Assembly: GCF_024223415.1 (NCBI RefSeq)
Contig: NZ_CP100500.1
DNA: 64,000 nt
Reading direction: 5' to 3' (one strand)
DNA from: Escherichia coli
GTDB lineage: Bacteria > Pseudomonadota > Gammaproteobacteria > Enterobacterales > Enterobacteriaceae
Shown here: one piece after another, positions 1 through 64,000 of the stretch
Numbering within the stretch: position 1 is the stretch's first letter
Layout: the number at the start of each line of letters is the position of its first letter
Program-made: the position numbers and the translations under genes
The notes under the pieces: generated by a model
The model's input: the letters and a program-made list of their open reading frames with translations, nothing else
The model's database searches: none
Told to the model about the DNA's origin: nothing

Positions 1-1062
1 CCCAGCCAGTCTTGCCATATACTCTGCATTTTTAGCAGCATATTCTCTGAAGTCTCTTAAAGGCCCCAGAACCGCCATCTTCGATTCCACATCGTTGTAA
101 TAGTCCGTCCAGATTCTGGCTGCCTGAGGAGAAAAGTGAAGGCAACGTCGCTCTCCCCTCATAGCCAGGCTTTCATCAATAAGTTCATTGATCCTCTTGT
201 CAAATAACTCCTGATACTGTGATGAATAATTATCTCCGGTTATTATCCTTGTCCCCTGCGTTGATGTTGGTTGACACATCAAAAACCGTGCATGATGTCC
301 TGATGTCTTCACCAGTTCTTTTTTTCGTGTACAAAAACCTTTGTGGTAAACATCAGGCTGAATCATCACCGATATCGTCAGTCTTGGGTCCTTCAAAAAA
401 ATCCCGGGAGATGATTTCCTGTCGATGAAAAGGGAACTACCATCCCATAAAGAGTTAAGTATTCCCAGTTTGCTCATTGCCCGGCTGTCAAAAATCACCC
501 CGCCCTCACTGGATACAAGAGCAAAAGAGCGATTGCTGTCGGAATAATATTTAAACATTCCCTCTGTCGTCGTATCATTAAAAATTGTCCGATTTATCTG
601 CGGTGGAACAGGACAACTATTCAGATGCATTCTGAGCTCTGATTCTGTTGCTTCATACTCTTTACCGGCACGAATCTCTTTATGAAGTTTTGACTCCAGT
701 GCCTTTTGTTTTTGCTCCCATATTTCCTTTTCTGCACTGTAATTCTCAACCAGTTTCGCATATTCTTCCGCAAGAGTTTCATCCCTGAGATAAAATGCTT
801 TCATAAAAACTTTATCCACGGTCGTTTTCCTTTCGCCGGAATCAGCCAGAATCATAGCGTAAAGATTAGAGGGGCCACGTAAATTACCAGGTCTGCACAC
901 ATCAATCTGATTCTGACAGGCAACTGACACCGCTGTTAATGCTGCTGTTGCAACCAGAGCCCCGGGCGCCTGTGTATTTTGCTGAGTTTCAATTATTGCA
1001 TTTCTCACCAGAGATGTTAATGCATTTATCGGAAAAGGGGCTTCCTGTTCAAGTAAGGACAT
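1..1062 (-). CDS. DUF3987/YfjI-like protein of a P4/CP4-57-type integrative element; 3' end lies beyond the window start
   Basis: Manual reverse translation from ATG (rc of 1060-1062, GAGGT Shine-Dalgarno upstream) is stop-free to position 1; N-terminus MSLLEQEAPFPINALTSLVRNAII. Absent from the ORF track because it has no in-window stop. Family assignment from memory of CP4-57 yfjI. Confidence 0.5.
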   Translation of the reverse strand, partial: MSLLEQEAPFPINALTSLVRNAIIETQQNTQAPGALVATAALTAVSVACQNQIDVCRPGNLRGPSNLYAMILADSGERKTTVDKVFMKAFYLRDETLAEEYAKLVENYSAEKEIWEQKQKALESKLHKEIRAGKEYEATESELRMHLNSCPVPPQINRTIFNDTTTEGMFKYYSDSNRSFALVSSEGGVIFDSRAMSKLGILNSLWDGSSLFIDRKSSPGIFLKDPRLTISVMIQPDVYHKGFCTRKKELVKTSGHHARFLMCQPTSTQGTRIITGDNYSSQYQELFDKRINELIDESLAMRGERRCLHFSPQAARIWTDYYNDVESKMAVLGPLRDFREYAAKNAEYMARLAG

Positions 1063-1321
1063 AAATACCTCAATTTTAGTTAATAAATCAGTAAAGTAGC
1101 AGATATTCCCGCTATAATAGCCAAAATAGCTGCTATGCATAGCCGATATGTTCTGAAAAATACAGTAATCGGGCATACCTGATGTTGAACAAAACGATAA
1201 GGTTGATTCAATTCAGCCTGTATTATTAGCTACGTAACATCATTCACATTGCTCACTCCTGACATCTTCTGATGATTATTTCAACGACGCCTTATTCATG
1301 GTCGTTTTCCTTTTTCATGAA

Positions 1322-1543
1322 TCAAAAAACAACCATAGTGTAAATATTCATGGGTTCACGAAAATTATCTAATCTGCACACATTAGTCAGATCCTGACGG
1401 GAAATTGACATATCTGTTAATACTGGCATTGCCATCAGAGTCAGAGGTACTTGTTTATTATATTGAGCTTTAATCATTGCCTTTCCCATCATTAATGATC
1501 GCGCATATACTGAATACGGCGTATCCGGTTTTATGTAAGACAT
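1322..1543 (-). pseudogene. Truncated degenerate duplicate of the 5' end of the DUF3987-like gene
   Basis: 73-aa ORF; protein and DNA at about 1290-1620 parallel 810-1140 (QVPLTLMAMPVLTDMSISRQDLTNVCRLDNFREP versus QAPGALVATAALTAVSVACQNQIDVCRPGNLRGP). Confidence 0.4.
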
Positions 1544-1718
1544 AAATGCTTCCTTTGTCGTAATGCGTGTCGGTTATAGCAGCAATTACCGCTACAATAG
1601 CGACAATAGCTGCTCTTTCAACAATGAATGCTGGAAATTCTGTTTATCAATTAAACTTCTGGCTAAATTATTCTTATGCTTCTTTTTCCTCCTGAGGTGA
1701 TCACGTGATGACAAAAAC

Positions 1719-2015
1719 TTATCTGCTCATGGTCATATCTGAAGAAAGCGTATGTCGCACTTCGTCATTAACACCTTTTACTGCTGATCTGGCTGGTACA
1801 GTATGTAAAGTAAGCCATTCGTCAATAGCTGATGAACGCCAGCCCACAGAACCACTACCAAGACGTACCGGCCTTGGGAAGGTTGCATCGTAATATTTCG
1901 ATAACGGATTCATTTTTTCGTAAATTGTCGAACGAGATATACCTAACAATTGGCTCAGTTCAGGCATCCGTAAGATGCGTGAAGGAGTCCAGCAGTGTCC
2001 GGATTGATCTGGCAT
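1719..2015 (-). CDS. AlpA-family (prophage CP4-57 type) transcriptional regulator
   Basis: Motif ILRMPELSQLLGISRSTIYEKMNP...YDATFPRPVRLGSGSVGWRSSAIDEWL matches the AlpA helix-turn-helix pattern; start trimmed to the internal Met (MPDQ) of track ORF 1719..2114. Confidence 0.6.
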   Translation of the reverse strand: MPDQSGHCWTPSRILRMPELSQLLGISRSTIYEKMNPLSKYYDATFPRPVRLGSGSVGWRSSAIDEWLTLHTVPARSAVKGVNDEVRHTLSSDMTMSR

Positions 2016-2237
2016 TTTATCCCCCTTAGTGTGGTGAACTGTCGTTACAGTTTGTATTCCTCGGGTAAATTTTTCTGCGTAAAAAAATGGGTTGAGCAAA
2101 AAGACAATAAACAACTAAAAATCAATATGATAGGAAACAACAGCATTATTGTTATTTTACTTTTCCCTTATCGCTGTCGATTCTCATTATCATTCATGGC
2201 AAAAAAACAGTAAAAGAGGCCCTAGTAATGACTCCGG

Positions 2238-2630
2238 TCAGTAGTACATGTGCTTCGATAAATGAACCAATGGCTTTTCGTTAATTTCCACGGAGCGTGA
2301 AAAGCAAATCGTTTTCAGGGATGGGAGTTTGATGTGAGTACGAAGTATCAGATTGTTGCGCTCAATGCGCCGGGTAAATATCCTGCCGACAGGATGCTTA
2401 TCCTGTGGTACTTCTCTGGTATAACTGCACCAGTTTTCACTGGTTATCATGCCTGAGGAGAATGGCTTCAGAAGTTCCGGCAACTCACTACATGTTTCAT
2501 CAGTACGAGGACCAAAAGTGTAAGCCCGCACACCGCCAGATTTGGTGTTATACGCATACCAGAGCCAGTGCTGACGAGCTTTGTTTCCGACAAAGCTCCA
2601 TTGTTCATCAAGTTCGCATATAAGCGCCAC
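2238..2630 (-). CDS. insB: IS1-family InsB-like transposase ORF
   Basis: MALICELDEQWSFVGNKARQHWLWYAYNTK...TRRIERNNLILRTH aligns with IS1 InsB ([23 protein letters not shown]...TQRIERHNLNLRQH); the frame continues upstream of the first Met. Confidence 0.6.
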   Translation of the reverse strand: MALICELDEQWSFVGNKARQHWLWYAYNTKSGGVRAYTFGPRTDETCSELPELLKPFSSGMITSENWCSYTREVPQDKHPVGRIFTRRIERNNLILRTHIKLPSLKTICFSRSVEINEKPLVHLSKHMYY

Positions 2631-2659
2631 ATCGGCACTGGCGACTGGAGATGTGGTTA

Positions 2660-2916
2660 CTTTGCATGGTGAGCGTTTTTTAAAGTGCGAATGACTGTGT
2701 TGATACCCACCTTCAGTGTTCTGGAGGTATCGCGAACCCCGGTTCCGTTATGAGCCATTTCAACGATTTGCTCTTTAACACTTGGTTTTCGGGCTTCGCA
2801 GGTGTAATTCAGTTGAAATACACGTTTGCAGGAGCGGCACTGGAAACAGTGCTGTGACCGTGACGGTACACTTTATCGGAATTACAGCGGGGACAATGTA
2901 CGGTAACTGTTGCCAT
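2660..2916 (-). pseudogene. insA: IS1-family InsA-like ORF with an apparent frameshift in the N-terminal zinc-finger region
   Basis: Reverse translation gives MATVTVHCPRCNSDKVYRHGHSTV then a stop; another frame continues QHCFQCRSCKRVFQLNYT...VEMAHNGTGVRDTSRTLKVGINTVIRTLKN, which is InsA-like. Confidence 0.45.
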
Positions 2917-3111
2917 ATGGACTCCGGATACCAACAGAATACCCCATTAATCTGCCCCCGGAAGTCATCCCGGTGCCTTCTGACATAATCTGTTAATACA
3001 TGAATTATTGCCCTGTTCAGAAAATATTAATTAAAAAATGAAAACCAGTTAACAGAAAAGCCACATGACATAATGTTAAAATTTTATATCGTGCAATAAA
3101 AGGAGAATGTT

Positions 3112-4938
3112 ATGTACAATTTTATCACTATAATGTATGATGTCTTTTCATGTTTTGGTGTTCTGGCTAAAAACCAGAATATCCGTGACATCCGAAATAT
3201 TAAAAACTTTTCCTCACATCAACATTCACTGGCCGACATGTTTGATGAATTAACATACATTATTGACAAAGAACAGGTACTGAGCACAGAACAACGAAAA
3301 GTTATATTCAGGAGATATGAAGATCTGTATGTTAAACTCATGCACTATTCTGTTTTTACAGACAAAACACATCAAATAATAAAACAAAAATATTTTAATG
3401 ATGTTGTTCCAATGATTCTCGCGCTCGACATCAGGAACACATATCGCCCGGATAATGAGATGGCATTTTACTATCATATCCATTCTTTTCTCACTCAGAT
3501 ACCGGATAATGAGGATGATATATATCATGCTGTAAGGACATATATGAGAAATTATGTTAAGTTATGTTTATCCGGATACACACCAACGAATGCGCATTTC
3601 AAAAATATCTTTGATGGAGTATATGAATTCATTCGTAATATTCGCAAAAACAGTACACCCGGAAAAACAAAACTTATTGCAGCTATCAACATATGCAAAG
3701 AAGCCTGTAAATATCTGCTTTGTTTAAGTGATAAAGACAAGGAAATAATATTTTCCGACTTAGATAAAATTCAGGTTGCATGTTATTCTCTCACTATATT
3801 ACTGGCTTTCGAAAGACGAACATCATTAACAAGTAACCTGGCAACTTTATATAAAATGCTGATAAACGAAAGAGAAGTTTCAGAATATGAATGTCAGCAA
3901 TTATATTTAATCAACCCAATAGATGTAATGAATATACTGAACAAATACATATATTACTTCCCTGGTGAGAATTCACCTCTTTATACACTGAAAATTGACA
4001 GTGCATTATCGTGGGATGCCATTGATGCAATACGAGACTATAGTATTTCTGATATTTATCTTTATCCTGAACAAAAAACAATAAATTGTATCGTTGAGAT
4101 TGAAAACATTGTCTTTGGCGGTTACATTTATACATTGAGCGACGGCGTCACATTACAAAATATGGAAAACACTTTAAAAGATTCCTCATGTCATTATGTA
4201 TTAAATGGCTATACAGAATTTGTTAACTGTTTAAGACAACTTACTTCAGGAAAGACTGAAAGTGTTCAGCGTACCATTAATAAACTGGAGTACGAAAAAT
4301 TACCTTTTGGATTTATCATTGCCGCGTTTGCTATATTAAAAATAGCATTTAAGATAAAGTTCAGTAAAAATCATGTAAATACCAGGGCATTATTAAATGA
4401 CATCAGTTATTTTATGACTTATCAGGGCGAGTCCATTAATCTTATTTCACTGGATCATGAATATCCAGAGTTCCGTCTTCAAAATGACACAAATACATAT
4501 TTATTGGGAAGGATGATATTTCTATATAACTCAATGATCTATAAATTCAGAAACTGCCAGGAACATGAAACCAATAACATTAACTCAGTTATGATAAATA
4601 ACCTATTACAGGAAGTTGATATAGCCCTTGGTAAAATAAATGACATTATAGACAGCAGAAACATATCAGTCCCCCATGAACTGGCAAATATTCTTATCCA
4701 CGAAAAAATACTTACAACACGTGAAAAAAAAGGAAACCTGATAAGCCTGTTTGATGGATTCACTTTATTCCATTGTGTTGGAATGATAACCTTTCTTATC
4801 CATTACCTCAGAACTCCTGAAGAAAAAGTAGAAAATGTATTTATGTTATATGGTGCAGATAAAAACAATAAACTACGCAGAAGACTGATTTATGATGCAC
4901 TAGAAATAATTCAGTCTCAGCAGGAGATGAAACCTTAA
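3112..4938 (+). CDS. Hypothetical 608-aa protein; AT-rich orphan cargo gene with no recognisable motif
   Basis: Long ORF with canonical AAGGAG Shine-Dalgarno 8 nt upstream of the ATG; AT-rich composition; no P-loop, HEPN, nuclease or transmembrane signature seen by eye. Confidence 0.8.
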   Translation: MYNFITIMYDVFSCFGVLAKNQNIRDIRNIKNFSSHQHSLADMFDELTYIIDKEQVLSTEQRKVIFRRYEDLYVKLMHYSVFTDKTHQIIKQKYFNDVVPMILALDIRNTYRPDNEMAFYYHIHSFLTQIPDNEDDIYHAVRTYMRNYVKLCLSGYTPTNAHFKNIFDGVYEFIRNIRKNSTPGKTKLIAAINICKEACKYLLCLSDKDKEIIFSDLDKIQVACYSLTILLAFERRTSLTSNLATLYKMLINEREVSEYECQQLYLINPIDVMNILNKYIYYFPGENSPLYTLKIDSALSWDAIDAIRDYSISDIYLYPEQKTINCIVEIENIVFGGYIYTLSDGVTLQNMENTLKDSSCHYVLNGYTEFVNCLRQLTSGKTESVQRTINKLEYEKLPFGFIIAAFAILKIAFKIKFSKNHVNTRALLNDISYFMTYQGESINLISLDHEYPEFRLQNDTNTYLLGRMIFLYNSMIYKFRNCQEHETNNINSVMINNLLQEVDIALGKINDIIDSRNISVPHELANILIHEKILTTREKKGNLISLFDGFTLFHCVGMITFLIHYLRTPEEKVENVFMLYGADKNNKLRRRLIYDALEIIQSQQEMKP

Positions 4939-4961
4939 ACAGGAAAATTATTTTTTATAAA

Positions 4962-4986
4962 CAGGGGATTATTGAGTAATCCCCTG
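4962..4986. terminator. Hairpin between the convergent 608-aa gene and int
   Basis: Inverted repeat CAGGGGA...TCCCCTG flanked by A/T runs. Confidence 0.35.
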
Positions 4987-5122
4987 CTCATCAAAACCCA
5001 CTTTCCTGACAATCTGATAACTATCAGCTCAATACATTTGACATAAAAGAGATCCCTTAATTATTACCGTTACGGTCACAATCACATATCAAATCATGAT
5101 TGTACAATATACATTTTCACTA

Positions 5123-6325
5123 TTATTTATTCATAATCTGAGACATCACATAATCCGCCCATGCCTGCATCATCGGTACACGCTGCTCCAGTAGATCAGT
5201 ACGATGATATGCCGCCTCAACCTTATTTTTCAGCGTATGAGCGAGCGCCCTTTCAGCCAGATCCCGCGAATACCCCTGCTCACTACACCAGTCCCTGAAT
5301 GTTGAACGAAAACCATGTGCCGTGGCGACTCGCCCCGGAATATCACTGACGGCTTTCTTTTTACGCAGAAAACTGGTCAACACCATATCTGAAAGGATCT
5401 GCTGCTTTCTGGGTGAAGGAAACACCAGTTCATCATGCAGACCACGTATATTTTCCAGAATGTAAATAGCCTGTCGGGATAAAGGAACACGATGCTGTAC
5501 CCTGGCTTTCATTCTTTCTGCTGGTATCGTCCATATCTGCTTATGAAAATCAATTTCAGTCCAGCGCATTCCCCTGGCTTCACCCGAGCGGGTTGCTGTA
5601 AGTATCACCATTAATAACAATGCGCGGGTAACATTATAGGGTTCATCGGTATACACACTGGTCGCCACAAAAAGCGGTAACTGCCTCCATGGCATTGCGG
5701 GTTGGTGTTCATCACGTCCTCTTGTCTGCTGGGGAAGCAAATGATCAACCACATCCACAGGATTTGCCACACAAAAACCATGTGCCCATCCCCACTGCAT
5801 AACAACATGAATGCGCTGTTTAACCCGGCTTGCCGTTTCTGACAAAGTTAACCAGACTGGCCGCAGTGTTTCTGCCACGTCCGCAGCCGTAATCGAATCC
5901 AGCGTTTTCGCTCCCAGTTGAGGAAAGGCGTAATTCTCAAGCGTCGATAACCACTGCCGGACATGCTTTGGATTTTCCCATCCAGGAGACAGTTCTGCAT
6001 GTACACGTCTGGCTGCATCGGCAAATGTTGGGATAACAACTTTTTCAGCCTCAGCCTTTTTAATCTCCAGAGGATCATCACCAGCAGCAAGTTGCTCTCG
6101 CATTATCCGGGCAGTACGTGCAGCTTCAGCAATGCTGATCTCAGGGTAAGTTCCCAATCCAGCATTACGCCTTTTTTGTGTCACCGGACTTACATAACGA
6201 AAAACCCATTTACCCCGACCCTTTACTGAAGAAGGATGAAGGGTCAGTCCTGTAATTCCCCCATGGGGCAATGGTTTGTCATCAGGTTTGATATGCCTTG
6301 CTTTCGTATCCGTCAATACTGCCAT
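5123..6325 (-). CDS. int: Tyrosine integrase, P4/CP4-57 family
   Basis: 400 aa; C-terminal catalytic region HGFRSTFRDWCSEQGYSRDLAERALAHTLKNKVEAAYHRTDLLEQR is typical of P4-like integrases. Confidence 0.9.
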   Translation of the reverse strand: MAVLTDTKARHIKPDDKPLPHGGITGLTLHPSSVKGRGKWVFRYVSPVTQKRRNAGLGTYPEISIAEAARTARIMREQLAAGDDPLEIKKAEAEKVVIPTFADAARRVHAELSPGWENPKHVRQWLSTLENYAFPQLGAKTLDSITAADVAETLRPVWLTLSETASRVKQRIHVVMQWGWAHGFCVANPVDVVDHLLPQQTRGRDEHQPAMPWRQLPLFVATSVYTDEPYNVTRALLLMVILTATRSGEARGMRWTEIDFHKQIWTIPAERMKARVQHRVPLSRQAIYILENIRGLHDELVFPSPRKQQILSDMVLTSFLRKKKAVSDIPGRVATAHGFRSTFRDWCSEQGYSRDLAERALAHTLKNKVEAAYHRTDLLEQRVPMMQAWADYVMSQIMNK

Positions 6326-6343
6326 ACGCTAATTCCTGTTACT

Positions 6344-6367
6344 CTGGTATGCCATCTGGTATGCCAT
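6344..6367. repeat. Tandem direct repeat CTGGTATGCCAT x2 just upstream of the int start; candidate arm-type integrase site
   Basis: Two perfect adjacent 12-bp copies 19-44 bp upstream of the int ATG. Confidence 0.4.
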
Positions 6368-6482
6368 TATCTTCACGCTTCAGTCAGAATACAGTAGATG
6401 ACATCAGACAGTAAAATATGCAATATACTGTTTATAATCAAATTTTATGACACAACAGGACTCATTCAGATTCATTTCAGGC

Positions 6483-6499
6483 GGTCCCCCTCACCGCCA
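6483..6499 (+). other. tRNA 3'-end-like sequence (CCCCTCACCGCCA); candidate att core or host serW 3' remnant at the island boundary
   Basis: Resembles a tRNA-Ser acceptor/CCA end but no complete tRNA (no T-arm) precedes it; followed by an intrinsic terminator. Confidence 0.35.
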
Positions 6500-6510
6500 T
6501 ATTTAAAGAA

Positions 6511-6541
6511 GAGCTCGTACGAAAGTGCGAGCTTTTTTTTT
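6511..6541 (+). terminator. Rho-independent terminator
   Basis: AGCTCG-loop-CGAGCT stem followed by a T9 run. Confidence 0.6.
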
Positions 6542-6543
6542 CG

Positions 6544-6692
6544 CATTTTATCTGCCTGTACGGCAGTGAACATGGTGGGCGGGTGGAGTATGTTACCAGT
6601 GAATTTCTAAGCTGCCTGTACGGCAGTGAACGTTTGCTGCAACCGCTAGCCAAGACGGTAGGTTTTTCTAAGCTGCCTGTACGGCAGTGAAC
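6544..6692 (-). CRISPR. Orphan type I-F CRISPR mini-array: 3 repeats, 2 spacers, no cas genes in the window
   Basis: Minus-strand repeat GTTCACTGCCGTACAGGCAGCTTAGAAA (the E. coli I-F repeat) at 6604-6631 and 6665-6692 plus a degenerate terminal copy at 6544-6571; spacers of 32-33 nt. Confidence 0.85.
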
Positions 6693-6842
6693 TCAAATAC
6701 TACACGTTTAGCCCGTTGTTAATAAAGCAAAACCATCCCATTCTCCTGCAGCACCCTTTTTTATCCTTACCTTCCAGCAGCACTAATTATCAACAACTTA
6801 CCTTCACCTCCAAAAATAGGGTTTTCACCGTTCCACCCCATA

Positions 6843-6879
6843 AATAAAAAGTCCGTAACCTCTTTCGAGATTACGGACT
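6843..6879 (-). terminator. clpA transcription terminator
   Basis: Stem AGTCCGTAA / TTACGGACT followed on the minus strand by a T-run, about 25 bp past the clpA stop. Confidence 0.6.
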
Positions 6880-6903
6880 TCACCAACCTACCTGACAATC
6901 AGA

Positions 6904-9180
6904 TTAATGCGCTGCTTCCGCCTTGTGCTTTTGTGCACTCTGAAATCCGTAAGTCAGCTCATTTTTCTCTTTATCCAGCGCGACGGTGACCTGACCGCCG
7001 TCCACCAGCGAACCAAACAGCAGTTCGTTGGCAAGCGGTTTTTTCAGGTTGTCCTGGATGACACGCGCCATCGGACGAGCGCCCATTGCCCGGTCGTAAC
7101 CTTTCTCGGCCAGCCAGTTACGCGCTTCCTGGCTCACTTCCAGAGAAACACCTTTCTGATCCAGCTGAACCTGCAACTCGACGATGAATTTATCCACCAC
7201 CTGATGGATCACGTCAGTTGACAGATGATCGAACCAGATAATGTTGTCGAGACGGTTACGGAATTCCGGTGTAAAGATCTTCTTGATCTCTTCCATCGCA
7301 TCGGTGCTGTTATCCTGGTGGATAAGACCAATGGATTTGCGCTCAGTTTCCCGTACCCCGGCGTTAGTGGTCATCACCAGTACCACGTTACGGAAGTCCG
7401 CTTTGCGTCCGTTGTTATCGGTCAGCGTACCGTTGTCCATCACCTGCAACAGAATATTGAACACGTCCGGATGCGCTTTCTCGATTTCGTCCAGCAGCAG
7501 CACCGCATGTGGATGCTTGATGACCGCATCAGTCAGCAAACCGCCCTGATCAAAACCAACGTATCCCGGAGGCGCACCAATCAGACGGCTGACGGTATGG
7601 CGTTCCATATACTCGGACATATCAAAGCGCAGAAGCTCAATGCCCAAAGCTTTCGAAAGCTGTACCGTCACCTCTGTTTTCCCGACCCCGGTAGGACCGG
7701 CAAACAGGAACGAACCGACCGGTTTATGTTCGTGACCTAAACCTGCACGCGCCATCTTAATGGCTTCAGTCAGCGCCTCAATGGCTTTATCCTGACCGAA
7801 GACCAGCATTTTCAGGCGATCGCCGAGGTTTTTCAGGGTATCGCGGTCACTCTGAGAAACACTCTTCTCTGGAATGCGTGCAATACGGGCCACCACGGAC
7901 TCAATATCCGCCACATTAACGGTTTTCTTGCGTTTGCTTACCGGCATCAGGCGTGCGCGAGCGCCCGCTTCGTCGATAACATCAATCGCTTTATCCGGCA
8001 GATGACGATCGTTAATGTATTTCACCGCCAGCTCTACCGCCGCACGCACCGCTTTTGCGGTATAACGCACGTCGTGGTGCGCTTCATACTTCGGTTTCAG
8101 GCCATTGATGATTTGAACAGTTTCTTCGATCGACGGTTCAGTAATATCAATTTTCTGGAAGCGACGCGCCAGAGCACGGTCTTTCTCGAAAATGTTGCTG
8201 AACTCCTGATAGGTTGTCGAACCAATTACGCGAATTTTACCGCTGGAGAGCAACGGTTTGATTAGGTTAGCCGCATCGACCTGACCACCAGACGCTGCAC
8301 CCGCACCGATAATGGTGTGGATCTCATCAATAAACAGGATGCTGTTAGTGTCCTGCTCCAGCTGCTTGAGCAACGCTTTAAAACGTTTTTCAAAGTCGCC
8401 GCGATATTTTGTGCCCGCTAACAGAGAACCGATATCGAGAGAGTAAATCGTACAGTCAGCCATCACTTCCGGCACATCGCCCTGAACAATTCGCCAGGCA
8501 AGACCTTCTGCAATCGCGGTTTTACCGACACCAGATTCCCCCACTAGCAGCGGGTTGTTTTTACGGCGACGGCAGAGAACCTGAATAGCACGCTCCAGCT
8601 CCTTCTCACGACCAATCAGTGGGTCGATTCCGCCCACGCGCGCAAGCTGATTCAGGTTCGTCGTGAAATTCTCCATACGTTCCTCCCCACCAGCTTGTTC
8701 TTCGCTGTTTGGCTGGCTGCCAGGATCAGAAGACTGTGTCGGCTCGTCTTTACGCGTGCCATGAGAGATAAAGTTCACCACATCGAGACGGCTGACTTCA
8801 TGTTTACGCAACAGATATGCCGCCTGCGACTCCTGTTCGCTAAAGATAGCGACCAGAACGTTTGCACCGGTAACCTCATTGCGACCGGAGGACTGGACAT
8901 GGAAGACCGCACGTTGCAGTACACGCTGAAAACTCAGCGTCGGCTGTGTGTCGCGCTCCTCTTCACTGGCAGGCAGAACGGGTGTGGTTTGTTCAATAAA
9001 GGCTTCCAGTTCCTGACGGAGCGCAACCAAATCCACAGAACACGCTTCCAGCGCCTCCCGGGCAGATGGGTTACTGAGCAGCGCCAGTAACAAGTGCTCG
9101 ACGGTCATAAACTCATGACGGTGCTCGCGCGCTCTGGCGAAAGCCATATTTAAACTGAGTTCCAGTTCTTGATTGAGCAT
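6904..9180 (-). CDS. clpA: ATP-dependent Clp protease ATP-binding subunit ClpA
   Basis: Product begins [35 protein letters not shown] and carries two AAA+ Walker A motifs ([16 protein letters not shown]); start trimmed from the track ORF. Confidence 0.95.
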
Positions 9181-9210
9181 AGGCACCTCCCCCAATTTTT
9201 ATGCCTGCAT

Positions 9211-9531
9211 TCAGGCTTTTTCTAGCGTACACAGCAATGGATGCTCATTCTCCCTCGCGTACTTGTTCACCATCGCCACTTTGGTTTCTGCAACCTCGGC
9301 GGTAAAGACTCCGCAAATGGCCTTCCCCTGGTAGTGAACAGCGAGCATCAATTGCGTTGCACGTTCTACATCATAAGAAAAGAATTTTTGTAACACGTCA
9401 ATAACAAACTCCATCGGAGTGTAATCATCATTGACTAATATCACTTTATACATAGATGGCGGTTTTAGCGCGTCGCGAACTTTTTCTTCCGCCAGTTGAT
9501 CAAAGTCCAGCCAGTCGTTCGTTTTACCCAT
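9211..9531 (-). CDS. clpS: ClpS adaptor protein
   Basis: 106 aa, [47 protein letters not shown], directly upstream of clpA. Confidence 0.95.
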
Positions 9532-9616
9532 TGTCAGTTATCATCTTCGGTTACGGTTATCGGCAGAACGCCCTGCCGCTGACAAGAGCTTATTTGCCTG
9601 ACCAATCTACTCCACA

Positions 9617-9633
9617 TGATAGATAACTATCAT
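9617..9633. other. Left att core candidate TGATAGATAACTATCAT
   Basis: Near-identical copy TGATAAATAACTATCAT at 20087-20103. Confidence 0.4.
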
Positions 9634-9705
9634 TTATATCATTTAGTTAATTAGTCTTTATTTTTCATTATGTTGCAAATAACAAGCCCGTCAAAAACAG
9701 TGATA

Positions 9706-9760
9706 TTAACTACACCATTAACTACACCGCTTCACGAACAATATCGAACAACCGCGAACA
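9706..9760. repeat. Left-arm repeats: AACTACACC x2 followed by CGAACA x3 (candidate integrase or accessory-factor sites)
   Basis: The same motifs recur in the same orientation at 19946-20078. Confidence 0.4.
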
Positions 9761-9880
9761 AAGATCAACACGCTTTAATCATTATCATTTTCCGGCTATC
9801 CGTCATGAAGCTGGTGGATGATCTGCGTGGTGATTTCCACCATTCAGAGCAGGTGCGGTCATCATGACCATGCCATAACA

Positions 9881-9905
9881 AAAACCCCATATTCGTGGTT
9901 TTTCT
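9881..9905 (+). repeat. 25-bp direct repeat copy 1 (AAAACCCCATATTCGTGGTTTTTCT)
   Basis: Second copy AAACCCCCGGATTCGTGGTTTTCCT at 10518-10542; the pair flanks a hairpin-rich non-coding segment. Confidence 0.5.
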
Positions 9906-10517
9906 GTGTCGGGGCTATTCTGCTGTTGCCGTGCTGGTGGATATTCTCCGGTATGCGGCTCCCCATATCGGCATCAGGCCCACCAGCGTGAAGCGTTTTT
10001 CATTTTTCGCGGGTATAAAAAATCGATGGGGCGGGCAGTCCTGAAGACGTCAGGGTACAGAGATTTGACCCGCCCCTCCCTGTGCATGAGCACAATAAGT
10101 AACCGAAGGCGGAATTCCGCCCTCGGTACTTACATATGAGAAACGATATTTCTTCCACCGATACCCTTTATTTGGGTATCGCGAGTAAGCCCCAAAATCT
10201 GGGTGTTACTCTTACTACCCAAACTACGGGTAGTTTCCGTAGTTTCATGGTCGAGTTGCAAATCTGCAACTCACCCACCAGCCAGCGCAATGTCGCATTA
10301 TCAGTCCTCAGATGTGAGGGATGTAGCCAGCTTTTCCCCCAGTGGGGATTATCCAGTTACCGACGGTTTAACCGCCTGTACCAGCACAACGAAAGAATTT
10401 GCGGGTAGCTTTAAACTACTCACAACATCCCATCTTACAGGCCGTGCCTTTCTAACTTTTTACAATGCAATAAGTCAGGTAACGCTATGCGTTCCACCGT
10501 GTACACCGCGCCAGTAA

Positions 10518-10542
10518 AACCCCCGGATTCGTGGTTTTCCTG
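10518..10542 (+). repeat. 25-bp direct repeat copy 2
   Basis: See copy 1 at 9881-9905. Confidence 0.5.
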
Positions 10543-10554
10543 AATATCAGGAAT

Positions 10555-10929
10555 CTACCGCCGCAACCGTTCCGGCTTCTTCCACTGATAAGTGTTTTTC
10601 GCGCTCTCCCTCCGTTGTTGAGAACGGCGACGGTATGCCAGCAACTCAAGGACTCTGGTTCGTATGTTGCGCATATCCACGCCGTTAAGCTCAATACCAT
10701 CACGGCGCATCACCTCAGCAACAACACACGCGTAATTTTCGGCTATCACGCTGTCCGGCTGCGTGGCCTCCTGTTCGCCAGCCTGCTGGCTGATTCCGGT
10801 AATACTGCGGATTATCCCGAGCGCTTCGGTCTCGGTCATGGTCATGGCCTCCATAGTGATGGCGGGTCCTCCTTGTGGGGTGCCCTGCCACGGGGCGGGA
10901 GCATCGCGGAAAAAGGCTAGTTTTTGCAT
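10555..10929 (-). CDS. Hypothetical protein of the satellite packaging module
   Basis: 124-aa ORF downstream of the Nu1-like gene; no recognisable domain; start uncertain. Confidence 0.45.
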   Translation of the reverse strand: MQKLAFFRDAPAPWQGTPQGGPAITMEAMTMTETEALGIIRSITGISQQAGEQEATQPDSVIAENYACVVAEVMRRDGIELNGVDMRNIRTRVLELLAYRRRSQQRRESAKNTYQWKKPERLRR

Positions 10930-11090
10930 TTTTATTCGTTATCACCACCAATGCAATATATTGATATGACTTGATGTTTTATTTTTCGGTGTCGATTTCG
11001 ATTGTTTTTTGTTCATCACTGACGCATAACGCCCACCAGCGCAACGCTGAAAGCCAGTCAGTAAACTGGCTTCGGTCATTGTGCACTACG

Positions 11091-11645
11091 TTACTTGTCT
11101 TTATCCGGCTGAAACTTATCAGGCACATTTCCGGTAGTTTCCATCAGATAATCGGACAGCATTCGCGGGATGTTTTCATCAAGTTTTGTGCATGCGTTAC
11201 AGGCTCTGACAACTTCTTTTTTCAGGCCATCCAGCATGGCGGGGGTCATCTGTGGGAAGCTCCTTTGCATAGTAAGCGGGAGGCTGTCCATGATTGATGA
11301 AATCTGACTCGCCAGTTTTGAAAGCGCGTACATGCAAAACTCTGTATCAATCACGTCACCGCGATCGCGCTCGTTTTTAAGTTCCTGCGCCTCCGCCTGT
11401 GCTGTCAGTAATCTGATCCTGACTCGTAAAAGTTCATCATCGTCAATCTCGCCTTTGTCGTTTGTAATCTGGCTGATTGCATTGTTAACCCGATTATCTA
11501 TTACACTGGCGACATCATAAAACGTCTCACGGCCCTTACGCTCGACGGGAATCACTCCCCACTTATCGAACGCAGTGGCGCTTACTCGGCAGCTTTTCGC
11601 CATGTTTTTTTTATTCATCAGGTGCGATTTCATCAATACCCCCAC
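11091..11645 (-). CDS. Terminase small subunit, lambda Nu1-like
   Basis: LLRVRIRLLTAQAEAQELKNERDRGDVIDTEFCMYALSKLASQISSIMDSLPLTMQRSFPQM...LDENIPRMLSDYL aligns with lambda Nu1; probable true start at the MNKKNMAK Met near 11618. Confidence 0.8.
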   Translation of the reverse strand: MGVLMKSHLMNKKNMAKSCRVSATAFDKWGVIPVERKGRETFYDVASVIDNRVNNAISQITNDKGEIDDDELLRVRIRLLTAQAEAQELKNERDRGDVIDTEFCMYALSKLASQISSIMDSLPLTMQRSFPQMTPAMLDGLKKEVVRACNACTKLDENIPRMLSDYLMETTGNVPDKFQPDKDK

Positions 11646-11727
11646 TTAATTAATGCTTCAGGTTGGTGTGTTGGTGTTATCTTTCCATTTTTATTCATAG
11701 AGATAGAGCGAACAACAAAACCACCAC

Positions 11728-11790
11728 CAACCCGAAAAGGCTCATAAATAGCGAAAATCCGCAAGGTCGACGCCCCGTAACGGGTCCACA
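11728..11790 (-). other. Lambda-type cos site (cosN/cosB)
   Basis: Minus strand reads ACGGGGCGTCGACCTTGCGGATTTTCGCTATTTATGAGCCTTTTCGGG, matching the lambda cos sequence as I recall it (ACGGGGCGGCGACCTCGCGGGTTTTCGCTATTTATGAAAATTTTCCGG); about 120 bp upstream of the Nu1-like gene. Confidence 0.8.
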
Positions 11791-11805
11791 TGCCGGAAAG
11801 GACCC

Positions 11806-11835
11806 ATAAAAAATAAAGCCGGACTACTCCGGCTT
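11806..11835 (-). terminator. Rho-independent terminator after the FinO/ProQ-like gene
   Basis: Stem AGCCGGA / TCCGGCT followed on the minus strand by a T-rich run. Confidence 0.5.
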
Positions 11836-11858
11836 CGTCTCTTCATGTGGTCAGGGTT

Positions 11859-12539
11859 TTATGCTTTCCGTACGCCCGAGGAACTGGCATTTTTCAGAAT
11901 AATATTATGCCCTGCTGGTGGCTTACCGTTATGCTTATTTTCTGCCTTCATGTTTCTGCGCTCCTGCTGTTTTTTCTTCATCTCATCCAGTCGCTTCCCC
12001 GCGTTCAACTGGTGCTCCTGTGTCACCTCCCCGCACGGATGGCCTTTCAGGTCGTAACGCACGCCACCAGCCATCAGGGAACGGTAATATCGCACTGAAC
12101 TGACATAATACGCCAGCGTTGCGCGAAGCGCTCCCTGACCTAATGAAATACCTCTCGCAGTAATATCCTCCATCAGGTCATCAAATATGCCAACCTTAAG
12201 CGGTCTGGGCGATTCCTGGCTGAAAAGTTCAGGCCAGAGCGCGGCAAGGCGTTCAACGCGTCTGATATTTTTTTTCCGGCTCTTTTCTGATTTGCGTTTT
12301 GCTGCCGTCTTCTGTTGTGTTTTCTGCTCGCGGCTCTGCTTTTGCGCTGGTGTGGTTTTATCCGGCTGTTCAGCCTCCTGCGTCTTTTTCTGCGGTGTGC
12401 CGTATATGCCTTTTGGTTTTCGGTTAATGGTCAGCTTTGTCATGTTCTCCCCCTTTGTGCTGTTCCACCAGCGGCATCTGCTACCCCGTGTCGCTCCCGC
12501 TGGTGTCGTGTTTCCCCGCCTGTTAATAACCGTCATCAT
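11859..12539 (-). CDS. FinO/ProQ-domain RNA-binding protein with a Lys/Gln-rich N-terminal region
   Basis: RPLKVGIFDDLMEDITARGISLGQGALRATLAYYVSSVRYYRSLMAGGVRYDLKGHPCGEVTQEHQ aligns with the E. coli ProQ N-terminal domain (RPLKIGIFQDL...RLYTSSWRYL...RVDLDGNPCGEL); start uncertain. Confidence 0.75.
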   Translation of the reverse strand: MMTVINRRGNTTPAGATRGSRCRWWNSTKGENMTKLTINRKPKGIYGTPQKKTQEAEQPDKTTPAQKQSREQKTQQKTAAKRKSEKSRKKNIRRVERLAALWPELFSQESPRPLKVGIFDDLMEDITARGISLGQGALRATLAYYVSSVRYYRSLMAGGVRYDLKGHPCGEVTQEHQLNAGKRLDEMKKKQQERRNMKAENKHNGKPPAGHNIILKNASSSGVRKA

Positions 12540-12843
12540 TTACGTTATCAGGGTAATCACGCCATATTTCATCAGTAAGCGACGGTAGCCCCATCTGTTG
12601 TATTGTCCTGTCTGCGGCCCTTCTGACTGCGTGAACATCATAACGGTTTTCAGGTATCGGGCGCTTTGCCTTCCTGATACATTCCCTTGCTCTCATTGCC
12701 GCAAGTTCTCTGTGCCTGTCTTCCTGAAGAGTAATCATCACATCCTGCCACCTTCTGGCAGCCCGTCGCCACAGTCCCCTGCTCTCGAGTTCTTCTGCTG
12801 TCGCGTCGCTTATTGTCCGGTTCTTCGGTGTGCTGTTGTTCAT
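12523..12843 (-). CDS. PerC-family transcriptional activator-like protein
   Basis: N-terminal EELESRGLWRRAARRWQDVM resembles the PerC/Pch signature (recalled, not searched). Confidence 0.55.
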   Translation of the reverse strand: MNNSTPKNRTISDATAEELESRGLWRRAARRWQDVMITLQEDRHRELAAMRARECIRKAKRPIPENRYDVHAVRRAADRTIQQMGLPSLTDEIWRDYPDNVNDDGY

Positions 12844-12860
12844 GTTGCTCCCCGCCTGAT

Positions 12861-13271
12861 TCAGAAGGGTATATCATCTCCGTAGGGGTCATCGCCTCCC
12901 GCTGGTGGCTTATTCCCCTGTGCGCCTGTGGTTTTGCGTGTTTTTCCGCCCGGTCGCACTGTCCGCGCACTGATTACGCTGTCTGCGATAACCTGCCAGC
13001 CCTGCCGCGTTTCCCCGTTCTGTCCGGTCCACTGGCTCACCTGCATGTTACCCGCCACGCTCAGGAGTTCACCCTTGCGGTGCTTTGCCAGTGCTTCGGC
13101 CTGTCTGCCAAACGCCAGCACAGATAACCACATCGTCGCCGTTCCGTCATCTGCCTGGCTGCACGGAAGGGGGACCGCCATACTCGCCATCGCCATTTGT
13201 GTCCCCTTGCTGGTGGTCTTTAACTGCGGGTCAGCCACCAGCCGCCCGTAAGCCGCTATCTGTGCTGTCAT
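12861..13271 (-). CDS. ssb: Single-stranded DNA-binding protein (SSB)
   Basis: OB-fold-like N-terminus (IAAYGRLVADPQLKTTSKGTQMAMASMAV), Gly-rich linker and the acidic C-terminal tail DDIPF. Confidence 0.8.
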   Translation of the reverse strand: MTAQIAAYGRLVADPQLKTTSKGTQMAMASMAVPLPCSQADDGTATMWLSVLAFGRQAEALAKHRKGELLSVAGNMQVSQWTGQNGETRQGWQVIADSVISARTVRPGGKTRKTTGAQGNKPPAGGDDPYGDDIPF

Positions 13272-13525
13272 GCTGTATGCTCTCCGGTTTTAACGTTGAT
13301 GGTTGTCACCTGTTCCGCTCCGGCAATCTCCCGTTCTGTCAGCGTGGCAAAATTTGCCGCTACCGTTGTCATGAATGCGCTTATCAGTGCGGGATGTGCT
13401 TTCGCGTATCCTTCTCCCGCGCTGCGGTCGATAATTTTTATCGCCACCCTCAGCCAGTGCTCTGTAAGGTCAATGGCGCGGTTATGTGGTTTCTTCTGAT
13501 TATTAAGTTTTCCTGATGTGTGCAT
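13268..13525 (-). CDS. Hypothetical protein
   Basis: 85-aa ORF overlapping the ssb start by 4 nt (translational coupling). Confidence 0.5.
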   Translation of the reverse strand: MHTSGKLNNQKKPHNRAIDLTEHWLRVAIKIIDRSAGEGYAKAHPALISAFMTTVAANFATLTEREIAGAEQVTTINVKTGEHTA

Positions 13526-13570
13526 TTTTATTTTTACCCCCTCGTTTAAAAAGTTTTGTGTTGTGGTGCA

Positions 13571-13806
13571 CCTCCTCTACCTCTCTACACAATCATCTTT
13601 CAGGTCAGTAATGGCGCGGCTTTCAGCGGGGTAGAGGGCTTTTTTGGCCCTCTACCTGCCATCTACCACCCCCTCACAAATGCCCTGAATTATGGTAGAG
13701 GGTGTAGAGGGCTTTTAAGTACCTTCTACCTGCCATCTACCCAATCTATCAACATGAAATATATGTAATTATTTTCTTAAGGTAGAAGGGGTAGAGGGCT
13801 TTTGTC
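13571..13806. repeat. Iteron cluster; candidate satellite replication origin
   Basis: At least three copies of GGTAGAGGGCTTTT and repeated CTACCTGCCATCTACC, including the palindrome GGTAGAGGGC-TTTTTTG-GCCCTCTACC, immediately 3' of the primase gene. Confidence 0.55.
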
Positions 13807-13811
13807 TAAAA

Positions 13812-15560
13812 CTATAAAAACGCGTCGCAGTCGTCTGTTGTTGTCACGTTGGTTTGCGTAACCCCTTTAATCCTGCGCGTTATATATTCATGTCCGTAAA
13901 CTTTCGCCGCTGGCTTCATGGCCTTGCTGAACTCAGCCACGTTCAGCGGTTTGCTCCTGCCTGCATACGCCATAAACGCCAGATAGACGCGGTAAAGGCT
14001 GTTTCTGGTCGTGTACTTCACGGAATCGCCACCGCCCCCCATCATCAGGCCACGTGCTTCCTCCAGAAAATTCAGGAACTGGCAAAACTCAATAACCGGA
14101 TCCGTTTGCTGCTTTATCGCCAGTGCTTCATCACCGTCACGCTGTTCCAGTAGTAAAGCCCGCGCCTTTTCAGGGTCTGCAAAGTTCGCCAGTAATCGGC
14201 GGATAATGACGGGGATTTCAGCCGCAATCCTTTCCGGTAGCTCCCTGTCTTTTTCAGCCTCACTGACGATATTGTCGAAACGAAAAATCACGCGACGACG
14301 TGCCACACCTCCGGCCCGTTCGGTGAATATCATCGGGTTATTGTTGGTCGCCAGCACCACCGCCCTGATTACAGCCGTGAAACGCTTTTCGTATTTCGGG
14401 TTAATTTCCACGGGGTCACCGCCCGTGATTTTCTTGATGCCCGTTCCTTCGCCTGTATATTTCGGCTGGTCTGCCAGGACGATAAGACGACTCCCGACAA
14501 CCTGCGCACGCCCACCAGCATCATCAAGCGATGTCATCTCAGCGCTTACCGTGTTCTGTTTCCCTGCCAGAAGGCTGGCTATGTGCGTGAATGTACTTTT
14601 ACCGCTCCCGCCGTCTCCGGTGGCCTCAATAAACATCTGCCAGTCGTACCGGTTCGCCATAATCATGTACAGCGCGGCACATATACGCATCATCTTGCGC
14701 GGGTCTTTTCCGGCTGCGTGCTCAAGCCATTTATGAAAGTTTGGCGCGTTATCGCGGATGTTCTCCCCAGGTGCTGGTGGCGTGTACTCAATGCCATTGT
14801 GCGTGGTGATCCAGTTCTCCGGCGTGTGCGGGGAAAATTCCCCCGTTTTCAGGTCAAGCGCACCATTGGCGAACGGCAGCAAATCGCCGGACGGCTCGCC
14901 CATTGGTTCGGCAATAACTTTTAACGCTTCCACGGCGTTATTGATTACGCGCTTGCTGAAAGTGGCCCTGTGCTCTGAATAGATCGCCACCATTTCGCGG
15001 CTCAGTTCCATTGTGCTGACCGGACACCATACCCCGCCGCGCCATACGTGAACGATTTCACTTTCCGGATGCACACAAACGCCATCAAATCGACCAGCAA
15101 GCATCTGTGCGCGCTCACTGTCTGCCATTTGTGCCAGTTGCGTATTTTTCTGCTCCGGCATGGTAAGCCCTGCAGCAATATTTTCACGCTCAGCATTCAG
15201 ATAACGCCGCCAGTTTTCACACTTCTGACCGTGCATTCCTTCGGGGTAAAAATTTGCGTCCTGTACGCCAGCCGCCGCCAGCTTCTGACCAATCGCCTTT
15301 ATCATTACTGGCGCAAGATATCCGGCCCTGAATATACGCACGGATTTTCTGCCTTCCGGCACAATTTGCAGCTTATCCAGTTCGGATAACTGCTGCTCCC
15401 CAAGCCACACAGGAGGCTCATTATCTCCGGCCATACGCGCGTCATGTTCCTGCCATTGTTTCGCGTGTGCCCAGGCATCACTACCCGCAAAAATAATGAC
15501 TTCAGTTCCTTTGTGTTTTATGCCGCGTGACTGCAGTTTTACGTTCGGTGCCAGTTTCAT
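13812..15560 (-). CDS. Replication protein: primase/helicase (P4 alpha-like, P-loop NTPase)
   Basis: 582 aa; Walker A GDGGSGKSTFT; size and position match satellite pri-rep genes. Confidence 0.8.
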   Translation of the reverse strand: MKLAPNVKLQSRGIKHKGTEVIIFAGSDAWAHAKQWQEHDARMAGDNEPPVWLGEQQLSELDKLQIVPEGRKSVRIFRAGYLAPVMIKAIGQKLAAAGVQDANFYPEGMHGQKCENWRRYLNAERENIAAGLTMPEQKNTQLAQMADSERAQMLAGRFDGVCVHPESEIVHVWRGGVWCPVSTMELSREMVAIYSEHRATFSKRVINNAVEALKVIAEPMGEPSGDLLPFANGALDLKTGEFSPHTPENWITTHNGIEYTPPAPGENIRDNAPNFHKWLEHAAGKDPRKMMRICAALYMIMANRYDWQMFIEATGDGGSGKSTFTHIASLLAGKQNTVSAEMTSLDDAGGRAQVVGSRLIVLADQPKYTGEGTGIKKITGGDPVEINPKYEKRFTAVIRAVVLATNNNPMIFTERAGGVARRRVIFRFDNIVSEAEKDRELPERIAAEIPVIIRRLLANFADPEKARALLLEQRDGDEALAIKQQTDPVIEFCQFLNFLEEARGLMMGGGGDSVKYTTRNSLYRVYLAFMAYAGRSKPLNVAEFSKAMKPAAKVYGHEYITRRIKGVTQTNVTTTDDCDAFL

Positions 15561-15856
15561 TTTTTACCCCTGAATCCGTTAATCATGGTTTTCATCTTCT
15601 GAATATTGGCGCGTGCTTTCTCCCTGCTGGTGGGCACGTTACGCGGTACGGCCTGCACAAGAGAAAAATCACGCACAAACTGATAAACAGGCATCACGCA
15701 ATCATATTCGTAACCTTCATGGCGGTAGGTGATGCGCCGTTCTGCCACGCCTTTAATCGTTACCGTACCGCCGTAGTTATCACGGAAAATATCGCCGGGA
15801 CGGATTTCAGGCCGAGTGAGGCCGCTGGCAGTAAAGCCAGAATTTTTCTTTTTCAT
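15557..15856 (-). CDS. Hypothetical protein (99 aa), coupled to the primase gene
   Basis: Stop overlaps the primase start (ATGA). Confidence 0.6.
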   Translation of the reverse strand: MKKKNSGFTASGLTRPEIRPGDIFRDNYGGTVTIKGVAERRITYRHEGYEYDCVMPVYQFVRDFSLVQAVPRNVPTSREKARANIQKMKTMINGFRGKK

Positions 15857-15886
15857 GGTTTTATTTTCCTGTCAGTGATTCCGGCT

Positions 15887-16060
15887 TTATTCCGGCGCGA
15901 ATACAGGCTTCAGAAAAAAAGCCAGAGAACCAATAACCTCATTATTTCTAAGGCGGCATTGCGATTTCACTTTCCCTTTATCCAGGAATATCAAAACGCG
16001 CCCCGTATAATCAGATGGCACATTAAGCACTACAGGTAAGTGCGCTTCATGATTATTCAT
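15887..16060 (-). CDS. Hypothetical small protein (57 aa)
   Basis: Start trimmed to the ATG preceded by AGGAGGTGG; N-terminus MNNHEAHLPVVLNV; start overlaps the stop of the upstream gene. Confidence 0.5.
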   Translation of the reverse strand: MNNHEAHLPVVLNVPSDYTGRVLIFLDKGKVKSQCRLRNNEVIGSLAFFLKPVFAPE

Positions 16061-16340
16061 GGCTAACCACCTCCTGGAATTTTCTTCTGTAACGCGCCTC
16101 TGCCACATATTCAGCATAGTCCGACGCAATATTGAGAATATCGCTACCCGTTCCTGAATGTTCGGCGGTTTCCAGTAAAAAACATGCAGCTTTTACCATG
16201 TCAGCAACACATAACAGCGCAATATCTGTATCTTCCGGTGTGCCATCAAATTCCTGTTTCAGGGCATTAAAACGATCATCACGCATAACCCCATATTCAC
16301 AATCAGCAATCAGGATGGCTTTGGCCTCATTCAGTGCCAT
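16053..16340 (-). CDS. Hypothetical protein; N-terminal extent uncertain (may start at 16496)
   Basis: Only the C-terminal 95-147 codons of the 662-aa track ORF look protein-like (MALNEAKAILIADCEYGVMRDDRFNALKQEFDGTPEDTDIALLCVADMVKAACFLLETAEHS). Confidence 0.4.
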   Translation of the reverse strand: MALNEAKAILIADCEYGVMRDDRFNALKQEFDGTPEDTDIALLCVADMVKAACFLLETAEHSGTGSDILNIASDYAEYVAEARYRRKFQEVVSHE

Positions 16341-16494
16341 ATCAGCGGTAAGCTGTGCGTAGGCCAGCAAATGCGGGATTATTGCCCCTGTATATTCCGG
16401 CTCTCTGATAATGTGGTCGGATGTGTTGATTAAATAGTTTGTGCGAAAAATGCACCTGTAACCATCAGTTAACAACGGATATACAGGGGGGACC

Positions 16495-16665
16495 ATGAAT
16501 GATAAGGGGGTGCCGTTTGATGTGCTCCTGCAAAAGCTGAATGCTGCACGCGCCGCAAGGGAACGTGAGCGCATGAGTAATAACCCTGTCCCTCCTGAAT
16601 TACCTCGCCCTGAACATTTTCCGCTTGAGGATTTCATCAGGGGACGAATCCGAACAAAACGATAA
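16495..16665 (+). CDS. Small protein (56 aa), paralog of the 16909 ORF
   Basis: ATG preceded by a G-rich Shine-Dalgarno; shares the PxxFPLE(D/R)FI motif with ORF 16909..17103; below the track length cutoff. Confidence 0.35.
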   Translation: MNDKGVPFDVLLQKLNAARAARERERMSNNPVPPELPRPEHFPLEDFIRGRIRTKR

Positions 16666-16908
16666 CCGCCGCCGTGATATGAGGCATCACGACGCAATGC
16701 ATTACAGGTGAGCACCATGAACAAATCCATATTATCCCCCACAGTTCTGGACGTAAACACAAAGCAGCGACAGATATTATTACGCGCCGTCATTAAAGCC
16801 AGACACGAGAAATTAAACCAAATCTTAAAATAAGATACGCCGCTACCGCTGTAAGTCTTCATCAGAAACAGAAAACGCCAGAGCAGATGAGCACGGAGGT
16901 AACTCTTT

Positions 16909-17103
16909 ATGAAAATAAACGAATCAGGGGAAATTACCGAAGCCAGCGTGGTACGCCAGCGGAGGCGGGAACGACGGGTACGGCCCCCCGCGCCATCCGA
17001 TAATTTCCCGCTTGAGCGCTTCATCAGTGAACGGCCCCGCATACGCTGGAACGGCACAACCCCATACCCCGAGGAGAGACAGACAAAAAACAAACAGCGA
17101 TGA
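16909..17103 (+). CDS. Small protein (64 aa), paralog of the 16495 ORF
   Basis: GGAGGT Shine-Dalgarno 9 nt upstream; C-terminal FPLERFISERPRIR. Confidence 0.4.
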   Translation: MKINESGEITEASVVRQRRRERRVRPPAPSDNFPLERFISERPRIRWNGTTPYPEERQTKNKQR

Positions 17104-17382
17104 TGAAATCTGGAGGCCAATACCATCACCCAGCCAGTCGGGGATTGCTGGCGGGCTTCCTGTTCGCTGGTGGCCCCGATGGTAATAACGCGTGGTTGTG
17201 CTGTGCTCAGGGCGATAAAACGCCAGATGTATTTATTCAGGTTGTGCGGGTCCCGCCCTTGCGGGTGTGTGGTATGATTTAACATAGCTACCTCGATACG
17301 CTTTCTATCGTTGGTGGTTAGAAGCCCCGTTACTGCTCCAACAGTGCGGGGTTTCGTCGTTTCTGCACCTTTCATCAACAAG

Positions 17383-17434
17383 GTGTTGAACACCAATTTA
17401 AGCCTAGGTGTTAAACACGCCAAGTGTTGAACAC
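17383..17434 (+). promoter_or_regulatory. Three palindromic operator-like sites GTGTT(G/A)AACAC
   Basis: Sites at 17383-17393, 17408-17418 and 17424-17434, about 50 bp upstream of the small gene at 17485. Confidence 0.55.
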
Positions 17435-17484
17435 TTATTTTTTTTCCTGCATACTGCATTTGTTTTTTGTAAGGGGTACACAAC

Positions 17485-17664
17485 ATGGCGACAAAAGCAG
17501 TAAACGCAAAATCACAAACAGTTGCGGCAAGGGTTCCGCATGAAGTTATGAACAATGTTGAGGCGGTAAAAATGCCTGGTGAAAGTACAGGGCAGTTTGT
17601 AACAGCAGCATTAAAGCGAGAAGTTGAATACCGCCAGCGCCGCAAGGCCAAAGAATCAGAATAA
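17485..17664 (+). CDS. Small DNA-binding protein, ribbon-helix-helix-like (59 aa)
   Basis: AAGGGG Shine-Dalgarno; N-terminal strand-like TVAARVPHEVMNNVEAV then a basic helix; downstream of the palindromic operators. Confidence 0.45.
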   Translation: MATKAVNAKSQTVAARVPHEVMNNVEAVKMPGESTGQFVTAALKREVEYRQRRKAKESE

Positions 17665-17712
17665 TCACTATCAGCGCCGTGGTGTGAGGTACTGCGGCGC
17701 ATTGTTTTAAAG

Positions 17713-17913
17713 GTGATAATTATGAATAACCAGGAACTACAAAATAAAGCATTATCAATTATCATGCGCCAGCGTGAGAAAACCCGCAGGGAAATAAATA
17801 AGGCATTAACCCGTACTGAAAATCTTAAAGTTCCTGATAAGTTCGCCCTTGATCCTTTTGTCGAGAAATACCCTCGGCGCTTAAAAGCAAACAAAAACCG
17901 CCCACCTGGCTGA
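17713..17913 (+). CDS. Hypothetical small protein (66 aa)
   Basis: AGGTGA Shine-Dalgarno; basic helical sequence. Confidence 0.4.
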   Translation: MIIMNNQELQNKALSIIMRQREKTRREINKALTRTENLKVPDKFALDPFVEKYPRRLKANKNRPPG

Positions 17914-18051
17914 CAATCCACCAGCAAGCCACCACACTGGACACATTGCCCACCAGCCAGCAAATCGCTATGATGTTCGGGCTTATGTTTAGTGTTTTCC
18001 CATTGGCGACCGCCCCCGGTCGCCTTTGTTTTATGTGTCATATACTCCCCT

Positions 18052-18348
18052 TTACGCTGCCTTGCCTGAATTAATGCGATCCCGGCTTTTAACCCATTCC
18101 ATAACCTCGGACAGCAGCCAACCTACAGAACGCCCACCAAGATTACGGCGAGACGGAAAGCTCCCTTTTTTCTCCAGTTCGTAGCGTGTAGTGCGACACA
18201 CTCCAGTTAACTTACGACATTCATCCTCACGGATTACGCGATCTTCATTTATTTCACGCATACAAAAACCTACATAAAAATTACGTATATAAACTTTTCT
18301 CTTAGCTGTAGATATATGAGATCGGATATTACTTAGATTCTTTTTCAC
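18052..18348 (-). CDS. AlpA-family transcriptional regulator
   Basis: C-terminal TRYELEKKGSFPSRRNLGGRSVGWLLSEVMEWV matches the AlpA pattern; true start may be an internal Met. Confidence 0.7.
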   Translation of the reverse strand: MKKNLSNIRSHISTAKRKVYIRNFYVGFCMREINEDRVIREDECRKLTGVCRTTRYELEKKGSFPSRRNLGGRSVGWLLSEVMEWVKSRDRINSGKAA

Positions 18349-18680
18349 CTCTTAAATTAAAAACACAACCATGCTAAAGGCTTTGTTCGCTAAGGTTCGT
18401 AGAAGCTCGTTAGTGTTTAAAATCGTGTCACGAGTTTTTAAGCGACGCAACAAAAAATGTCGTCATTTGGCATGTCACCTGAATTACCTCATTAAAAACA
18501 AATAGATAAACCATCAGATGTTGGAACAATCAAGAAACAGAGAATAAGAACTCAGAAGAAGACATTTCAATTTTTTTCGATAGTTGACACATATAAAGAG
18601 AAGATATTTGCAGATATTCCCCGATATTCTAAGATCTATTCACGGCTGTAATCTCTTAAAGAAAAAACAGCCGTAATTTG

Positions 18681-19919
18681 TCAAGAATTTTGGGGGTAAA
18701 TTCGCGGGGTCATAACAACGATTTTTTCATCATTGTTCTGGAGAAGCTCGAGACGGTCTACCCATAGATTAAGAGCGTCACGCTTTGCATCGAGATAACG
18801 GGAGTGGTTATAGACGCGTTGCATTCCTGGCATCTGGTGGGCAGTAAGCTGTTCAACAATATGCGGATCCACGCCTAAATCGTTCAGCATGGTTGTAAAT
18901 GTGTGCCGGATGTCGTGCAACGACCAGGGGGCTTGATTAATGCGTCTGTGTGCCGTTCTTCCGTACTCTGCTACGGATGATTGCCCTTTCAGTTCTCCAA
19001 GCAATAAGCCCGTGTGCCTGTTCTGCTCCACCAGCTTCATGACGAACGGCAAGATCGCTTCCGGTATTGGCCTGAATATTGCTACCTTCGTTTTGCTGTG
19101 TTCTTTCGGCACAGTCCAGAGCATTTCTTTAAAATCCCATTCCCGAACCTCGGAGCGTCTTAGCTCAGTGGTACGGCATCCGAAGACAATCAGAAGGCGA
19201 ATTAAAGCGCTGTAGTACGGCGGGAAAATTTTTTCATCCAGTGCGCGGAGTAGCTCGCCAAGCTCCTTGTTTGTTAGCACTCGCTCGCTTATTTCTGCTT
19301 TTTTTCCCACATCACCTACGACCATATCATCAAGAACGTTACTGACGGCGTAGCGACGTTTACGGCAGTACTTAAGCGCCTGTTTGCATACCTGCAACAA
19401 AAAGCCGGCTGATACCGGATTACGCTTAGCAAGCTGGTCAAAACAGGCCAGCCAGTGGCGTAGCTCGCATTTATCCAGCGGCATAGCACCAATCTGGCTG
19501 ATTATGTGCTTATTGATACGGCTTTTCAGTGATTCGTGGTCAGTGCGCTTTTCCTTCGCATACGACTCAAGCCAGTAAGTGAGCGCGTCCTTAACCGTCA
19601 CGGGGGCTAACGCTTCCTGCACTGTGTGATTAAGCTCATGGCGTGGATTTTTCCCCTCCGCCAGCCAGGCGCGACACTGTGCCGCTTTTTCCCTGGCTGC
19701 TTTCAGGCTCAGATCGGGATAGTTGCCCAGTCTCAGGCGTTCCGGTGATACCTGCCTGCCAGTTCCGGCCCTGTAAGTGAAATACCAGGTTAACAGGCCG
19801 CTGGTGGAATGTCTTACGCTAAGATTGCCACCGTCATTAAAAAAGGCGTTTTTTGTGGTTGGTGATCCGCTTAATTTTCGTAAAAGAGTGTCGCTAAGTC
19901 TATGAATTGCGCTGCTCAT
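18681..19919 (-). CDS. int: Tyrosine integrase
   Basis: 412 aa; catalytic region LHDIRHTFTTMLNDLGVDPHIVEQLTAHQMPGMQRVYNHSRY. Confidence 0.9.
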   Translation of the reverse strand: MSSAIHRLSDTLLRKLSGSPTTKNAFFNDGGNLSVRHSTSGLLTWYFTYRAGTGRQVSPERLRLGNYPDLSLKAAREKAAQCRAWLAEGKNPRHELNHTVQEALAPVTVKDALTYWLESYAKEKRTDHESLKSRINKHIISQIGAMPLDKCELRHWLACFDQLAKRNPVSAGFLLQVCKQALKYCRKRRYAVSNVLDDMVVGDVGKKAEISERVLTNKELGELLRALDEKIFPPYYSALIRLLIVFGCRTTELRRSEVREWDFKEMLWTVPKEHSKTKVAIFRPIPEAILPFVMKLVEQNRHTGLLLGELKGQSSVAEYGRTAHRRINQAPWSLHDIRHTFTTMLNDLGVDPHIVEQLTAHQMPGMQRVYNHSRYLDAKRDALNLWVDRLELLQNNDEKIVVMTPRIYPQNS

Positions 19920-19945
19920 GTTTCGCGTTTCCGGTCATCAAAATT

Positions 19946-20078
19946 AACTACACCATTGACTACACCGTGCATCGTACAAGGGCAAACCGTGACGAACAAG
20001 AGCGAACAAGTAAAACAAAATTTTCCTTTATAATCATAGCGATGAATGCACACAAAACACTACCACGAACACCCGCGA
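19946..20078. repeat. Right-arm repeats: AACTACACC / GACTACACC followed by CGAACA motifs
   Basis: Same motifs and orientation as the left arm at 9706-9760; overlaps the int promoter region. Confidence 0.4.
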
Positions 20079-20086
20079 ACACTAGA

Positions 20087-20103
20087 TGATAAATAACTAT
20101 CAT
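20087..20103. other. Right att core candidate TGATAAATAACTATCAT
   Basis: Direct repeat of 9617-9633 with one mismatch. Confidence 0.4.
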
Positions 20104-20323
20104 CTATCGTTGGCATCAGCGACATCTGTCACATTCCTGTCAATAGCGTTAACTGCTTCAAATTTTTGATTCATACCTGCCCCCTGTCCCCTGTCAAATG
20201 CTTGACGGCTCGCCCTAATTCTCTAAATTGTATTTCTAGAGTTGGCGAGGTTTTGAACAGCCCCCTCTCTGACCCCGGTTTATTCCATCTTACTTGTATA
20301 AGATTTGCGAAGGATGTCGAAGC

Positions 20324-20548
20324 ATGGAAAAGGGTACTGTTAAGTGGTTCAACAATGCCAAAGGGTTTGGTTTCATCTGCCCTGAAGGCGGCGGCGAAGA
20401 TATTTTCGCTCATTATTCCACCATTCAGATGGATGGTTACAGAACGCTAAAAGCTGGACAATCCGTTCAGTTTGATGTCCACCAGGGGCCAAAAGGCAAT
20501 CACGCCAGTGTTATTGTGCCCGTCGAAGTAGAAGCGGCAGTCGCATAG
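20324..20548 (+). CDS. cspD: Cold-shock-like protein CspD
   Basis: MEKGTVKWFNNAKGFGFICPEGGGEDIFAHYSTIQMDGYRTLKAGQSVQFDVHQGPKGNHASVIVPV; start trimmed to the ATG with AAGGA Shine-Dalgarno. Confidence 0.95.
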   Translation: MEKGTVKWFNNAKGFGFICPEGGGEDIFAHYSTIQMDGYRTLKAGQSVQFDVHQGPKGNHASVIVPVEVEAAVA

Positions 20549-20581
20549 CTCTTCTGTCTCATTGTGTACATCCTAAAGGCA

Positions 20582-20611
20582 AAATGCCAGCCCGATCGGC
20601 TGGCATTTTTA
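20582..20611. terminator. Bidirectional terminator between cspD and macB
   Basis: AAAATGCCAGCC-CGAT-CGGCTGGCATTTT hairpin flanked by A and T runs. Confidence 0.6.
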
Positions 20612-20620
20612 TCTCAAAAA

Positions 20621-22567
20621 TTACTCTCGTGCCAGAGCATCTACTGGATCCAGTCGTGCCGCATTTCGTGCGGGTAACCAGCCAAATAAAATCCCGGTGA
20701 CCGTCGAGCAGAGAAACGCCAGCAGCAGTACCAACGGTGAAAAACCAATCTCCCAGCCGGGTAAGAAAAGCTGCAAGGTGAAAGCAATTAACAGTGACAG
20801 TGTTATTCCCAACGCGCCACCGACCAGGCAAACCAGTACGGCTTCGATCAGGAACTGTTGCAAAACATCGCTTGCTCGCGCACCTACAGCCATGCGAATG
20901 CCAATTTCCCGCGTCCGCTCGGTCACTGACACCAGCATAATATTCATTACACCAATACCGCCCACTACCAGCGAAATCACCGCCACCAGCGTCAGAAACA
21001 GTTGTAAAGTACGTGTGGTCTTTTCAACGGTTTTCAAGACGCCGTCCATGTTCCAGGTAAAGAAATCCTTCTTACCGTGGCGCAGTGAAAGTAAACGCGT
21101 GAGTTGCTGTTCCGCCTCGGCGCTGTCAAATCCTTCTTTCACCCTGACAGTAATGGAGTTCAGCCACGACTGGCCCATAACTCGCCCGGACATCGTGCTG
21201 TAAGGTAGCCAGACACGCAGCACTTTACTGCTACCAAACATCGACTGTTTTTCTTCCGCCACACCAATGACTCTGGCGGGCATATTGCCGACCAGAATCA
21301 CCTCGCCAACCACATCTGCTTTATGGGGGAAAAGCTGGCGGCGAGTATTACTGTCGAGAACCACGACCTGCGCACGACCGTTCAGCTGTTCCTGATTAAA
21401 GGTGTTTCCTTCACTGAAGGTCATGCCATAGACATTAAAATAATCGCCGCTCACGCCATTGGCACTGGCAGCAACATCAACATTGTTGTAACGCAGGCGC
21501 AGGTTTTGCGAGACGGCAGGTGTGGCTGAAGCGACCCACGGTTGTTTTTGGATGGCGATTAAGTCATCGTACTTCAGCGCCTGCTGATATTGCGGATCGT
21601 CATCGCCAAAATCTTTCCCGGGATAGACATCAATAGTATTCGTACCAATAGAACGAATATCCGCCAACACCATTTGTTTGGCGGCGTCGCCCACCACGAC
21701 AATGGAAACCACCGACGCAATACCGATTATAATCCCCAGCATGGTCAGTAAAGTACGCATTTTATTCGCTGCCAGCGCCCGCCATGCCATCGTCAGCGCC
21801 TCGTTAAAACCGCTGACAAACTGCCGCCAGCCAGACACCGTGTTGACAACAGGTTCCGTCCCGCCAGCAACATTCACTTTTTCAATGGCGGGAGGATTGC
21901 GCACAATTTCGCCGTCGCGAATTTCGATCACCCGCTCGGCCTGAGCAGCGACCTGCGGATCGTGGGTGACGATAATCACCGTATGTCCGCGATCGCGCAG
22001 CTGATGCAGGATCGCCATCACCTCTTCGCCAGAATGGCTGTCCAGTGCGCCGGTTGGTTCATCGGCAAGAATTACCTGACCGCCGTTCATCAATGCCCGC
22101 GCGATGCTGACGCGCTGTTGCTGACCGCCCGAAAGCTGTGCCGGATAATACTCTGTACGGTCTTCCAGCCCCAGCCGTTGCAGCAACTCCTGGGCGCGAA
22201 GCAGCCGCTGTTTCCGCTCAAGACCGGCATAGACGGCGGGTACTTCAACGTTCTGCTCGGCGGTTAAATGCGAAAGCAAATGGTAACGCTGGAAAATAAA
22301 GCCGAAATGCTCGCGGCGCAGTTGCGCCAGCGCATCGGCGTCCAGCGTGGCAACATCCTGACCGGCGACGCGATAGGTGCCGCTGGTGGCCTTATCCAGA
22401 CAGCCGAGAATATTCATCAGGGTCGATTTACCGGAACCCGAAGCGCCAACAATCGCCACCATCTCACCAGCATAAATATCGAGGGTGATGCCCTTCAGCA
22501 CCTCAACCTGCTCATCACCGGCAGGATAGCTGCGACGAATATCCTTTAATTCGAGCAAAGGCGTCAT
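20621..22567 (-). CDS. macB: Macrolide export ABC transporter ATP-binding/permease MacB
   Basis: 648 aa; ABC ATPase motifs ([18 protein letters not shown]) plus a C-terminal FtsX-like permease. Confidence 0.95.
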
Positions 22568-23679
22568 TGTGCAGCTCCTGGTTTGGCCTCACCAATCACC
22601 ACTTCATCGCCCGCTTCCAGCCCTTTGACAATCTCAACATCGGTATCGTTACGTGCGCCAATCGTCACTTCACGCTCACGTGTTTCACCATTACGCAACA
22701 ATTTGACTTTATAACGATTATCGCCAACCGGATCGCCTAACGCCGACAGAGGGATCGTCAGCACATTTTTCACATCGGTGAGCTGAATATGCACTTGCGC
22801 AGTCATATCCAGCCGCAGCAAACCATTGGGGTTGGGGACTTCAAAACGGGCGTAATAGAAAATAGCGTCGTTAACCTTTTCCGGCGTCGGTAGTACATCC
22901 TTGATTTGCCCCTCGTAGCGCGTCAGTGGATCGCCAAGTACCGTAAACCAGGCTTTTTGCCCCGGCTTCAGGTGGATTACATCCGCTTCAGAAACCTGCG
23001 CTTTTACCAGCATGGTGCTCATATCTGCCAGCGTCAGAATGTTCGGTGCTTGTTGTGCGGCAATCACCGTCTGGCCTTGCAGAGTGGTGATTTGCGTGAC
23101 TTCCCCGGCCATCGGGGCAACGATGCGAGTGTAATCGAGATTGGTTTTAGCCGTATCGAGAGAAGCCTGATTGCGCTTGATTTGCGCGTCAATGGTGCCA
23201 ATTTGCGCCTGTTTCACAGCCATCTCCGTCGCGGCGGTGTCGAGATCCTGCTGTGAAACCGCCTGCGTTTGTGCCAGACGTTGCTGACGGGAATACGTCA
23301 CCCGCGCCAGTTTCAGCTCCGCTTCCGCCTGCTGCCGCTGCGCGCGTAGCTCCATCAGCGTTGCTTCGACCTCCTTGATCTGGTTTTCAGCCTGTTCAGG
23401 ATCAATGGCCCCTAAAAGCTGGTCTTTTTTTACTTTATCGCCAATCGCCACCGACAGCGTTTTCAACTGACCGCTGACCTGCGCGCCCACATCAACCTTA
23501 CGCAGCGCGTCCAGCTTTCCGGTCGCCAGCACGCTTTGCTGTAAATCACCGGGGCGCACAATCAGTGTCTGATAAGTCGGCACGGGTGCGTTAAGAATTC
23601 TCCATAACGTAATCAGTCCGGCGATGACTATCACCAGCGCAATAACGTAACGCTTCTTCACGGTTTTCCGCTTTTTCAT
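22564..23679 (-). CDS. macA: Macrolide efflux membrane fusion protein MacA
   Basis: Start trimmed to [18 protein letters not shown] (371 aa); overlaps the macB start. Confidence 0.9.
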
Positions 23680-23793
23680 AAATATTCTGAATACTCCATA
23701 TGCCAATCCGGGTCATTAACTTCAACGAAATATCAACAAAACCCTAAAATTTACGTTAGTAATCACACTATTGATGTTTGGTTAAGATACGCA

Positions 23794-24786
23794 ATGGTGA
23801 AATCGACGTCATGTACAACCATTGATTTCATGAATATGTCGCAGCTAACTGAACGGACCTTTACGCCATCTGAATCTCTCAGCAGCCTGTCACTTTTTCT
23901 TAGTCTGGCACGTGGACAGTGTCGGCCGGGTAAATTCTGGCATCGCCGTAGTTTTCGCCAGAAATTTTTGCTGCGCTCGTTGATTATGCCGCGTTTAAGC
24001 GTTGAGTGGATGAACGAACTTTCCCACTGGCCTAATCTCAATGTGTTGTTAACGCGCCAGCCGCGACTGCCTGTACGTCTGCATCGCCCTTACCTTGCGG
24101 CGAATCTTAGCCGTAAGCAATTGCTGGAGGCGTTACGTTACCATTATGCGTTACTCCGCGGGTGTATGTCGGCGGAAGAATTCAGCTTATATTTGAATAC
24201 CCCCGGGCTGCAACTGGCGAAGCTGGAAGGCAAAAACGGCGAGCAGTTCACGCTTGAGCTGACCATGATGATCTCAATGGATAAAGAAGGTGACAGCACA
24301 ATCCTGTTCCGCAACAGCGAAGGTATTCCTCTGGCAGAAATCACGTTTACCCTGTGTGAATATCAGGGGAAAAGAACGATGTTTATTGGAGGACTGCAAG
24401 GCGCAAAATGGGAAATTCCACATCAGGAAATCCAGAATGCGACGAAAGCCTGCCACGGGCTATTTCCCAAACGCCTCGTGATGGAAGCGGCCTGTCTGTT
24501 TGCCCAACGTTTGCAGGTAGAGCAGATTATTGCCGTCAGCAATGAAACGCATATTTACCGCAGCCTGCGTTATCGCGATAAAGAAGGCAAGATCCATGCC
24601 GATTACAACGCTTTCTGGGAATCGGTTGGCGGCGTATGTGATGCTGAACGCCATTACCGCCTTCCAGCACAGATAGCACGAAAAGAGATTGCCGAAATCG
24701 CCAGTAAAAAACGGGCTGAATACCGTCGGCGCTATGAGATGCTCGACGCTATTCAGCCACAAATGGCCACGATGTTTCGCGGTTAA
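23794..24786 (+). CDS. ybjX: YbjX (VirK/DUF535 family) protein
   Basis: 330-aa ORF at the K-12 ybjX position; true start may be an internal Met. Confidence 0.75.
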   Translation: MVKSTSCTTIDFMNMSQLTERTFTPSESLSSLSLFLSLARGQCRPGKFWHRRSFRQKFLLRSLIMPRLSVEWMNELSHWPNLNVLLTRQPRLPVRLHRPYLAANLSRKQLLEALRYHYALLRGCMSAEEFSLYLNTPGLQLAKLEGKNGEQFTLELTMMISMDKEGDSTILFRNSEGIPLAEITFTLCEYQGKRTMFIGGLQGAKWEIPHQEIQNATKACHGLFPKRLVMEAACLFAQRLQVEQIIAVSNETHIYRSLRYRDKEGKIHADYNAFWESVGGVCDAERHYRLPAQIARKEIAEIASKKRAEYRRRYEMLDAIQPQMATMFRG

Positions 24787-26441
24787 TCCGCGCGACCGCG
24801 CGCCAGCCACAGCACGCGTGAGAACATTTTTTTCAGCAGCGTCGGTACGGAGTCCACACCACGACGTCCGGCCTCCATTGCCACTTCAATGGCAAGATCG
24901 GGTTTGGAAGAGCGATGGATCGCTTTCGAGATAATTTTGCGCAGATTCATCGGGACATTTTCCGGGATTTGCGCCACGCGGTGGAACACATCGGAAAATC
25001 CCTGGCGATACATAAAATGTTCCATATCCAGCGCCGGTAACGCCGTTAAATGTTCTCGTTCGGCTTCCCGATCATTATTCAACAGGCTGCGTACCGTAGC
25101 GGCATATTTCTTCCCTGCTTCATCGCCATCGACCAGTACATGCCATTCAATCCCCATTCGGCGGGCAAATTTAACCAGTGGCTTTAGCCCGGACTGGGCA
25201 AACTCAATGACCTTGATCCCTTCGGCATCAAAATGATGTCCGCACTGACGCGCCAGTTCATTGATAACCCAGGTTTCCGTTTCCCCTTCCACCAGCAACC
25301 AGCAGCGAGCAAACAGCGATGACGGACGATTAAAACGAATGTGAAAAGAGATGCGGCGGCTGTCTTCGGTGCTCAAGCCACTTGGCCCCAGACGCCAGGC
25401 GGCAACACGAGAAGATTCACGCACCAGGCGGCAAACATGTTCCACTGGAGTTAACGAAAGCAGCTCGCCAGAGTTGGTGGTAGCAATACGTTGTAAAGGC
25501 AAAAGATTCAACAGATGCCAGGCAACTGAAAGCATAATGGGGTGTAAACGCGTTTCTGGATCTTCGATCAGCAACAATGGACGGGCGTCTTTATCCAGTC
25601 GCAATGTGCCTTTTGCCTGCAATAAAGTAGCAAACAGGCCGAGCAAAATAACCCGATACGAGCGCCCTCCAGGTCGGTCAATCATCCGGTTGATGATGTC
25701 CAGATAGCGCCAGCTTCGTTGCTCATTGCTGGCCCGCCGCCGCATTAAACGATATCGCGCCTGTCCAGCCCCCTGCTCAGAGAAATAATGCTCAAGCAAC
25801 TGCACCATTGCGGAAAGTCCCTGACGAATCTGTCCATCAGAGAGATTTTGCGGATGTGAGGACAACTCACGGGCGAGGAAATCGAGCTGGCGCGCGGTGA
25901 CTTCCACATTGGGGACATTTGGCACCGTGCCGTTACGAATACGGCGCATAAAACGGGCATCACGCAAGCGCAGCACCGGCATTAAACGCACCAGATGGCG
26001 TGCCTGATCGTTAATATCCTCAACATCAATCGGATGTCCGTCTTTATCGAGAAAACTGCGCAGTGTCATCACGCTGCCGTCTTCCGCACTCTCCCCTTCC
26101 AGACGATAAAAAATACGGTGATAGCCATCGGTGCATGGCGTCCAGCACGCTTCCAGCGGCCGATAACGGCGAACCCGATGTCGGCCTGGCAGCGATTCGC
26201 GGAAGGTCAAAATAATATGCAGATGATGTTCTCGCCCGTTGATATCTCCCGGCGGGAACCAGAAATCGTCGCGCTCAAAATGGTAGAGATCTGATTCTGG
26301 CGATAGCAGCAGGGTTAAGGCGTCCAACAAGCTGGATTTACCCCACGCGTTCTCCCCAATCAGGACGTTGTTTTGTTCCAGCATCAACGACAAACGGTTG
26401 ATACCGCGAAAACCCACAATTTCAACGCGCTCAAGAATCAT
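24783..26441 (-). CDS. ybjD: OLD-family ATP-dependent endonuclease YbjD
   Basis: 552 aa; N-terminal MILERVEIVGFRGINRLSLMLEQNNVLIGENAWGKSSLLDAL ATPase motif. Confidence 0.85.
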   Translation of the reverse strand: MILERVEIVGFRGINRLSLMLEQNNVLIGENAWGKSSLLDALTLLLSPESDLYHFERDDFWFPPGDINGREHHLHIILTFRESLPGRHRVRRYRPLEACWTPCTDGYHRIFYRLEGESAEDGSVMTLRSFLDKDGHPIDVEDINDQARHLVRLMPVLRLRDARFMRRIRNGTVPNVPNVEVTARQLDFLARELSSHPQNLSDGQIRQGLSAMVQLLEHYFSEQGAGQARYRLMRRRASNEQRSWRYLDIINRMIDRPGGRSYRVILLGLFATLLQAKGTLRLDKDARPLLLIEDPETRLHPIMLSVAWHLLNLLPLQRIATTNSGELLSLTPVEHVCRLVRESSRVAAWRLGPSGLSTEDSRRISFHIRFNRPSSLFARCWLLVEGETETWVINELARQCGHHFDAEGIKVIEFAQSGLKPLVKFARRMGIEWHVLVDGDEAGKKYAATVRSLLNNDREAEREHLTALPALDMEHFMYRQGFSDVFHRVAQIPENVPMNLRKIISKAIHRSSKPDLAIEVAMEAGRRGVDSVPTLLKKMFSRVLWLARGRAD

Positions 26442-26866
26442 ATCCCCTCCAGAAATATGTGACTTATCCTTTACGCTGGCAGTATAACGGGAAAGGCCTT
26501 GCTAATACGTGATGACATCACATTTAAGCATGGCAAATGTCTGAAAAATGAGCGAATAATCGCGTTATACTCCCTCTTGCTGATAAGTCTGCAAAAACAA
26601 CAAAATCAAATAATTAGCATGATAAATTATTTTTTATTACGCCTAAAGGATTAAATCTTTTGCTTGCACTACACTGTCAATCAGACAAATGACTATATGG
26701 GGCAACCCGCTGTTGCCCTAAATCAAATTTACTGGATTTATTTATCTGGTGAATGACTCGCCTTCGTTTTTAAAATAGCCGCGCATTATTTCCGTCGTCA
26801 CTTTTTTACGACGACCCTATAAAACGACCATATTTTTCACAGGGTCAATTTTTAATTGAGGTGGAT

Positions 26867-27562
26867 ATGTTCAGAAAATTAGCAGCTGAATGTTTTGGTA
26901 CTTTCTGGCTTGTTTTTGGTGGCTGTGGTAGTGCTGTACTGGCCGCAGGCTTCCCGGAATTAGGCATTGGTTTTGCCGGCGTGGCGCTGGCATTCGGTTT
27001 GACCGTTCTGACGATGGCCTTTGCTGTTGGTCATATTTCTGGTGGTCATTTTAACCCGGCGGTCACTATTGGTTTATGGGCTGGCGGACGTTTTCCGGCA
27101 AAAGAAGTCGTTGGCTACGTAATTGCCCAGGTTGTCGGCGGTATTGTTGCAGCGGCGCTGCTGTATTTAATTGCCAGTGGTAAAACGGGTTTTGACGCGG
27201 CAGCCAGCGGTTTTGCTTCTAACGGTTATGGCGAGCATTCACCAGGCGGTTATTCCATGCTTTCCGCGCTGGTAGTTGAACTGGTATTGAGTGCAGGTTT
27301 CCTGTTGGTGATCCACGGCGCAACCGACAAATTCGCTCCGGCAGGTTTTGCGCCGATCGCTATTGGTCTGGCCTTAACCCTGATTCACTTAATCAGTATT
27401 CCGGTGACTAACACTTCTGTTAACCCGGCGCGCAGCACCGCGGTTGCCATCTTCCAGGGCGGCTGGGCATTAGAACAACTGTGGTTCTTCTGGGTGGTGC
27501 CAATTGTCGGCGGCATTATCGGTGGTCTGATTTACCGGACCCTGCTGGAAAAACGTAATTAA
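26867..27562 (+). CDS. aqpZ: Aquaporin Z
   Basis: [22 protein letters not shown] with both NPA motifs (HFNPAV, VNPAR). Confidence 0.95.
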
Positions 27563-28019
27563 TTAGCATTGGCATTTTATCTGCCCTGGTTGTTTTATCT
27601 TCGACGTTACAAACCGCACGGGTGTTGGTGGCGTCAAAATCGCTGAAGCGTTCCCCGAAGGCCGGGGCAGCCCACATGGATGTGGGCTGAGGGCGCGTCT
27701 TACAGGACGTTACCTCGCGCCCGACCCGGTAGCAGAAGGGGATAAGCTGAAGGTACCGCGCAGCGGCGATTTTTTTCGCCAGAGCCCGGGGGGGCAGGGG
27801 GCGGCGGCGACTGGCCGCCCCCTGCGCGCTCCCTGCGCCAGTGGCTTTATATGGCATTGCACATGAAAGGAGCGCAACAATGCTAAACACTCATATAGAA
27901 TTAAAAATCCCCCTCTGATGCATAACATTTCCTTTTAATTGCAACTTTACTCGTCCTTCCGCTTTCAGTAGTGTGACATCGCGCATTTCGACTTCTTTCT
28001 TTGCAAGGGCTGGGTTTTC

Positions 28020-40908: not shown

Positions 40909-41424
40909 ATGCGCTACCGTTCACTATCTCTACTTATTCCATGTGCACTGCTGCTGAGTGCCTGTACCACCGTCACGCCAGCTTATAAAGATAACGGTCC
41001 CCGCACCGGTTCCTGTGTCCAGGGGGGGCCTGACAGCGTGGCCCAACAATTCTATGACTACCGCATTCAACATCGCAGCAATGACATTACCGCCCTGCGC
41101 CCCTATTTGAGTGACAAACTGGCAACCCTACTTAGCGATGCCAGCCGCGATAATAGTCATCGTGAATTGTTAAGCAGTGATCCGTTCTCCAGTCGAACCA
41201 CCTTGCCAGACAGCGCCCACGTTGCCAGTGCATCGACTATCCCTAATCGTGATGCCCGTAACATTCCATTGCGCGTGGATCTCAAGCAGGGTGACCAGGG
41301 CTGGCAGGATGAAGTGTTAATGATTCAGGAAGGCCAGTGTTGGGTGATCGACGATGTGCGCTACTTAGGCGGTAGCGTTCATGCCACGGCGGGTACGCTC
41401 CGTCAGTCCATCGAGAATCGCTAA
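40909..41424 (+). CDS. ybjP: Lipoprotein YbjP
   Basis: MRYRSLSLLIPCALLLSAC lipobox; 171 aa. Confidence 0.8.
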   Translation: MRYRSLSLLIPCALLLSACTTVTPAYKDNGPRTGSCVQGGPDSVAQQFYDYRIQHRSNDITALRPYLSDKLATLLSDASRDNSHRELLSSDPFSSRTTLPDSAHVASASTIPNRDARNIPLRVDLKQGDQGWQDEVLMIQEGQCWVIDDVRYLGGSVHATAGTLRQSIENR

Positions 41425-41641
41425 CGCCTTGATCAACCAATAAACCCCGTAAATTGTCCGGCATTTCGTGAGGAATGCCGACATTTATGCTCGCCGACCA
41501 CCGCCCCCGTTATTTTGTGCTATGTTTATTGAATAATGCGCTTTGCTTTTAACTTTTAAAGCAGAAATATTGCATAATTATTCTGTCAAAGGTACTATCT
41601 TCGACCTCAATAGCTATCAGACTGCCAGTATACGAGTGTCA

Positions 41642-42370
41642 ATGAGTATTCAATTAAACGGCATTAATTGCTTCTACGGCGCGCATCAGGCGCTGTTCGA
41701 TATCACGCTGGATTGCCCACAGGGCGAAACGCTGGTGTTACTTGGCCCCAGCGGCGCGGGTAAAAGCTCGCTGCTGCGTGTACTCAATCTGCTTGAGATG
41801 CCGCGCTCCGGTACGCTCAACATTGCAGGCAACCATTTCGATTTCACCAAAACACCCTCAGACAAAGCGATTCGCGATTTGCGTCGTAACGTTGGCATGG
41901 TGTTTCAGCAATACAACCTGTGGCCGCATCTGACCGTGCAGCAAAACCTGATTGAAGCGCCCTGCCGTGTACTGGGGTTGAGTAAAGATCAGGCGCTGGC
42001 CCGTGCAGAAAAACTGCTGGAACGTCTGCGTCTCAAACCTTATAGCGATCGTTACCCGCTGCATCTTTCTGGTGGTCAGCAGCAGCGTGTTGCTATTGCC
42101 CGTGCGTTAATGATGGAACCGCAGGTACTGCTGTTTGATGAACCGACCGCCGCACTGGACCCGGAAATTACGGCACAAATCGTCAGCATCATTCGTGAGC
42201 TGGCAGAAACGAATATTACCCAGGTGATCGTCACCCACGAAGTTGAAGTGGCGCGTAAAACCGCCAGCCGAGTGGTGTATATGGAAAATGGTCATATCGT
42301 AGAACAAGGCGACGCGAGCTGCTTTACCGAGCCGCAAACCGAAGCATTTAAAAACTATCTCTCTCACTAA
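41642..42370 (+). CDS. artP: Arginine ABC transporter ATP-binding protein ArtP
   Basis: [43 protein letters not shown]; start trimmed from the track ORF. Confidence 0.95.
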
Positions 42371-42387
42371 GATTCGGGATAACAACA

Positions 42388-43119
42388 ATGAAAAAAGTTC
42401 TGATTGCCGCGTTAATTGCAGGTTTTAGTCTTTCCGCCACAGCTGCCGAAACCATTCGTTTTGCTACCGAAGCCTCCTATCCTCCGTTTGAATCGATTGA
42501 TGCAAACAACCAGATCGTTGGTTTTGACGTCGACCTGGCACAGGCACTGTGTAAAGAGATTGATGCAACCTGTACTTTCTCTAACCAGGCGTTTGACAGC
42601 CTGATCCCAAGCCTGAAATTCCGTCGCGTAGAAGCCGTGATGGCGGGCATGGATATCACTCCGGAGCGTGAAAAGCAGGTGCTGTTTACCACCCCGTACT
42701 ATGACAACTCTGCCCTGTTTGTGGGTCAGCAAGGCAAATACACCAGTGTTGATCAGCTGAAAGGCAAAAAAGTCGGCGTTCAGAACGGGACGACACACCA
42801 GAAGTTCATTATGGATAAGCATCCGGAAATCACTACCGTGCCGTATGACAGCTACCAGAACGCAAAACTGGATCTGCAAAATGGTCGTATCGACAGCGTA
42901 TTTGGTGACACCGCAGTGGTAACCGAATGGCTGAAAGATAACCCGAAACTGGCGGCAGTGGGCGATAAAGTGACCGATAAAGATTATTTCGGTACTGGCC
43001 TCGGCATCGCGGTACGTCAGGGCAACACTGAACTGCAGCAGAAACTCAACACTGCGCTGGAAAAAGTGAAGAAAGATGGCACTTACGAAACCATCTACAA
43101 CAAATGGTTCCAGAAGTAA
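42388..43119 (+). CDS. artI: Arginine-binding periplasmic protein ArtI
   Basis: 243 aa with signal peptide, following artP. Confidence 0.9.
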   Translation: MKKVLIAALIAGFSLSATAAETIRFATEASYPPFESIDANNQIVGFDVDLAQALCKEIDATCTFSNQAFDSLIPSLKFRRVEAVMAGMDITPEREKQVLFTTPYYDNSALFVGQQGKYTSVDQLKGKKVGVQNGTTHQKFIMDKHPEITTVPYDSYQNAKLDLQNGRIDSVFGDTAVVTEWLKDNPKLAAVGDKVTDKDYFGTGLGIAVRQGNTELQQKLNTALEKVKKDGTYETIYNKWFQK

Positions 43120-43125
43120 TTCCTG

Positions 43126-43842
43126 ATGAATGAATTTTTTCCTTTAGCAAGCGCCGCCGGGATGACCGTCGGCCTTGCCGTTTGTGCATTGATTGTCGGG
43201 CTGGCGCTGGCGATGTTCTTTGCGGTATGGGAGTCGGCAAAATGGCGTCCTGTCGCGTGGGCAGGTTCAGCACTGGTAACCATTCTGCGTGGCCTGCCAG
43301 AAATTCTGGTGGTGCTGTTTATCTATTTTGGTTCCTCGCAGCTGCTGCTGACGCTTTCGGATGGCTTCACTATCAATCTTGGGTTCGTGCAGATCCCGGT
43401 GCAGATGGACATTGAGAACTTCGACGTGAGTCCGTTCCTTTGTGGTGTCATCGCTCTGTCACTGCTGTATGCCGCCTATGCCTCGCAAACGCTGCGCGGC
43501 GCGTTGAAAGCGGTACCGGTGGGCCAGTGGGAATCCGGCCAGGCGCTGGGGCTGTCGAAATCGGCTATCTTTTTCCGTCTGGTGATGCCGCAGATGTGGC
43601 GTCATGCGCTGCCTGGCCTCGGTAACCAGTGGCTGGTGCTGCTGAAAGATACCGCGCTGGTCAGTTTGATTAGTGTGAATGATTTAATGCTGCAAACCAA
43701 AAGCATCGCTACTCGTACCCAGGAACCATTTACCTGGTACATTGTGGCGGCGGCGATTTACCTGGTGATCACCCTGCTCAGTCAGTACATTCTCAAACGC
43801 ATTGACCTGCGCGCGACACGTTTTGAGCGGAGGCCCAGCTAA
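43126..43842 (+). CDS. artQ: Arginine ABC transporter permease ArtQ
   Basis: 238-aa permease. Confidence 0.9.
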
Positions 43843-44510
43843 TGTTTGAGTATTTACCCGAACTGATGAAAGGGCTGCACACCAGCCTGACGCTAACCGT
43901 TGCCTCGCTGATTGTGGCACTGATTCTGGCATTGATTTTTACCATTATCCTGACGCTGAAAACGCCGGTGCTGGTGTGGCTGGTGCGGGGCTATATCACG
44001 CTGTTTACCGGTACGCCGCTGCTGGTGCAGATCTTCCTGATTTATTACGGGCCGGGCCAGTTCCCGACGTTGCAGGAGTATCCGGCACTGTGGCATCTGT
44101 TGTCAGAACCGTGGTTATGTGCACTGATTGCGTTGTCGCTGAACAGTGCGGCGTATACCACGCAGCTGTTTTACGGTGCCATTCGTGCGATCCCGGAAGG
44201 TCAGTGGCAGTCCTGTAGCGCCCTGGGAATGAGCAAAAAAGATACGCTGGCGATCCTGCTGCCGTATGCCTTTAAACGCTCGCTCTCTTCTTATTCCAAC
44301 GAAGTGGTGCTGGTGTTCAAAAGTACCTCTCTGGCTTACACCATTACGCTGATGGAAGTGATGGGATACAGCCAGTTGTTGTACGGACGCACCTACGATG
44401 TAATGGTGTTCGGTGCGGCAGGGATTATTTACCTGGTCGTCAACGGCCTGCTGACGCTGATGATGCGTCTGATCGAGCGCAAAGCACTGGCATTCGAACG
44501 GCGGAATTAA
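43842..44510 (+). CDS. artM: Arginine ABC transporter permease ArtM
   Basis: 222-aa permease; start overlaps the artQ stop. Confidence 0.9.
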   Translation: MFEYLPELMKGLHTSLTLTVASLIVALILALIFTIILTLKTPVLVWLVRGYITLFTGTPLLVQIFLIYYGPGQFPTLQEYPALWHLLSEPWLCALIALSLNSAAYTTQLFYGAIRAIPEGQWQSCSALGMSKKDTLAILLPYAFKRSLSSYSNEVVLVFKSTSLAYTITLMEVMGYSQLLYGRTYDVMVFGAAGIIYLVVNGLLTLMMRLIERKALAFERRN

Positions 44511-44514
44511 TGTA

Positions 44515-44640
44515 GCTGCGTACATTCGCCGGGGGGGTTTGTAGGTCTGATAAGACGCGCCAGCGTCGCATCAGACATCAGCACGGTGCCTGTGCCGGAT
44601 GCGGCGTGGACGCCTTATCCGGCCTACATAGTGCATAAAT
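44515..44640. repeat. REP/BIME palindromic elements
   Basis: GCCTGATGCGACGCTGGCGCGTCTTATCAGGCCTAC-type and GCCGGATGCGGCGTGGACGCCTTATCCGGCCTACA-type units between artM and artJ. Confidence 0.65.
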
Positions 44641-44801
44641 TCTTATAATAAAGACGGACAACTCACTAAGTTGTCCGTCTTTTTTTATTTCATGTAAATT
44701 ATTTAATCATATTTATTGCATATAAATTCACTTGATGGCATTGTTATCCCATGCCGCAGACACGGCCAAAAATCATAAGATTGCCAGACGGGAGTTCCAT
44801 C

Positions 44802-45533
44802 ATGAAAAAGTTAGTTCTTGCCGCTTTACTTGCTTCCTTTACTTTCGGTACTTCTGCCGCAGAGAAAATCAATTTTGGCGTTTCAGCCACCTATCCACCC
44901 TTTGAATCTATAGGTGCTAATAATGAGATTGTCGGCTTTGATATCGATCTGGCAAAAGCCTTGTGCAAACAAATGCAGGCAGAATGTACTTTTGCTAATC
45001 ACGCGTTCGACAGCCTGATCCCGTCACTGAAATTCAGAAAATATGACGCCGTAATCTCCGGTATGGATATCACCCCGGAGCGTAGCAAACAGGTATCGTT
45101 TACCACGCCCTACTATGAAAACTCAGCCGTCGTGATTGCCAAAAAAGATACCTACAAAACGTTTGCCGACCTGAAAGGCAAACGTATTGGGATGGAAAAC
45201 GGCACCACGCACCAGAAATATATTCAGGATCAGCACCCGGAAGTGAAAACTGTCTCCTATGACAGTTATCAGAATGCCTTTATCGATCTGAAAAATGGCC
45301 GTATTGATGGGGTATTTGGTGACACAGCGGTGGTTAATGAATGGCTGAAAACCAACCCGCAACTGGGCGTTGCGACTGAAAAAGTGACCGATCCGCAATA
45401 CTTCGGCACCGGCCTGGGTATCGCTGTACGTCCGGATAACAAAGCTCTGCTGGAAAAACTGAATAACGCGCTGGCAGCAATTAAAGCTGACGGTACATAT
45501 CAGAAAATCAGCGATCAGTGGTTCCCGCAATAA
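44802..45533 (+). CDS. artJ: Arginine-binding periplasmic protein ArtJ
   Basis: MKKLVLAALLASFTFGTSAAEKINFGVSATYPPFES; 243 aa. Confidence 0.9.
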   Translation: MKKLVLAALLASFTFGTSAAEKINFGVSATYPPFESIGANNEIVGFDIDLAKALCKQMQAECTFANHAFDSLIPSLKFRKYDAVISGMDITPERSKQVSFTTPYYENSAVVIAKKDTYKTFADLKGKRIGMENGTTHQKYIQDQHPEVKTVSYDSYQNAFIDLKNGRIDGVFGDTAVVNEWLKTNPQLGVATEKVTDPQYFGTGLGIAVRPDNKALLEKLNNALAAIKADGTYQKISDQWFPQ

Positions 45534-45583
45534 TTATTCATTTGCCGGAGTGGGCGAACACCCATTCCGGCAAAATCACTTCT

Positions 45584-47065
45584 CTACGCTAATCCCAGGC
45601 GCTGAAACTGCTCTGGCGGCGCATCATTATCTTTCATCAACTGAATCAGCAACGCGATCATCCGGGACTCGATCACATCATCATGAATCGGATGTAGCTG
45701 CTGCGGATCGTTTTGCAGATCAAACAGCAAATGACCAAACTGATTCAACCCCTTATATTTTTCCTGTGCCGGGATGCGTAATACCTGTAACCCTTTGGTA
45801 AAACGAAACGGTGGGGCCAGCGATAAAGCCCGCATCTCATCCACCGGATAGCGGCTGTTCATTTTACAGGACATCAACGTGTAGTTGGCAATATCATCCT
45901 CACGCCCCGGCAGCGCTGCACGCATATACACATAACGCCCATCAGTTACGTTAGCATGACCACTGAAAACACCAAACATCGCCGAGCTGCGTACTGGTTC
46001 ATCGTGACTGACCGTTTTCGCCAGCGGTTGCCCCTGCACATCGGGCGGCACTGGCTGTTGAAAAAAGTCATACAACGTTGGCGCCCAGTCGATCATTTGT
46101 ACCAGTGCCTGTCGCCGCTCTCCTTTTACACCACTGCGCGGGTCCCAGATAAACAACGGATTATTGGCAACTTCGTTGTAATAAGGCATCTGGTTTTTCG
46201 CCCACCAGCCATGCTCACCGAGTAAAAAGCCGTGGTCAGTGCCGACAATCAGCATGGTATCTCGCCACAGATCGTGCTCATCCATCAGGTCGAGAATGCG
46301 CCCCAGGTTGCGATCGCACATCGACACCAGCGAACGATACCGGCAACGGATGTGCTCCACGGCCTCGTCGCTTTCCTGCACCCGGCCACGCGGCCAGTCA
46401 TAATGCGGTCCATCCCAGTTATCTTCATACAAGGAAAGATACTCTTCCGTTGTGTGAAACGGCTCGTGCGGATCAAACGTTTCGACCTGCAATAACCAGT
46501 TATCTTCCGCGTGATTTTTGTGGATAAAGGCACAGCCTGCATCAAACACTTTAGTTTGTGGAAAATCCGCTTCCTGCTGAATATATTCCCGGTTTGCCCA
46601 GTCATGGCGCCACAGACCAGAAACACCGCCACCGGTCTGCTTTTGCGGCACCCGTAGCACCTCGGGAATAGGCGGTTGCGCAACGCTTGCATGCCAGTGA
46701 TCGCCTTCCTGTCCGCGCACAATCTCCCACGAACTGTAGCGATTATGATAATTCCCGCCGCCATCTTCCCAGTAATGCAAATGATCGCTTATCAGGTGGG
46801 TATAGATCCCCGCCTTTTTAAGCAGCTCCGGCATGGAATCGTCAAACGGTTCTAACGGCCCCCACTCCCGATGCAGGAAGTTACATCGCCCGGTATGCAA
46901 CTCCCGCCGGGCAGGCATACACGGCATACTGCCGACGTAACTGTTTTCAAAGGTGGCGGCATGAGCCGCCAGACGTTGGAAATTAGGCGCTTTGGTTAAC
47001 GCATCGCCATAAGGTGGCAGATAACGTTTATTCAGACTATCGAACAGTAGAATAATCGCTCTCAT
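45584..47065 (-). CDS. Cys-type sulfatase (alkaline-phosphatase superfamily), accessory
   Basis: 493 aa; CMPAR (C-x-P-x-R) formylglycine signature within GSMPCMPARRELHTG. Confidence 0.75.
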   Translation of the reverse strand: MRAIILLFDSLNKRYLPPYGDALTKAPNFQRLAAHAATFENSYVGSMPCMPARRELHTGRCNFLHREWGPLEPFDDSMPELLKKAGIYTHLISDHLHYWEDGGGNYHNRYSSWEIVRGQEGDHWHASVAQPPIPEVLRVPQKQTGGGVSGLWRHDWANREYIQQEADFPQTKVFDAGCAFIHKNHAEDNWLLQVETFDPHEPFHTTEEYLSLYEDNWDGPHYDWPRGRVQESDEAVEHIRCRYRSLVSMCDRNLGRILDLMDEHDLWRDTMLIVGTDHGFLLGEHGWWAKNQMPYYNEVANNPLFIWDPRSGVKGERRQALVQMIDWAPTLYDFFQQPVPPDVQGQPLAKTVSHDEPVRSSAMFGVFSGHANVTDGRYVYMRAALPGREDDIANYTLMSCKMNSRYPVDEMRALSLAPPFRFTKGLQVLRIPAQEKYKGLNQFGHLLFDLQNDPQQLHPIHDDVIESRMIALLIQLMKDNDAPPEQFQRLGLA

Positions 47066-47076
47066 TACGCCCTACC

Positions 47077-47397
47077 TTATTGATTAATTAAATGCGGATA
47101 ATGATGCTGAACCACTTCATAAATTTGCTGACCAATAGTTTCACCGTCCATAATATTCTCTATCGGGATCAGATATTGCCCTTGTTTCGGGTCAAGACTA
47201 ACCACATCGAGTAATTTTTTGGAAATAGCAAAAATATCCGCCCAGTCGGTAAATCCGCCGACTTCACCTGCGGCGGTATGTTCCATTTCAACTTTGAAAT
47301 CATATTTGGTCAGCGCTTTTTTAACGACCGTTTGTAACATAACGCTACTGCCTACACCGTAACCACAGACAAACAGAATATTAATTGTATCTTTCAT
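47077..47397 (-). CDS. PTS EIIB component (ascorbate/lactose-type), accessory
   Basis: 106 aa; MKDTINILFVCGYGVGSS with a phosphorylatable Cys. Confidence 0.8.
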   Translation of the reverse strand: MKDTINILFVCGYGVGSSVMLQTVVKKALTKYDFKVEMEHTAAGEVGGFTDWADIFAISKKLLDVVSLDPKQGQYLIPIENIMDGETIGQQIYEVVQHHYPHLINQ

Positions 47398-47418
47398 TTT
47401 TAAACCCTTAATATTTAA

Positions 47419-48744
47419 TTAACCCGCGTAAGGACCAAGATGGAATGTTGCAGCGATAAATTTCAGAACTTCACAAATAGCAGGCCATACGGTTGCCCAG
47501 TCAAATATTCCTGTCCAGCCGACGCCATTTTCAGCAAGCCCGGTTAACGGAATAGCCCACACCGTACCGAAGGTCTGAATAATACCCAGCAAGAACGTAC
47601 AGATAATTACGGAACGGTATCCGCCCATGCGGTTTGCTAATACGCCAATTGGACCGCCAGAGAAAAACAGAGGTACAAAGCCAGGCAATACCATAATTGG
47701 GCTGTGAACCAGTAATAAGATCCCCATCGAAAAAATGGTGCCAAAAGTACAGAAGACGAAGCCTAACGTTGCGGCATTGGGTGAAAAAGGTAACAGCGCT
47801 GCAACATCGACAGCAGGAATAGCGTTAGGAATAAAGCGATCTTGCCAGCCTTTAAACGAACCGTTAATTTCGCCCACCATCATGCGCACACCCTGCAGCA
47901 GAATGACCATATACATGGAGAACTGTAAGCCAAGGTTGATGATATAGATGTACCAGGGCTTGCCTTTCGCCATTAACTGGACATTATCGATACCCGTTGA
48001 TAGCAAGAAACCACCGACAAACAGCGTCATCACAATGGCGATAGCCGTTACGTTATGGTTAAAAATCGCCAGCCACCCGGGAAGTTTCAGGTTTTCAGCA
48101 TCGTGCTTTTCAGGGTCACCAAATTTATGGGCGAATTTGGAGAAAAACCACAATCCCAACATCTGGTTATGAGCAATGGTAAAACCGGCATCTTTGGTAA
48201 CTTTGGCAATGGGCTTAACAATGAGCGTGGTGGAGAACGCCCAGAATACACCCGTTAATATTCCGGCAATAATAATTGATGTAGTCCAGCTAAAACCCAG
48301 CCAAAAGACAATCAACCATAATACCGCCTGAGAATGTGAAACACCGGTATTCCCTGTCAAAAATATCCCTTTGGCACCTGTATACCGACCAAATAATACC
48401 AGCAGCAGGTTGGTAAAAAACGCCAGTACAAATACATACCCGACATAACCAAAATTATCCCCCAATGCAATTTGCGTTGCCGCTTTCATTGCGTAGGAAT
48501 CCATTAAATATCCGTGAACACCATAGGCTTTACTTACGGCTTCTGCTACCGGTTTAAATGTTGCGGAAAACTGGAAACCACCAAATAACACCATCATTAA
48601 TCCCACCATGGCGCTGACCATGCCGGTAATAATTTTTATTGGCGATTTCTTATCAAGGGCATAACCAATACCCACCAGCAAACCAATTAAAATTGCCGGT
48701 TCAGTTAAAAACGTTTGAATAACATCTATGAATTTGGCAAACAT
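47419..48744 (-). CDS. PTS EIIC component (ascorbate-type, UlaA/SgaT family), accessory
   Basis: Polytopic membrane protein; start trimmed to MFAKFIDVIQTF. Confidence 0.8.
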   Translation of the reverse strand: MFAKFIDVIQTFLTEPAILIGLLVGIGYALDKKSPIKIITGMVSAMVGLMMVLFGGFQFSATFKPVAEAVSKAYGVHGYLMDSYAMKAATQIALGDNFGYVGYVFVLAFFTNLLLVLFGRYTGAKGIFLTGNTGVSHSQAVLWLIVFWLGFSWTTSIIIAGILTGVFWAFSTTLIVKPIAKVTKDAGFTIAHNQMLGLWFFSKFAHKFGDPEKHDAENLKLPGWLAIFNHNVTAIAIVMTLFVGGFLLSTGIDNVQLMAKGKPWYIYIINLGLQFSMYMVILLQGVRMMVGEINGSFKGWQDRFIPNAIPAVDVAALLPFSPNAATLGFVFCTFGTIFSMGILLLVHSPIMVLPGFVPLFFSGGPIGVLANRMGGYRSVIICTFLLGIIQTFGTVWAIPLTGLAENGVGWTGIFDWATVWPAICEVLKFIAATFHLGPYAG

Positions 48745-48952
48745 CGTCGGAACGCCCTCCATAAGCGTACATTTCCGTTGTCAATGCATGAACCTTCTGC
48801 TGACGTTAATAATGTCTCAGGAAATTTTGTGTTTCGCTAAGCAATGCCTCTGTATGTATTTGGTAAGTGCACTGTAGTAATCAAAACAGTTCAATTAAAG
48901 ATCTTATTTGATTATTTGTGATTTGATTTGCAAAAATAGAGCAATATATAAC

Positions 48953-48988
48953 CGTGATCGATCGGTTATTATTAATCGATCGATCACG
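48953..48988. promoter_or_regulatory. Perfect 12-bp inverted repeat CGTGATCGATCG-N12-CGATCGATCACG (operator candidate or rlmC terminator)
   Basis: Lies between the PTS operon start and the rlmC 3' end; each arm contains the palindrome GATCGATC. Confidence 0.5.
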
Positions 48989-49041
48989 ATTATTATTTTG
49001 AGTGAATAGTTGTTGCCGAAAAATTTACTGCCGTGATGTAT

Positions 49042-50169
49042 TTAAATTTTTACCAGCAGTGTCAACACTTCATAATGCGCGGTGTGCGGGAACATATCGA
49101 AAAGCTGCACCCGTTCAATGCGATAACCAGGCAGTTCTCGGATATCTTTCGCCATGGTTTGGGCGTTACAGCTGGAGTAGATGATAAAACGCGGTGCCAT
49201 CGTTGAGAGATAATCACACAGCGGTTTACCAATGCCGCGGCGCGGCGGGTTAACCAGCACCAGCTCCGGCACCTCCCCCTGAGCGGTGGCAAACTGAGTG
49301 GAGTCCAGCGCCTGAAATTGCAAACGCGTTAAGCCCAGTTCAGCAGCTGACTGCTTTGCACAGGCAATGGCCTCTGGCGCAATTTCGATCCCGGTTAACT
49401 GCATGTCAGGCGTCGCGCAGTGTAAACCAAAGCCCCCCACGCCGCAGAACAGATCCCACATATGTTTAACCGGCAGCTGTCGTACCCAGTCGCGCGCGGT
49501 AGCGTACAGCTGGCTGGCGACCGCCGGATTAGTCTGGAAGAAACTTTGCGGACGGATCCACAGCGGAACATCGTTAAAACGCTCTGCCAGCGCCTGTTGT
49601 TCGGTCAGGTAGATCTCCGTCTTCCCTTCCATAATCGCCATATGTACCGGCTGAATATTGACGGTGATAACTTTTAGCTGCGGCAATTGTGCCTGTAACC
49701 ACGGCAATGCCTTACGCAGTTGTGCCAGTTTGGTTTCAGAACGCAGTACAAAGCGCAGCATCATGCCGCCATCGCTCTGGCTTTCAGTCAGCAGAATGTA
49801 TTTCAGTTCGCCACGCTTACGCGCCACGTTGTAGGGCGTTAACCCCGCTCGGGCGATAAACGGTTTTAGCGCCGCAAAAACGGGCGCAAATGAGGCAGGA
49901 TAAAGCGGGCAGTCACAAAGGTCTTCCGGTGTGCCGTCTCGATGCAGCATACCGAGCAGTGGTTTTTCAACGCTACCACTCACCACCATTTTGGCTTTAT
50001 TACGAAACCCTTGTTCCGGGCCTGACACCGGCGCGCACCATTCCTCAACCGGAAAGTCGGCGAGCAGATTTTTAAGATCGGCGGTTTTAGCGGAGAGTTG
50101 CTCTGGAATCGGCTGCGTTATCCACTGACAGGAACGACAGCGACCCGCGTCGTAAAGTGCGCACTGCAT
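49042..50169 (-). CDS. rlmC: 23S rRNA (uracil747-C5)-methyltransferase RlmC
   Basis: 375 aa; N-terminal Cys cluster [16 protein letters not shown] and a SAM-methyltransferase fold. Confidence 0.9.
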
Positions 50170-50209
50170 ACATTGACCTTCACATCATCAGGGGCGACGA
50201 TTATACACA

Positions 50210-50698
50210 TTATTGCAACTGGAAGAACCGCCGACTGGTCGAGGGAACGAACAGCAGCATCAGGATGAGCATATCCGGCAGCTTCTGCAGCATCAGGCTA
50301 TGGAAGATTTCACGTTTTGATTCACCGGGAATGCTGAACAGCTCCGGATAACCGTACCCCAGCGAAGCCGCCCACAAGTAACTTGCGGCCGTGATTTGTG
50401 TCAGCAGATATAGCCATCGCGCCCAGCGACGCCCTTTCACCAGTGAAAACGCACACCAGATCTCAATGAAAACCAGCACCAGACTGCTTAAAAAGACCAG
50501 CGTTAAACTCCAGGTTTGTACGCTGCGATGAATGAACTCGCCAATACCGCGCACGCCCAGCGTATTGAAAATCATCAGCACGTCGAGGCCACGGATCATA
50601 ATAATGGCGAGCGCCGCCACCTGCACCAGCGCAGGCACATTCAGGCGAGCATGAGATGAAGATGTTTTCTTAAAAAATCCCAACGTTTCGTCTTCCAT
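50210..50698 (-). CDS. ybjO: Inner membrane protein YbjO
   Basis: 162-aa membrane protein at the K-12 ybjO position. Confidence 0.8.
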   Translation of the reverse strand: MEDETLGFFKKTSSSHARLNVPALVQVAALAIIMIRGLDVLMIFNTLGVRGIGEFIHRSVQTWSLTLVFLSSLVLVFIEIWCAFSLVKGRRWARWLYLLTQITAASYLWAASLGYGYPELFSIPGESKREIFHSLMLQKLPDMLILMLLFVPSTSRRFFQLQ

Positions 50699-50757
50699 GA
50701 AAACAATGCCGCGACATGCGCGGCATTATGTAGCCAGGTTGGCAAATTTTAGTGTCT

Positions 50758-51603
50758 TCAGCCACGTCTTGCACGCTGGATGTCGCGTATCCGCTGTTTT
50801 TCTGCGCGAGCCATCATATACCAGGCGATAAATCCGACAATTCCGACCGCGCCGAGGATCAATGTTGCCAGGGCGTTGATTTCCGGATTCACCCCCATCC
50901 GCACGCTGGAAAAGACCAGCATCGGTAACGTGGTGGCTCCCGGCCCGGAAACAAAGCTGGCGATAACCAGATCATCAAGCGACAAAGTAAAAGCCAGTAA
51001 CCAGCCAGAAATGATCGCGGGCATGATCATCGGTAGCGTAATGACGAAAAACACTTTCAGCGGCGTCGCACCGAGATCCATCGCTGCTTCTTCTATCGAG
51101 CGATCCAGTTCCCGCAATCTTGAAGAAATAACGACCGCCACATAAGCCGTACAAAAAGTGACATGCGCCAGCCAGATGGTGAGCATACCGCGGTCCGCAG
51201 GCCAGCCAATGGCATGAGCAAGCGCGACGAATAATAACAACAGCGACAAGCCCGTGATGACATCTGGCATTACCAGCGGCGCGGTGATCATAAAGGCAAA
51301 GCCATTTGATCCGCGAAACCTGCCAAAGCGCACCAGCACCACCGCCGCAATAGTTCCGAGGATCGCCGCCGCCGTCGCCGCACAGGCCGCAATTGTCAGA
51401 CTTAAACCAACCGCACTCATCATCGCGTCATCGCGCAATAATTCGCCATACCAGCGCGTTGACCAGCCGGTCCACACCGTCACCAGCTTCGAGCTGTTAA
51501 ACGAATAGATAACCAGCATCAGCATTGGCGCGTAGAGAAAGGTAAAGCCCAGCAGCAAAATCACAATCCGCCAGGGCGAACGAACTACCGGTAAATTATT
51601 CAT
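50758..51603 (-). CDS. potI: Putrescine ABC transporter permease PotI
   Basis: Start trimmed to MNNLPVVRSPWRIVILLLGF (281 aa). Confidence 0.9.
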   Translation of the reverse strand: MNNLPVVRSPWRIVILLLGFTFLYAPMLMLVIYSFNSSKLVTVWTGWSTRWYGELLRDDAMMSAVGLSLTIAACAATAAAILGTIAAVVLVRFGRFRGSNGFAFMITAPLVMPDVITGLSLLLLFVALAHAIGWPADRGMLTIWLAHVTFCTAYVAVVISSRLRELDRSIEEAAMDLGATPLKVFFVITLPMIMPAIISGWLLAFTLSLDDLVIASFVSGPGATTLPMLVFSSVRMGVNPEINALATLILGAVGIVGFIAWYMMARAEKQRIRDIQRARRG

Positions 51604-52553
51604 CCGTGTTCTCCCACGCTTTTTTGCTGGTGTTTGTGGAACCACATTATCGGCACAATTAGCAGCAGCAACATGATGATCGCTACCGCCGAGGCCACCG
51701 GCCAGTCGCGGTTATTGAAAAACTCTTGCCATAGCACACGCCCGATCATGATGCTGTCCGGGCCACCGAGCAGTTCTGGGATCACAAACTCGCCCACAGC
51801 CGGGATAAACACCAGCATCGATCCGGCAATAATCCCACCTTTAGTCAGCGGCACGATCACAGTAAAGAACGTTTTCAGCGGTCGTGCACCGAGATCCAGC
51901 GCTGCTTCCACCAGCGAATAATCAATACGAATCAACGCGGTATAAATCGGCAGCACCATAAACGGCACGTAGGCGTAAACAATGCCAATATAAACTGCCA
52001 GATTGGTATGAAGAATGGTCAGCGGTTGATCGATAACCCCCAGCCACAGCAGAAAATTATTCAGCACACCGTTGTTTTTTAATATTCCCATCCAGGCGTA
52101 GACACGAATCAGAAACGAGGTCCACGACGGCAGGATCACCAGTAGTAATAAGATATTACGGGTCGAAGGCTTACTGTGCGCCACCGCCCACGCCAGCGGA
52201 TAGCCGATCAGTAAACAGCAAATAGTCGAAATCGCCGCCACCTGTAACGACTGGAGATAAGCATCAAAATAGAGCGGATCGTCGGTCAGTTGCAGAAAAT
52301 TACCGAGATTAAGAGTGATGGAAAGTTGCCCGTCAGCCCACTCCATCAGTTCGGTATAAGGTGGAATAGCGCGCGCCATCTCTGCCAGGCTTATTTTAAA
52401 GACAATCAGAAATGGCAGCAGAAACAGCAAGATCAACCAGATATATGGCAACGCAATGACCAGTTTGCGCCCATGCTTCATTTGCAGCTGCGACAACCAC
52501 AGCTTAAATCCGCCCGGCGGTTTCGACTGGGCAGCAGGTTCAAGTGTACTCAT
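51600..52553 (-). CDS. potH: Putrescine ABC transporter permease PotH
   Basis: 317-aa permease. Confidence 0.9.
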   Translation of the reverse strand: MSTLEPAAQSKPPGGFKLWLSQLQMKHGRKLVIALPYIWLILLFLLPFLIVFKISLAEMARAIPPYTELMEWADGQLSITLNLGNFLQLTDDPLYFDAYLQSLQVAAISTICCLLIGYPLAWAVAHSKPSTRNILLLLVILPSWTSFLIRVYAWMGILKNNGVLNNFLLWLGVIDQPLTILHTNLAVYIGIVYAYVPFMVLPIYTALIRIDYSLVEAALDLGARPLKTFFTVIVPLTKGGIIAGSMLVFIPAVGEFVIPELLGGPDSIMIGRVLWQEFFNNRDWPVASAVAIIMLLLLIVPIMWFHKHQQKSVGEHG

Positions 52554-52562
52554 CTTTGCTCC

Positions 52563-53696
52563 TTAAACCGTCAGCACCACACAGCTGTCCACTTCCCAGC
52601 ACAAACGCACTTCGTCGCCCCAGGTCGGTAACCCTTTACGATGACGATGGGCGTTTTGTAGCTGGGCGCTGATCATCTGCCCACTTTTCAGACGAACGTG
52701 ATACACCGAAAGATCGCCGAGATAGGCAATGTGTATCACCTCCCCCACCGCGAAGTTACAACCATTGGCGGGCGGCTCTTCGCAAAGCATGATTTTTTCC
52801 GGACGCAGCGCTACGTGTACCGGCACGTTATCGACCACTGAAGCATCCGCATCGACTTTAAGTGGATGCACCAGCCCCGGCGAATAAAGCACCAGACCAT
52901 CTTCCTGACGCTCTTTGAGTACACCTTCAAAGACATTAACCGAGCCAATAAATTCGGCGCTATAGCGGGTAGTCGGATGCTCGTAGATCTCTTCCGGTTC
53001 GCCAATCTGGACAAATTTCCCACGATTCATAATGGCGATGCGCCCCGCCATGGTCATCGCCTCTTCCTGATCGTGGGTGACCATCACACAAGTCACACCG
53101 ACGCGCTCCAGAATATCCACCACTTCAAGCTGCATCCGGTCACGCAGCTTTTTATCCAGCGCGCCCATCGGCTCGTCGAGCAGTAATAGTTTCGGGCGTT
53201 TGGCAAGGCTTCGGGCCAGGGCCACACGCTGTCGCTGACCACCGGAAAGCTGATGCGGTTTGCGTTTGGCGAACTCCTGCATATGCACAAGGCCGAGCAT
53301 CTCATTGACCCGACTGGCAATTTCCGCTTTCGGTAGTTTGTCCTGTTTCAGGCCAAAAGCGATGTTCTGTTCCACGGTCATATGCGGAAACAGCGCGTAA
53401 GACTGAAACATCATATTGATAGGGCGCAGGTAAGGCGGTACCTGTGACAAATCGACGCCATCGAGCATAATCTGCCCGGCAGAAGGTTGTTCGAAACCTG
53501 CCAGCATACGCAGCAGCGTGGACTTGCCACAGCCGGATGCGCCCAGCAGCGCGAAGATTTCACCTTTGTAGATGGTCAGACTGACATCATCCACCGCATG
53601 TTGACCATCGTAGGATTTGGTCAGGTTGCGGATTTCTAATAGCGGCGTCAGCGCCTTACGGGTTTTCGCCTGCGGGCGAGGGATAGCGTCATTCAC
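52563..53696 (-). CDS. potG: Putrescine ABC transporter ATP-binding protein PotG
   Basis: Walker A GASGCGKST; start trimmed to the GTG giving MNDAIPRPQAKTRK (377 aa). Confidence 0.9.
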   Translation of the reverse strand: MNDAIPRPQAKTRKALTPLLEIRNLTKSYDGQHAVDDVSLTIYKGEIFALLGASGCGKSTLLRMLAGFEQPSAGQIMLDGVDLSQVPPYLRPINMMFQSYALFPHMTVEQNIAFGLKQDKLPKAEIASRVNEMLGLVHMQEFAKRKPHQLSGGQRQRVALARSLAKRPKLLLLDEPMGALDKKLRDRMQLEVVDILERVGVTCVMVTHDQEEAMTMAGRIAIMNRGKFVQIGEPEEIYEHPTTRYSAEFIGSVNVFEGVLKERQEDGLVLYSPGLVHPLKVDADASVVDNVPVHVALRPEKIMLCEEPPANGCNFAVGEVIHIAYLGDLSVYHVRLKSGQMISAQLQNAHRHRKGLPTWGDEVRLCWEVDSCVVLTV

Positions 53697-53790
53697 GGCT
53701 GCTCTCCGGCATTGAATGTGTGCAAGCGCACCATAATGGTGCGAATTGCCGGCGGGTGTGGTGCGCCCGTCCGGCATCTACGGCTGCGGA

Positions 53791-54903
53791 TTATTTTCCG
53801 CTCTTCACTTTGGTCCACGCGCGGGTGCGCACACGGTCGATTTTCGGGTCCTGCACTTTCAGAGTGAACAACTTCGCACGGACATCCGCAGGCGGATAAA
53901 TACCCGGATTATCACGGACTTCCGCACTTACCAGCGGCGTAGCTTCTTTGTTCGCATTGGCATAGAACACATGGTCGGAAATATGCGCTACTACATCCGG
54001 GCGCAGCAGGTAATTCAGGAACTGATAGGCTTCGTCTTTGTTTTTGGCATCGGCAGGCATGGCAAAGACATCAAAGAACGCCATCGCCCCTTCTTTAGGG
54101 ATCGAGAAGGAGACATTCACGCCATTCTTCGCTTCCTTCGCGCGGTTAGACGCCTGCCAGACATCGCCCGCCCAGCCGATAGCGACGCAGATATCGCCAT
54201 TTGCCAGGTCGTTAATATATTGAGATGAATGGAAATAACGAATATTTGGACGCAGCTTTAATAGCAGATCGGTAGCCGGTCCGGTGTAATCATCCGCTTT
54301 AGTGCTGTTGGGATCTTTGCCGAGATAATTCAATACGGTAGCAAAAACTTCTTCTGGCGCATCAAGGAAAGAGACGCCGCAGCTTTTCAGTTTTTCCAGA
54401 TTTTCAGGTTTGAGGATCAAGTCCCAGCTATCGACGGGCGCGTTTTCGCCCAGCACCGCTTTAACTTTATCGACGTTATAGCCAATTCCAGTGGTCGCCC
54501 ACATATAGGGCATAGCAAATTTATTGTCGGGATCGTGTTTGGCGACCAACTTCAGTAGCTCCGGATCGAGATTCTTCCACTCCGGCAGTTTACTTTTATC
54601 CAGCGGCTGGAAAACACCAGCGGTCAACTGGCGCTCCAGAAAGCTTGCTGACGGCACCACCAGGTCAAAGCCGGTGCTCCCGGCCATTAATTTGCCTTCC
54701 AGTACTTCGTTAGAGTCGAAAACATCGTAGACGACTTTAATACCGGTTTCTTTTTCAAAGTTAGCCACCGTGTCGGGGGCGATATAATCAGACCAGTTAT
54801 AAATGTGGAGTGTTTTTTGTTCAGCCGCGAGCGTGCCGACAGAGACGGCCATCAGAGCACCCGCAACCAGACCCGAAAGCCATTTTTTATTTAAGGCGGT
54901 CAT
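53791..54903 (-). CDS. potF: Putrescine-binding periplasmic protein PotF
   Basis: Start trimmed to MTALNKKWLSGLVAGALMAVSVGTLA (370 aa) with a GAAGGA Shine-Dalgarno. Confidence 0.9.
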   Translation of the reverse strand: MTALNKKWLSGLVAGALMAVSVGTLAAEQKTLHIYNWSDYIAPDTVANFEKETGIKVVYDVFDSNEVLEGKLMAGSTGFDLVVPSASFLERQLTAGVFQPLDKSKLPEWKNLDPELLKLVAKHDPDNKFAMPYMWATTGIGYNVDKVKAVLGENAPVDSWDLILKPENLEKLKSCGVSFLDAPEEVFATVLNYLGKDPNSTKADDYTGPATDLLLKLRPNIRYFHSSQYINDLANGDICVAIGWAGDVWQASNRAKEAKNGVNVSFSIPKEGAMAFFDVFAMPADAKNKDEAYQFLNYLLRPDVVAHISDHVFYANANKEATPLVSAEVRDNPGIYPPADVRAKLFTLKVQDPKIDRVRTRAWTKVKSGK

Positions 54904-55253
54904 ATCTCTTTCCTTCTGAAAGTTCGTTAACAAACGAACAAAAGTTGTCACACTGAAAGATATGCAATAAACGTGCATATTTTTTATCGGCGCGGTGTAA
55001 GAAAAGAGAACTCTCTCCCGGCCAGCACTGCTCGCTATATAAAAGCATCGCAAGAATAACTTTAGCCAGGGTTTGAGACTATAGCTCGGATTAAAAAACG
55101 GTATTTAACAAATTTTTATGCGTATTTGCTCTATGTGATAAAGCCAAATCGACACAAGAGAAGTGAAATAATCTTTAAGAAAAGGTTAAAAACAGCAGAT
55201 AATTTTGCAGCGCGCAGCCACTGCACCAGCGACTGCGTGCTCGAAAGGAGTTA

Positions 55254-55730
55254 TCAGTGGAGGAAATAGTTTTCGGTAACGTTGTTTTGCCCTTCATCGT
55301 CAGTCGGTAACAGCAGTTGATGGGCATTAGCTTCAAGAATGACCATCGAAATCTGCTCTTCGCTCTGACGCACGAACCATGCAAACTGCTCATAGGTTAC
55401 GCCCTGCATAACGGATAAAGACTGGCAAACTACCAGCTTTGGCAGATTATCATCCTGCATATCAAGAAATGCTTTCACGGTCAGCGAACTGGCATTGATG
55501 GCAGATAAATCCGCCGCCAGCGGCAATACGGCTGAAGGTCGGACTTCCGCCATGGCAGAAAACAGGATCGTGTTATCGATCAGATCGATTTTGGCATCAA
55601 AGACACCGTCGAAATTCTGCATATGGGGCAGATGCAGAGCCTGGCAGTTATCACATTCAAAAAAACTCATCCCCAGGTCATCGAGCCATTGACGCAGCGT
55701 ATCCAGACCAGGAACGACCAGCGATGTCAT
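55254..55730 (-). CDS. ybjN: YbjN family protein (putative sensory transduction regulator)
   Basis: Start trimmed to MTSLVVPGLDTLRQWLDDLG (158 aa). Confidence 0.85.
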   Translation of the reverse strand: MTSLVVPGLDTLRQWLDDLGMSFFECDNCQALHLPHMQNFDGVFDAKIDLIDNTILFSAMAEVRPSAVLPLAADLSAINASSLTVKAFLDMQDDNLPKLVVCQSLSVMQGVTYEQFAWFVRQSEEQISMVILEANAHQLLLPTDDEGQNNVTENYFLH

Positions 55731-55817
55731 AATTTTGTACAACCTCTTTCGATAAAAAGACCGGCACAGCTTACGCAAAAAGCGCAGGCAAAACCATGAT
55801 CAGTAATGTGATTGCGA

Positions 55818-56720
55818 CTAACCACCCGTTTTCAGGCAATATTCTGTCGTAGCGTGGCGTTCGATCCAGCGGATCATTTTACCCGCGATGTCGATACCGG
55901 TGGTTTTTTCTATTCCTTCCAGCCCCGGCGACGCATTCACTTCCATCACCAACGGCCCGCGATTAGCACGCAGAATATCCACACCAGCAACGTCCAGCGC
56001 CATCGTTCGCGCGGCTTTTATCGCGATTTCACGCTCCTGTGGTGTGATACTGGCGACGCTTGCCGCGCCGCCACGATGCAAATTGGAACGAAAATCGCCC
56101 TCTTTCGCCCGCCGTTCAATCGCAGCGACCACTTCATCGCCAACAACCAGACAGCGGATATCGCACCCTTGCGCCTCTTTGATATATTCCTGCACCAGAA
56201 TATGCGCGTTCAGACCGCGGAAAGCGTCAATCACGCTTTCCGCCGCCTGACGCGTCTCCGCCAGCACGACGCCAATTCCCTGCGTGCCTTCAACCAACTT
56301 GACCACCAGCGGCGCACCACCGACCATGTCGATTAAATCGCTGGTATCATCCGGCGAATGCGCAATGCCCGTGACAGGCAGGTCGATGCCCTGACGCGCC
56401 AGCAGTTGCATGGAACGCAATTTGTCACGCGCCCGGGCAATGGCGACCGACTCATTGAGCGGATAGCTCCCCAGCATCTCGAACTGGCGCAGTGCCGCCG
56501 TCCCATAAAAGGTAATGGCGGTGCCAATACGCGGGATCACTGCGTCAAAATGGGGTAACTTGCGGCCTTTGTAGTGAATAGAAGACGCCGCAGGATTTAT
56601 GTTCATGTAGCAAGAAAGCGGATCAAGAATTTCAACCAGGTGACCGCGCTGTATAGCGGCTTCACGCAGCCGCTTACACGAATAGAGCGTTCCATCCCGG
56701 GACAATATGGCAATTTTCAC
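55818..56720 (-). CDS. rimK: Ribosomal protein S6 L-glutamate ligase RimK
   Basis: [41 protein letters not shown]; ATP-grasp fold. Confidence 0.95.
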
Positions 56721-56780
56721 CCTGCACCTCTCTGTCAGACCTGGTCAAAAGCCCGCGTATCATACATCGGCGTGGCGGTT

Positions 56781-57503
56781 TTAGCGCGTCGCCCAACCCT
56801 GTTTGTGCAAATAATCCAGAATAAATGGGCGGCTTTCTTTAATGATTGTTCGGCGGATATGATCGCTCCAGGTATCCCGGCGATTATTGCTGCCACGGGT
56901 GAGGTAATATTCAGCCAGTTGTTCGTCATACTGCGCCAGTGCGTCTTTATCCAGCGGTTGATAGCTGTTTTCATGCACCAAAATGGAGGACGGTAAACGC
57001 GGCTTAAGATCCGGATTATCCGCAGGCCAGCCAAGGCACAGCCCAAACAGCGGCAGAACATGCTGCGGTAATTTCAGCAGTTTCGTCACCGCTTCAATAT
57101 TATTGCGCAGGCCGCCGATATATACCCCGCCCAATCCCAGCGATTCCGCTGCGGTTAATGCATTCTGCGCCATCATTGCCGTATCAACGACACCGAGCAG
57201 CAATTGTTCCGCCAGGCCAAGCTGAGCATCCGGACAGATCTGTAAATGGCGGTTAAAGTCGGCACAGAACACCCAGAACTCCGCCGCTTGCGCTACGTGT
57301 TTTTGCCCGCCGGTCAGCGTCACCAGTTCTTCACGTAACGCTTTGTCGGTAATGCGAATAATGCTACTGCACTGCAAAAAACTGGAACTGGACGTCGCAC
57401 GGGCGCTGTTAATAATCGCCTCACGCTGCGCCTCGGAAATGGGTTCATCAGTGAAATGGCGAATGGAGCGATGGCCACAAATAAGTTCAATGGTTGGCGT
57501 CAT
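56781..57503 (-). CDS. nfsA: Oxygen-insensitive NADPH nitroreductase NfsA
   Basis: MTPTIELICGHRSIRHFTDEPISEAQREAIINSARATSSSSFLQ. Confidence 0.95.
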   Translation of the reverse strand: MTPTIELICGHRSIRHFTDEPISEAQREAIINSARATSSSSFLQCSSIIRITDKALREELVTLTGGQKHVAQAAEFWVFCADFNRHLQICPDAQLGLAEQLLLGVVDTAMMAQNALTAAESLGLGGVYIGGLRNNIEAVTKLLKLPQHVLPLFGLCLGWPADNPDLKPRLPSSILVHENSYQPLDKDALAQYDEQLAEYYLTRGSNNRRDTWSDHIRRTIIKESRPFILDYLHKQGWATR

Positions 57504-57774
57504 TATCTTTTTCTCTTTCTGAACGTGAATATTGCGGTGGACGGTTCATCAGCTGTGGGGCAAGACGTTTTGCCACCTGAAGAATAACCACCACCGCAGC
57601 GGGAAGCATGAGCAAAACACCGAGAAAAATCATCAGAATCTGCACTTCTGGCCGAGAAAATGGCTCAGGCAGCGACAGGGAGTCGCTTACCGACAGCAGC
57701 GCCACCGCCAGCAACATCATTCCGATAAATTCCAGTATCAACACGCTTTTAGGCAATTTACCGATCGCGCGCAT
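57487..57774 (-). CDS. ybjC: Small membrane protein YbjC
   Basis: 95 aa; overlaps the nfsA start. Confidence 0.8.
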   Translation of the reverse strand: MRAIGKLPKSVLILEFIGMMLLAVALLSVSDSLSLPEPFSRPEVQILMIFLGVLLMLPAAVVVILQVAKRLAPQLMNRPPQYSRSEREKDNDANH

Positions 57775-57933
57775 ACGCTTCCCTCTGCAAAGTGAGCCTT
57801 CAGTCTAAAACTTTTCACTGTATTGTGTTTAACAGTTATAGCTTTTAGCAATTAATGCAACAGGTTAAACCTACTTTCAGCGAATACATTTTAGCGTGAT
57901 CATTACAGGCATAAATCTATGAGGAGAGAAATA

Positions 57934-58191
57934 ATGCAAACCGTTATTTTTGGTCGCCCGGGTTGCCCTTACTGTGTGCGTGCAAAAGATCTGGCTGAGA
58001 AATTGAGCAATGAACGCGATGATTTTCAGTATCAGTATGTAGATATTCGTGCGGAAGGGATCACTAAAGAAGATCTACAACAAAAGGCAGGTAAACCCGT
58101 AGAAACCGTGCCGCAGATTTTTGTCGATCAGCAACATATCGGCGGCTATACCGATTTTGCTGCATGGGTGAAAGAGAATCTGGACGCCTGA
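57934..58191 (+). CDS. grxA: Glutaredoxin 1
   Basis: MQTVIFGRPGCPYCVRAKDLAEKL with the CPYC active site. Confidence 0.95.
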   Translation: MQTVIFGRPGCPYCVRAKDLAEKLSNERDDFQYQYVDIRAEGITKEDLQQKAGKPVETVPQIFVDQQHIGGYTDFAAWVKENLDA

Positions 58192-58220
58192 TCGTCTGAC
58201 AAGCCCTCGCGTTGAGGGCT

Positions 58221-58598
58221 TTACTGATTTTTTCTGTGCTGTGGTTTAAACAAGCTACTGATAAATAAGAAACACAGTGCCCCCAGCGCACACCAGAACA
58301 CCGCGCTTAGTAACCATGCCAGCTCTTGCCAGAATGAGCGGGTCGGTGAAAAAAACAGCCGCATAATAAGCATTGAACAGGGTGCCGCCAGCATTGCGCC
58401 AAATAGAGGTTTCAGGACTTCTCTACGCTGTGAAAAGAAACTGGCAACTGCTCCAGGAAGAATGAAAAACAGCAAGCCGATTTCAGGATGCCCGGCAGCC
58501 CGAAAAGCGCCTTTCATGTGCGTCGCCAGAAAAAGGCACACCACAATGAAGAGGACAAAACAGCAGATTGCCCCCGCCCAACGTTGTTTATGTTTCAC
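58221..58598 (-). CDS. ybjM: Inner membrane protein YbjM
   Basis: 125-aa polytopic membrane protein. Confidence 0.8.
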   Translation of the reverse strand: MKHKQRWAGAICCFVLFIVVCLFLATHMKGAFRAAGHPEIGLLFFILPGAVASFFSQRREVLKPLFGAMLAAPCSMLIMRLFFSPTRSFWQELAWLLSAVFWCALGALCFLFISSLFKPQHRKNQ

Positions 58599-58867
58599 TC
58601 GTTCCTCCTGACACTGCGTCTATCGAACACATTTTTCGCCAGTGTGGCGTTCAGTAAGATAAAGCCGCTTCGCATTCCATGCTAATATAGGCCAACGCAA
58701 TTCATATAGCCGTTGATACCTAATGTGATTACACTAGTAAAATATATTGTTACTTTACTATCGTTTAGGTGCGCTGAATGAATCTGCGCCCTGAATTCTG
58801 GTAAAAAACATTATCGTAAATTACCATTTCTTTCAACAGCTTACTAGTAAACAAGAAGTTAGCCTCC

Positions 58868-60553
58868 GTGAATATAAACGTCGCCGAATTGTTAAATGGG
58901 AATTACATTCTGTTATTATTTGTGGTCCTCGCGCTTGGGCTATGTCTCGGAAAGTTACGACTTGGTTCGATCCAACTGGGTAATTCCATTGGCGTTTTAG
59001 TCGTATCGCTGTTATTAGGCCAACAACATTTCAGCATTAACACCGATGCGCTTAATCTTGGCTTTATGCTGTTTATTTTCTGCGTCGGGGTCGAAGCCGG
59101 ACCGAACTTTTTTTCCATTTTTTTTCGCGATGGGAAAAATTACCTAATGTTAGCACTGGTGATGGTTGGCAGTGCGCTGGTGATCGCCTTAGGGTTAGGT
59201 AAGCTGTTTGGCTGGGATATTGGCCTGACGGCCGGTATGTTAGCAGGCTCTATGACGTCGACACCGGTTCTGGTCGGTGCTGGCGATACACTGCGTCATT
59301 CCGGCATGGAAAGCAGGCAGCTCTCACTGGCACTGGATAATCTGAGCCTCGGGTATGCCTTAACCTATTTAATCGGTCTGGTGAGTTTGATTGTTGGTGC
59401 GCGTTACTTGCCGAAATTGCAGCATCAGGACTTACAGACCAGCGCCCAGCAAATCGCCCGCGAACGTGGCCTGGACACTGATGCCAACCGTAAGGTTTAT
59501 TTACCGGTGATCCGCGCCTATCGCGTCGGCCCGGAGCTGGTGGCCTGGACCGACGGCAAAAATCTGCGTGAACTGGGTATTTATCGACAAACCGGCTGCT
59601 ACATTGAACGTATTCGACGTAACGGGATTCTGGCAAATCCAGACGGTGATGCCGTGCTACAAATGGGCGATGAAATAGCGTTGGTAGGCTATCCCGACGC
59701 CCATGCCCGACTCGATCCCAGCTTCCGTAACGGCAAAGAAGTTTTCGATCGTGACCTTCTCGACATGCGTATCGTCACTGAAGAAGTGGTCGTTAAAAAC
59801 CATAACGCCGTTGGCAAACGTCTCGCACAACTGAAGTTGACCGATCACGGTTGCTTCCTTAACCGCGTTATTCGTAGCCAGATTGAGATGCCGATAGATG
59901 ACAACGTCGTGCTTAACAAAGGTGACGTTTTACAAGTCAGCGGCGATGCCCGCCGCGTAAAAACCATCGCCGATCGCATCGGCTTTATCTCGATTCACAG
60001 CCAGGTCACTGACTTGCTGGCATTCTGCGCCTTCTTTGTTATTGGGCTGATGATCGGGATGATCACATTCCAGTTCAGCACATTCAGTTTCGGCATGGGG
60101 AACGCTGCCGGGTTGTTATTCGCCGGAATTATGCTGGGCTTTATGCGTGCTAACCACCCGACCTTCGGTTACATTCCGCAGGGTGCATTAAGCATGGTGA
60201 AAGAGTTCGGCTTAATGGTGTTTATGGCAGGCGTTGGTCTGAGCGCCGGTAGCGGTATTAATAACGGTCTGGGCGCGATTGGCGGTCAGATGTTGATTGC
60301 CGGATTGATTGTCAGTCTTGTGCCCGTGGTTATCTGTTTCTTGTTCGGTGCTTATGTATTGCGAATGAACCGCGCACTGTTGTTCGGCGCAATGATGGGC
60401 GCACGCACCTGCGCGCCGGCAATGGAGATCATCAGTGATACAGCTCGCAGTAACATCCCGGCGCTGGGCTATGCGGGCACCTATGCAATCGCCAACGTCC
60501 TGCTGACGCTGGCAGGGACAATCATCGTCATGGTATGGCCAGGATTAGGATAA
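58868..60553 (+). CDS. ybjL: Putative transport protein YbjL (AAE family)
   Basis: 561 aa with two membrane domains and central soluble domains. Confidence 0.85.
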
Positions 60554-60885
60554 AACTGAAGTTGCCCTGAAAATGAAATTTTTTTGCACAACCGCAGAAC
60601 TTTTCCGCAGGGCATCAGTCTTAATTAGTGCCACTGCTTTTCTTTGATGTCCCCATTTTGTGGAGCCCATCAACCCCGCCATTTCGGTTCAAGGTTGGTG
60701 GGTTTTTTGTTATCTAAATCCCCAAAATCTCCATTCTCTCCCCTGTCCAAAGCCTTATCTGACTGTCCTCTCTTCCAGAAAATCATTCTTTTTCGTACAA
60801 AGAACAAATAGTTATTGAGAAGCTTATTTAAAAACCTGAACAAAATCGGTAATATTCCTGGCTTTGCAATACACAGATTTTTTAT

Positions 60886-61437
60886 ATGGATATTAACGAG
60901 CTAAAAGAGTGCCTTCATCTGGAAGTCATTGGTAAAAGTAGGAAATTCACATGGCGTAAAGTCATTGTAAGGGCGATGAAACATCGGCGCGTTCGTTACT
61001 TATTCTGGTGGCGTATCGCTAAATACGGCCATGAGAAAGGTGGTTACTGGCGGAAAATTGCTGGCAAAATTGAGCGAAAAATCCTTGATAGTTATGACGT
61101 TAAAATCCCATTAGTCGTTGATATAGGCAAAGGGTTGGATATTTCATACTTAACGGGAGTTGTTATCGGTCATAACGTAAAAATTGGTGAGAATTGTTCC
61201 ATCAAACCCGGCGTAACCATCGGCCTACGTGGCCATTTTGACGAAATGGATATACAGATTGGCAACAATGTCACCATTGGTTGCAACGCCTCCATTCTGG
61301 GCGGCAAAGTCTATATTGGAGATAACGTCACGATAGGTGCACATGCATTGGTTTTGCATGATATCCCAGAAAACTCCATTTTTATCAATAAAATAGAATA
61401 CGAGATTATCCCGAAAAAAGTTATAGCCGAAATGTGA
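60886..61437 (+). CDS. Hexapeptide-repeat (left-handed beta-helix) O-acetyltransferase, CysE/WcaB-like, accessory
   Basis: Hexapeptide repeats VVIGHNVKIGENCSIKPGVTIGLRG...IGNNVTIGCNASILGGKVYIGDNVTIGAHALV; AT-rich composition. Confidence 0.7.
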   Translation: MDINELKECLHLEVIGKSRKFTWRKVIVRAMKHRRVRYLFWWRIAKYGHEKGGYWRKIAGKIERKILDSYDVKIPLVVDIGKGLDISYLTGVVIGHNVKIGENCSIKPGVTIGLRGHFDEMDIQIGNNVTIGCNASILGGKVYIGDNVTIGAHALVLHDIPENSIFINKIEYEIIPKKVIAEM

Positions 61438-61496
61438 TCGCCAGTGAGATGATTAGCGCTATCGAGGGAGGTGTTGCGTCTTATCGACCTCTGTAG

Positions 61497-62033
61497 CTAC
61501 CCAGCAACCCTCTCAACCATCCTCAAAATCTCCTCGCGCGATAACGGCTTACGGTCGGTGACAAAATGCAGCGTCATCCCCTCAATAAACGCATCAAGCG
61601 CGCGGGCGGTTCCGGGTTCAAACCATTGTTCGAGCGTTTGCTGACTGCGCTGCATCCAGTTTTGCATTACCGTTTTTAATAGCGGTTTTCGGCTAGCCAG
61701 CGCGTAGAGCTGGTACATCAGCTCCATGTTATCCGGCGTTGCAACCTGTGAGCTGTAGATCATATCGGTGATAGCCTGGCATGCGCCTTGAGCATCACTA
61801 ACATCGCTAAAAAATGCCTGATATTGCCGGGACATGATCTCAGTAAAACTGCTGAACGCCTCCAGCAACAACTCATCAATTCCTGAAAAATAGTAGGTCA
61901 TCGATCCCAACGGTACCCCGGCAAGGGTAGCAATTTTGCGGTGCGTAACAGCATGTATTCCGTAAAGTTTCACCGCCTCCAGCGTGGCCTGGATAATTTT
62001 TTCTCGCCGTTGCGGATCGTTAGCGCGACGCAT
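61497..62033 (-). CDS. rcdA: TetR-family transcriptional regulator RcdA
   Basis: Start trimmed to [35 protein letters not shown] (178 aa); TetR helix-turn-helix. Confidence 0.8.
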
Positions 62034-62116
62034 GTCATTTCCTCTGTCTGCAATTGTGTACAAATGTACACAACCTTGCTAATGTTGTCTTCCCTCTTCT
62101 TATTTTGACGTGATCT

Positions 62117-63325
62117 ATGACCGTAAATTCTTCACGTAATGCATTGAAACGCCGAACCTGGGCGCTGTTTATGTTCTTCTTTTTGCCGGGCCTGTTAATG
62201 GCGTCCTGGGCAACCCGTACGCCTGCTATCCGCGATATTCTCTCTGTCTCGATCGCTGAAATGGGCGGTGTTCTCTTTGGTCTGTCGATCGGTTCGATGA
62301 GCGGTATTCTCTGCTCGGCGTGGTTAGTGAAACGCTTTGGGACACGTAATGTCATCCTGGTCACCATGTCCTGCGCATTGGTCGGGATGATGATATTAAG
62401 TCTGGCACTCTGGCTGACATCGCCCCTGCTCTTTGCCGTTGGTCTCGGCGTCTTTGGGGCAAGTTTTGGTTCTGCGGAAGTGGCGATAAACGTTGAAGGT
62501 GCCGCCGTTGAGCGAGAAATGAATAAAACGGTTTTGCCGATGATGCACGGTTTTTATAGCCTGGGCACGCTGGCAGGCGCTGGTGTCGGGATGGCACTGA
62601 CGGCCTTTGGCGTTCCGGCAACGGTGCACATTTTATTGGCGGCGCTGGTAGGCATCGCGCCTATATATATCGCCATTCAGGCAATCCCTGACGGTACGGG
62701 CAAAAATGCTGCCGATGGCACCCAGCATGGCGAAAAAGGCGTACCTTTTTATCGCGATATCCAGTTGCTGCTGATTGGTGTTGTGGTGCTGGCGATGGCC
62801 TTTGCCGAAGGTTCTGCCAACGACTGGTTACCCTTATTAATGGTTGACGGTCACGGTTTTAGCCCCACTTCCGGCTCGCTGATTTATGCCGGTTTTACCC
62901 TGGGGATGACCGTTGGACGCTTCACTGGCGGTTGGTTCATCGACCGTTACAGTCGCGTTGCCGTGGTTCGGGCCAGTGCGCTAATGGGGGCGTTGGGTAT
63001 TGGGCTGATTATTTTCGTCGATAGCGCCTGGGTCGCTGGGGTGTCTGTTGTACTCTGGGGACTGGGTGCCTCGCTGGGCTTCCCGCTGACCATTTCTGCC
63101 GCCAGCGATACCGGCCCCGATGCACCAACCCGCGTCAGTGTGGTAGCAACGACCGGTTATCTGGCTTTCCTCGTCGGGCCGCCGCTGCTGGGCTATCTCG
63201 GCGAACATTATGGATTACGTAGTGCAATGCTGGTTGTACTGGCGCTGGTTATTCTCGCGGCTATTGTCGCGAAAGCCGTCGCCAAACCCGATACCAAAAC
63301 GCAGACGGCGATGGAGAATAGTTGA
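62117..63325 (+). CDS. ybjJ: MFS transporter YbjJ
   Basis: 402 aa, 12-TM-like. Confidence 0.85.

Positions 63326-64000: not shown

Follow-up and report, generated by a model that had tools for sequence, protein, structure and literature searches.

Terminal and probable arm-type repeats at the attachment junctions of a phage-inducible chromosomal island inserted at yljB in Escherichia coli

Positions 9617-20103 of the window (the whole 64-kb stretch of DNA that was analysed) are an integrated phage-inducible chromosomal island (PICI) of 10.5 kb in the E. coli chromosome, and it ends at two junctions formed by a P4-family tyrosine integrase, whose target site overlaps the yljB stop codon in the clpS/cspD interval. 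The 17-base repeats at the ends and the repeats just inside them are a real feature of an already known kind. By analogy with related elements, the best overall explanation, and one we consider reasonably probable, is a P4-type att site of a PICI at which Int would bind the ACTACACC pairs and AlpA the CGAACA arrays. The gene content is that of a satellite (int, alpA, primase, SSB, PerC, ProQ, TerS), with clpS on one side of the insertion point and yljB/cspD on the other. The junctions and the genes nearest to the argument are:

9617-9633, unstranded: left (int-distal) junction identity block TGATAGATAACTATCAT, with the host-type G at position 6
20087-20103, unstranded: right (int-proximal) junction identity block TGATAAATAACTATCAT, with the island-type A at position 6
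20100-20174, minus strand: yljB (24-aa small protein; RefSeq annotation in occupied and empty loci), an intact host gene that the island joins at its 3' end
18681-19919, minus strand: tyrosine integrase of 412 aa (Pfam Arm-DNA-bind_3, N-terminal and arm-binding, 1.2e-16; Phage_integrase, 1.6e-17)
18052-18261, minus strand: alpA, 69 aa (RefSeq annotation; Pfam Phage_AlpA, 3.8e-16), probable excision factor and activator

TGATAGATAACTATCAT and TGATAAATAACTATCAT differ by a single base (G/A), with exact identity over 5 bp and 11 bp on either side of the mismatch and a weaker match reaching 24 of 29 bp. By itself the 16/17 direct repeat is weakly significant (an estimated ~0.2 expected in 11.8 kb), and the repeats are taken as the real ends because their position falls exactly on the island/host boundary. 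A synthetic empty site (left flank, TGATAGATAACTATCAT and right flank) aligns with ATCC 8739, O157:H7 and other genomes at 100% identity over 457 nt. The clpS-cspD site is uninterrupted in about 5,057 of 5,424 genomes, and diverse islands occupy exactly this insertion point in ~7% of E. coli genomes. The G-variant 17-mer is present once in each of the 4 empty sites sampled. The predicted attP junction (right arm, A-variant 17-mer, left arm) was found at 230 of 231 identical positions in a metagenome-derived IMG/VR contig, L011; the same contig holds a host junction too, and its attP could stem from a tandem insertion instead of a free circle. A circular contig (L076, 119-bp terminal repeat) contains the equivalent attP of a tqsA-type relative. 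The earlier note had claimed that the 17-bp repeats bound the element and had named the empty attB and the attP junction as checks; the claim is borne out by the uninterrupted site with a single 17-mer, by the joined sequence with two flanking arms in a public contig, and by the exact island/host boundary.

The loci compared yield 10 junctions of the host-left/G/island type and 7 of the island/A/host-right type, together with one attB and one attP. In all 19 sites, without exception, G belongs to the host-left side and A to that of the island, and strand exchange is therefore confined to the 11-bp ATAACTATCAT. This exchange core is already published for PICIs at cspD-clpS: Table S1 of PMC6092414 gives ATGATAGTTAT, its reverse complement, and the available part of that paper reports the 11-bp core with no mention of arms. 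Within it, a 7-bp overlap, AACTATC, flanked by inverted core sites is proposed from the sequence:

9625-9631, unstranded: left copy of the putative overlap AACTATC, inside the 11-bp identity ATAACTATCAT
20095-20101, unstranded: right copy of the putative overlap, overlapping the yljB stop (TCA at 20100-20102, TGA on the minus strand)
20087-20094, plus strand: proposed island core-type site C (TGATAAAT), where TGA(T/G)AAA(T/A) is conserved in 19 unique arms
9632-9639, plus strand: proposed island core-type site C' (ATTTATAT), predicted from dyad symmetry with C
9617-9624, plus strand: proposed host core-type site B (TGATAGAT), inverted repeat with B' at 7 of 8 bases in the empty site
20102-20109, plus strand: proposed host core-type site B' (ATCTATCG), pairing with B across the 7-bp overlap

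In attB, AACTATC has the perfect inverted repeats GATAGAT and ATCTATC on either side, and its offset from an invariant AACACTA block equals that of the overlaps in phoQ, tqsA and thiM-rcnR type sites. In the phoQ-type attP, the sequence at the site C position and TTTTATCA are perfect 8-bp inverted repeats separated by 7 bp, and the T at the third position of C' is the dyad counterpart of the A found at position 6 in the 17-mer.

Inside the junctions, both ends carry two ACTACACC repeats followed by CGAACA repeats in the same orientation, as the earlier note had described:

9709-9728, plus strand: int-distal ACTACACC-N4-ACTACACC (9709-9716, 9721-9728), co-oriented with the proximal pair
19947-19966, plus strand: int-proximal ACTACACC-N4-ACTACACC (19947-19954, 19959-19966), 12-bp period, probable Int arm-type sites
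9735-9760, plus strand: int-distal array of 3 CGAACA, 10-bp period, 6 nt past the doubled motif
19973-20008, plus strand: int-proximal array CGTACA, CAAACC, CGAACA, CGAACA, 10-bp phase, probable AlpA sites
20066-20081, plus strand: core-proximal pair CGAACA-N4-CGAACA, the second unit overlapping the invariant AACACTA (20078-20084)
18384-18409, minus strand: candidate AlpA operator CGAGCT, CGAACC, CGAACA, 10-bp phase, upstream on the alpA coding strand
20027-20036, unstranded: conserved A/T-rich block TTTATAATCA, between two arrays

ACTACACC matches 6 times in the 64-kb window (0.96 expected), and 4 of the 6 are in the arms. Relative to the overlap centre, the doubled-motif centres lie at -141.5 bp (int side) and +90.5 bp, constant to ±1 bp across 7 loci that represent 3 Int clades and 4 att specificities. 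19 unique arms align without gaps over the stretch that runs from doubled motif to overlap, 157 bp long except in one locus, where it has 158 bp, and the invariant columns are the repeats and the AACACTA..TGAnAAA block; among islands at the yljB site, substitutions fall in the spacers and spare the repeats. Across the three clades, a change in the doubled motif coincides only with the greatest divergence of the Int N-terminal domain (60% identity). The arm-type sites of P4 and KplE1 have the same doubled layout, so the ACTACACC pairs are probably integrase arm sites. The reading of the ends as a tyrosine-recombinase core with arm-type sites thus agrees with the N-terminal arm-binding domain of Int and with repeats and exact spacing that are kept in related islands.

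CGAACA occurs 3 times at the left (9735, 9745, 9755) and 4 times at the right (19993, 20003, 20066, 20076), where CGTACA (19973) and CAAACC (19983) are degenerate units in phase. CGAACAN4CGAACA has 4 matches in the 64-kb window (0.02 expected), all 4 in the arms, and GAACA arrays phased at 10-11 bp were found nowhere else in that window. The int-distal array is unchanged in 6 islands at the yljB site, where its spacer bases vary. In relatives the 10-bp unit is degenerate (CGAACA, TGAAACA, TGGAACA, ATAAACA), and across the three clades its changes coincide with the greatest AlpA divergence (60% identity). The arrays read TGTTCG on the int strand, with GTTCG starting 161 and 151 nt (core-proximal pair) and 88 and 78 nt (int-proximal array) upstream of the int ATG; comparable phased arrays, of 4 units in L006 and 5 units in clade 2, also precede alpA. 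Operators of recombination directionality factors (RDFs) usually consist of direct repeats that are spaced by one helical turn and bound with loose specificity (PMC7498355). The CGAACA arrays are probably sites for AlpA, the excision factor, and the two repeat classes would then probably serve two different proteins, Int on ACTACACC and AlpA on CGAACA; this assignment draws on analogy with P4 and KplE1 plus covariation over just three clades.

In the mechanism we propose, four Int protomers would place their catalytic and core-binding domains on host TGATAGAT/ATCTATCG and island TGATAAAT/ATTTATAT and their N-terminal arm domains on the four ACTACACC half-sites of the two co-oriented tandem pairs, and arm-site binding would fold the arms onto the core in the style of phage P4. 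AlpA would act as a Vis/TorI-like winged-helix RDF with the 10-bp-phased CGAACA units as operators: induced by a helper phage, it would bind cooperatively and bend the arms for Int-dependent excision, and at the array upstream of alpA it would turn on its own promoter. In EcCICFT073, the available part of PMC6092414 reports that AlpA activates its own promoter and triggers int-dependent excision, and that the activity of a Pint fusion is unaffected by AlpA. If AlpA sits on the int-proximal arm, the latter result runs counter to the KplE1 model.

Unless int is transcribed by read-through from yljB, its promoter has to be within the 167 bp that separate the int ATG from the core. A sigma-70 scan of the int strand of the arm gave zero matches at the threshold of at least 9/12. 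The best pair by eye, TATAAA (20032->20027) and TTGTGT (20055->20050) with 17-nt spacing on the int strand, scores 8/12, below that threshold, and its -35 element is not conserved in clade 2; it is a weak candidate for Pint. By occupying the int-proximal arm, Int could reduce transcription of its own gene, as happens in KplE1 and P4, and from that precedent autoregulation is a reasonable idea and a possible one.

The opposite assignment, with CGAACA units as Int arm-type sites like P'1-P'3 of lambda and the ACTACACC pairs as sites for AlpA or another island or host protein, is one that we hold unlikely. The CGAACA counts and phasing (3 on one arm, 2+2 on the other) resemble the lambda arm-site layout, the Pint result in EcCICFT073 (PMC6092414, in the part available) favours it, and the authors of PMC10111431 are undecided between Int and AlpA as the binder of the analogous doubled motif in helper-embedded PICIs (HE-PICIs). 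However, pairs with a 12-bp period are the arm-type repeats of P4 and KplE1, whose integrases likewise carry Arm-DNA-bind_3; the KplE1 RDF motif is GTTCG; CGAAC-type arrays also stand upstream of alpA, where AlpA acts; and the doubled motif follows the divergence of the Int N-terminal domain. It is quite improbable that ACTACACC marks Int arm sites and CGAACA binds no island protein, reflecting instead a host nucleoid protein, intrinsic bending or remnants of an arm module that was duplicated. Within clades the spacers vary and the units do not, TorI sites agree in motif, orientation and position, short AA steps make poor A-tracts for intrinsic bending, and an IHF consensus scan gave only one 1-mismatch site, the background rate; these points stand against a 57-nt module common to both arms (72% identity), the degeneracy of the unit across genera, and an AACA about every helical turn over the whole proximal arm, which speak for it.

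The overlap assignment is not unique, because attB holds a second perfect 7-bp palindrome, ATGATAG-N4-CTATCAT. There is a small chance that the crossover is centred on this palindrome, ATGATA(G/A)-ATAA-CTATCAT inside the 17/18-mer, with the central 4-6 bp as overlap in place of AACTATC. A 4-bp spacer is atypical of tyrosine recombinases, though, and a 6-bp version (AATAAC/GATAAC) would place the G/A difference in the overlap, at odds with the strict segregation of the two bases in all 19 sites; relatives fit the 7-bp-spacer model, including a perfect TGATAAAA-N7-TTTTATCA. That the terminal repeats are chance or regulatory sequences with no role in recombination, and the island an immobile remnant, has nothing in its favour beyond the modest significance of the 16/17 repeat alone in 11.8 kb. 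The diverse islands at the same exact point in ~7% of genomes and the intact int and alpA argue against it, and the exact empty site, the public attP junction and the G/A segregation refute it, so that we give it almost no credence. The preferred reading remains the P4-type att site, with Int on the ACTACACC pairs and AlpA on the CGAACA arrays.

In phage P4 as in the island, 12-bp arm repeats form co-oriented tandem pairs on either side of the core with the int-side pair farther out (134/75 bp from the core centre for the record-annotated P4 attP repeats, 141.5/90.5 bp here), a 10-bp-phased array comes after the int-proximal pair (GGACAA/GGAAGA/GGACGA in P4), and int transcription runs away from the core. 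AlpA is 43% identical to P4 Vis, and the Int proteins are alike in domain architecture at 24% identity. The arm repeat is (A/G)TGCCCCC in P4 and ACTACACC in the island, P4 targets a tRNA-Leu gene and the island the yljB 3' end, a phased array on the distal arm is present in the island but was not seen in P4, and the island is a PICI, not a P4-like satellite.

KplE1 (CPS-53)/HK620 shares with the island an RDF core of GTTCG on the int strand, in blocks ~150 and ~80 nt upstream of the int ATG. KplE1 has five TorI sites (GTTCG/GATCG/GTCCG) in two blocks upstream of intS (PMC2951348), I1-I2 at 154 and 134 nt and I3-I5 at 91, 81 and 71 nt, compared with TGTTCG at 161, 151, 88 and 78 nt in the island. 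In both, the arm sites come as pairs with a 12-bp period, on the far arm as well as between the RDF block and the int ATG, and the int promoter necessarily lies within the att arm; in KplE1, attL overlaps PintS, which IntS and TorI repress. TorI and IntS are 25% and 21% identical to the island AlpA and Int, and TorI falls below the threshold of the Pfam Phage_AlpA model, which the island AlpA matches. KplE1 has its RDF gene at the far end, but in the island alpA adjoins int, RDF-type arrays are on both island arms whereas no GTTCG array was seen on the KplE1 far arm, and Pint is repressed by TorI in KplE1 but unaffected by AlpA in the related PICI (PMC6092414, in the part available).

Phage lambda attP has Int arm-type sites P1, P2 and P'1-3, Xis sites and IHF. 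The island follows the same logic of a heterobivalent integrase, with a 7-bp overlap between inverted core-type sites, arm sites at a distance and RDF sites in phase. The two integrases have N-terminal domains of different families, lambda arm sites are single 10-bp units where the island has 12-bp pairs, Xis sites are on one arm only where the island has arrays on both, and lambda int transcription does not start within the arm, unlike that expected from the island int promoter.

Among PICIs, the helper-embedded group (PMC10111431) shares with the island two co-oriented copies of an 8-bp core repeated in tandem every 12 bp. They lie at fixed, unequal distances from the attP centre, 81±2 and 132±2 bp in HE-PICIs compared with 90.5 and 141.5 bp here, and in each case the arms differ by 51 bp. 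The HE-PICI motif is TGTATTGC, reported by the authors to be absent from other PICIs, rather than ACTACACC, their integrases belong to another clade with other targets, and no second repeat class is described for them (PMC10111431), whereas the island has CGAACA arrays. EcCIIHE3034 and EcCI18098 (Fillol-Salom et al., 2018; PMC6092414, in the part available) have the cspD-clpS site and core ATGATAGTTAT as in the island. AlpA is identical (WP_001206975), Int is of the same yljB-site lineage but a different RefSeq protein, and the cargo differs, with capsid and decoration genes in IHE3034 and ProQ and PerC in the island.

The 10.5-kb insert (9617-20103) between clpS and yljB carries every gene leftward, and its gene content and order are those of a Gram-negative phage-inducible chromosomal island (PICI). 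The integrase and the host genes on either side are placed as follows:

6904-9195, minus strand, clpA, left host flank
9211-9531, minus strand, clpS, left host flank
18681-19919, leftward, tyrosine integrase (412 aa) with an N-terminal Arm-DNA-bind_3 domain
20100-20174, minus strand, yljB, right host flank, followed by cspD, macB and macA

Other insert genes encode AlpA, an Icd-like protein, DUF4222, a D5-type primase, SSB, PerC, ProQ/FinO and a Nu1-type small terminase. As is characteristic of PICIs, the insert falls in the 10-15 kb range, has a unidirectional int-alpA-...-primase/replication-...-packaging order, and has its own att site, which is among the PICI attC sites listed in PMC6092414. 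Helper-phage induction, packaging and transfer are demonstrated there for relatives only, such as EcCICFT073. Identity with EcCIIHE3034 itself was considered and rejected: the two islands have the int/alpA/att module in common and unlike cargo. The integration target is not a tRNA gene, since a tRNA scan returned none, and an Rfam search of 9000-21000 gave no matches. The target gene yljB is preserved because its stop codon falls within the sequence block shared by both junctions. Insertion parts yljB (20100-20174) from clpS, which lies on the same strand 86 bp past the core (9531-9617).

The island ends at the two 17-mers (9617-9633 and 20087-20103), and these ends are real. A synthetic empty site, in which the left 17-mer directly links the two host flanks, was compared with E. 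coli genomes; ATCC 8739, several strains of O157:H7 and other genomes match it at 100% identity across 457 nt. The site is uninterrupted in 5,057 of 5,424 complete E. coli genomes, and about 7% of complete genomes have an island there. As the earlier note had anticipated for the unoccupied locus, the 17-bp sequence TGATAGATAACTATCAT is present exactly once in each of four sampled empty sites (ATCC 8739, W3110, BCE049 and E2348/69), so that the identity block occurs once in the empty site and again at each of the two junctions. The excision junction, also proposed to lie at the 17-mer, was matched in silico when IMG/VR was scanned with an exact pattern from the predicted attP: in IMGVR_UViG_3300019373_000108 (L011), an assembled metagenome contig, the int-proximal arm runs through TGATAAATAACTATCAT straight into 112 nt of the int-distal arm, and 230 of 231 positions are identical to the prediction. 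The other end of this contig carries a host junction, so L011 has one of two origins, a circle alongside an integrated copy or an insertion in tandem; its A...T combination across 13 nt cannot be produced by k-mer assembly of two chromosomal junctions. The equivalent attP of a tqsA-targeting relative is found in L076, a circular 11.1-kb assembled metagenome contig with a 119-bp terminal repeat.

Position 6 of the 17-mer is G at all host-left junctions (10/10) and A at all island/host-right junctions (7/7) among the fetched loci, and is G in the empty site and A in attP. Because the two bases segregate by junction side in this way, position 6 is outside the exchanged segment, on its left; the base directly after the 17-mer is outside it on the right, which confines exchange to ATAACTATCAT. 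Read on the opposite strand, this segment is the 11-bp core ATGATAGTTAT that PMC6092414 (Table S1) lists for the cspD-clpS PICIs EcCIIHE3034 and EcCI18098, and the cores derived here for relatives at phoQ (AAATATGTCC) and tqsA (TGCTGTTAT) equal those published in the same source. The att site was therefore already known; for these sites the available part of PMC6092414 gives the core alone, with the arms unmentioned.

Written around the central 7 bp, attB is TGATAGAT|AACTATC|ATCTATCG, with perfect 7-bp inverted repeats, and attP is TGATAAAT|AACTATC|ATTTATAT, in which G-to-A left of the 7 bp has its mirror image in C-to-T on the right. The dyad symmetry is kept in relatives, and in the phoQ-type attP it is perfect (TGATAAAA-N7-TTTTATCA). 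Ahead of the 7 bp, the 19 unique int-proximal arms compared, which represent three integrase clades, share an invariant AACACTA-NN-TGAnAAA block, and the 7 bp that follow it always fall within the respective identity block. AACTATC (9625-9631 and 20095-20101) is thus the likely overlap, flanked by putative inverted core-type sites; it is not certain, because a second palindrome, ATGATAG-N4-CTATCAT, is also present in the site.

Both arms carry two classes of direct repeat. The 17-mers, both ACTACACC pairs (9709-9728 and 19947-19966) and the CGAACA repeats were all found where the earlier note had located them, and the arm repeats exceed chance: the 64-kb window has 6 copies of ACTACACC where 0.96 would be expected, with 4 of the 6 within the arms, and CGAACAN4CGAACA occurs 4 times in the window against 0.02 expected, all 4 within the arms. 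No 10-11 bp-phased GAACA array was found elsewhere in the 64-kb window. The doubled ACTACACC motif has a 12-bp period and is centered 141.5 bp (int side) and 90.5 bp (far side) from the overlap center, offsets that are constant within ±1 bp in 7 loci representing three integrase clades and four targets (yljB, phoQ, tqsA and thiM-rcnR); the doubled motif stands 157 bp from the overlap (158 in one locus) in a gap-free alignment. The CGAACA units have a 10-bp period and begin 6 nt past the doubled pair on each arm, with three units on the far arm and four, two of them degenerate, on the int-proximal arm, where an extra CGAACA pair lies 5 bp from the core. Among islands at the yljB site, substitutions hit the spacers and leave the CGAACA units untouched. 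Phased CGAAC-type arrays also occur upstream of alpA, on the alpA strand, in this island and its relatives. A protein-pattern scan of genome contigs returned three loci only, in Serratia, Erwinia and Raoultella (Int identity about 52%), which keep GACTACAC pairs and the same layout; with n=3 the sample is too small to test covariation statistically. An IHF consensus scan of the reconstructed attP gave a single 1-mismatch site (9637-9649), which is not claimed, its frequency being that of background (0.95 per kb).

A further IMG/VR scan yielded 80 loci, mostly prophage calls that end at the int start codon and hence have no proximal arm. Several IMG/VR loci have mixed or altered arms. The arm of L075 is tqsA-type on its int side but phoQ-type toward the core, and its overlap, like that of L049, is the variant TATGCCC. 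In L077 a tqsA-type arm adjoins an unlike flank, perhaps that of a secondary site or of a different host. L039 has an unchanged host-left junction and repeats, but the 70-nt spacer of its far arm differs. Taken together, these loci suggest modular exchange inside the arms. An arm can evidently outlive its island, as a remnant at smrA-abgR (L013; NZ_CP159641.1, 17009-17540) retains no more than the initial 165 nt of its integrase gene, along with a full int-proximal arm with both repeat classes.

The earlier note had also proposed that the right arm overlaps the int promoter, with possible autoregulation. In the order yljB, core, int, all on the minus strand, int adjoins the junction and runs away from the core, with its ATG 167 bp from the right identity block. 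Because int is directly downstream of yljB and the core and co-oriented with them, a dedicated promoter must sit in this 167-bp arm; read-through from yljB is also conceivable, as int is its next co-oriented gene downstream after insertion. A sigma-70 consensus scan gave no match of at least 9/12 on the int strand of this arm, and the best candidate by eye, TTGTGT-17-TATAAA (20055 to 20027; 8/12 match), lacks conservation in clade 2. In the same configuration, int is repressed by IntS/TorI and by P4 Int/Vis, and by analogy it is plausible that Int represses its own gene here. Pint-lacZ activity in the related EcCICFT073 was unchanged by AlpA (PMC6092414). A weak terminator-like match (20078 to 20063) was rejected: it consists of two CGAACA direct repeats, with a spacer that varies in the related loci L007 and L025. 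On the int-distal arm, a promoter-like TTGACG-16-CATAAT (9667-9694, minus strand; 10/12 match) is directed toward the core and would read into clpS when the island is integrated and across attP into int on the excised circle; its -35 is invariant in six islands and its -10 is variable.

The layout of a tyrosine-recombinase core with arm-type sites is borne out by an integrase with catalytic and arm-binding domains (Pfam Phage_integrase, 1.6e-17; Arm-DNA-bind_3, 1.2e-16), the identity block and the attP junction. Island Int is 24% identical to P4 Int (E = 2e-16) and island AlpA is 43% identical to P4 Vis (E = 4e-19). Operators for excision factors usually consist of direct repeats spaced by one helical turn, and their specificity is loose (PMC7498355). 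In EcCICFT073, AlpA activates transcription from the alpA promoter and sets off excision that depends on int (PMC6092414). When the three clades are compared, the doubled motif is replaced (by GACCACAC) only where the N-terminal domain of Int has diverged furthest (60% identity), and the 10-bp unit is replaced (by TGAAACA/TGGAACA) where AlpA has done so (60% identity). From the P4 and KplE1 layouts, the likeness to Vis, the arrays upstream of alpA, the action of AlpA in EcCICFT073 and this three-clade covariation, we infer that the ACTACACC pairs are quite probably sites of the Int arm domain, and that the CGAACA arrays are, on balance, AlpA sites. The reversed assignment, with CGAACA arrays serving Int and ACTACACC pairs serving AlpA, is improbable, since these same observations assign the repeats the other way.

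A broader reading can be offered tentatively. In the island, AlpA could be a dual-purpose Vis/Apl-type factor with 10-bp-phased GTTCG-type operators on each att arm and also at the alpA promoter, such that one helper-induced protein would switch on the island operon and simultaneously remodel both arms for excision. If so, the island would use a two-armed RDF intasome of rigidly fixed geometry (157 bp from doubled motif to overlap), common to integrases of at least four target specificities.

Additional sequence features lie within the insert. A 662-aa open frame of odd low-complexity composition (16053-18041, minus strand) is probably in large part not real coding sequence; in this interval RefSeq gives a 410-aa 'Icd-like' protein for the near-identical island of strain Br_112_kylling, and relatives have several small genes. 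Iterons of the sequences GGTAGAGGG / CCCTCTACC cluster at 13560-13810, in either orientation, just past the primase gene's 3' end; with three GGGGTAGAGGGCTTTT-type copies at spacings of 73 and 87 bp, the cluster looks like the island replication origin. Chi (GCTGGTGG) is strikingly dense in the 10.5-kb island (9810-19807), with 19 sites (9 on the plus and 10 on the minus strand) or 1.8 per kb, versus 13 sites or 0.24 per kb in the remaining 53.5 kb of the window; the density is 0.7-1.2 per kb in nine related islands (among L003-L012), and phage P4 has no Chi site. An 18-bp perfect inverted repeat (9801-9818 / 19027-19044) consists of two segments containing Chi. Chi guards DNA against RecBCD in lambdoid phages without anti-RecBCD functions, and the island sites may similarly shield linear or concatemeric island DNA.

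These results give base-level attachment-site anatomy for a widespread E. coli phage-satellite family, with relatives at phoQ, tqsA, smrA and thiM-rcnR in hundreds more genomes, and make exact ends predictable. New here are the identity of the doubled motif for this integrase clade, the rigid arm geometry common to several target specificities, the public attP junction and, as a sequence pattern, candidate RDF-type arrays in each of the two arms as well as at the alpA promoter. Full-text search for the ACTACACC motif with integrase found no earlier mention, only unrelated primer matches. A conserved rigid arm scaffold with varied 7-bp overlaps suggests how integrases switch target with the intasome unchanged; such retargeting is relevant to PICI engineering, because PICIs are under development as DNA-delivery vehicles. 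Concrete sequences are also named through which AlpA may couple helper-phage sensing to excision. The accepted picture of tyrosine-integrase recombination is unchanged.

By the features tested, the island's architecture appears to belong with P4-type and KplE1-type attachment sites. The P4 GenBank record annotates the attP arm repeats as tandem pairs of period 12 in the same orientation, at distances of 134 and 75 bp from the core center; the island likewise has asymmetric co-oriented pairs of period 12 on both arms, at 141.5 and 90.5 bp, and encodes a Vis/AlpA-family excision factor and a P4-family integrase. P4 also has a 10-bp array (GGACAA/GGAAGA/GGACGA) after its int-side pair. In KplE1, the IntS arm sites are also pairs with a 12-bp period (GGGTAAAATAGCGGGTAAAAT), and the excision factor TorI has five sites (GTTCG/GATCG/GTCCG) in two blocks, 154 and 134, then 91, 81 and 71 nt upstream of intS (PMC2951348). 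On its int strand, the island has TGTTCG at 161 and 151, then 88 and 78 nt upstream of int, and so, as a sequence pattern, keeps the core motif, orientation and two-block layout of KplE1. Unlike both P4 and KplE1, the island has an RDF-type array on the int-distal arm as well. Helper-embedded PICIs have a doubled motif TGTATTGC with a 12-bp period at 81 and 132 bp, said to be absent from other PICIs (PMC10111431); the doubled motif of the island's clade differs from it in sequence, whereas the 51-bp asymmetry is the same.

Follow-up and report, generated by a model that had tools for sequence, protein, structure and literature searches.

A Nu1-family small terminase gene beside a lambda-type cos site in an Escherichia coli PICI satellite

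PICIs that carry terS have already been described (PMC6092414, PMC10085698), and the small terminase is counted among the core PICI components (de Sousa et al. 2023). EcCIIHE3034 and the 18098 island are both reported to "encode TerS", and transfer of EcCIIHE3034 after induction of resident prophages amounted to <1 to 40 per ml (PMC6092414). The only worked-out packaging mechanism of cos-type islands is that of Rpp, and it relies on the TerS of the helper. Rpp proteins have 135 to 153 amino acids (aa) and lack the TerL-binding C terminus; they heterodimerize with the helper TerS and retarget it to the cosB of the island (PMC6739421). Among pac-type SaPIs, those that encode a TerS themselves (TerS_S) give the specificity subunit and take TerL and capsids from the helper (PMC6739421, PMC6092414). 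Our literature search yielded no functional work on Nu1-type TerS proteins of cos PICIs.

Here we describe a terS-carrying island in the window, which is the whole 64-kb stretch of E. coli DNA that was analyzed. Islands of this kind are known; what is new relative to the literature searched is how the terS-type cos module would work and how it relates to Rpp. Judging from the comparisons below, cos and terS probably form a packaging module in which the island TerS would bind its own cosB and bring the helper TerL to cut there.

The island and its closest relatives

The island lies between clpS and yljB/cspD of the E. coli chromosome. Its att core is found at 9623 and at 20093, giving a unit length of 10,470 bp (∼10.5 kb); on the window strand the core reads ATAACTATCAT, which corresponds to ATGATAGTTAT, the core listed for EcCIIHE3034 at the cspD-clpS site (PMC6092414). 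A 25-bp repeat at 9705/19943 was at first taken as att and was superseded by the published core. The island region is 99.9% identical to that of E. coli strain Br_112_kylling. The features are collected in Table 1.

Table 1. Features of the island, as positions in the 64-kb window (bp numbers are cos positions, the cohesive end being bp 1-12)
Feature	Position	Strand	Basis or remark
Whole satellite island (PICI, EcCIIHE3034 variant by sequence)	9623..20103	-	att core repeats and gene content
Conserved 94-aa hypothetical protein (phrog_1561)	10555..10839	-	after terS here, after rppA in EcCICFT073
terS, 180-aa full-length Nu1-family small terminase	11091..11633	-	ATG 11633
R2-like element CAACACACCAACCTGAA (bp 103-119)	11657..11673	-	inverted relative to the R3-equivalent
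R3-equivalent TGGTGGTGGTTTTGTTGTT (bp 47-65), candidate site of the island TerS	11711..11729	-	position and conservation
Block TTTTCGCTATTTATGAG (bp 19-35), position of lambda I2	11741..11757	-	alignments
Cohesive end of cosN, GGGCGTCGACCT (bp 1-12)	11764..11775	-	left flank GTTACG same as lambda
cosQ-equivalent block GGGTCCTTTCCGG	11793..11805	-	identical to lambda -30..-18
Terminator-like hairpin and T-run ending the ProQ/FinO gene	11815..11836	-	directly before cosQ
Iterons	13628-13803		next to the primase gene
D5_N/DUF5906 primase (P4-alpha/D5-type)	13812-15560
Integrase	18681-19919

Apart from the integrase and the primase, the island encodes an AlpA-type regulator, SSB, PerC, and a ProQ/FinO protein, and the ProQ/FinO gene is followed by cos, terS, and the gene of the 94-aa phrog_1561 protein. 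Among the ten main ORFs of the island, Pfam matches were to ProQ, PerC, SSB, and DUF4222, and neither Psu nor Sid was among the matches. The layout is that of Gram-negative PICIs, an att-flanked segment of ∼10 kb with int, an alpA-type regulator, and pri-rep with an iteron origin. Lysis, tail, and TerL genes are absent from the island. The search for a gpA-like TerL ORF, whose positive control worked, found none in the 64-kb window and none within ≤3 kb in 92 related loci; the lack of a TerL gene adjoining or overlapping terS, as phages have it, fits a satellite copy. As to a helper prophage in the window, neither a TerL nor another cos turned up. The first-pass annotation had called the element a satellite, and the att-bounded 10.5-kb unit, with its integrase, AlpA-like regulator, primase, iterons, and SSB and without lysis, tail, or TerL genes, bears this out.

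By its sequence, the element is a variant of EcCIIHE3034. The two share the cspD-clpS site, the att core, and the backbone of integrase, primase, and SSB, and their modules of cos, terS, and the 94-aa ORF have 87% DNA identity. They differ upstream of cos, where EcCIIHE3034 carries major-capsid, head-decoration, and 137-aa genes and the window island carries ProQ/FinO and PerC; in the cohesive end, which is GGGCGGCGACCT in EcCIIHE3034 and GGGCGTCGACCT here; and in the second, inverted cos of EcCIIHE3034, whereas neither a cosN 15-mer scan nor cos alignment tiles revealed a second cos in the window. P4-like elements share with the island a P4-type integrase, an alpha-like primase (D5_N/DUF5906/Pox_D5), AlpA, an Icd-like annotation, and a cos; in contrast, P4 has a 19-nt P2-type cos together with psu, delta, and sid, while the island has a lambda-type cos and no such genes were seen in it. 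SaPIs with TerS_S follow the strategy that is proposed here for the island, but they are headful (pac) packagers whose TerS belongs to an unrelated family and whose Ppi is a separate protein, the window island being cos-type with a Nu1-family TerS.

The comparison with EcCICFT073 (PMC6739421, PMC9026076) bears most directly on packaging. This island shares with ours the backbone and the terminator-cosQ-cosN-I2 sequence, and its cosB is likewise followed by the gene of a winged helix-turn-helix (wHTH) protein, a fold that is predicted for the window TerS, and then by the same 93/94-aa ORF. EcCICFT073 and a TerS-type island share 95% identity that extends slightly beyond the I2-equivalent block of cos1, with the cassette boundary just after TTTTCGCTATTTATGAG; they diverge over a slot that holds cosB and rppA (662 bp) in the former and cosB and terS (790 bp) in the latter, and 95% identity resumes from cos2. 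The flanking identity marks the TerS cassette as an alternative occupant of the rpp slot, and in the window terS lies directly downstream of cos1/cosB, in the slot that rppA has in EcCICFT073. Both islands would share a logic, an island-specific cosB and an island protein that reads it (predicted in the case of TerS), with different parts: the cosB of EcCICFT073 has CACCACCACCAC at about bp 55-66 and that of the window island has TGGTGGTGGTTTTGTTGTT at bp 47-65 plus the R2-like element, and RppA is a 144-aa protein that needs the helper TerS and has no TerL-binding C terminus, whereas the window TerS is a 180-aa full-length homologue of Nu1.

The cos site and its small terminase

We aligned the minus strand from 11900 to 11620 with a lambda cos reference that joins the final 150 bases of J02459 to its first 200. 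The local alignment pairs lambda -35..+97 with 11810-11687 (minus strand) at 93/132 identities and a score of 108, against a mean of 22.2 (SD, 3.3; maximum, 38) for 500 shuffled versions of the segment; elsewhere in the window, every 280-nt tile scores ≤43 against lambda cos, and the cosN 15-mer scan, with up to 3 mismatches allowed, left a single convincing site. The lambda cos match on the minus strand and the single change in the cohesive end, both noted in the first-pass annotation, are therefore correct, the change being G6T (11/12 bases identical), and so is the placement of a lambda-type cosQ and cosN in a satellite. The cosQ block falls just beyond 11800, where that annotation had ended the feature. 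At the position of lambda I2, TTTTCGCTATTTATGAG is common to lambda, EcCICFT073 cos1, and all family members, and TTTTCGCTATTTATGA (bp 19-34) is identical or near-identical to lambda. EcCICFT073 and IHE3034-type islands have the same terminator-like hairpin ahead of cos. The stretch between cos and terS yielded no sigma-70-like promoter.

The resemblance to lambda and N15 covers the cosQ, cosN, and I2 blocks and the position of the R3-equivalent; the differences are the missing TerL gene after terS, the lack of R1 and of an IHF consensus, and diverged R sequences. Neither the lambda R sequence nor R1 is present in the island cosB, and a scan for the IHF consensus with up to 2 mismatches found none between the R3-like and R2-like elements, while the same scan recovers lambda I1. 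The R3-equivalent matches in position both lambda R3 (bp 50-65) and N15 R3, which has been mapped experimentally to bp 48-60, and in N15 a cosB with R3 alone can suffice. The closest relative of the island cosB is in fact N15 R3, GGTTGTTGTTT. The R2-like element is conserved in the family and aligns to R2 of the cosB of the STEC1585 prophage. An inverted repeat at 11657-11668 / 11725-11736 (11/12 complementary) is clear only in the variant of this island, the first arm differing in most relatives. On these comparisons, the island cosB is not that of lambda but a diverged relative of the N15/STEC1585-prophage type, and lambda itself therefore need not be the helper.

The protein encoded next to this site is a small terminase over its full length. 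It had been described as a 184-aa protein that resembles Nu1 in its C-terminal portion; the homology holds, the restriction to the C terminus does not, and 180 aa is the likelier size. An ORF from 11091 to 11645 is present, and a GTG start at 11645 would give 184 aa, but the ATG is conserved across the family, agrees with RefSeq, which labels the product "terminase small subunit", and has a Shine-Dalgarno sequence, GGGGG, at 11643-11639. Pfam PF07471 matches aa 36-151 with 82.3 bits (cut-off, 30; 4e-23), phrog_57 matches aa 1-173 (1.9e-52), and BLASTP to Nu1 gives 37% identity over aa 10-170 (E=1e-36), which makes the homology to Nu1 stronger than the annotation had it. The best phage relative is N15 gp1, with 47% identity over the full length and 48% over aa 1-60.

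For the N terminus, an AF2 model from a 15-sequence alignment (pLDDT, 71.5) has a strand-helix-helix-hairpin-helix arrangement at aa 5-56 (beta-alpha1-alpha2-wing-alpha3), followed by four long helices. A Foldseek search of the PDB with this model gave MerR-type wHTH proteins as best matches, none at E≤0.001, and phmmer against PDB sequences returned neither 1J9I (the Nu1 DNA-binding domain, DBD) nor RppC, the N terminus being too diverged for this search to inform. It is thus mainly the homology to N15 gp1 and Nu1 that points to an N-terminal wHTH. Toward the C terminus, aa 100-140 and 141-167 are 44% and 41% identical to Nu1, and the alignment of aa 100-167 with Nu1 111-178 is free of gaps (41 to 44% identity); in Nu1, self-assembly and gpA binding reside in residues 100-181 (PMC6739421). 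A 13-aa C-terminal tail, ETTGNVPDKFQPDKDK, is absent from the four TerS compared, those of lambda, N15, the STEC1585 prophage, and CFT073 phage 4.

These features bear on the main rival to direct recruitment of TerL, a dependence on the helper TerS like that of Rpp. Island TerS and helper TerS would form mixed oligomers, recognition of the phage cosB would be poisoned, and the hybrid would be retargeted to the island cosB, with the helper TerS still needed. The gene sits in the exact rppA slot beside cos1 within a 95%-identical backbone, Nu1-family TerS proteins oligomerize via a central region that is 44 to 49% identical here, and Rpp has been proposed to have evolved from TerS (Fillol-Salom 2019; PMC6739421), all of which would suit such a mode. 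We nevertheless regard it as unlikely: BLASTP finds no similarity between the window TerS and RppA (E=5.9), a PDB sequence search with TerS returned neither 6HLK nor 6HN7 and no match to RppC, and TerS keeps the region homologous to the TerL-binding part of Nu1, unlike the Rpps, so that there would be no obvious need for a helper TerS. RppA itself weakly matches the N terminus of Nu1. By sequence family, length, and C terminus, then, the window TerS is not an Rpp.

Conservation and exchange of the cosB-terS pair

The cos-terS module (≥80% query coverage) is present in 762 of 5,426 complete E. coli genomes, so that ∼14% carry a terS-type module in place of Rpp. A family set was drawn from 80 IMG/VR loci and four genomes, 73 of which have a recognizable start codon and cosN. 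In all 73, terS is preceded by cos, and the order is the same: cosQ, cosN, the I2 block, TGGTGGTGGTTTTGTTGTT (bp 47-65), an A/T-rich spacer, CAATACACCAACCTGAA, and ATG, CAATACACCAACCTGAA being the inverted R2-like element of the family at about bp 103-119. The GGGTCC of cosQ is found in 72 loci and GGGGCC in one, the rest of the block being variable in some members. The cosB is almost invariant, including the R3-equivalent, and the cohesive end takes eight variants, from GGGCGGCGACCT in 46 loci to the window variant, GGGCGTCGACCT, in 2. The ends GGGCGTCGACCT, GGGCGGAAGGCG, and GGGCGTCAGGCG are likewise seen in lambdoid phages whose cosB is lambda- or 21-type and whose TerL is 92 to 100% identical to gpA; as judged from such comparisons, cohesive-end variants are not defects. 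When two of the variants were followed up in IMG/VR, many 15-mer matches proved to be chance and the filtered ones lay in true lambda-like phages; the same variants also occur in another satellite group, separate from this finding, which has a lambda-type cosB and lacks TerS and Rpp.

Invariant positions make up 78% of TerS aa 1-60 and 38% of aa 126-180. The identity of some C-terminal segments points to recombination, and there is no one-to-one pairing of C-terminal and cosN variants, the C-terminal type of the window TerS occurring with at least four cohesive ends. Compared with the window gene, dN/dS of terS is about 0.1 to 0.2; terS is under purifying selection. Together with the PF07471 and phrog_57 matches, this upholds the earlier identification of a TerS homolog in the satellite.

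The same data address two lesser rivals. An orphan TerS without TerL, labeled in RefSeq simply as a terminase small subunit, could be a decayed leftover of a lambdoid prophage that, like its cos, has no present function. We consider this very improbable: hundreds of genomes have the ORF uninterrupted, at the dN/dS given above and with homologues uniformly annotated "terminase small subunit"; its position is always the same within a 10-kb island that is bounded by att, contains int, alpA, and pri-rep, and lacks other phage late genes; and no phage in a collection of 50,697 genomes has a TerS >47% identical to that of the island. Alternatively, TerS could serve interference alone, as a defensive decoy that sequesters the helper TerL or binds phage DNA, the island cos being cut by the ordinary helper terminase. 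PICIs typically interfere with their helpers, and Rpp blocks lambda and phi80 (PMC6739421); moreover, the C-terminal third of TerS is its most variable part, as expected if it tracked diverse TerL partners. This too seems improbable, if less so than decay, because a pure decoy would not require the linkage of terS to cos with a conserved cosB in 73/73 loci or the co-conservation of DBD and cosB, and because helper TerS should poorly recognize an island cosB that has no lambda-, 21-, or N15-type R sequences.

A module in which the island TerS reads its own cosB is the reading that we prefer, and the origin of the pair can be compared with it. The closest TerS proteins are those of N15 and of a lambdoid prophage in STEC1585 and DEC5D (46 to 47% identity; 48% over aa 1-60). 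The R core of N15 and of the STEC1585/DEC5D prophage is GGTTGTTGTTTAAT; the island cosB aligns with theirs position for position, and its R3-equivalent, homologous to but diverged from GGTTGTTGTTTAAT, has a core that reads GGTGGTGGTTTTGT. The R2 core is ACACCAACC in the island and ACAACAACC in the phage, and the predicted recognition helix starts with TAFDKWGV in the island and QAFDKWGV in the phage. The pairing of this T with GGTGGTGG is retained in relatives from Enterobacter and Citrobacter, with an identity of only 59%. We infer that these changes on both sides, DBD and cosB, are those expected of a diverged, self-matching TerS/cosB pair.

Exchange of the two together is suggested by P0099, a 194-aa TerS from PICIs at the phoQ site. 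Its N-terminal half is nearly identical to the 21-like TerS of CFT073 prophage 4 and its C-terminal half is identical to that of the window TerS, including the 13-aa tail, with the junction at the conserved AQA(D/E)AQELKN motif; its cosB is 21-like, with the order R3-I1-R2-R1. This chimera and its cosB indicate that DNA-binding halves and cosB were swapped together, while the C-terminal half of the island protein was kept.

A possible packaging route and its meaning

On the proposed route, a lambdoid helper phage would induce the island, leading to its excision and replication. The predicted N-terminal winged helix-turn-helix of TerS would bind the island cosB at the R3-equivalent (bp 47-65) and the inverted R2-like element (bp 103-119), and its Nu1-like C-terminal part would recruit the helper large terminase, of the gpA type. 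The helper TerL would then nick the lambda-type cosN to give 12-nt ends, GGGCGTCGACCT, and concatemers of the island would be packaged into helper capsids, with termination at a later cos via cosQ. The range over which a lambda head is filled is roughly 38 to 51 kb, and four 10.47-kb units (41.9 kb) would fit a head of lambda size. We infer TerS-cosB binding, recruitment of TerL, and independence from the helper TerS from the anatomy, homologies, and conservation described above.

The most probable helper, on the same grounds, would be a lambdoid phage with a terminase of the N15/STEC1585-prophage type. A lead comes from IMG isolate genome 2778261447. There, an exact copy of the island is accompanied by an Rpp-type island and by a lambdoid prophage that encodes a TerL and has a cosB of the N15 type; the rare T-variant cohesive end is common to all three. 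A counter-example is provided by one contig, where the cosN of a TerS-type island differs from that of a lambda-like prophage. Further observations count against the model: the missing terS promoter, the terminator upstream, the lack of an IHF consensus, the restriction of the clear inverted repeat to the variant of this island, the want of a significant Foldseek match or a 1J9I match, and the near-zero transfer of EcCIIHE3034.

More tentatively, cosB and terS may constitute a self-contained orthogonal specificity unit that uses the helper TerL without the helper TerS, the opposite of Rpp, and that represents an ancestral or alternative state of the rpp cassette, exchanged at cosQ-cosN-I2 and at AQELKN; the chimeric P0099 is the reason for placing an exchange point at AQELKN, inside terS. 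E. coli PICIs disseminate genes for virulence and defence, and work is under way to engineer them into delivery vehicles. If TerL is indeed recruited directly, the terS-type module would be a second route of cos-packaging piracy, needing one protein and one site; it would explain the origin of Rpp, and it would offer an orthogonal cosB/TerS pair for the selective packaging of synthetic DNA in lambda-type capsids.

The clpA side and the interior of the island

The region on the clpA side of the island contains a second P4-type integrase, a neighboring ORF, and a pair of CRISPR-DR4 repeats placed between this integrase and clpA. The repeats look like a small remnant of a type I-F-associated CRISPR, as known beside clpA in E. 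coli. In other strains, a tRNA-Ser gene (serW) lies beside clpA, at the spot held here by the second integrase. ARAGORN found no tRNA gene in the entire window; the second integrase region is probably another island, with its tRNA target beyond the window limits.

Features on the clpA side and in the island interior
Feature	Position	Strand	Remarks
ORF neighboring the second integrase, 608 aa	3112-4938	plus	no Pfam match
Second P4-type integrase	5123-6325	minus	directly adjoins clpA
CRISPR-DR4 repeat	6604-6631	minus	Rfam RF01317, 50 bits
CRISPR-DR4 repeat	6665-6692	minus	Rfam RF01317, 50 bits
Direct repeats GGGGTAGAGGGCTTTT and CCCTCTACCTGCCATCTACC, 3-4 copies	13628-13803		immediately downstream of the primase gene
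ORF, 662 aa	16053-18041	minus	no Pfam match

Within the island, the direct repeats have the layout expected of a PICI replication origin. Of the 662-aa ORF, 410 aa carry the RefSeq label "Icd-like host cell division inhibitor," but the Icd-like gene at the same place in the IHE3034 island encodes only 67 aa; the longer ORF may be over-called, spanning a regulatory or non-coding region.

Relatives of the island and satellites with other cosB types

Relatives of the island that encode a 170-aa TerS, found on Enterobacteriaceae contigs (L028-L030), sit in a lambdoid prophage, inside its major capsid gene, where homologs of FI, Z, U, and V come after a truncated Phage_cap_E gene. This is the same arrangement as the "helper-embedded PICI" reportedly described by Mageeney et al. 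2023.

In many short IMG/VR contigs (the L263-L339 group), a PICI-like CTGGCGGGTCC lies upstream, the cohesive end is GGGCGTCAGGCG, and cosB is complete and of the lambda type (R3-I1-R2-R1). The loci checked offer 1.9-9 kb of sequence downstream, in which neither TerS nor Rpp nor TerL was found, and these satellites seem just to carry the cos of the helper.

The proposed Rpp site of EcCICFT073 (L011:2560-2660) contains CACCACCACCAC at about bp 55-66, the reverse complement of GGTGGTGGTGG at bp 47-57 of the terS-type cosB (compared at window positions 11711-11729); this match may be due to chance, or it may be a relic of shared ancestry.

Evidence for shuffling of TerS domains and possible exchange of cosN

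The 194-aa small terminase P0099, from E. coli PICIs at phoQ (L025-L027), is chimeric: its N-terminal half is almost identical to the 21-like TerS of CFT073 prophage 4, its C-terminal half matches the TerS of the window exactly, and the accompanying cosB is 21-like. This chimera is evidence that TerS domains are shuffled at the AQELKN motif.

In IMG isolate genome 2778261447, the rare cohesive end GGGCGTCGACCT occurs on all three different cos elements (L014, L015, and L020), which are a TerS-type island identical to that of the window, an Rpp-type island, and a lambdoid prophage. Its presence on all three suggests that cosN is exchanged, or is under selection, between satellites and their resident helper.

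Follow-up and report, generated by a model that had tools for sequence, protein, structure and literature searches.

The minus-strand gene at 11859..12443 of the window (the whole stretch of E. coli chromosomal DNA that was analysed, 64,000 nucleotides in length) is assignable, from its sequence, to the ProQ/FinO-domain family as an orthologue of neither ProQ nor plasmid FinO, and forms the last gene in the replication operon of a satellite of the EcCICFT073 type. The reading that we favour, to which a probability of roughly 55% is attached, is that its product serves as a FinO-type RNA-binding protein which acts on a few satellite or helper transcripts through a conserved pocket, and is made when a helper phage induces the satellite. 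FinO-domain proteins constitute a third major class of bacterial RNA chaperones, and PICIs are widespread satellites in which the control steps known so far are exerted by proteins (AlpA, Rpp). The occurrence of FinO-domain genes on plasmids, phages and islands is an established theme, and those mobile-element members studied so far (FinO, FopA and PcnR) each work through a single antisense RNA encoded by the element, thereby controlling the spread or copy number of their own element (PMC9977716). No study of a FinO-domain protein or RNA chaperone in an E. coli PICI was found in the literature searched. The family identity of the protein is already public, RefSeq naming it 'ProQ/FINO family protein' (WP_029400542.1), and the sequence alone holds no surprise for a specialist; the gene makes RNA-level (post-transcriptional) control of satellites directly testable, an entry point that rests on conservation, purifying selection, adjacency to the replication module and the presence of DNA relatives in 1075 of the 5426 complete E. 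coli genomes. Should the protein turn out to do no more than stabilise RNA in a generic way, the finding would stay one of routine annotation.

Gene limits, protein architecture and RNA-contact residues

The open reading frame from which the original prediction set out (11859-12539, minus strand) does exist as a maximal ORF of 226 aa, but its start had been placed 32 codons (96 nt) too far upstream. Since the N-terminus MTKLTINRKP kept in most homologues, the GGGGGAG directly 5' of the ATG at 12443, and the RefSeq start for WP_029400542.1 (also 12443) all agree, this ATG was taken as the start of a gene of 194 codons plus stop; the same SD-ATGACAAAGCTG context recurs in distant related loci. 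The 5' part of the maximal ORF (12444..12539, minus strand) lies outside the gene and corresponds to the PerC-FinO spacer, including the SD at around 12447-12453; it overlaps the 3' end of PerC, as would any coding extension to 12539. The notion that this spacer represents a fossil ssb 3' end, which arose from a 23-nt repeat, received no support on alignment.

The Pfam ProQ/FINO profile (PF04352) matched residues 95-195 of the 226-aa ORF at 92.5 bits (E 2.1e-26; cut-off 27 bits), covering profile positions 8-107 of 109 (100/109). The corresponding sequence matches to solved structures were ProQ-NTD (5nb9, E 4e-18), FinO (1dvo, 2e-15) and RocC (7rgt, 2e-12), with Lpp1663 and NMB1681 as further matches. 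An AlphaFold2 model generated from an alignment of 101 sequences gave a mean pLDDT of 83 overall and values above 90 for approximately residues 50-170, the low-confidence parts being residues 1-44 and the last ~25 residues. When the model was compared with the PDB using Foldseek, the top 27 matches were all FinO-domain proteins (FinO, RocC, NMB1681, Lpp1663 and ProQ-NTD, including structures 1dvo, 7rgt/7rgu and 3mw6), with noise below, and FinO itself ranked first (E 7e-8, rmsd 2.3 Å over 105 columns). Taken with the retention of the pocket residues described below, these profile and structure matches lie far beyond chance, and thus establish as real the ProQ/FinO fold that had been proposed for the C-terminal region with PF04352 as the suggested check.

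The predicted secondary structure (helices 86-97, 103-114 and 117-125, strands 128-130 and 136-139, then a helix at 142-172) describes a mostly alpha-helical fold of FinO type with a two-stranded beta hairpin, modelled at pLDDT >90. The ProQ/FinO domain (residues 63-165; 11949..12257, minus strand) is preceded by a basic Lys/Gln/Thr-rich extension (residues 1-62; 12258..12443, minus strand) that contains 20 K+R and 8 Q with a pI of 10.96, in keeping with the long Lys/Gln-rich basic stretch noted from the outset; residues 1-44 of this extension are modelled as disordered, and a long helix begins at residue 45. Beyond the domain, the long C-terminal helix extends to around residue 172 and leads into a 29-residue basic tail region (residues 166-194; 11862..11948, minus strand) which is specific to this allele, longer than in relatives, and modelled as disordered at low confidence. 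PF04352 was the sole Pfam domain identified, there being neither a second domain nor the linker and Tudor-like C-terminal domain of ProQ.

This layout is FinO-like rather than ProQ-like. The two proteins are of similar length (186 aa for FinO of the F-like plasmids, 194 aa here), are both encoded by mobile elements, and have in common a basic N-terminal extension, a long helix, the FinO domain and a C-terminal helix, together with an N-terminal LT(I/L)xRK motif (LTINRK here, LTLKRK in FinO). However, identity to FinO over the domain is only ~34%, and the scores obtained with both NCBIfam models fell far short of their cut-offs (FinO, NF010317: 75.2 bits versus 136, aligned over positions 43-181 of 186; ProQ equivalog, NF003434: 75.8 bits versus 127), and it is for these reasons that the protein is placed as an orthologue of neither. 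The context likewise differs from that of FinO, being a chromosomal satellite rather than a plasmid and having no tra, FinP or traJ surroundings. E. coli ProQ, although the best sequence match among solved structures and sharing the RPLK-GIF, RY, R-DL and G-PCGE motifs, is a core-genome rather than an island gene product.

The RocC-RocR structure was used as the key to residues likely to contact RNA: in RocC the 3'-nucleotide pocket consists of Y87, R97 and the beta-turn G52, while the hairpin backbone is read by the helix N-cap S70-K71-S72, at three phosphates, and by R75 (PMC9674577). Legionella RocC (7rgu, with the RocR terminator) has the same fold (TM 0.8 normalised to target), and its Y87, R97, G52 and R75 correspond to Y119, R129, G85 and R107 of the PICI protein; by way of contrast, it represses competence, is encoded in the core genome and has a long extension at its C-terminus. 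Y119 and R129 proved to be invariant in 101/101 aligned sequences and G85 was present in 26/27 close and 63/74 distant relatives, while K83 and R107 are largely conserved, the latter position being R or K in 24/27 close relatives. These conserved residues suggest that the PICI FinO protein binds RNA. At the position equivalent to the RocC N-cap, where a helix also begins, the PICI protein has G102-Q103-G104, as against S-K-S in RocC, the usual S-K-T in ProQ and S-H-K in FinO; a G-x-G cap is present in 94-97% of close family members and in ~27% of the more distant relatives that were sampled. With G-Q-G in place of S-K-T, recognition of the hairpin may differ or be weaker, so that 3'-end recognition may have been retained while hairpin recognition was altered.

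The host satellite and distribution of the subfamily

The element that carries the gene is ~10.2 kb in length, is inserted between clpS and yljB/cspD, and is bounded by a 25-nt att direct repeat (ATTAACTACACCATTAACTACACCG) at 9705..9729 (plus strand) with its second copy at 19943..19967 (plus strand). From the integrase end, its order is a tyrosine integrase (18681..19919, minus strand), an alpA-like HTH gene, a divergent YlcI/YnfO operon, icd-like and DUF4222 genes, a P4-type primase of the D5_N/DUF5906 kind (13812..15560, minus strand), and iterons at 13628..13803 (GGGGTAGAGGGCTTTT x3 plus partner repeats), which mark the presumed PICI ori directly 3' of the primase gene. There follow a small ORF, ssb (12861..13271, minus strand), a PerC-family regulator (12523..12843, minus strand), the FinO gene, an intrinsic terminator, lambda-type cosQ/cosN, a Nu1-like gene and a terminal small ORF. 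The cosQ/cosN region (11742..11805, minus strand) aligns just upstream of lambdoid-phage terS, with cosQ and cosN conserved and a divergent cosB that continues to the start of the rpp-like gene (11091..11633, minus strand), which encodes a Nu1/TerS-like protein (Phage_Nu1 domain, 82 bits) of the type that redirects helper packaging; the same arrangement, with cosQ/cosN kept and cosB divergent, has been described for EcCICFT073 and its Rpp protein (PMC6739421). The 100 nt beyond the operon terminator also match non-coding DNA of lambdoid phages.

The element thus combines att boundaries, an integrase, alpA, a primase and an ori with no lysis, tail, portal or terminase-large-subunit genes, and is collinear with EcCICFT073, the prototype E. 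coli cos-PICI from strain CFT073, in respect of integrase, alpA, icd-like gene, DUF4222, primase (94% aa identity), ssb, PerC, terminator family, lambda-type cos, rpp-type gene and terminal small ORF. On this collinear backbone and the cos/Rpp module it is classed as an EcCICFT073-type cos/Rpp PICI, and the initial description of the gene as satellite-encoded was correct. The difference between the two lies between ssb and cos, where EcCICFT073 has no FinO gene and has instead another PerC allele together with capsid-like and decoration genes. EcCICFT073 works as a satellite all the same, so that the PICI life cycle does not require the FinO gene. In a sister element (L011), an identical FinO gene is separated from cos by ~2.2 kb of additional sequence.

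PerC and the FinO gene belong to one transcription unit, of which the FinO gene is the last member, its SD-ATG lying 80 nt after PerC; no promoter-like site was predicted in this 80-nt spacer. The stop codon is followed 22 nt later by the operon terminator (11806..11836, minus strand), a strong hairpin (z = -7.3) of the form GAAGCCGGA-GUAG-UCCGGCUU plus U-tail, the A-rich 5' flank of which pairs with the tail. Because the gene sits in the replication operon and has no predicted promoter of its own, the protein is probably made on helper-induced activation.

Two further features of the element were recorded in passing. Chi (GCTGGTGG) is strongly enriched in the PICI (9705-19967, 10.3 kb), which has 19 of the 32 sites in the window, in both orientations (for example at 9810, 9933, 11914, 12064, 12465, 12901, 13209 and 13235), equivalent to 1.85 per kb as against 0.24 per kb in the flanks and a shuffled expectation of ~1.9 per 64 kb. 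The median in 53 related satellite-sized loci was 0.91 per kb and EcCICFT073 has 10 sites in 10.9 kb; this enrichment may reflect protection of a Gam-less, cos-cut satellite from RecBCD. In addition, three palindromes of the form GTGTT(G/A)AACAC at 17380-17445, where the icd-like operon and the YlcI/YnfO-family gene diverge, form an array that looks like operators for a small repressor.

A clustered-protein search returned 136 relatives at E<=1e-5, of 160-215 aa and nearly all from Escherichia, Shigella, Salmonella and Citrobacter, while a library of 50%-identity representatives returned 2580 at E<=1e-3 and only 2 at E<=1e-30; by these searches the proteins form a distinct and compact enterobacterial subfamily. 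The allele present in the window is rare, being represented by a single cluster (53 member sequences), beyond which the nearest relatives are 64-68% identical. At the DNA level, the 1075 E. coli genomes with relatives contained up to nine copies each, and all 1514 matches were chromosomal; the contexts sampled consisted of PICIs and CP4-type islands, with one island copy frameshifted. Cultured phage genomes yielded only four weak relatives, and PHROGs contained matching families with no function assigned there. The sole match above 60% identity in a plasmid collection (positions 103-547 of the 17.9 kb record CP088625.1) was in three unannotated pieces, and could represent an excised or mis-assembled satellite.

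Gene neighbourhoods were compared for 85 loci with a FinO match, comprising 80 from a collection of viral contigs (IMG/VR) plus annotated E. coli loci. DUF4222 and primase genes lay upstream in the same orientation at 76 of them, and involved several primase and integrase types; ssb was directly upstream at 44, and PerC was present at 64, as a rule directly after the FinO gene, with stop and start codons that overlap in some cases. In the lineage represented by the window the order is PerC then FinO. Intact ORFs were recovered from 70 loci (51 distinct alleles), for which the median pairwise dN/dS was 0.25 (1183 pairs), with closely similar values in the N-terminal region (about 0.21-0.25) and the domain (about 0.24-0.25), a result that places the subfamily under purifying selection as judged from these alleles.

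Candidate RNA partners and alternative roles

Both of the RNAs initially put forward as targets, the adjacent terminator and the hairpin-rich distal segment, were considered as possible partners. Hairpins of the terminator family, GCCGG(G)A-loop-U(C)CCGGC plus U-tail, follow the FinO/PerC module in most of the 80 IMG/VR loci and show pair-preserving variants across loci. However, EcCICFT073 has this hairpin family twice, including after PerC and before cos, even though it has no FinO gene; the terminator is therefore a part of the PICI backbone and not FinO-linked, and its candidature as a specific target found no specific support. The flank types found below the stem in ProQ ligands and FinO ligands have been described (PMC12001967), and the A-U pairs that flank the operon terminator are of the type reported for ProQ rather than FinO ligands. 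A strong hairpin with U-tail at 17674-17708 (plus strand), in the interval that separates the YlcI/YnfO gene from the next small ORF, has a flank unlike those of the other PICI terminators, an A-A mismatch followed by C-U directly below the stem, which is the FinO-ligand type (PMC12001967); this hairpin occurs in few related loci only. A third strong terminator of the PICI is located at 18005-18033 (plus strand).

The distal non-coding tail (~9730-10555) is indeed rich in hairpins (RNA MFE z-scores: minus strand -9.3, plus strand -5.5), but as a specific target for the protein it found no support, consisting of a mosaic of short blocks that are common piecewise to ~2430 of 5426 E. coli genomes and that also form the ends of PICIs which have no FinO gene and of a cf-PICI. 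Part of it resembles an HK97-type cos: an 83-nt block (9998-10080) that contains the inverted repeat GGGGCGGG...CCCGCCCC shows ~94% identity to the sequence that separates the genes for the HNH endonuclease and the P27-family TerS in an HK97-like prophage (L090). In HK97-type phages cos lies in the HNH-TerS gap. By virtue of this match, the lambda-cos/Rpp PICI may carry a second cos of the HK97/cf-PICI type, and the distal tail is probably, at least in part, a DNA-level packaging feature.

Nor did other candidates emerge. A terminator-like hairpin antisense to the FinO gene (12229-12275, plus strand) is not conserved and derives from the Lys/Asn/Arg codons of this allele. Across the replication module, the only conserved antisense terminators were the hairpins of the divergent YlcI/YnfO operon, which are also present in EcCICFT073, and Rfam searches at the gathering threshold and at E<=5 gave no match within the PICI. 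By these searches no RNA partner is nameable from sequence.

In the mechanism that we favour, the protein, with its disordered basic N-terminal extension, long helix, FinO domain and C-terminal helix, would represent a PICI-resident enterobacterial subfamily whose gene is co-transcribed with the satellite replication genes (primase, ori, ssb, PerC, FinO, terminator). Expression would occur, to judge from AlpA-driven EcCICFT073 as an analogue, when a helper phage switches the satellite on. The pocket formed by G85, K83, Y119 and R129, together with R107, would then hold a terminator-type hairpin at its base, along with the 3'-OH end of the U-tail, as in RocC-RocR, while the basic N-terminal region would aid RNA pairing or remodelling as it does in FinO. 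The expected outcome would be that a few satellite or helper-phage transcripts are protected, or that antisense pairing is promoted, during the satellite lytic cycle; such a narrow target set on satellite or helper would be in line with FinO, FopA and PcnR (PMC9977716).

Four other roles, which are not mutually exclusive, were weighed against this mechanism. That the protein is a controller of copy number, helping a small antisense RNA to pair with the primase/replication mRNA, in its leader or its coding region, and so limiting replication, would be unlikely, although the position of the gene immediately after primase, ori iterons and ssb in 76 of the 85 loci, across several primase and integrase types, is what such a role would lead one to expect. 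FopA (IncI1 pCol1B9) and PcnR (IncI2), the best-studied mobile-element FinO proteins other than that of F, are small proteins which act on RNA of their own element and repress replication via antisense RNAs (PMC9977716), and an episomal Vibrio satellite has a ProQ/FinO-like gene among its plasmid-maintenance functions (PMC13230959). The PICI gene likewise adjoins a replication module, but one that is primase/iteron-based rather than RepZ/RepA-based, and the comparison with FopA and PcnR was drawn from their described features. Opposite DUF4222 or primase, no conserved combination of antisense promoter and terminator was found, no Rfam antisense RNA family was detected in the PICI, and the antisense hairpin inside primase (14409-14427) is present also in EcCICFT073, which has no FinO gene. 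A role directed at the host, with the protein co-expressed with PerC as a competitor of or supplement to ProQ that rewires the stability of host, plasmid or prophage RNAs for the benefit of the lysogen, was judged quite unlikely. It would accord with the ProQ N-terminal domain being the best sequence match among solved structures, with the tight linkage to PerC, with the relatives in non-PICI CP4-type islands, and with PICI terminators that have flanks of ProQ type (A-U pairs or pyrimidine mismatches below the stem). The position in an inducible operon with no predicted promoter of its own, however, argues against expression in the quiescent state, as do the low NCBIfam ProQ score and the missing Tudor-like C-terminal domain against a ProQ-like function.

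Interference with the helper, by which the protein would bind helper RNAs such as lambdoid terminator-bearing antisense or late-leader transcripts and so delay or skew helper development, appears very unlikely. The PICI region after ori usually holds interference genes (PMC6739421), and in the window the FinO gene and a different PerC allele occupy the slot taken in EcCICFT073 by PerC, terminator and the capsid-like/decoration genes, directly upstream of cos-rpp; but most relatives are located upstream of PerC, far from the packaging module, and PADLOC gave no match to any defence system. That the gene is a decaying or functionless passenger is scarcely credible: the rarity of the allele, its atypical C-terminal tail and the frameshifted island copy would fit such a view, but the dN/dS of 0.25, the 70 loci with intact ORFs and the invariance of Y119 and R129 all speak against it. 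A bolder reading of the whole subfamily, as a dedicated RNA-level weapon or governor in the conflict between satellite and helper that is made only on induction and captures helper terminator RNAs or a putative satellite antisense RNA, is considered improbable. If true, it would imply that the protein times satellite replication and packaging relative to the development of the helper, and that the G-x-G N-cap marks a changed RNA specificity; no protein RNA chaperone would have been shown before to take part in the life cycle of a phage satellite.

Neighbouring elements

Outside the PICI, two CRISPR repeats (Rfam CRISPR-DR4, 50 bits each) were located at 6604-6692, between an integrase gene and clpA, with a third similar copy at ~6553-6580; since no cas genes lie near these repeats, they look like the remnant of an orphan array. 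The integrase in question (P4-type; 5123-6325, minus strand) belongs to a second integrative element beside clpA (1719-6325), in which were also identified an AlpA-family gene (1719-2114), an IS1 transposase fragment (2238-2630) and an ORF of 608 aa with no Pfam match (3112-4938). ARAGORN detected no tRNA in the window, and related genomes have tRNA-Ser at the site of this clpA-side element.

Follow-up and report, generated by a model that had tools for sequence, protein, structure and literature searches.

A rare and divergent perC allele directly behind ssb on a phage-inducible chromosomal island of Escherichia coli

The window analyzed in this work, a stretch of 64,000 nucleotides from Escherichia coli (contig NZ_CP100500.1), carries a perC gene whose host element is a phage-inducible chromosomal island (PICI) of the EcCICFT073 type located between clpS and cspD (Table 1). 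Every island gene from 10555 to 19919 lies on the minus strand, and in the direction of transcription the order is integrase, AlpA, an Icd-like region, DUF4222, a D5-type primase, iterons, an 85-aa ORF, ssb, perC, a ProQ/FinO gene, terS and a terminal ORF. The imperfect direct repeats found on both sides delimit an island that extends from about 9609 to 20107, i.e., about 10.5 kb, and a 12-nt tandem, ATTAACTACACC, is present in two copies at 9705-9728 and again at 19943-19966. Since ARAGORN finds no tRNA genes in the window, the att site of the island is not a tRNA. No RNA families are found inside the island by Rfam, no tail or lysis genes are present among its annotated features, and Pfam returns nothing for the ORF at 16053-17285, for the small plus-strand ORFs and for the 608-aa ORF at 3112-4938.

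Table 1. Coordinates of the features of the island and of the perC locus in the window.
Feature	Position	Strand	Remarks
Left att-like repeat	9609..9637		83% match to 20079-20107
Conserved terminal PICI ORF, phrog_1561	10555..10929	minus	
Nu1-type terminase small subunit (terS) homologue	11091..11645	minus	slot of rppA (c1503) in EcCICFT073
Intrinsic-terminator-like hairpin and T-run	11815..11836	minus	just past the ProQ/FinO gene; consensus scan only
ProQ/FinO-family gene	11859..12443	minus	RefSeq start 12443, open frame to 12539; located 79 nt 3' of perC
PerC-family ORF	12523..12843	minus	ATG-to-stop, 106 aa; identical to RefSeq WP_001066127.1
Shine-Dalgarno GGGGAG	12848..12853	minus	4 nt 5' of the perC ATG; read from sequence
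PICI ssb (single-stranded DNA-binding protein)	12861..13271	minus	immediately upstream of perC
85-aa ORF (orf85), phrog_1231	13268..13525	minus	first gene after the ori
Iteron region, putative PICI ori	13628..13803		GGGGTAGAGGGCTTTT x3, CCCTCTACCTGCCATCTACC x2; directly 3' of the primase gene
Promoter-like site in the putative ori region	13718..13689	minus	consensus scan
D5_N / DUF5906 / Pox_D5 primase-helicase (pri-rep)	13812..15560	minus	
DUF4222 protein gene	15557..15856	minus	
AlpA-family regulator	18052..18348	minus	RefSeq start gives 18052-18261
Tyrosine integrase of the island	18681..19919	minus	
Right att-like repeat	20079..20107		just before yljB/cspD

The int, alpA and pri-rep genes stand in the conserved order and orientation, which is also the order of EcCICFT073, the element falls into the size class of ~10-15 kb, it has att-like repeats of its own, and its iterons are located 3' of pri-rep, as was described for the PICI ori (PMC6092414). 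Such a gene organization is that of Gram-negative PICIs (PMC6092414). The preliminary description of this DNA had considered perC to be regulatory cargo of a mobile satellite. The mobile satellite is borne out by int, alpA, the D5-type primase, the iterons and the terS-like gene, but incidental cargo describes the gene less well than its occupancy of a conserved slot after ssb (see below). The IHE3034 PICI, which Fillol-Salom et al. included in their work and which transfers poorly with resident prophages (PMC6092414), is 90% identical to the window island over 67% of the length of the latter and occupies the same clpS-yljB/cspD site. The perC gene is absent from this closely related island, and thus it is dispensable for the island architecture. 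Five genomes that contain at least 80% of the window island are mostly those of chicken or chicken-meat isolates.

The product of the perC ORF begins with MNNSTPKNRTISDATAEELESRGLWRRAARRWQDV, and its whole sequence is MNNSTPKNRTISDATAEELESRGLWRRAARRWQDVMITLQEDRHRELAAMRARECIRKAKRPIPENRYDVHAVRRAADRTIQQMGLPSLTDEIWRDYPDNVNDDGY. The preliminary description proposed a search for the Pfam PerC family (PF06069), and the outcome is decisive: the match has an E-value of 9.5e-27 and a score of 93.5 bits at a curated gathering cutoff of 22.6 bits, with residues 11-100 aligned to positions 2-90 of the 90-position model. PHROG phrog_994 matches with E=9.4e-28, three further, weaker PHROG matches bear the label "transcriptional activator", and the identical protein WP_001066127.1 is named "PerC family transcriptional regulator" in RefSeq (chromosome NZ_CP182371.1, 99.9% identical). 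The exact protein sequence is present on at least 1000 public contigs, and there is no second PerC-like ORF in the 64-kb window. A word-indexed homologue search returned 8 close matches only, and an exhaustive HMMER search over 1.84 billion cluster representatives (E<=0.001) returned 123 relatives, nearly all of which carry G-[LFM]-[WY]-R-R-A. In EPEC PerC (pMAR2), KGFYRRAADRW is found at the corresponding positions. GLWRRAA, which occupies residues 23-29 and had been associated with PerC/Pch from the outset, is therefore a true signature of the family. L19, E20, R26, R27, A28, W32 and C55 do not vary in an alignment of 62 sequences, in which the conservation of D13, A16, G23, R31, A76, M84 and G85 is at least 90%; the window protein contains the complete signature LE..G[LFM][WY]RRA..RW together with the conserved Cys and the C-terminal MG motif. 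Its small size (106 aa) and its location on a mobile element, the ~10.5-kb PICI, are also those of PerC-family members. The dN/dS value of 0.38, calculated versus a 92%-identical allele, is expected of a coding gene under purifying selection. The ORF is thus confirmed, at the level of sequence, as a genuine PerC-family gene.

The gap between the ssb stop and the perC start is 17 nt. This short distance, the promoter-like sequence within the ori region and the hairpin after proQ suggest that orf85, ssb, perC and proQ probably constitute one transcription unit, with the promoter and terminator scan matches occurring at chance density. The first gene of this putative unit, orf85 (phrog_1231), is also kept in EcCICFT073, in Sakai Sp7 and in the IHE3034 island.

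The position of perC in the window, next to ssb on its 3' side, is a conserved one. When IMG/VR was pattern-scanned using the family alignment, 309 relatives were obtained, and 79 of the best 80 loci, which were examined, have a PerC HMM match. PerC directly follows ssb in 67 of these 79 loci, while in the others it is located after ssb-proQ (five loci), after orf85 (four loci, in which ssb was undetected) or at a contig edge (three loci). EcCICFT073, the island that adjoins phoQ of strain CFT073, has the primase gene followed by a hypothetical ORF, ssb, the PerC-family gene, c1499/c1500 (capsid/decoration) and rppA. The O157:H7 Sakai "prophage Sp7" has primase, hypothetical ORF, ssb and pchE (ECs_1588), and it combines this PICI front end with capsid, portal and terminase genes of its own. 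Three alternative modules are found 3' of the slot in the IMG/VR loci: proQ with Nu1 terS, the CFT073-type capsid/decoration module, and the Sp7-type capsid-portal-terminase module. In two of the loci (L013 and L015), the CFT073-type capsid module comes after proQ and a PerC allele identical to that of the window, which makes the window island look like a variant without this module. The idea that PerC is a module-specific activator, whose allele tracks the downstream module, was rejected because the PchE-type allele is found with all three types of packaging modules in the IMG/VR loci.

The window PerC is 47% identical to PchE, 44% to the EcCICFT073 homologue, 37% to EcCIMP1_025, about 34-35% to EPEC PerC, and 33% to both PchA and PchD. 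It has in common with PchE the C-terminal tail MG..(S/T)DEIWR(D/N)YPD, and by position it corresponds to PchE (Pch group 3), yet it is a distinct allele: its identity to PchE is too low for the same allele cluster, and it falls into a separate cluster at 80% identity. At this threshold, 68 of the 79 IMG/VR proteins are of the PchE type, compared with only 4 of the window allele. The median identity of the IMG/VR loci to the window island is 79% for SSB and 75% for orf85 but only 46% for PerC, and this divergence above that of the flanks matches the "allelic variants of PerC" described for PICIs (PMC6092414). The allele is both divergent and rare, since among 5426 complete E. coli genomes, 1645 of which have a PICI-type ssb, it is present in 51 (at a threshold of at least 90% nucleotide identity), and the whole ssb-perC-proQ block is present in 9. 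Strain SCU-115 has the 92% allele, which is intact within an IS-flanked remnant where ssb and proQ are truncated.

A separate observation concerns the neighbor of perC. Among the 80 loci nearest to the query, taken without phylogenetic correction, a ProQ/FinO gene is present in all nine with divergent (non-PchE-type) PerC alleles and in none of the 70 with other PerC alleles (68 of the PchE type and a two-locus cluster). Three clusters of alleles are represented among the nine loci, and perC and proQ occur in either order after ssb (ssb-perC-proQ or ssb-proQ-perC). On an IncI plasmid, a PerC-family gene that adjoins an HTH regulator is located ~1.6 kb from a ProQ/FinO gene. Given the nature of the sample, the linkage of PerC and ProQ/FinO on PICIs is a lead only, i.e., a new side observation that is cheap to follow in satellite biology and not a discovery.

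The AlphaFold2 model of the window PerC, obtained with the 62-sequence alignment (mean pLDDT 81.6), is all-helical, with predicted helices at 14-22, 25-38, 42-59, 70-83 and 91-95. A basic N-terminal three-helix domain (~11-60, pI 10) is followed by an acidic C-terminal part (pI 4.7). An HTH domain is recognizable neither by profile nor in the predicted fold, and neither sequence searches nor Foldseek revealed relatives in the PDB. The NCBIfam model ANR_neg_reg (NF033650) aligns with residues 15-61 of the window protein through positions 8-54 of its 54, and the score of 14 bits (E=0.033) is below the curated cutoff of 32 bits. The same model matches 60 of the 62 PerC family members in one register (best E=6.3e-12); among nine members scored individually, EcCIMP1_025 has 31.1, EPEC PerC 18.2, PchE 17.9 and PchA 13.6 bits, again in one register, and the window PerC has the second-lowest score. 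The spacing A16-x3-E20-x7-A28-x3-W32 of the window protein is that of the published ANR consensus A10, E14, A22, W26 (PMC4983702), and a phage protein named as a member of the ANR family superposes on the window model with 0.7 A over 48 columns. The N-terminal three helices of the PerC family are thus related to the ANR family, and this relationship is family-wide; weak ANR matches were seen by Pick et al. for EcCIMP1_025 (PMC11773190). The ANR proteins make protein-protein contacts with AraC-type activators, and one of them, Aar, binds H-NS directly (PMC5570504, PMC10148876). The ANR relatedness of the whole PerC family therefore points to a protein-protein, H-NS-centered mechanism, but taken alone it does not distinguish activators from repressors within the family.

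Several known systems can be compared with the window gene. PchE of O157:H7 Sakai is the closest to it: both proteins belong to the same Pfam family, PchE has the top identity among characterized members, and pchE occupies the same primase-orf-ssb-PerC slot on Sp7, which is a capsid-forming PICI adjoining phoQ. The two proteins differ in 53% of residues. The window protein is extended by 9 residues at the N-terminus, its acidic tail is longer, and its gene is followed by the ProQ/FinO gene whereas pchE is followed by the capsid module. The PerC-like protein of EcCICFT073, the prototype Gram-negative PICI, (WP_000233305.1) has the same island type and post-ssb position, but it consists of 82 aa without the C-terminal tail, and in its island c1499/c1500 and rppA take the place of the proQ and Nu1-like terS genes of the window island. 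EcCIMP1_025 of the PICI EcCIMP1 (Pick et al. 2025, PMC11773190) is another PICI-borne PerC-family protein. Its gene is not adjacent to ssb and belongs to a backbone with a TOPRIM/DUF927 primase, and the protein, an experimentally identified LEE1 repressor, is much nearer to the ANR profile than the window PerC. The founders of the family, EPEC PerC of pEAF (perABC) and EHEC PchA/B/C, have the signature LE..G[LF][WY]RRA..RW, the invariant Cys and the size class of the window protein. Neither is found on PICIs, as EPEC PerC is encoded in a plasmid operon with the AraC-type PerA and PchA/B/C in the late regions of lambdoid prophages, and they activate LEE1 through the relief of H-NS silencing (PMC4764244). 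The ANR proteins (Aar, Rnr) are small three-helix proteins with the conserved A/E/A/W spacing and an H-NS-linked activity (PMC5570504), but they are smaller than 10 kDa and typically encoded beside AraC-family genes, while the window PerC has an extra C-terminal part of ~45 residues with two more helices. The window perC is thus real and the family-level reading of it is correct, but it is already known, and pchE, which occupies the same slot, has been characterized; because of the RefSeq label of WP_001066127.1 and the published PICI-borne PerC alleles (PMC6092414, PMC11773190), it is not a discovery.

On balance, we consider it probable that the gene is a rare divergent PerC allele in the post-ssb PICI slot whose product most likely remodels H-NS-type complexes or partner proteins, and that activation of LEE/ler is an unlikely function. 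The protein would bind and remodel H-NS-type nucleoprotein complexes or partner regulators and change transcription in this way, and it would not act as a classical sequence-specific DNA-binding activator. Remodeling of H-NS complexes is most likely by analogy with PchA, which relieves H-NS/StpA/Hha silencing, and with Aar. The activation by PchA is wholly dependent on H-NS/StpA/Hha/YdgT silencing and is accompanied by lower H-NS occupancy, and the Pch proteins have no homology to known DNA-binding proteins (PMC4764244). The identity of only 33% to PchA and the low ANR score of the window PerC speak against this reading. The phenotypes of PchE, namely, lower csgD and higher flhDC, rest on over-expression (PMC6265319, PMC7369912).

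The preliminary description implied that the gene may activate ler and virulence loci, and were the window PerC a LEE virulence activator of the PerC/PchABC kind, the entry of the island into a LEE-positive strain would switch on ler (LEE1). Such a function is consistent with the Pfam family common to the window protein, PerC and PchA and with Fillol-Salom 2018, where some of the PerC homologues encoded by PICIs are said to be activators of LEE (PMC6092414). However, the identity is 33-35% to PchA and EPEC PerC but 47% to PchE, and whereas EPEC PerC and Pch group 1 (PchA/B/C) are LEE1 activators, groups 2 (PchD) and 3 (PchE) have little LEE effect (PMC6265319). The EcCIEDL933 and EcCICFT073 PerC-like genes are reportedly inert on LEE1-lacZ, and the same work describes the silencing of LEE1 by EcCIMP1_025 in C. 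rodentium (PMC11773190). The genomes with most of the window island are mostly of chicken or chicken-meat origin. Activation of virulence loci is thus unsupported for the nearest relatives, by analogy with which LEE/ler activation by the window PerC would be unlikely, and we regard a LEE activator of this kind as very improbable. A negative regulator, or anti-activator, similar to EcCIMP1_025 and to ANR proteins, which would dampen host regulators of adhesins, virulence or biofilm, is also an unlikely explanation. The ANR relatedness across the PerC family, the LEE1 silencing by EcCIMP1_025 (PMC11773190) and the repression of csgD by over-expressed PchE (PMC6265319) are in agreement with it, and so is the genetic context of some relatives, since the IncI plasmid homologue adjoins an HTH regulator and EPEC perC is in an operon with the AraC-type PerA, an ANR-like arrangement. 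Only one of the nine members scored individually, however, is less ANR-like than the window protein, which has 14 bits at a cutoff of 32; its identity to EcCIMP1_025 is no more than 37%, and no AraC-family gene is present among the island genes.

The gene might instead serve the life cycle of the satellite, acting on the helper phage or on its own island, for example, through counter-silencing after induction or through binding of a helper protein, in which case hypervariability would reflect helper specificity. The conserved position in the string of replication and packaging genes, with the same strand and tight spacing, the low median identity of PerC (46%) compared to SSB and orf85, and the strict linkage of the divergent alleles to the ProQ/FinO gene would all fit. 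Yet the PchE-type allele accompanies each of the three packaging modules and hence is tied to none, the IHE3034 relative does without perC, and the steady-state expression of pchE is low and falls on SOS induction (PMC7369912). A role in phage interference was also considered for the window perC; when the post-ori genes of EcCICFT073 were cloned singly, only c1503 (rppA) inhibited lambda (PMC6739421), which also argues against a life-cycle factor, and we find this explanation rather improbable. That the ORF is decaying or functionless and retained by hitch-hiking could be suggested by the 92% allele, which resides in an IS-flanked remnant in which both ssb and proQ are truncated. The perC gene is intact and of full length even there, and with a dN/dS of 0.38, every family-invariant residue retained, the identical protein on at least 1000 contigs and a good Shine-Dalgarno sequence, this explanation is hardly credible.

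With the remodeling of H-NS-type complexes or partners by a rare PerC allele as the favored reading, the novelty that remains lies in the family-wide ANR relationship and in the PerC-ProQ/FinO linkage. A broader proposal, which at present must be treated as doubtful, is that the post-ssb PerC slot holds not virulence cargo but a hypervariable module, related to ANR and directed at H-NS or partner regulators, that in a minority lineage, to which the window island belongs, this module and a ProQ/FinO RNA chaperone work as a two-gene unit, and that PerC and ANR constitute one superfamily. If this is true, the two-gene unit would couple transcriptional counter-silencing to RNA-level control of genes of the satellite, of the helper or of the host surface and motility, and members of the PerC/ANR superfamily would act by protein-protein contacts, with the partner setting the outcome as activation or repression. 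For the locus itself, the result adds mainly certainty that the gene label is correct and that the satellite belongs to a well-studied PICI lineage. The label "PerC family" should not be equated with a LEE activator, since the family includes, besides activators (PerC, PchABC), the repressor EcCIMP1_025 and members reported as LEE-inert (PchD, PchE and the EcCICFT073 homologue).

The NCBIfam model ANR_neg_reg (NF033650) is matched by 60 of the 62 PerC-family proteins in our alignment, in a single register and with a best E-value of 6.3e-12, and the matching proteins include EPEC PerC, PchA, PchD and PchE. EcCIMP1_025, the PerC-family protein of the PICI EcCIMP1, scored 31.1 bits against this model, whose cutoff is 32 bits. 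The PerC and ANR proteins look like members of a single superfamily. The 4669-aa protein P0076 contains 40 separate PerC-like stretches (phmmer E=1.3e-5), and this resemblance is probably due to composition, i.e., to an Ala/Arg/Glu-rich coiled coil, rather than to homology.

The window perC is paired with a ProQ/FinO-family gene. Such a gene accompanies divergent (non-PchE-type) PerC alleles in nine of nine IMG/VR PICI loci (L012-L015, L047, L059, L064, L065 and L090), in two gene orders, and was found in none of the 70 IMG/VR loci with other PerC alleles (68 PchE-type and a cluster of two). On an IncI plasmid, a ProQ/FinO gene lies about 1.6 kb from PerC.

Features of the window and of its perC product
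Feature	Position	Strand	Remark
608-aa ORF	3112-4938	+	no Pfam match
Second P4-type tyrosine integrase	5123-6325	-	
Type I-F CRISPR repeats (n=2)	6604-6631, 6665-6692	-	Rfam CRISPR-DR4, 50 bits each
Nu1-type terminase small subunit homologue	11091-11645	-	in slot of EcCICFT073 rppA
ProQ/FinO-family gene	11859-12443	-	
perC	12523-12843	-	
ANR_neg_reg-matching stretch of perC product	residues 15-61		
Stop-free frame, 1.99 kb (662 aa)	16053-18041	-	Icd-like region
YlcI/YnfO-family ORF	17485-17664	+	opposite the long frame

Ahead of the terminal ORF, related loci have either rppA or a Nu1-type terminase small subunit homologue; EcCICFT073 carries rppA (c1503, 144 aa) in this slot, whereas the window island carries the terminase homologue. 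In the Icd-like region, RefSeq annotates 16053-17285 as a 410-aa "Icd-like protein", while the Icd-like genes of relatives encode only 66-67 aa. The long ORF has no Pfam match. Since AT skew reverses within the stop-free frame and small plus-strand ORFs, including one of the YlcI/YnfO family, lie opposite to it, most of the long ORF is probably spurious.

Directly downstream of clpA, two type I-F repeats enclose a single spacer, with no cas genes identified adjoining them. At the corresponding position, the IHE3034 relative carries a complete I-F locus. The second integrase and the 608-aa ORF both lie beyond this CRISPR remnant, which suggests another island at 3112-6325. ARAGORN found no tRNA across the 64-kb window.

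In E. coli SCU-115, an IS-flanked fragment (L011 8749-9635) contains an undamaged copy of the 92% allele of the window perC, together with truncated versions of the adjacent ssb and proQ; judging from this one inspected genome, the same arrangement may explain most of the 42 genomes with the 92% allele. NZ_CP148430.1, a 12,152-bp circular record deposited as a non-mobilizable plasmid, encodes an integrase, an Icd-like gene, a TOPRIM/DUF927 primase and a PerC-family gene, and looks like a circularised EcCIMP1-like PICI. The IHE3034 PICI is a 90%-identical relative occupying the same clpS/cspD site. It lacks the PerC gene, and the approximately 415 bp from ssb to the capsid module (L002 9948-10362) contain no PerC-like ORF, so the PerC gene is dispensable for the architecture of the island.

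Follow-up and report, generated by a model that had tools for sequence, protein, structure and literature searches.

Genes of the island

The window (the whole 64-kb stretch of DNA that was analysed) contains, between cspD and clpS, a 10.5-kb element that is assigned on its sequence to the Gram-negative PICIs, because the ATGATAGTTAT repeats at its ends are the published att core and the flanking genes are the same. This 11-bp att core at cspD-clpS is identical to the one given for EcCIIHE3034 and EcCI18098 in the PMC6092414 supplement. The island is flanked by clpS/clpA on one side and by yljB/cspD on the other. The features by which a PICI is recognized were all found, namely int together with alpA, unidirectional genes, a size of about 10-15 kb, a PICI-specific att site and the absence of a phage structural/lysis gene set. 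The genes int, alpA, pri-rep, ssb, perC, proQ and terS all lie on the minus strand, with the PerC and ProQ/FinO genes downstream of the ssb region. The features of the island and the respective means of their identification are as follows.

9623..9633, no strand, att core ATGATAGTTAT at the clpS-side island end (exact match)
11091-11645, minus strand, Nu1-like small terminase, terS/rpp (Pfam)
12861..13271, minus strand, island-encoded single-stranded DNA-binding protein, SSB (Pfam SSB, E=6.5e-16)
13268..13525, minus strand, conserved hypothetical protein of 85 aa, phrog_1231 (ORF list, PHROG)
13812..15560, minus strand, pri-rep gene for a 582-aa initiator/SF3 helicase (ORF list, Pfam, PHROG, PDB match)
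13830..14105, minus strand, codons for the C-terminal winged-helix domain of the initiator, residues 486-577, the predicted iteron-binding domain (1KA8 match)
15557-15856, minus strand, DUF4222 protein (ORF list, annotation, Pfam)
18052-18348, minus strand, AlpA (ORF list, annotation, Pfam)
18681-19919, minus strand, integrase (ORF list, annotation, Pfam)
20093..20103, no strand, att core ATGATAGTTAT at the integrase/cspD-side island end (exact match)

Of the 7 annotated islands examined, 6 have the 85-aa phrog_1231 protein directly after the candidate origin and before ssb, and in the seventh (L005) ssb is next to the spacer; the protein may be a replication accessory factor. A lambda-like cosQ-cosN (GGGTCCTTTCCGG...GTTACGGGGCGTCGACCTTGCGGATTTTCGCTATTTATGAG) is located at ~11745-11805 on the minus strand, just upstream of terS. 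Its cosN corresponds to GGGCGTCGACCT with 1 mismatch, and the site is probably used for packaging of the island. The cosB region of the island is unlike that of lambda.

Layout of the repeat cluster

The spacer between the pri-rep stop codon and the next gene (13526-13811) is filled by a cluster of short repeats, which starts 9 nt past the stop codon of ORF 13812-15560. The cluster thus lies directly 3' of the pri-rep gene, a minus-strand ORF of 582 aa, as the earlier note had placed it. The core RGGTAGA was counted 11 times in both orientations between window positions 13574 and 13803, with ~0.25-0.3 copies expected. The pentamer GTAGA/TCTAC likewise occurred 11 times between 13576 and 13795, and its 65 occurrences in the whole 64-kb window correspond to 0.25 per 250 bp. 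With at most 1 mismatch allowed, GGTAGAGG was matched 10 times in 224 bp, for which ~0.08 matches were expected from shuffled sequences (22.9 per 64 kb), and all 5 exact matches of GGTAGAGG in the window fell inside the cluster. The Poisson tail for this clustering was ~1e-17, an order of magnitude obtained by our own arithmetic from the shuffle numbers. The clustering of the iteron core is therefore far beyond chance. A scan of the whole 64-kb window for a second iteron cluster returned at most 3 GTAGA cores in any other 300-bp stretch.

Most of the cores are paired at a distance of 8-11 bp, about one helical turn. Their offsets from the pri-rep stop codon, with orientation, are 16<, 25<, then the AT-rich stretch, and 71>, 82>, 103<, 112<, 145>, 156>, 176<, 223> and 231>. 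The elements of the spacer, from the pri-rep side to the next gene, are as follows.

13781..13799, plus strand, GGTAGAAGG + GGTAGAGGGC, the first iteron pair past the pri-rep stop, with a core spacing of 9 bp (sequence reading, core count)
13742..13780, no strand, AT-rich spacer between inverted iteron pairs, the predicted melting site (39 bp, ~80% A+T)
13722..13741, minus strand, iteron pair CCTTCTACCTGCCATCTACC in the opposite orientation to the 13781-13799 pair, its two TCTACC cores spaced by 11 bp (repeat finder, core count)
13694..13712, plus strand, iteron pair GGTAGAGGG + TGTAGAGGGC, cores 9 bp apart (repeat finder, core count)
13630..13667, no strand, palindromic pair GGTAGAGGGC-N7-GCCCTCTACC, followed by a third iteron CCATCTACC (repeat finder, core count)
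13606..13626, minus strand, conserved non-iteron block CTGAAAGCCGCGCCATTACTG in minus-strand reading (alignments of 7 and of 64 spacers)
13574..13589, minus strand, distal iteron pair CCTCTACCTCTCTACA, cores 8 bp apart, position conserved (sequence reading, core count)
13526..13573, minus strand, 5' leader of the next gene with its Shine-Dalgarno sequence GAGGGGG, both conserved (allele alignment)

In the AT-rich stretch at 13742-13780, 20-nt windows reached 80-90% A+T, and its best 40-nt window ranked 24th for A+T of the 10,440 in the island. The 21-bp block CTGAAAGCCGCGCCATTACTG is located between iterons and contains no iteron core.

The repeats described in the earlier note were recovered. 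Of the at least three copies claimed for GGTAGAGGGCTTTT, two are exact (13630-13643 and 13790-13803), and the third, at 13703-13716, is TGTAGAGGGCTTTT with 1 mismatch. The second repeat, CTACCTGCCATCTACC, is exact at 13652-13667 and 13726-13741. The palindrome GGTAGAGGGC/GCCCTCTACC is likewise perfect over 10 bp, its arms (13630-13639 and 13647-13656) being separated by 7 nt. The repeat cluster is thus real, but its copy number had been under-counted, since 11 GTAGA/TCTAC cores are present. GGTAGAGGGCTTTT, CTACCTGCCATCTACC and the palindrome repeats are versions of one shorter unit.

The initiator

The domains of the 582-aa Pri-Rep, as detected with Pfam, were D5_N (residues 151-280), the DUF5906 P-loop (314-415) and Pox_D5 at the C terminus (485-575). 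The score against NCBIfam TIGR01613 was 108.3 bits, just below the cutoff of 108.7. The protein matched PHROG 864 'DNA primase' with E=7e-169, and its residues 193-430 matched the cryo-EM structure of SaPI5 PriRep (PDB 7OLA) with E=4e-15. Residues 486-577 matched PDB 1KA8 (phmmer, E=7e-8), the origin-binding domain of phage P4 as solved by crystallography. An AF2 model of the last 102 residues, built from a shallow alignment, was of low confidence (pLDDT 61) and for that reason was used for its secondary-structure order alone, which was helix-helix-helix-beta-hairpin; 1KA8 was also the top Foldseek match of this model.

For residues 1-150, no Pfam family was found even at E<=10, and a primase catalytic domain was undetected in the 582 aa. 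The N-terminal region gave a weak match (E=1e-4) to part of the family phrog_1139 'DNA primase'. The label in the earlier note was therefore right as to the gene, a PICI pri-rep homologue, and doubtful as to the enzyme. On these matches, Pri-Rep is more aptly called a helicase/initiator that carries a P4-type origin-binding domain, the name 'primase' being nominal, because residues 1-150 are without a Pfam match and show weak PHROG similarity to larger primases. No part of the protein varies more than these N-terminal 150 residues (15111-15560), whose identity among alleles is 44-88%, and a patch around residues ~100-158 (15087-15260) diverges sharply.

Distribution and conservation of the spacer

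Of the 5,426 complete E. coli genomes, 544 contain a match to the spacer, which in every case lies on the chromosome; the EcCICFT073 spacer 3' of pri-rep (L002, 7001-7288) was among these matches. No annotated feature was present under the spacer match in any of the 40 RefSeq E. coli records among the matches listed. In the phage collection (blastn, distant mode) no spacer match was found, and in the plasmid collection no spacer homologue was found except for one partial match. This match, CP088587.1 17498-17615 (hit H56), covers the distal 41% of the spacer at 81% identity. The E. coli record in question is 32.5 kb long and has been typed as a plasmid of the non-mobilizable class; a PICI in excised or concatemeric form may lie behind it, or a contig that was misassigned.

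Seven divergent alleles share the spacer length, the GGTAGA/TCTACC cores at mostly corresponding offsets, the location of the AT-rich stretch, the CTGAAAGCCGCGCCATTACTG block and the leader of the next gene. With 80 further IMG/VR loci added, 64 distinct homologous spacers were obtained. The core positions of the 13781-13799 pair, 16 and 25 nt past the stop, were kept in nearly all of the distinct homologous spacers listed, and its core columns were at least 95% conserved across the 64 aligned ones. The CTGAAAGCCGCGCCATTACTG block was near-invariant in the 7 divergent alleles and in the 64 distinct spacers, whatever the iteron flavour (see below). The head-to-head palindromic pair is seen again in other alleles, where the two arms have changed jointly; GGTAGACAGC/GCTGTCTACC in L007 is one example. 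Across the 64 distinct spacers, at least 95% conservation was reached by 80% of the iteron-hexamer columns versus 30% of the other columns (Mann-Whitney p=3e-11). The A+T content of the AT-rich stretch in the 64 homologues was 0.62-0.86 (mean 0.77), and its sequence itself drifts. Because the iteron hexamers are conserved while the AT-rich stretch keeps its composition and drifts in sequence, the pattern reads as the signature of short protein-binding sites together with a putative unwinding element constrained in composition.

Comparison with known replication systems

The closest likeness was to EcCICFT073. The two initiators are 94.7% identical overall, and the spacers have the same position and length (286 bp in the window and 288 bp in CFT073). 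By blastn, 76.8% identity was obtained over 146 nt in the distal half of the spacer, and the full-length alignment keeps the iteron cores. Both spacers have 11 RGGTAGA cores, most of them at corresponding stop-codon offsets, with an AT-rich stretch between inverted pairs, and both islands have the same CTGAAAGCCGCGCCATTACTG block, the downstream 85-aa gene and ssb. They differ in the 3' flank of the iterons, which is GG in the window (GTAGAnGG) and YA in CFT073 (GTAGAYA), in the position and orientation of one iteron (82> in the window, 93< in CFT073), and in residues 542/545 of the initiator (A/S and N/G, respectively). The att sites differ as well, cspD-clpS for the window island and the phoQ-roxA region for CFT073, and so does the cargo.

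Phage P4 is a more distant relative than EcCICFT073. The C-terminal origin-binding winged-helix domain of its alpha protein is homologous to that of the window initiator (1KA8, E=7e-8; the domains are 30% identical), and P4 crr likewise consists of short 8-bp iterons in both orientations, some of them 9 bp apart, immediately 3' of the initiator gene. P4 alpha, at 777 aa, is however ~195 residues longer than the window initiator, and P4 has a bipartite arrangement with ori and crr 4.5 kb apart, whereas the island has one cluster. Every window iteron is built on the GGTAGA core, while the type-1 repeats form a separate set in the P4 record. We take the P4 type-1 octamer to be TGTTCACC, and the contrast with the window iterons is drawn on this assumption.

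SF3 helicases with an origin-binding domain of their own are also used by SV40/polyomavirus and papillomavirus, in whose origins inverted pairs of short repeats lie beside an AT-rich stretch and the helicase forms head-to-head rings. The likeness of the island to these origins would be in the working mode only; element and host are unrelated. For SaPI5 PriRep, the helicase core is homologous to that of the window protein (PDB 7OLA, E=4e-15), and the architecture and position of the ori are similar as summarised in PMC6092414; at the DNA level no likeness is to be expected. SaPI5 PriRep differs in its length of 797 aa, ~215 more than the 582-aa window protein, the match beginning at SaPI5 residue 405.

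A classical plasmid iteron origin of the RepA/pi type was considered and rejected. Such origins have direct repeats of 17-22 bp in one orientation, DnaA boxes and a winged-helix dimer Rep, whereas the window iterons are ~10 bp long and lie in both orientations and the initiator is an SF3 helicase. DnaA boxes were not enriched at the cluster, where one match with 1 mismatch was found, which is the background rate.

The cluster as a probable replication origin

Every sequence-level feature of a Gram-negative PICI ori (Fillol-Salom 2018) was found in the cluster. According to PMC6092414, the ori of Gram-negative PICIs is immediately 3' of the initiator gene and has two groups of iterons, one on either side of an AT-rich region. 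In the window, the inverted pairs at 13781-13799 and 13722-13741 flank the 39-bp AT-rich stretch, with further pairs located distally. A cloned pri-rep-ori segment of EcCICFT073 lets a temperature-sensitive plasmid persist at 44 C (Fillol-Salom et al. 2018, ISME J, PMC6092414); in that assay, the rep mutant gave no colonies and with the ori deleted there were significantly fewer colonies. A search of the PMC6092414 supplement for the published iterons and for the end points of the ori deletion gave only att-site tables, one primer with CFT073 iterons and plasmid names.

We consider it highly probable (about 85%) that the cluster is the vegetative replication origin of the 10.5-kb cspD-clpS PICI and the allelic homologue of the EcCICFT073 ori. 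The candidate satellite replication origin proposed in the earlier note is thereby supported by the pri-rep homologue, by the PICI context and by the homology to the EcCICFT073 spacer. In the proposed mechanism, helper-phage induction would lead to synthesis of Pri-Rep, an SF3 helicase whose C-terminal winged-helix domain is of the P4 alpha origin-binding type, and the window allele would then presumably fire. The winged-helix domain, as the putative iteron binder, would read the 11 RGGTAGAnGG iterons, paired about one helical turn apart in both orientations. The bound protomers would then form helicase rings around the 39-bp AT-rich stretch between the inverted iteron pairs, and the helicase would melt this stretch, where melting is predicted to start, and unwind outward. 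Replication would be completed by the island SSB, encoded two genes downstream, and by host enzymes.

A use of the repeats mainly as a transcriptional operator or promoter, bound by a regulator, for the downstream module (85-aa gene, ssb, perC, proQ, terS) is unlikely, and such a use could coexist with an origin. The cluster does lie directly upstream of the 85-aa gene with its conserved leader and ribosome-binding site, and one sigma-70-like match on the correct strand was found at 13718-13689. This single promoter-like match is, however, at the level of shuffled sequences (mean 0.6; scan of 13200-14000), and the motif occurs nowhere else in the island, being absent for example at the int and alpA promoters. 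Gram-negative PICIs are moreover described as one unidirectional transcription unit in PMC6092414, according to which replication driven by Pri-Rep requires the homologous region of CFT073 in cis, and among protein features only the DNA-binding domain of the initiator goes with the iteron flavour. A slightly lower probability still is given to the reading that the cluster, like crr of phage P4, enhances replication in cis, with synthesis starting elsewhere in the island. Immediately 3' of alpha, P4 crr carries ten type-1 repeats of 8 bp, which lie in both orientations and in some cases 9 bp apart; the annotated P4 ori is 4.5 kb from it, and the C-terminal domain of the window initiator is homologous to that of alpha. 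Against such an enhancer, there is no second GTAGA-core cluster in the window, the AT-rich stretch is inside the cluster, and the EcCICFT073 pri-rep-ori fragment alone sustained plasmid replication, as reported in PMC6092414.

The palindrome is a perfect G+C-rich inverted repeat of 10 bp with a 7-nt loop, reaching from 156 nt past the stop in its upper arm to 182 nt in its lower arm. That it terminates transcription, or forms some other RNA structure with which the pri-rep message ends, we regard as very improbable. No terminator site was found on either strand in a scan of 13200-14000, and no U-run follows the stem. A search of 9500-20500 against Rfam (E<=0.1) gave no family in the spacer, a weak cspA match at the cspD leader being the only one. 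The stem is imperfect in CFT073 and L004, and all the iterons change together, beyond the two arms, which argues for a protein-binding site over an RNA helix. A packaging recognition site (cosB/pac) for the small-terminase-like protein of the island is hardly credible. The island does encode a Nu1-like TerS/Rpp homologue, and cosB sites are built of repeated R elements (PMC6739421), but the lambda-like cosQ-cosN sits beside terS, 1.8 kb from the iterons, and no cosN-like sequence was found near 13.6 kb.

The value of reading the cluster as an origin is chiefly one of annotation, in that the spacer can be labelled as a PICI origin of replication. The picture of the origin family is also sharpened by the 7-bp invariant core RGGTAGA, the fixed layout of 11 sites, the conserved 21-bp block and the two iteron flavours. 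Only the 11-site layout with its invariant core, the conserved block at 13606-13626 and the putative cassette of recognition helix and iterons are modestly new.

Two iteron flavours and a possible specificity cassette

The iterons were of two flavours, RGGTAGAnGG(C/G) in the window and RGGTAGA(C/T)A in CFT073, Nissle and IHE3034. At 86 loci, core position 7 was G in 421 cases and A in 86 where initiator residues 542/545 were A..S, and G in 0 cases and A in 382 where they were N..G. In the predicted structure, residues 542 and 545 would belong to the first turn of the third helix, which is usually the recognition helix of a winged-helix domain. Linkage alone could produce the association between residues and flavour, because the codons are just ~120 bp from the nearest iterons, and the association rests essentially on two clades.

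The DNA identity between the window and CFT073 was 92-100% over most of pri-rep, with the exception of the N-terminal patch at 15260-15087 (55-80%) and of one bin at 14306-14247 (85%). From 13946 (codon ~539) through the iterons to 13589 it was 50-85%, and then >90% again. As the identity drops from codon ~539 to 13589 while the flanks are mostly 92-100%, the difference from CFT073 forms one block, which takes in the recognition helix, the wing and the iteron field. Either flavour was found at the same att site, as the comparison of the window island with EcCIIHE3034 shows.

It is possible, and we propose it tentatively at somewhat below even odds, that the last ~45 pri-rep codons (recognition helix and wing) and the iteron field form an exchangeable specificity cassette, and that at least two orthogonal E. 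coli PICI replicon classes of this pri-rep family exist, GTAGAnGG with A542/S545 and GTAGAYA with N542/G545. If so, each initiator would fire its own origin alone, and two islands could coexist and amplify independently in one cell. The link between flavour and residues is a testable hypothesis for replicon specificity and for compatibility among co-resident satellites, and would be useful for the building of PICI-based delivery vectors. The N-terminal domain was rejected as the specificity determinant: it is the most variable part of Pri-Rep, yet its variation does not follow the iteron flavour.

In IMG genome 2703718778, two related islands (L046 and L059) are present, one with CA-type iterons and N..G and the other with GG-type iterons and A..S.

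Other sequences in and beside the island

A weak, sub-threshold match to the Rfam cspA thermoregulator (29 bits versus a gathering score of 78) was recorded at 20219-20480, in the cspD leader just outside the att site. On the minus strand at 16053-18041 there is a stop-free ORF of 662 codons with an odd composition (rich in R/S/L/C/F), which is predicted only and for which no Pfam match was found. RefSeq annotates 410 aa of it as 'Icd-like', and in other islands only an Icd-like gene of 67-157 aa is found there. The ORF is antisense to two small plus-strand genes, YlcI/YnfO at 17485-17664 and a hypothetical one at 17713-17913.

Follow-up and report, generated by a model that had tools for sequence, protein, structure and literature searches.

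The window is a stretch of 64,000 nucleotides from Escherichia coli, and the locus described here lies in an island within it (Table 1). The host element is a Gram-negative PICI (phage-satellite island), as int, alpA, a primase-type replication gene and a packaging gene occur in a small island at a chromosomal att site. In an identical annotated genome, terS, PerC, SSB and ProQ/FinO lie upstream and cspD/yljB flank the island. The layout matches that of EcCICFT073. PGAP calls positions 18052-18261 of the alpA-type gene as an HTH regulator. In published maps the Gram-negative PICIs are transcribed unidirectionally and have no known repressor, and AlpA-dependent expression of an ‘ORF3’ reporter has been reported for EcCICFT073 (PMC6092414). 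This ORF3 is probably c1487, the third ORF of the original annotation, and the counterpart there of the long frame described below.

The minus strand carries a single ORF at 16053..18041, consisting of an ATG, 662 sense codons and a TAA in the ORF listing and translation. This agrees with the 1,989-nt stop-free frame noted in an earlier, sequence-only reading of the window. The ATG is located 10 nt downstream of the alpA stop and is preceded by a strong SD. The same reading placed the frame exactly between the alpA stop and the replication genes. This holds at the alpA end and is approximate at the other, as the end of the frame (16053) overlaps the ATG of a 57-aa gene, and DUF4222 and the D5-type primase come after it. 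Such an overlap would be expected if translational coupling extended along the chain of genes toward DUF4222 and the primase. Public collections hold the exact 662-aa product together with versions from other starts (410, 475, 477 and 499 aa).

The 662-codon frame is a composite of two minus-strand genes and stretches antisense to small plus-strand genes. Profile searches (Pfam, NCBIfam, PHROG) gave family matches confined to aa 229-313 and 541-661 of the frame and none elsewhere. The remainder is antisense to A1, A2 and the B block, with their operators and terminators. The first match is to the Icd-like family (NF033153, 51.3 bits against a cutoff of 25, residues 271-312; phrog_6196, E=2.9e-44, residues 229-313), a name given through homology to P1 Icd. 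The Icd family member is this domain only and not the 662-aa frame. A stand-alone small Icd, about 67-103 aa long, has a start and a stop of its own; its relatives here are 67-68 aa in length and end in ...ARIRQEVCHVQ and a stop. In the present copy the usual last ~8 codons are missing, and the stop is replaced where the DNA homology ends at 17101. Upstream of the start there is no stop either. The ‘icd’ of one paper was set aside, as it is isocitrate dehydrogenase and not a member of the Icd family.

The second match covers profile positions 32-153 of the 154 of phrog_2512, the first 31 being unmatched; phrog_24341, the 77-aa version, is matched in full by this C-terminal segment. B-block sequence stands where ~36 aa of N-terminus would normally be. 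Relatives contain phrog_2512 as a separate 154-aa gene or as two half-size genes, directly after icd (e.g. locus L004). It had been suggested that the frame is mostly not protein-like and that only its last 95-147 codons resemble a real protein. This stands for the C-terminal ~120-147 codons and for most of the rest, with the Icd-like gene at about 253-313 having been missed. A 1-nt insertion in locus L010 was considered as a sign that the phrog_2512 fusion is broken in relatives. This was rejected: complete genomes keep the fusion frame intact, so the insertion reflects either one isolated variant or a fault in the assembly.

Table 1. Features of the locus in the order of the minus strand (positions in the window).
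Feature	Position	Strand	Basis or remark
int	18681-19919		
alpA-type regulator	18052..18348	-	Pfam PF05930, E=4.8e-16; TAA 18052-18054
SD AGGGGAG and ATG	18039..18051	-	SD 18045-18051, ATG 18039-18041; start of the 662-codon frame
Intrinsic-terminator-like hairpin	18005..18034	+	GGCGACCGCCCCCGGTCGCC then TTTGTTTTAT; end of the A1-A2 unit
A2, 63-aa basic protein	17722..17913	+	PGAP WP_001064590.1; C-terminal F-x-L-[ED]-x-F motif
12-bp hairpin and ATTGTTTTAA	17674..17700	+	Between A1 and A2; attenuator/terminator-like
A1, YlcI/YnfO family, 59 aa	17485..17664	+	NF041551, 59.7 bits; phrog_949
A1 SD AAGGGG	17471-17476	+	
Divergent control region	17364..17484		Sequence and repeats; within the frame
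-10-like CATACT	17450-17455		Control region
T8 tract	17438-17445		Control region
-35-like TTGAAC	17427-17432		Control region
Palindrome GTGTTGAACAC	17383-17393, 17424-17434		Control region; two copies
Palindrome GTGTTAAACAC	17408-17418		Control region
Icd-like SD GAGG and ATG	17291-17294, 17283-17285	-	Own start of the Icd-like gene
Icd-like gene core	17103..17285	-	NF033153, phrog_6196; aa 253-313 of the frame
B block	16398..17100		Rare orphan segment, 700 bp; stands in place of the icd stop and of ~36 initial codons of the following gene
B3	16909-17103	+	
Decayed motif copy	16846-16865		In the B block
B2, truncated remnant	16717-16833	+	
B1	16495-16665	+	
phrog_2512/phrog_24341 homologue	16056..16421	-	E=6.7e-49; C-terminal 121 residues (aa 541-661)
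phrog_340 small gene, 57 aa	15887..16060	-	ATG 16058-16060; directly after the frame
DUF4222	15557-15856		
D5-type primase	13812-15560		

The plus strand carries five small ORFs. All five, and not four of them as initially described, start at a coordinate of 1 modulo 3, and their third codon positions are common to the minus frame. The proteins encoded are basic and poor in Tyr, His and Gln. The long frame runs antisense to both A1 and A2. A1 is probably a ribbon-helix-helix (RHH)-type DNA binder, judging by its AF2 model (pLDDT 85), in which an extended N-terminus is followed by two helices. Against PDB profiles it gave a CopG-family RHH protein at E=1.1, and in Foldseek the SeqA N-domain was best at E of about 4, both of which are suggestive but non-significant. 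Its topology and the nearby palindromes make A1 a candidate repressor. A putative target sequence for A1 is GTGTTNAACAC.

The -35-like and -10-like elements of A1 were assigned by eye from sequence and conservation; for this gene a simple scan for promoters gave no call on the plus strand. The repeats of the control region vary among A1 lineages and the adjacent (C/T)ATACT is conserved. In 3/56 loci a T7 takes the place of the T8 tract and the frame is closed by a stop in the operator region. The hairpin between A1 and A2 has a paralogous copy at 16670-16694 (repeat D1). Read on the minus strand, the hairpin at the end of the A1-A2 unit has no U-tract. No Rfam match at E<=1, including to C4-like RNA, was obtained in 15500-18800.

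The B block is paralogous to the A cassette. Of 5426 complete E. coli genomes, 9 carry it, with all copies at least 99.9% identical, and it was not found in phage and plasmid collections. For the B block, an exhaustive phmmer search of 1.8e9 representative proteins matched only other ORFs of the same long-frame type and B1 itself; for B3 there is no homologue among called genes. In another island (L070), the first gene of a four-gene array is a homologue of B2, which looks like a decayed remnant. Only A1 and A2 behave as plus-strand genes, together with B1 and B3 less surely. B2 and B3 fail the codon-statistics test, and these failures, the missing homologue of B3 and the unidirectional transcription published for the islands (PMC6092414) would fit a reading in which the minus strand alone codes and the small plus-strand ORFs are spurious. 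Such a reading is hardly credible. A1 yields a confident small-protein model and belongs to a curated family that is also found in lambdoid prophages, where no long frame lies antisense to it. The plus reading of A1 and of A2-like genes is under purifying selection, as described below; these genes are equipped with SDs, a -10-like element, operator repeats that co-vary and intrinsic terminators on the plus strand.

Passive antisense shadow ORFs are long stop-free frames opposite conserved genes, rich in Cys, Arg and Ser and mis-called as genes. The present frame is similar in being stop-free opposite conserved genes, in its Cys/Arg/Ser-rich, non-protein-like translation and in being mis-called. 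It could be such a by-product, owed to the plus-gene codons, to their shared phase and to chance in the spacers, and enlarged by the preference of gene callers for long ORFs. The single phase of the plus ORFs and the composition of their proteins agree with this, as does the propagation of such ORFs by homology-based annotation. The K-12 genes ylcI and ynfO, which lie outside islands, are also open in the same antisense phase. There, a stop is reached some 25-50 nt past the genes, which counts against a passive origin in the islands.

The remaining evidence on this point comes from null tests. In the same antisense phase, 36 ordinary genes in the window have one stop per 28 codons, although their longest run reaches 246 codons. 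The 285 codons of the plus ORFs would be expected to give ~10 antisense stops at control-gene rates or ~5 in synonymous shuffles, and 0 were observed; none arises from the risky TAN/CAN codons (0/22). The remaining two antisense phases of the same genes contain 15 and 11 stops, so that depletion is restricted to one phase of three. The proposal that the shared frame suppresses stops and partly explains the openness does not survive these counts. After synonymous recoding, all five plus ORFs were still open in antisense in 0.4-0.7% of trials; after shuffling, the five spacers were open in 0.015%. Openness is not accounted for by the sense codons (P=0.004-0.007 for the genes, 1.5e-4 for the spacers). 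The impression that such a frame is unlikely by chance is confirmed by recoding, spacer shuffles and control genes alike.

The comparison with relatives was based on an unbiased sample of 56 loci seeded on the plus-strand gene. The frame is open for 171-552 codons in 56/56 loci, including A1 lineages at 53-68% identity, and in each of the remaining minus phases a stop occurs within 9-96 codons. The open phase is always the one in which the third codon positions coincide. Open lengths are 433 codons in EcCICFT073, 331-361 in E. coli 042 and two other genomes, 351 in a Pantoea island with an unrelated RHH-like plus gene, and 623 in the four-gene array. The frame is open in Edwardsiella too, and in locus L007 a second cassette is bridged separately. 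A cross-lineage test of 25 informative contexts gave 6.1 stops expected and 0 observed (P=7e-4), for lineages that are only partly independent because modules recombine. A scan of genome contigs by Icd alignment, with strict peptide patterns, returned 2 loci. Stops in relatives that retain the plus ORFs had been named as the result that would speak against the frame; the reverse was found, with the frame open and the plus genes conserved in every relative examined.

These observations and the null tests make a passive shadow improbable. The same phase is open in independent architectures with unrelated plus genes, and the frame persists across the decayed gene B2. Unlike a shadow ORF, it stays in register across spacers, operators and several genes, is found again in each lineage and bears signals of coupling at its start and its end. 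At the upstream end, the SD-ATG start ‘MTHKTKAT...’ is found again in many relatives, 6-10 nt past the stop of the upstream gene; SD-starts usually lie at -8 to +19 nt relative to that stop. At the other end, the frame runs in phase with icd or ends on or just before the icd SD, and the downstream genes have stop/start overlaps. BRO-type islands have their first ATG only 95-112 codons into the frame and locus L059 has no ATG; some architectures are thus without an obvious frame start.

As both frames share third positions, third-position periodicity cannot separate the strands. It was dropped as a discriminator in favour of a transversion-class test and a coding-versus-shadow codon score. At shared third sites, transversions that change minus-frame residues occur at 0.25 compared with 0.29 for fully silent ones (p=0.61), while those altering the plus protein are depleted (0.06 compared with 0.29, p=1.7e-5); the icd positive control of this test is underpowered. 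The question raised at the outset, of which frame the substitutions follow, is answered in favour of the plus frame. The proteins A1 and A2 and their family are under purifying selection, strongly so for A1, and the minus-frame residues facing them change as though under no constraint. For A2 the codon score is +0.26 on the plus strand (coding-like) and -0.28 on the minus strand (shadow-like). The minus-frame codon statistics are shadow-like opposite A1, A2 and B1. The phrog_2512 segment scores +0.57 and the tail at 17914-18041 is coding-like on the minus strand. At 16666-17102 the minus frame is at the low edge of ‘coding’ and is not shadow; this segment may be more than spacer or simply neutral. 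An indel-length test in the spacers drew on only 5 gap events.

Antiparallel overlapping gene pairs consist of two coding frames on opposite strands of the same DNA. The coincidence of third positions is shared with such pairs. The difference is that here only the plus genes are constrained in amino acid sequence and the minus frame shows avoidance of stops. Stop counts and substitution patterns together show selection that holds one phase stop-free, apparently without constraining the residues opposite the plus genes.

A real large protein had been considered possible from the start; here it would be a long Icd-like protein with an extension. A translated product may exist, and a conventional 662-aa protein is unsupported, given the unconstrained residues and the stops before icd in several lineages. 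Overall this explanation is unlikely. Its attractions are the good SD-ATG on the frame, the ‘Icd-like’ proteins of 360-520 aa called on hundreds of contigs, and the coding-like scores of 17914-18041 and 16666-17102. A hydrophobic stretch in the minus frame opposite A1 could also tolerate many substitutions. Transposon suppressors in ECOR61 fell in such a gene, and its removal abolished the phenotype (bioRxiv 10.1101/2023.04.06.535777); the insertions would, however, also strike A1/A2 or act polarly. No amino acid constraint is detectable opposite A1 and A2, in contrast to the plus proteins, and the codon statistics there are those of a shadow. A stop just before the icd SD-ATG separates the upstream part from icd in several lineages (L008, L012, L049, L058, L005 and L053-type). 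The content of the frame is mosaic and wholly different between islands, family matches are limited to two known small genes, and the frame crosses operators, promoters and terminator hairpins.

The explanation favoured, at about even chances, is that the frame is an unusually long version, in this island, of a ‘bridge’ frame that E. coli-type PICIs keep open on the alpA strand for translating through. The frame begins at the SD-ATG by the alpA stop and runs antisense through the A1-A2 cassette, its operator-like palindromes and two plus-strand terminators, and then joins the Icd-like gene in phase. Here another block of opposite orientation has taken the place of the icd stop and of the beginning of the following gene, so that the frame continues to the end of the phrog_2512 homologue. 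The passage of ribosomes would matter rather than the polypeptide. On induction of alpA by a helper phage, reinitiation after alpA could keep ribosomes on the transcript for ~0.7-1.3 kb in which the opposite strand holds the information. Translation might spare the message from being an untranslated antisense RNA, which would be a target of Rho termination or of pairing with the plus transcript, and the overlapping small genes would stay translationally coupled down to the primase. Both the roles of translation and of Rho are inferred from sequence statistics. The architectures with no obvious start, the three loci closed by a T7 tract and the low-edge coding score at 16666-17102 weigh against this explanation. 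The convergent transcription would interfere with the A1 cassette, the candidate repressor module. Translation may yield a short Icd, started at the SD-ATG of icd itself, as well as long fusion forms.

A more specific version is proposed tentatively, at rather less than even chances: the frame would be selected only for translatability, as a ‘ribosome bridge’ that carries transcription and translation of the activator-driven operon through a repressor-type cassette of opposite orientation. Induction would amount to a switch by convergent transcription, with alpA on one side and a hidden RHH-like regulator on the other. This would overturn the published picture of Gram-negative PICIs as unidirectional and repressor-free. 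In terms of geometry and of the EcCICFT073 ORF3 reporter, the frame precedes the downstream genes and shares their transcript, as in an anti-polarity leader. The minus-strand RNA opposite A1 has C-rich, G-poor windows, the only hint of Rho-dependent termination where translation of the frame is blocked. AlpA of Pseudomonas is a processive antiterminator (PMC7969949). If the AlpA of the island were of the same kind, translation might be unnecessary to escape termination, which would speak against the need for a bridge.

Two phage systems offer a comparison for the bridge frame. Biere, Citron and Schuster reportedly found in 1992 that, in immI of P1/P7, translation of icd is required for transcription into ant and is blocked by the C4 antisense RNA. 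An Icd-family ORF acts there as the leader, and its translation rather than its product is thought to shield downstream transcription from Rho. The island has no C4-like RNA by Rfam, and its translated stretch is 230-660 codons over a whole opposite-strand cassette. Its regulation would involve alpA and perhaps an RHH-type protein rather than a processed antisense RNA. In P4, nested kil/eta translation is said by Forti et al. (1999) to prevent immunity-specific premature termination. As proposed for the island, P4 is a satellite in which translation of a leader decides transcription of the replication operon. P4 differs in gene content, in an RNA-based immunity that is absent from the island and in a leader without antisense gene overlap.

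If correct, this account would mean that the locus is wrongly described by thousands of ‘Icd-like protein’ entries of 360-660 aa with arbitrary starts and by the pseudogene fragments that stem from these. Such entries would conceal a conserved opposite-strand cassette (YlcI/YnfO and FALExF-motif proteins) in much-studied satellites. The model of Gram-negative PICIs, unidirectional and with no known repressor (PMC6092414), would gain a candidate repressor/operator module and a testable mechanism linking alpA to replication. The frame would also be a natural case of selection for ‘translatability without a product’ across hundreds of codons. It would bear on the origin of antisense overlaps, on the Rho-dependent policing of antisense RNA and on the reading of transposon hits such as those in ECOR61.

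The ECOR61 frame is very probably of the type described here, and its island, with genes linked to a primase, is very probably of the same type as well. The difference is that it was read there as one protein; here the extension is antisense to conserved plus genes and is unconstrained. The abortive-infection locus of ECOR61 is the only experimental handle on such frames.

The bridge frame, the stop-free minus-strand ORF between alpA and the replication genes, belongs to a phage-inducible chromosomal island adjoining cspD. Past alpA the minus strand reads TAA-AGGGGAG-TAT-ATG, and the first ATG of the frame therefore stands 10 nt past the alpA stop with a strong Shine-Dalgarno (SD) sequence ahead of it. 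The small gene that follows has its ATG in the overlap with the final codons of the frame. Among the islands compared, an SD-preceded start is found near the beginning of the frame in 27 of 41 distinct minus-strand upstream architectures, usually -8 to +19 nt relative to the stop of the gene upstream. At its downstream end the frame either continues in phase into icd, the Icd-like gene, or reaches its stop at the SD of icd or shortly ahead of it, and the genes after icd follow with stop/start overlaps. Judged by these sequences, coupling signals are present on both flanks of the bridge frame.

Features of the bridge frame, its island and the opposite-strand cassettes
Feature	Coordinates	Strand	Remarks
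Integrase	18681-19919	minus	
alpA-type regulator	18052-18348	minus	PF05930
Bridge frame	16053..18041	minus	ATG, 662 sense codons, stop; one ORF
A2	17722-17913	plus	63-aa gene
A1	17485-17664	plus	YlcI/YnfO family; NF041551, 59.7 bits
Control region	17364-17484		121 bp; three GTGTTNAACAC palindromes
B block	16398-17100		700 bp; three plus-strand ORFs, B1, B2 and B3
B3	16909-17103	plus	F-x-L-[ED]-x-F motif
B1	16495-16665	plus	F-x-L-[ED]-x-F motif
DUF4222	15557-15856	minus	
D5-type primase	13812-15560	minus	
SSB, PerC, ProQ/FinO, small terminase			further upstream in the island

The content of the bridge frame shows it to be a composite. Family matches are confined to residues 229-313, which are Icd-like (NF033153, 51.3 bits; phrog_6196, E=2.9e-44), and residues 541-661, which match the small-protein family phrog_2512 (E=6.7e-49, profile positions 32-153 of 154); a Pfam search with the whole frame gave no match. 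The sequence-only reading had regarded only the last 95-147 codons as protein-like, which holds for the phrog_2512 part and misses the Icd-like stretch. Antisense to residues 1-228 lie, in order, a plus-strand terminator, A2, a hairpin, A1 and the control region, and residues 314 to ~515 are antisense to the B block. In ordinary relatives the Icd-like gene stands alone (67-68 aa, C-terminus ...ARIRQEVCHVQ before the stop) and a 154-aa phrog_2512 gene follows, its start overlapping the icd stop. Homology between the window and these relatives is lost at 17101 and comes back at 16397, therefore the B block has taken the place of the stop of icd together with ~36 codons at the start of the gene after it. 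The start of the '147-codon' frame proposed earlier is an in-frame ATG without an SD (16494-16496, residue 516); it overlaps the plus-strand ATG of B1 (16495), which has GGGGGG as its SD, in a CATG palindrome (16494-16497).

All five plus-strand ORFs start at coordinate mod 3 = 1, so that the earlier count of four in one frame was right about the shared frame and one short. Their third codon positions are those of the minus frame. The openness of this phase was compared with the equivalent antisense phase of 36 ordinary genes of the window, which is not the most permissive one. There, stops fall once per 28 codons and the longest run has a median of 87 codons and a maximum of 246. When the five spacers were shuffled, all remained open in 0.015% of trials, and the earlier judgement that so long a frame is very unlikely by chance is borne out. 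The shared frame of the plus genes had been offered as a partial explanation; with the five proteins fixed, synonymous reshuffling left all of them antisense-open in only 0.66% of trials (0.37% under island codon usage). None of the 22 codons beginning TA or CA has the antisense-stop-making base ahead of it, and stops antisense to the plus ORFs number 0 in the bridge phase vs 15 and 11 in the other two. Across lineages, 6.1 stop-creating synonymous choices were expected and none was observed (P=7e-4; P=6e-3 with each alignment column counted once). On this sequence evidence, the openness is neither chance nor a by-product of the plus genes.

As the third positions coincide, periodicity cannot separate the two strands. 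Transversion polymorphisms were classified at the shared third sites, with A1 and A2-like genes pooled. Where the change is silent on both strands, 26/90 context-groups were polymorphic (0.29); where it alters a minus-frame residue only, 21/85 (0.25; p=0.61 vs silent); and where it alters the plus-strand protein, 7/112 (0.06; p=1.7e-5 vs silent). Purifying selection therefore acts on the plus-strand proteins, and the minus-frame residues opposite the A1 and A2-like genes show no detectable constraint. A codon score, weighing a 'real coding frame' against a 'shared-third-position shadow' per segment, was built on codon tables from the control genes of the window and calibrated on windows of 40-145 codons. 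Opposite A2 (-0.28), A1 (-0.23) and B1 (-0.31) the minus frame has the score of a shadow; its tail after alpA (+0.59), icd (+0.22) and the phrog_2512 stretch (+0.57) score like coding sequence. The stretch 16666-17102, which faces B2 and B3, has a minus-frame score of +0.22, outside the range of shadows and at the lower margin of coding sequence; the plus ORFs B2 and B3 themselves score under the coding range. B2 is a shortened homologue of an intact gene of L070, an E. coli island with a four-gene array, and at 16846-16865 a copy of the motif has decayed to P-L-stop-V-F-I. A1 and A2 are thus graded as well supported genes, B1 and B3 as plausible family members and B2, from its sequence, as a remnant. 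The minus frame is open even over this remnant.

The sequence-only reading had proposed that stops in this frame in relatives, with the plus ORFs conserved, would count against it; the outcome was the opposite. In the three relatives examined first, the icd-phase frame extends 331-361 codons upstream, almost to alpA, and the protein database holds hundreds of contigs with 'Icd-like' proteins of 360-520 aa and mosaic content. Such a search is biased to long ORFs, therefore 56 IMG/VR loci (L007-L062) were seeded on the plus-strand A1 protein instead. The third-position-sharing minus phase is open across A1 in 56/56, over 171-552 codons, and the other two minus phases are closed within 9-96 codons; openness extends to A1 lineages of 53-68% identity. 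An operator-region stop occurs in 3/56 (L034, L043, L045), in each case through T7 vs T8 in one homopolymer.

EcCICFT073, the model island, has the layout of the window and a 433-codon frame. In Pantoea the opposite-strand gene is an unrelated, RHH-like one, has inverted repeats of its own beside it and is crossed in the same phase by a frame of 351 codons; in Edwardsiella the frame has 239 codons and ends 15 nt ahead of the SD-ATG of icd. A single 623-codon frame spans the four consecutive plus-strand paralogues of L070, and the second cassette of L007 has a separate 227-codon bridge with a 30-nt overlap with the first. In the K-12 lambdoid prophages, a control outside islands, the same phase is open over ylcI/ynfO and closed ~25-50 nt past the gene. 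Together these comparisons show phase-specific selection keeping the frame open in all examined islands.

Several side observations concern the mosaic make-up of these loci. An Ash-family (PF10554) segment lies within the long frame between Icd-like halves (P0019, P0032, P0151; L070 1592-2143). A BRO-N domain is fused in frame at the N-terminus in P0040, L042, L043 and L047; in L017, L021 and L059 the BRO gene ends out of frame and a start codon is absent nearby. The phrog_2512 gene is a single 154-aa ORF (L004 2306-2770) or two overlapping halves (L007 1949-2394, L014, L043), the C-terminal half being phrog_24341, and small genes of the island operon have repeatedly been fused or split through frame changes. 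In Edwardsiella hoshinae NBRC 105699 (L005 3131-3301), A1 residues 1-57 are identical to those of E. coli A1, which points to recent intergenus exchange of the island module.

An SD is present ahead of all plus ORFs. The region has only two strong terminator-like hairpins, both plus-strand, one after A1 and one after A2, and both lack U-tracts when read on the minus strand; no Rfam families are present in the region. In the control region, a -35-like TTGAAC overlaps a palindrome and is followed by a 17-nt spacer with T8 and a -10-like CATACT. The T8 (17438-17445) thus sits in a putative promoter spacer and inside the long frame; T7 in L034, L043 and L045 alters the spacer length and also closes the frame, a difference that could be slipped-strand variation or read error. 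Repeats were compared between 17364-17484 and the ~120 nt upstream of position 3001 in L007-L062. They vary among A1 lineages (GTGTTGAACAC x3, TGTCAGCCAC x2, or TCAGACA/TGTCTGA) alongside a conserved (C/T)ATACT, which suggests immunity-type co-variation, as expected for repressor/operator pairs. The A1 model (pLDDT 85) has an extended N-terminus and two helices, and its similarity to RHH proteins is not significant, so A1 is a candidate repressor.

A2, the A2-like genes, B1, B3 and the four L070 genes all have F-x-L-[ED]-x-F after a basic stretch. The family comprises basic 56-82-aa proteins with a C-terminal motif, encoded singly or in tandem arrays of up to four, and its genes (in the window and at L070 2067-3056) always lie opposite the strand of the island operon. 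They are often hidden, because gene callers prefer the long antisense frame.

The B block occurs in 9/5,426 complete E. coli genomes with identity >=99.9% among all, and was not found in the phage and plasmid collections searched. Among 1.8 billion representative proteins its only relatives are other long frames of the same kind and B1. The 662-codon length arises because the B block joins icd to the phrog_2512 homologue in frame. This fusion is intact in the nine complete genomes; in one draft locus a 1-nt insertion in a C-run ends the frame short of phrog_2512. The mosaics P0003 (627 aa) and P0004 (567 aa) have the same B block with different upstream modules and the frame still open, and frames above 600 codons are found elsewhere too (L070, 623 codons; P0151, 644 aa). 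Direct repeats link the B block to A1-A2 (16670-16724/17675-17729; 16534-16560/17621-17647) or are internal to it (16616-16646/17003-17033). The common pieces are a hairpin with SD and ATG, an A1 C-terminal piece and a motif-coding 31-mer, and these repeats identify the B block as a scrambled paralogue of the A1-A2 cassette.

In EcCICFT073, both the promoter of alpA and an 'ORF3' reporter are activated by AlpA, and these islands are portrayed as unidirectionally transcribed and lacking a known repressor (PMC6092414). In the original annotation of CFT073, the bridge frame corresponds exactly to the third ORF, c1487 (428 aa). We infer that the bridge frame is translated and that its translation would hold ribosomes on the alpA-initiated transcript across the opposite-strand cassette. 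Continuous translation would spare the transcript Rho-dependent termination or pairing into a duplex and keep coupling down to the primase; the A1 module would meanwhile suffer interference from convergent transcription. C-rich, G-poor stretches occur in the minus-strand RNA opposite A1 and might fit possible Rho entry sites. The logic resembles that of P1 icd-ant and P4 kil/eta. In Pseudomonas, AlpA acts as a processive antiterminator (PMC7969949, PMC9371919); if the island AlpA antiterminates likewise, escape without translation would be possible and the open frame would need another reason. The statistics are strong and the element is widely studied; translation and mechanism are what we infer. 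The bridge frame is placed with leader ORFs in which translation and not the product matters, or with overlapping antisense frames, and in no single family. In a limited literature search, neither the antisense arrangement nor the embedded cassette was found described, nor was selection that keeps a frame open while leaving its sequence unconstrained.

In public annotation the frame goes by 'Icd-like protein' and is called from at least five start positions (410, 475, 477, 499 and 662 aa), and in relatives it appears as a short icd with 'incomplete' pseudogene fragments. PGAP 'incomplete' pseudogenes ('Icd-like' or 'hypothetical') lie on the minus strand opposite A2-like genes at L002 3084-3555, L003 3055-3385 and L004 3341-3788. 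The pseudogene calls evidently stem from homology to deposited long frames, so this is a self-propagating annotation artefact. In L070, the 154-aa phrog_2512-type gene is likewise named 'Icd-like'.
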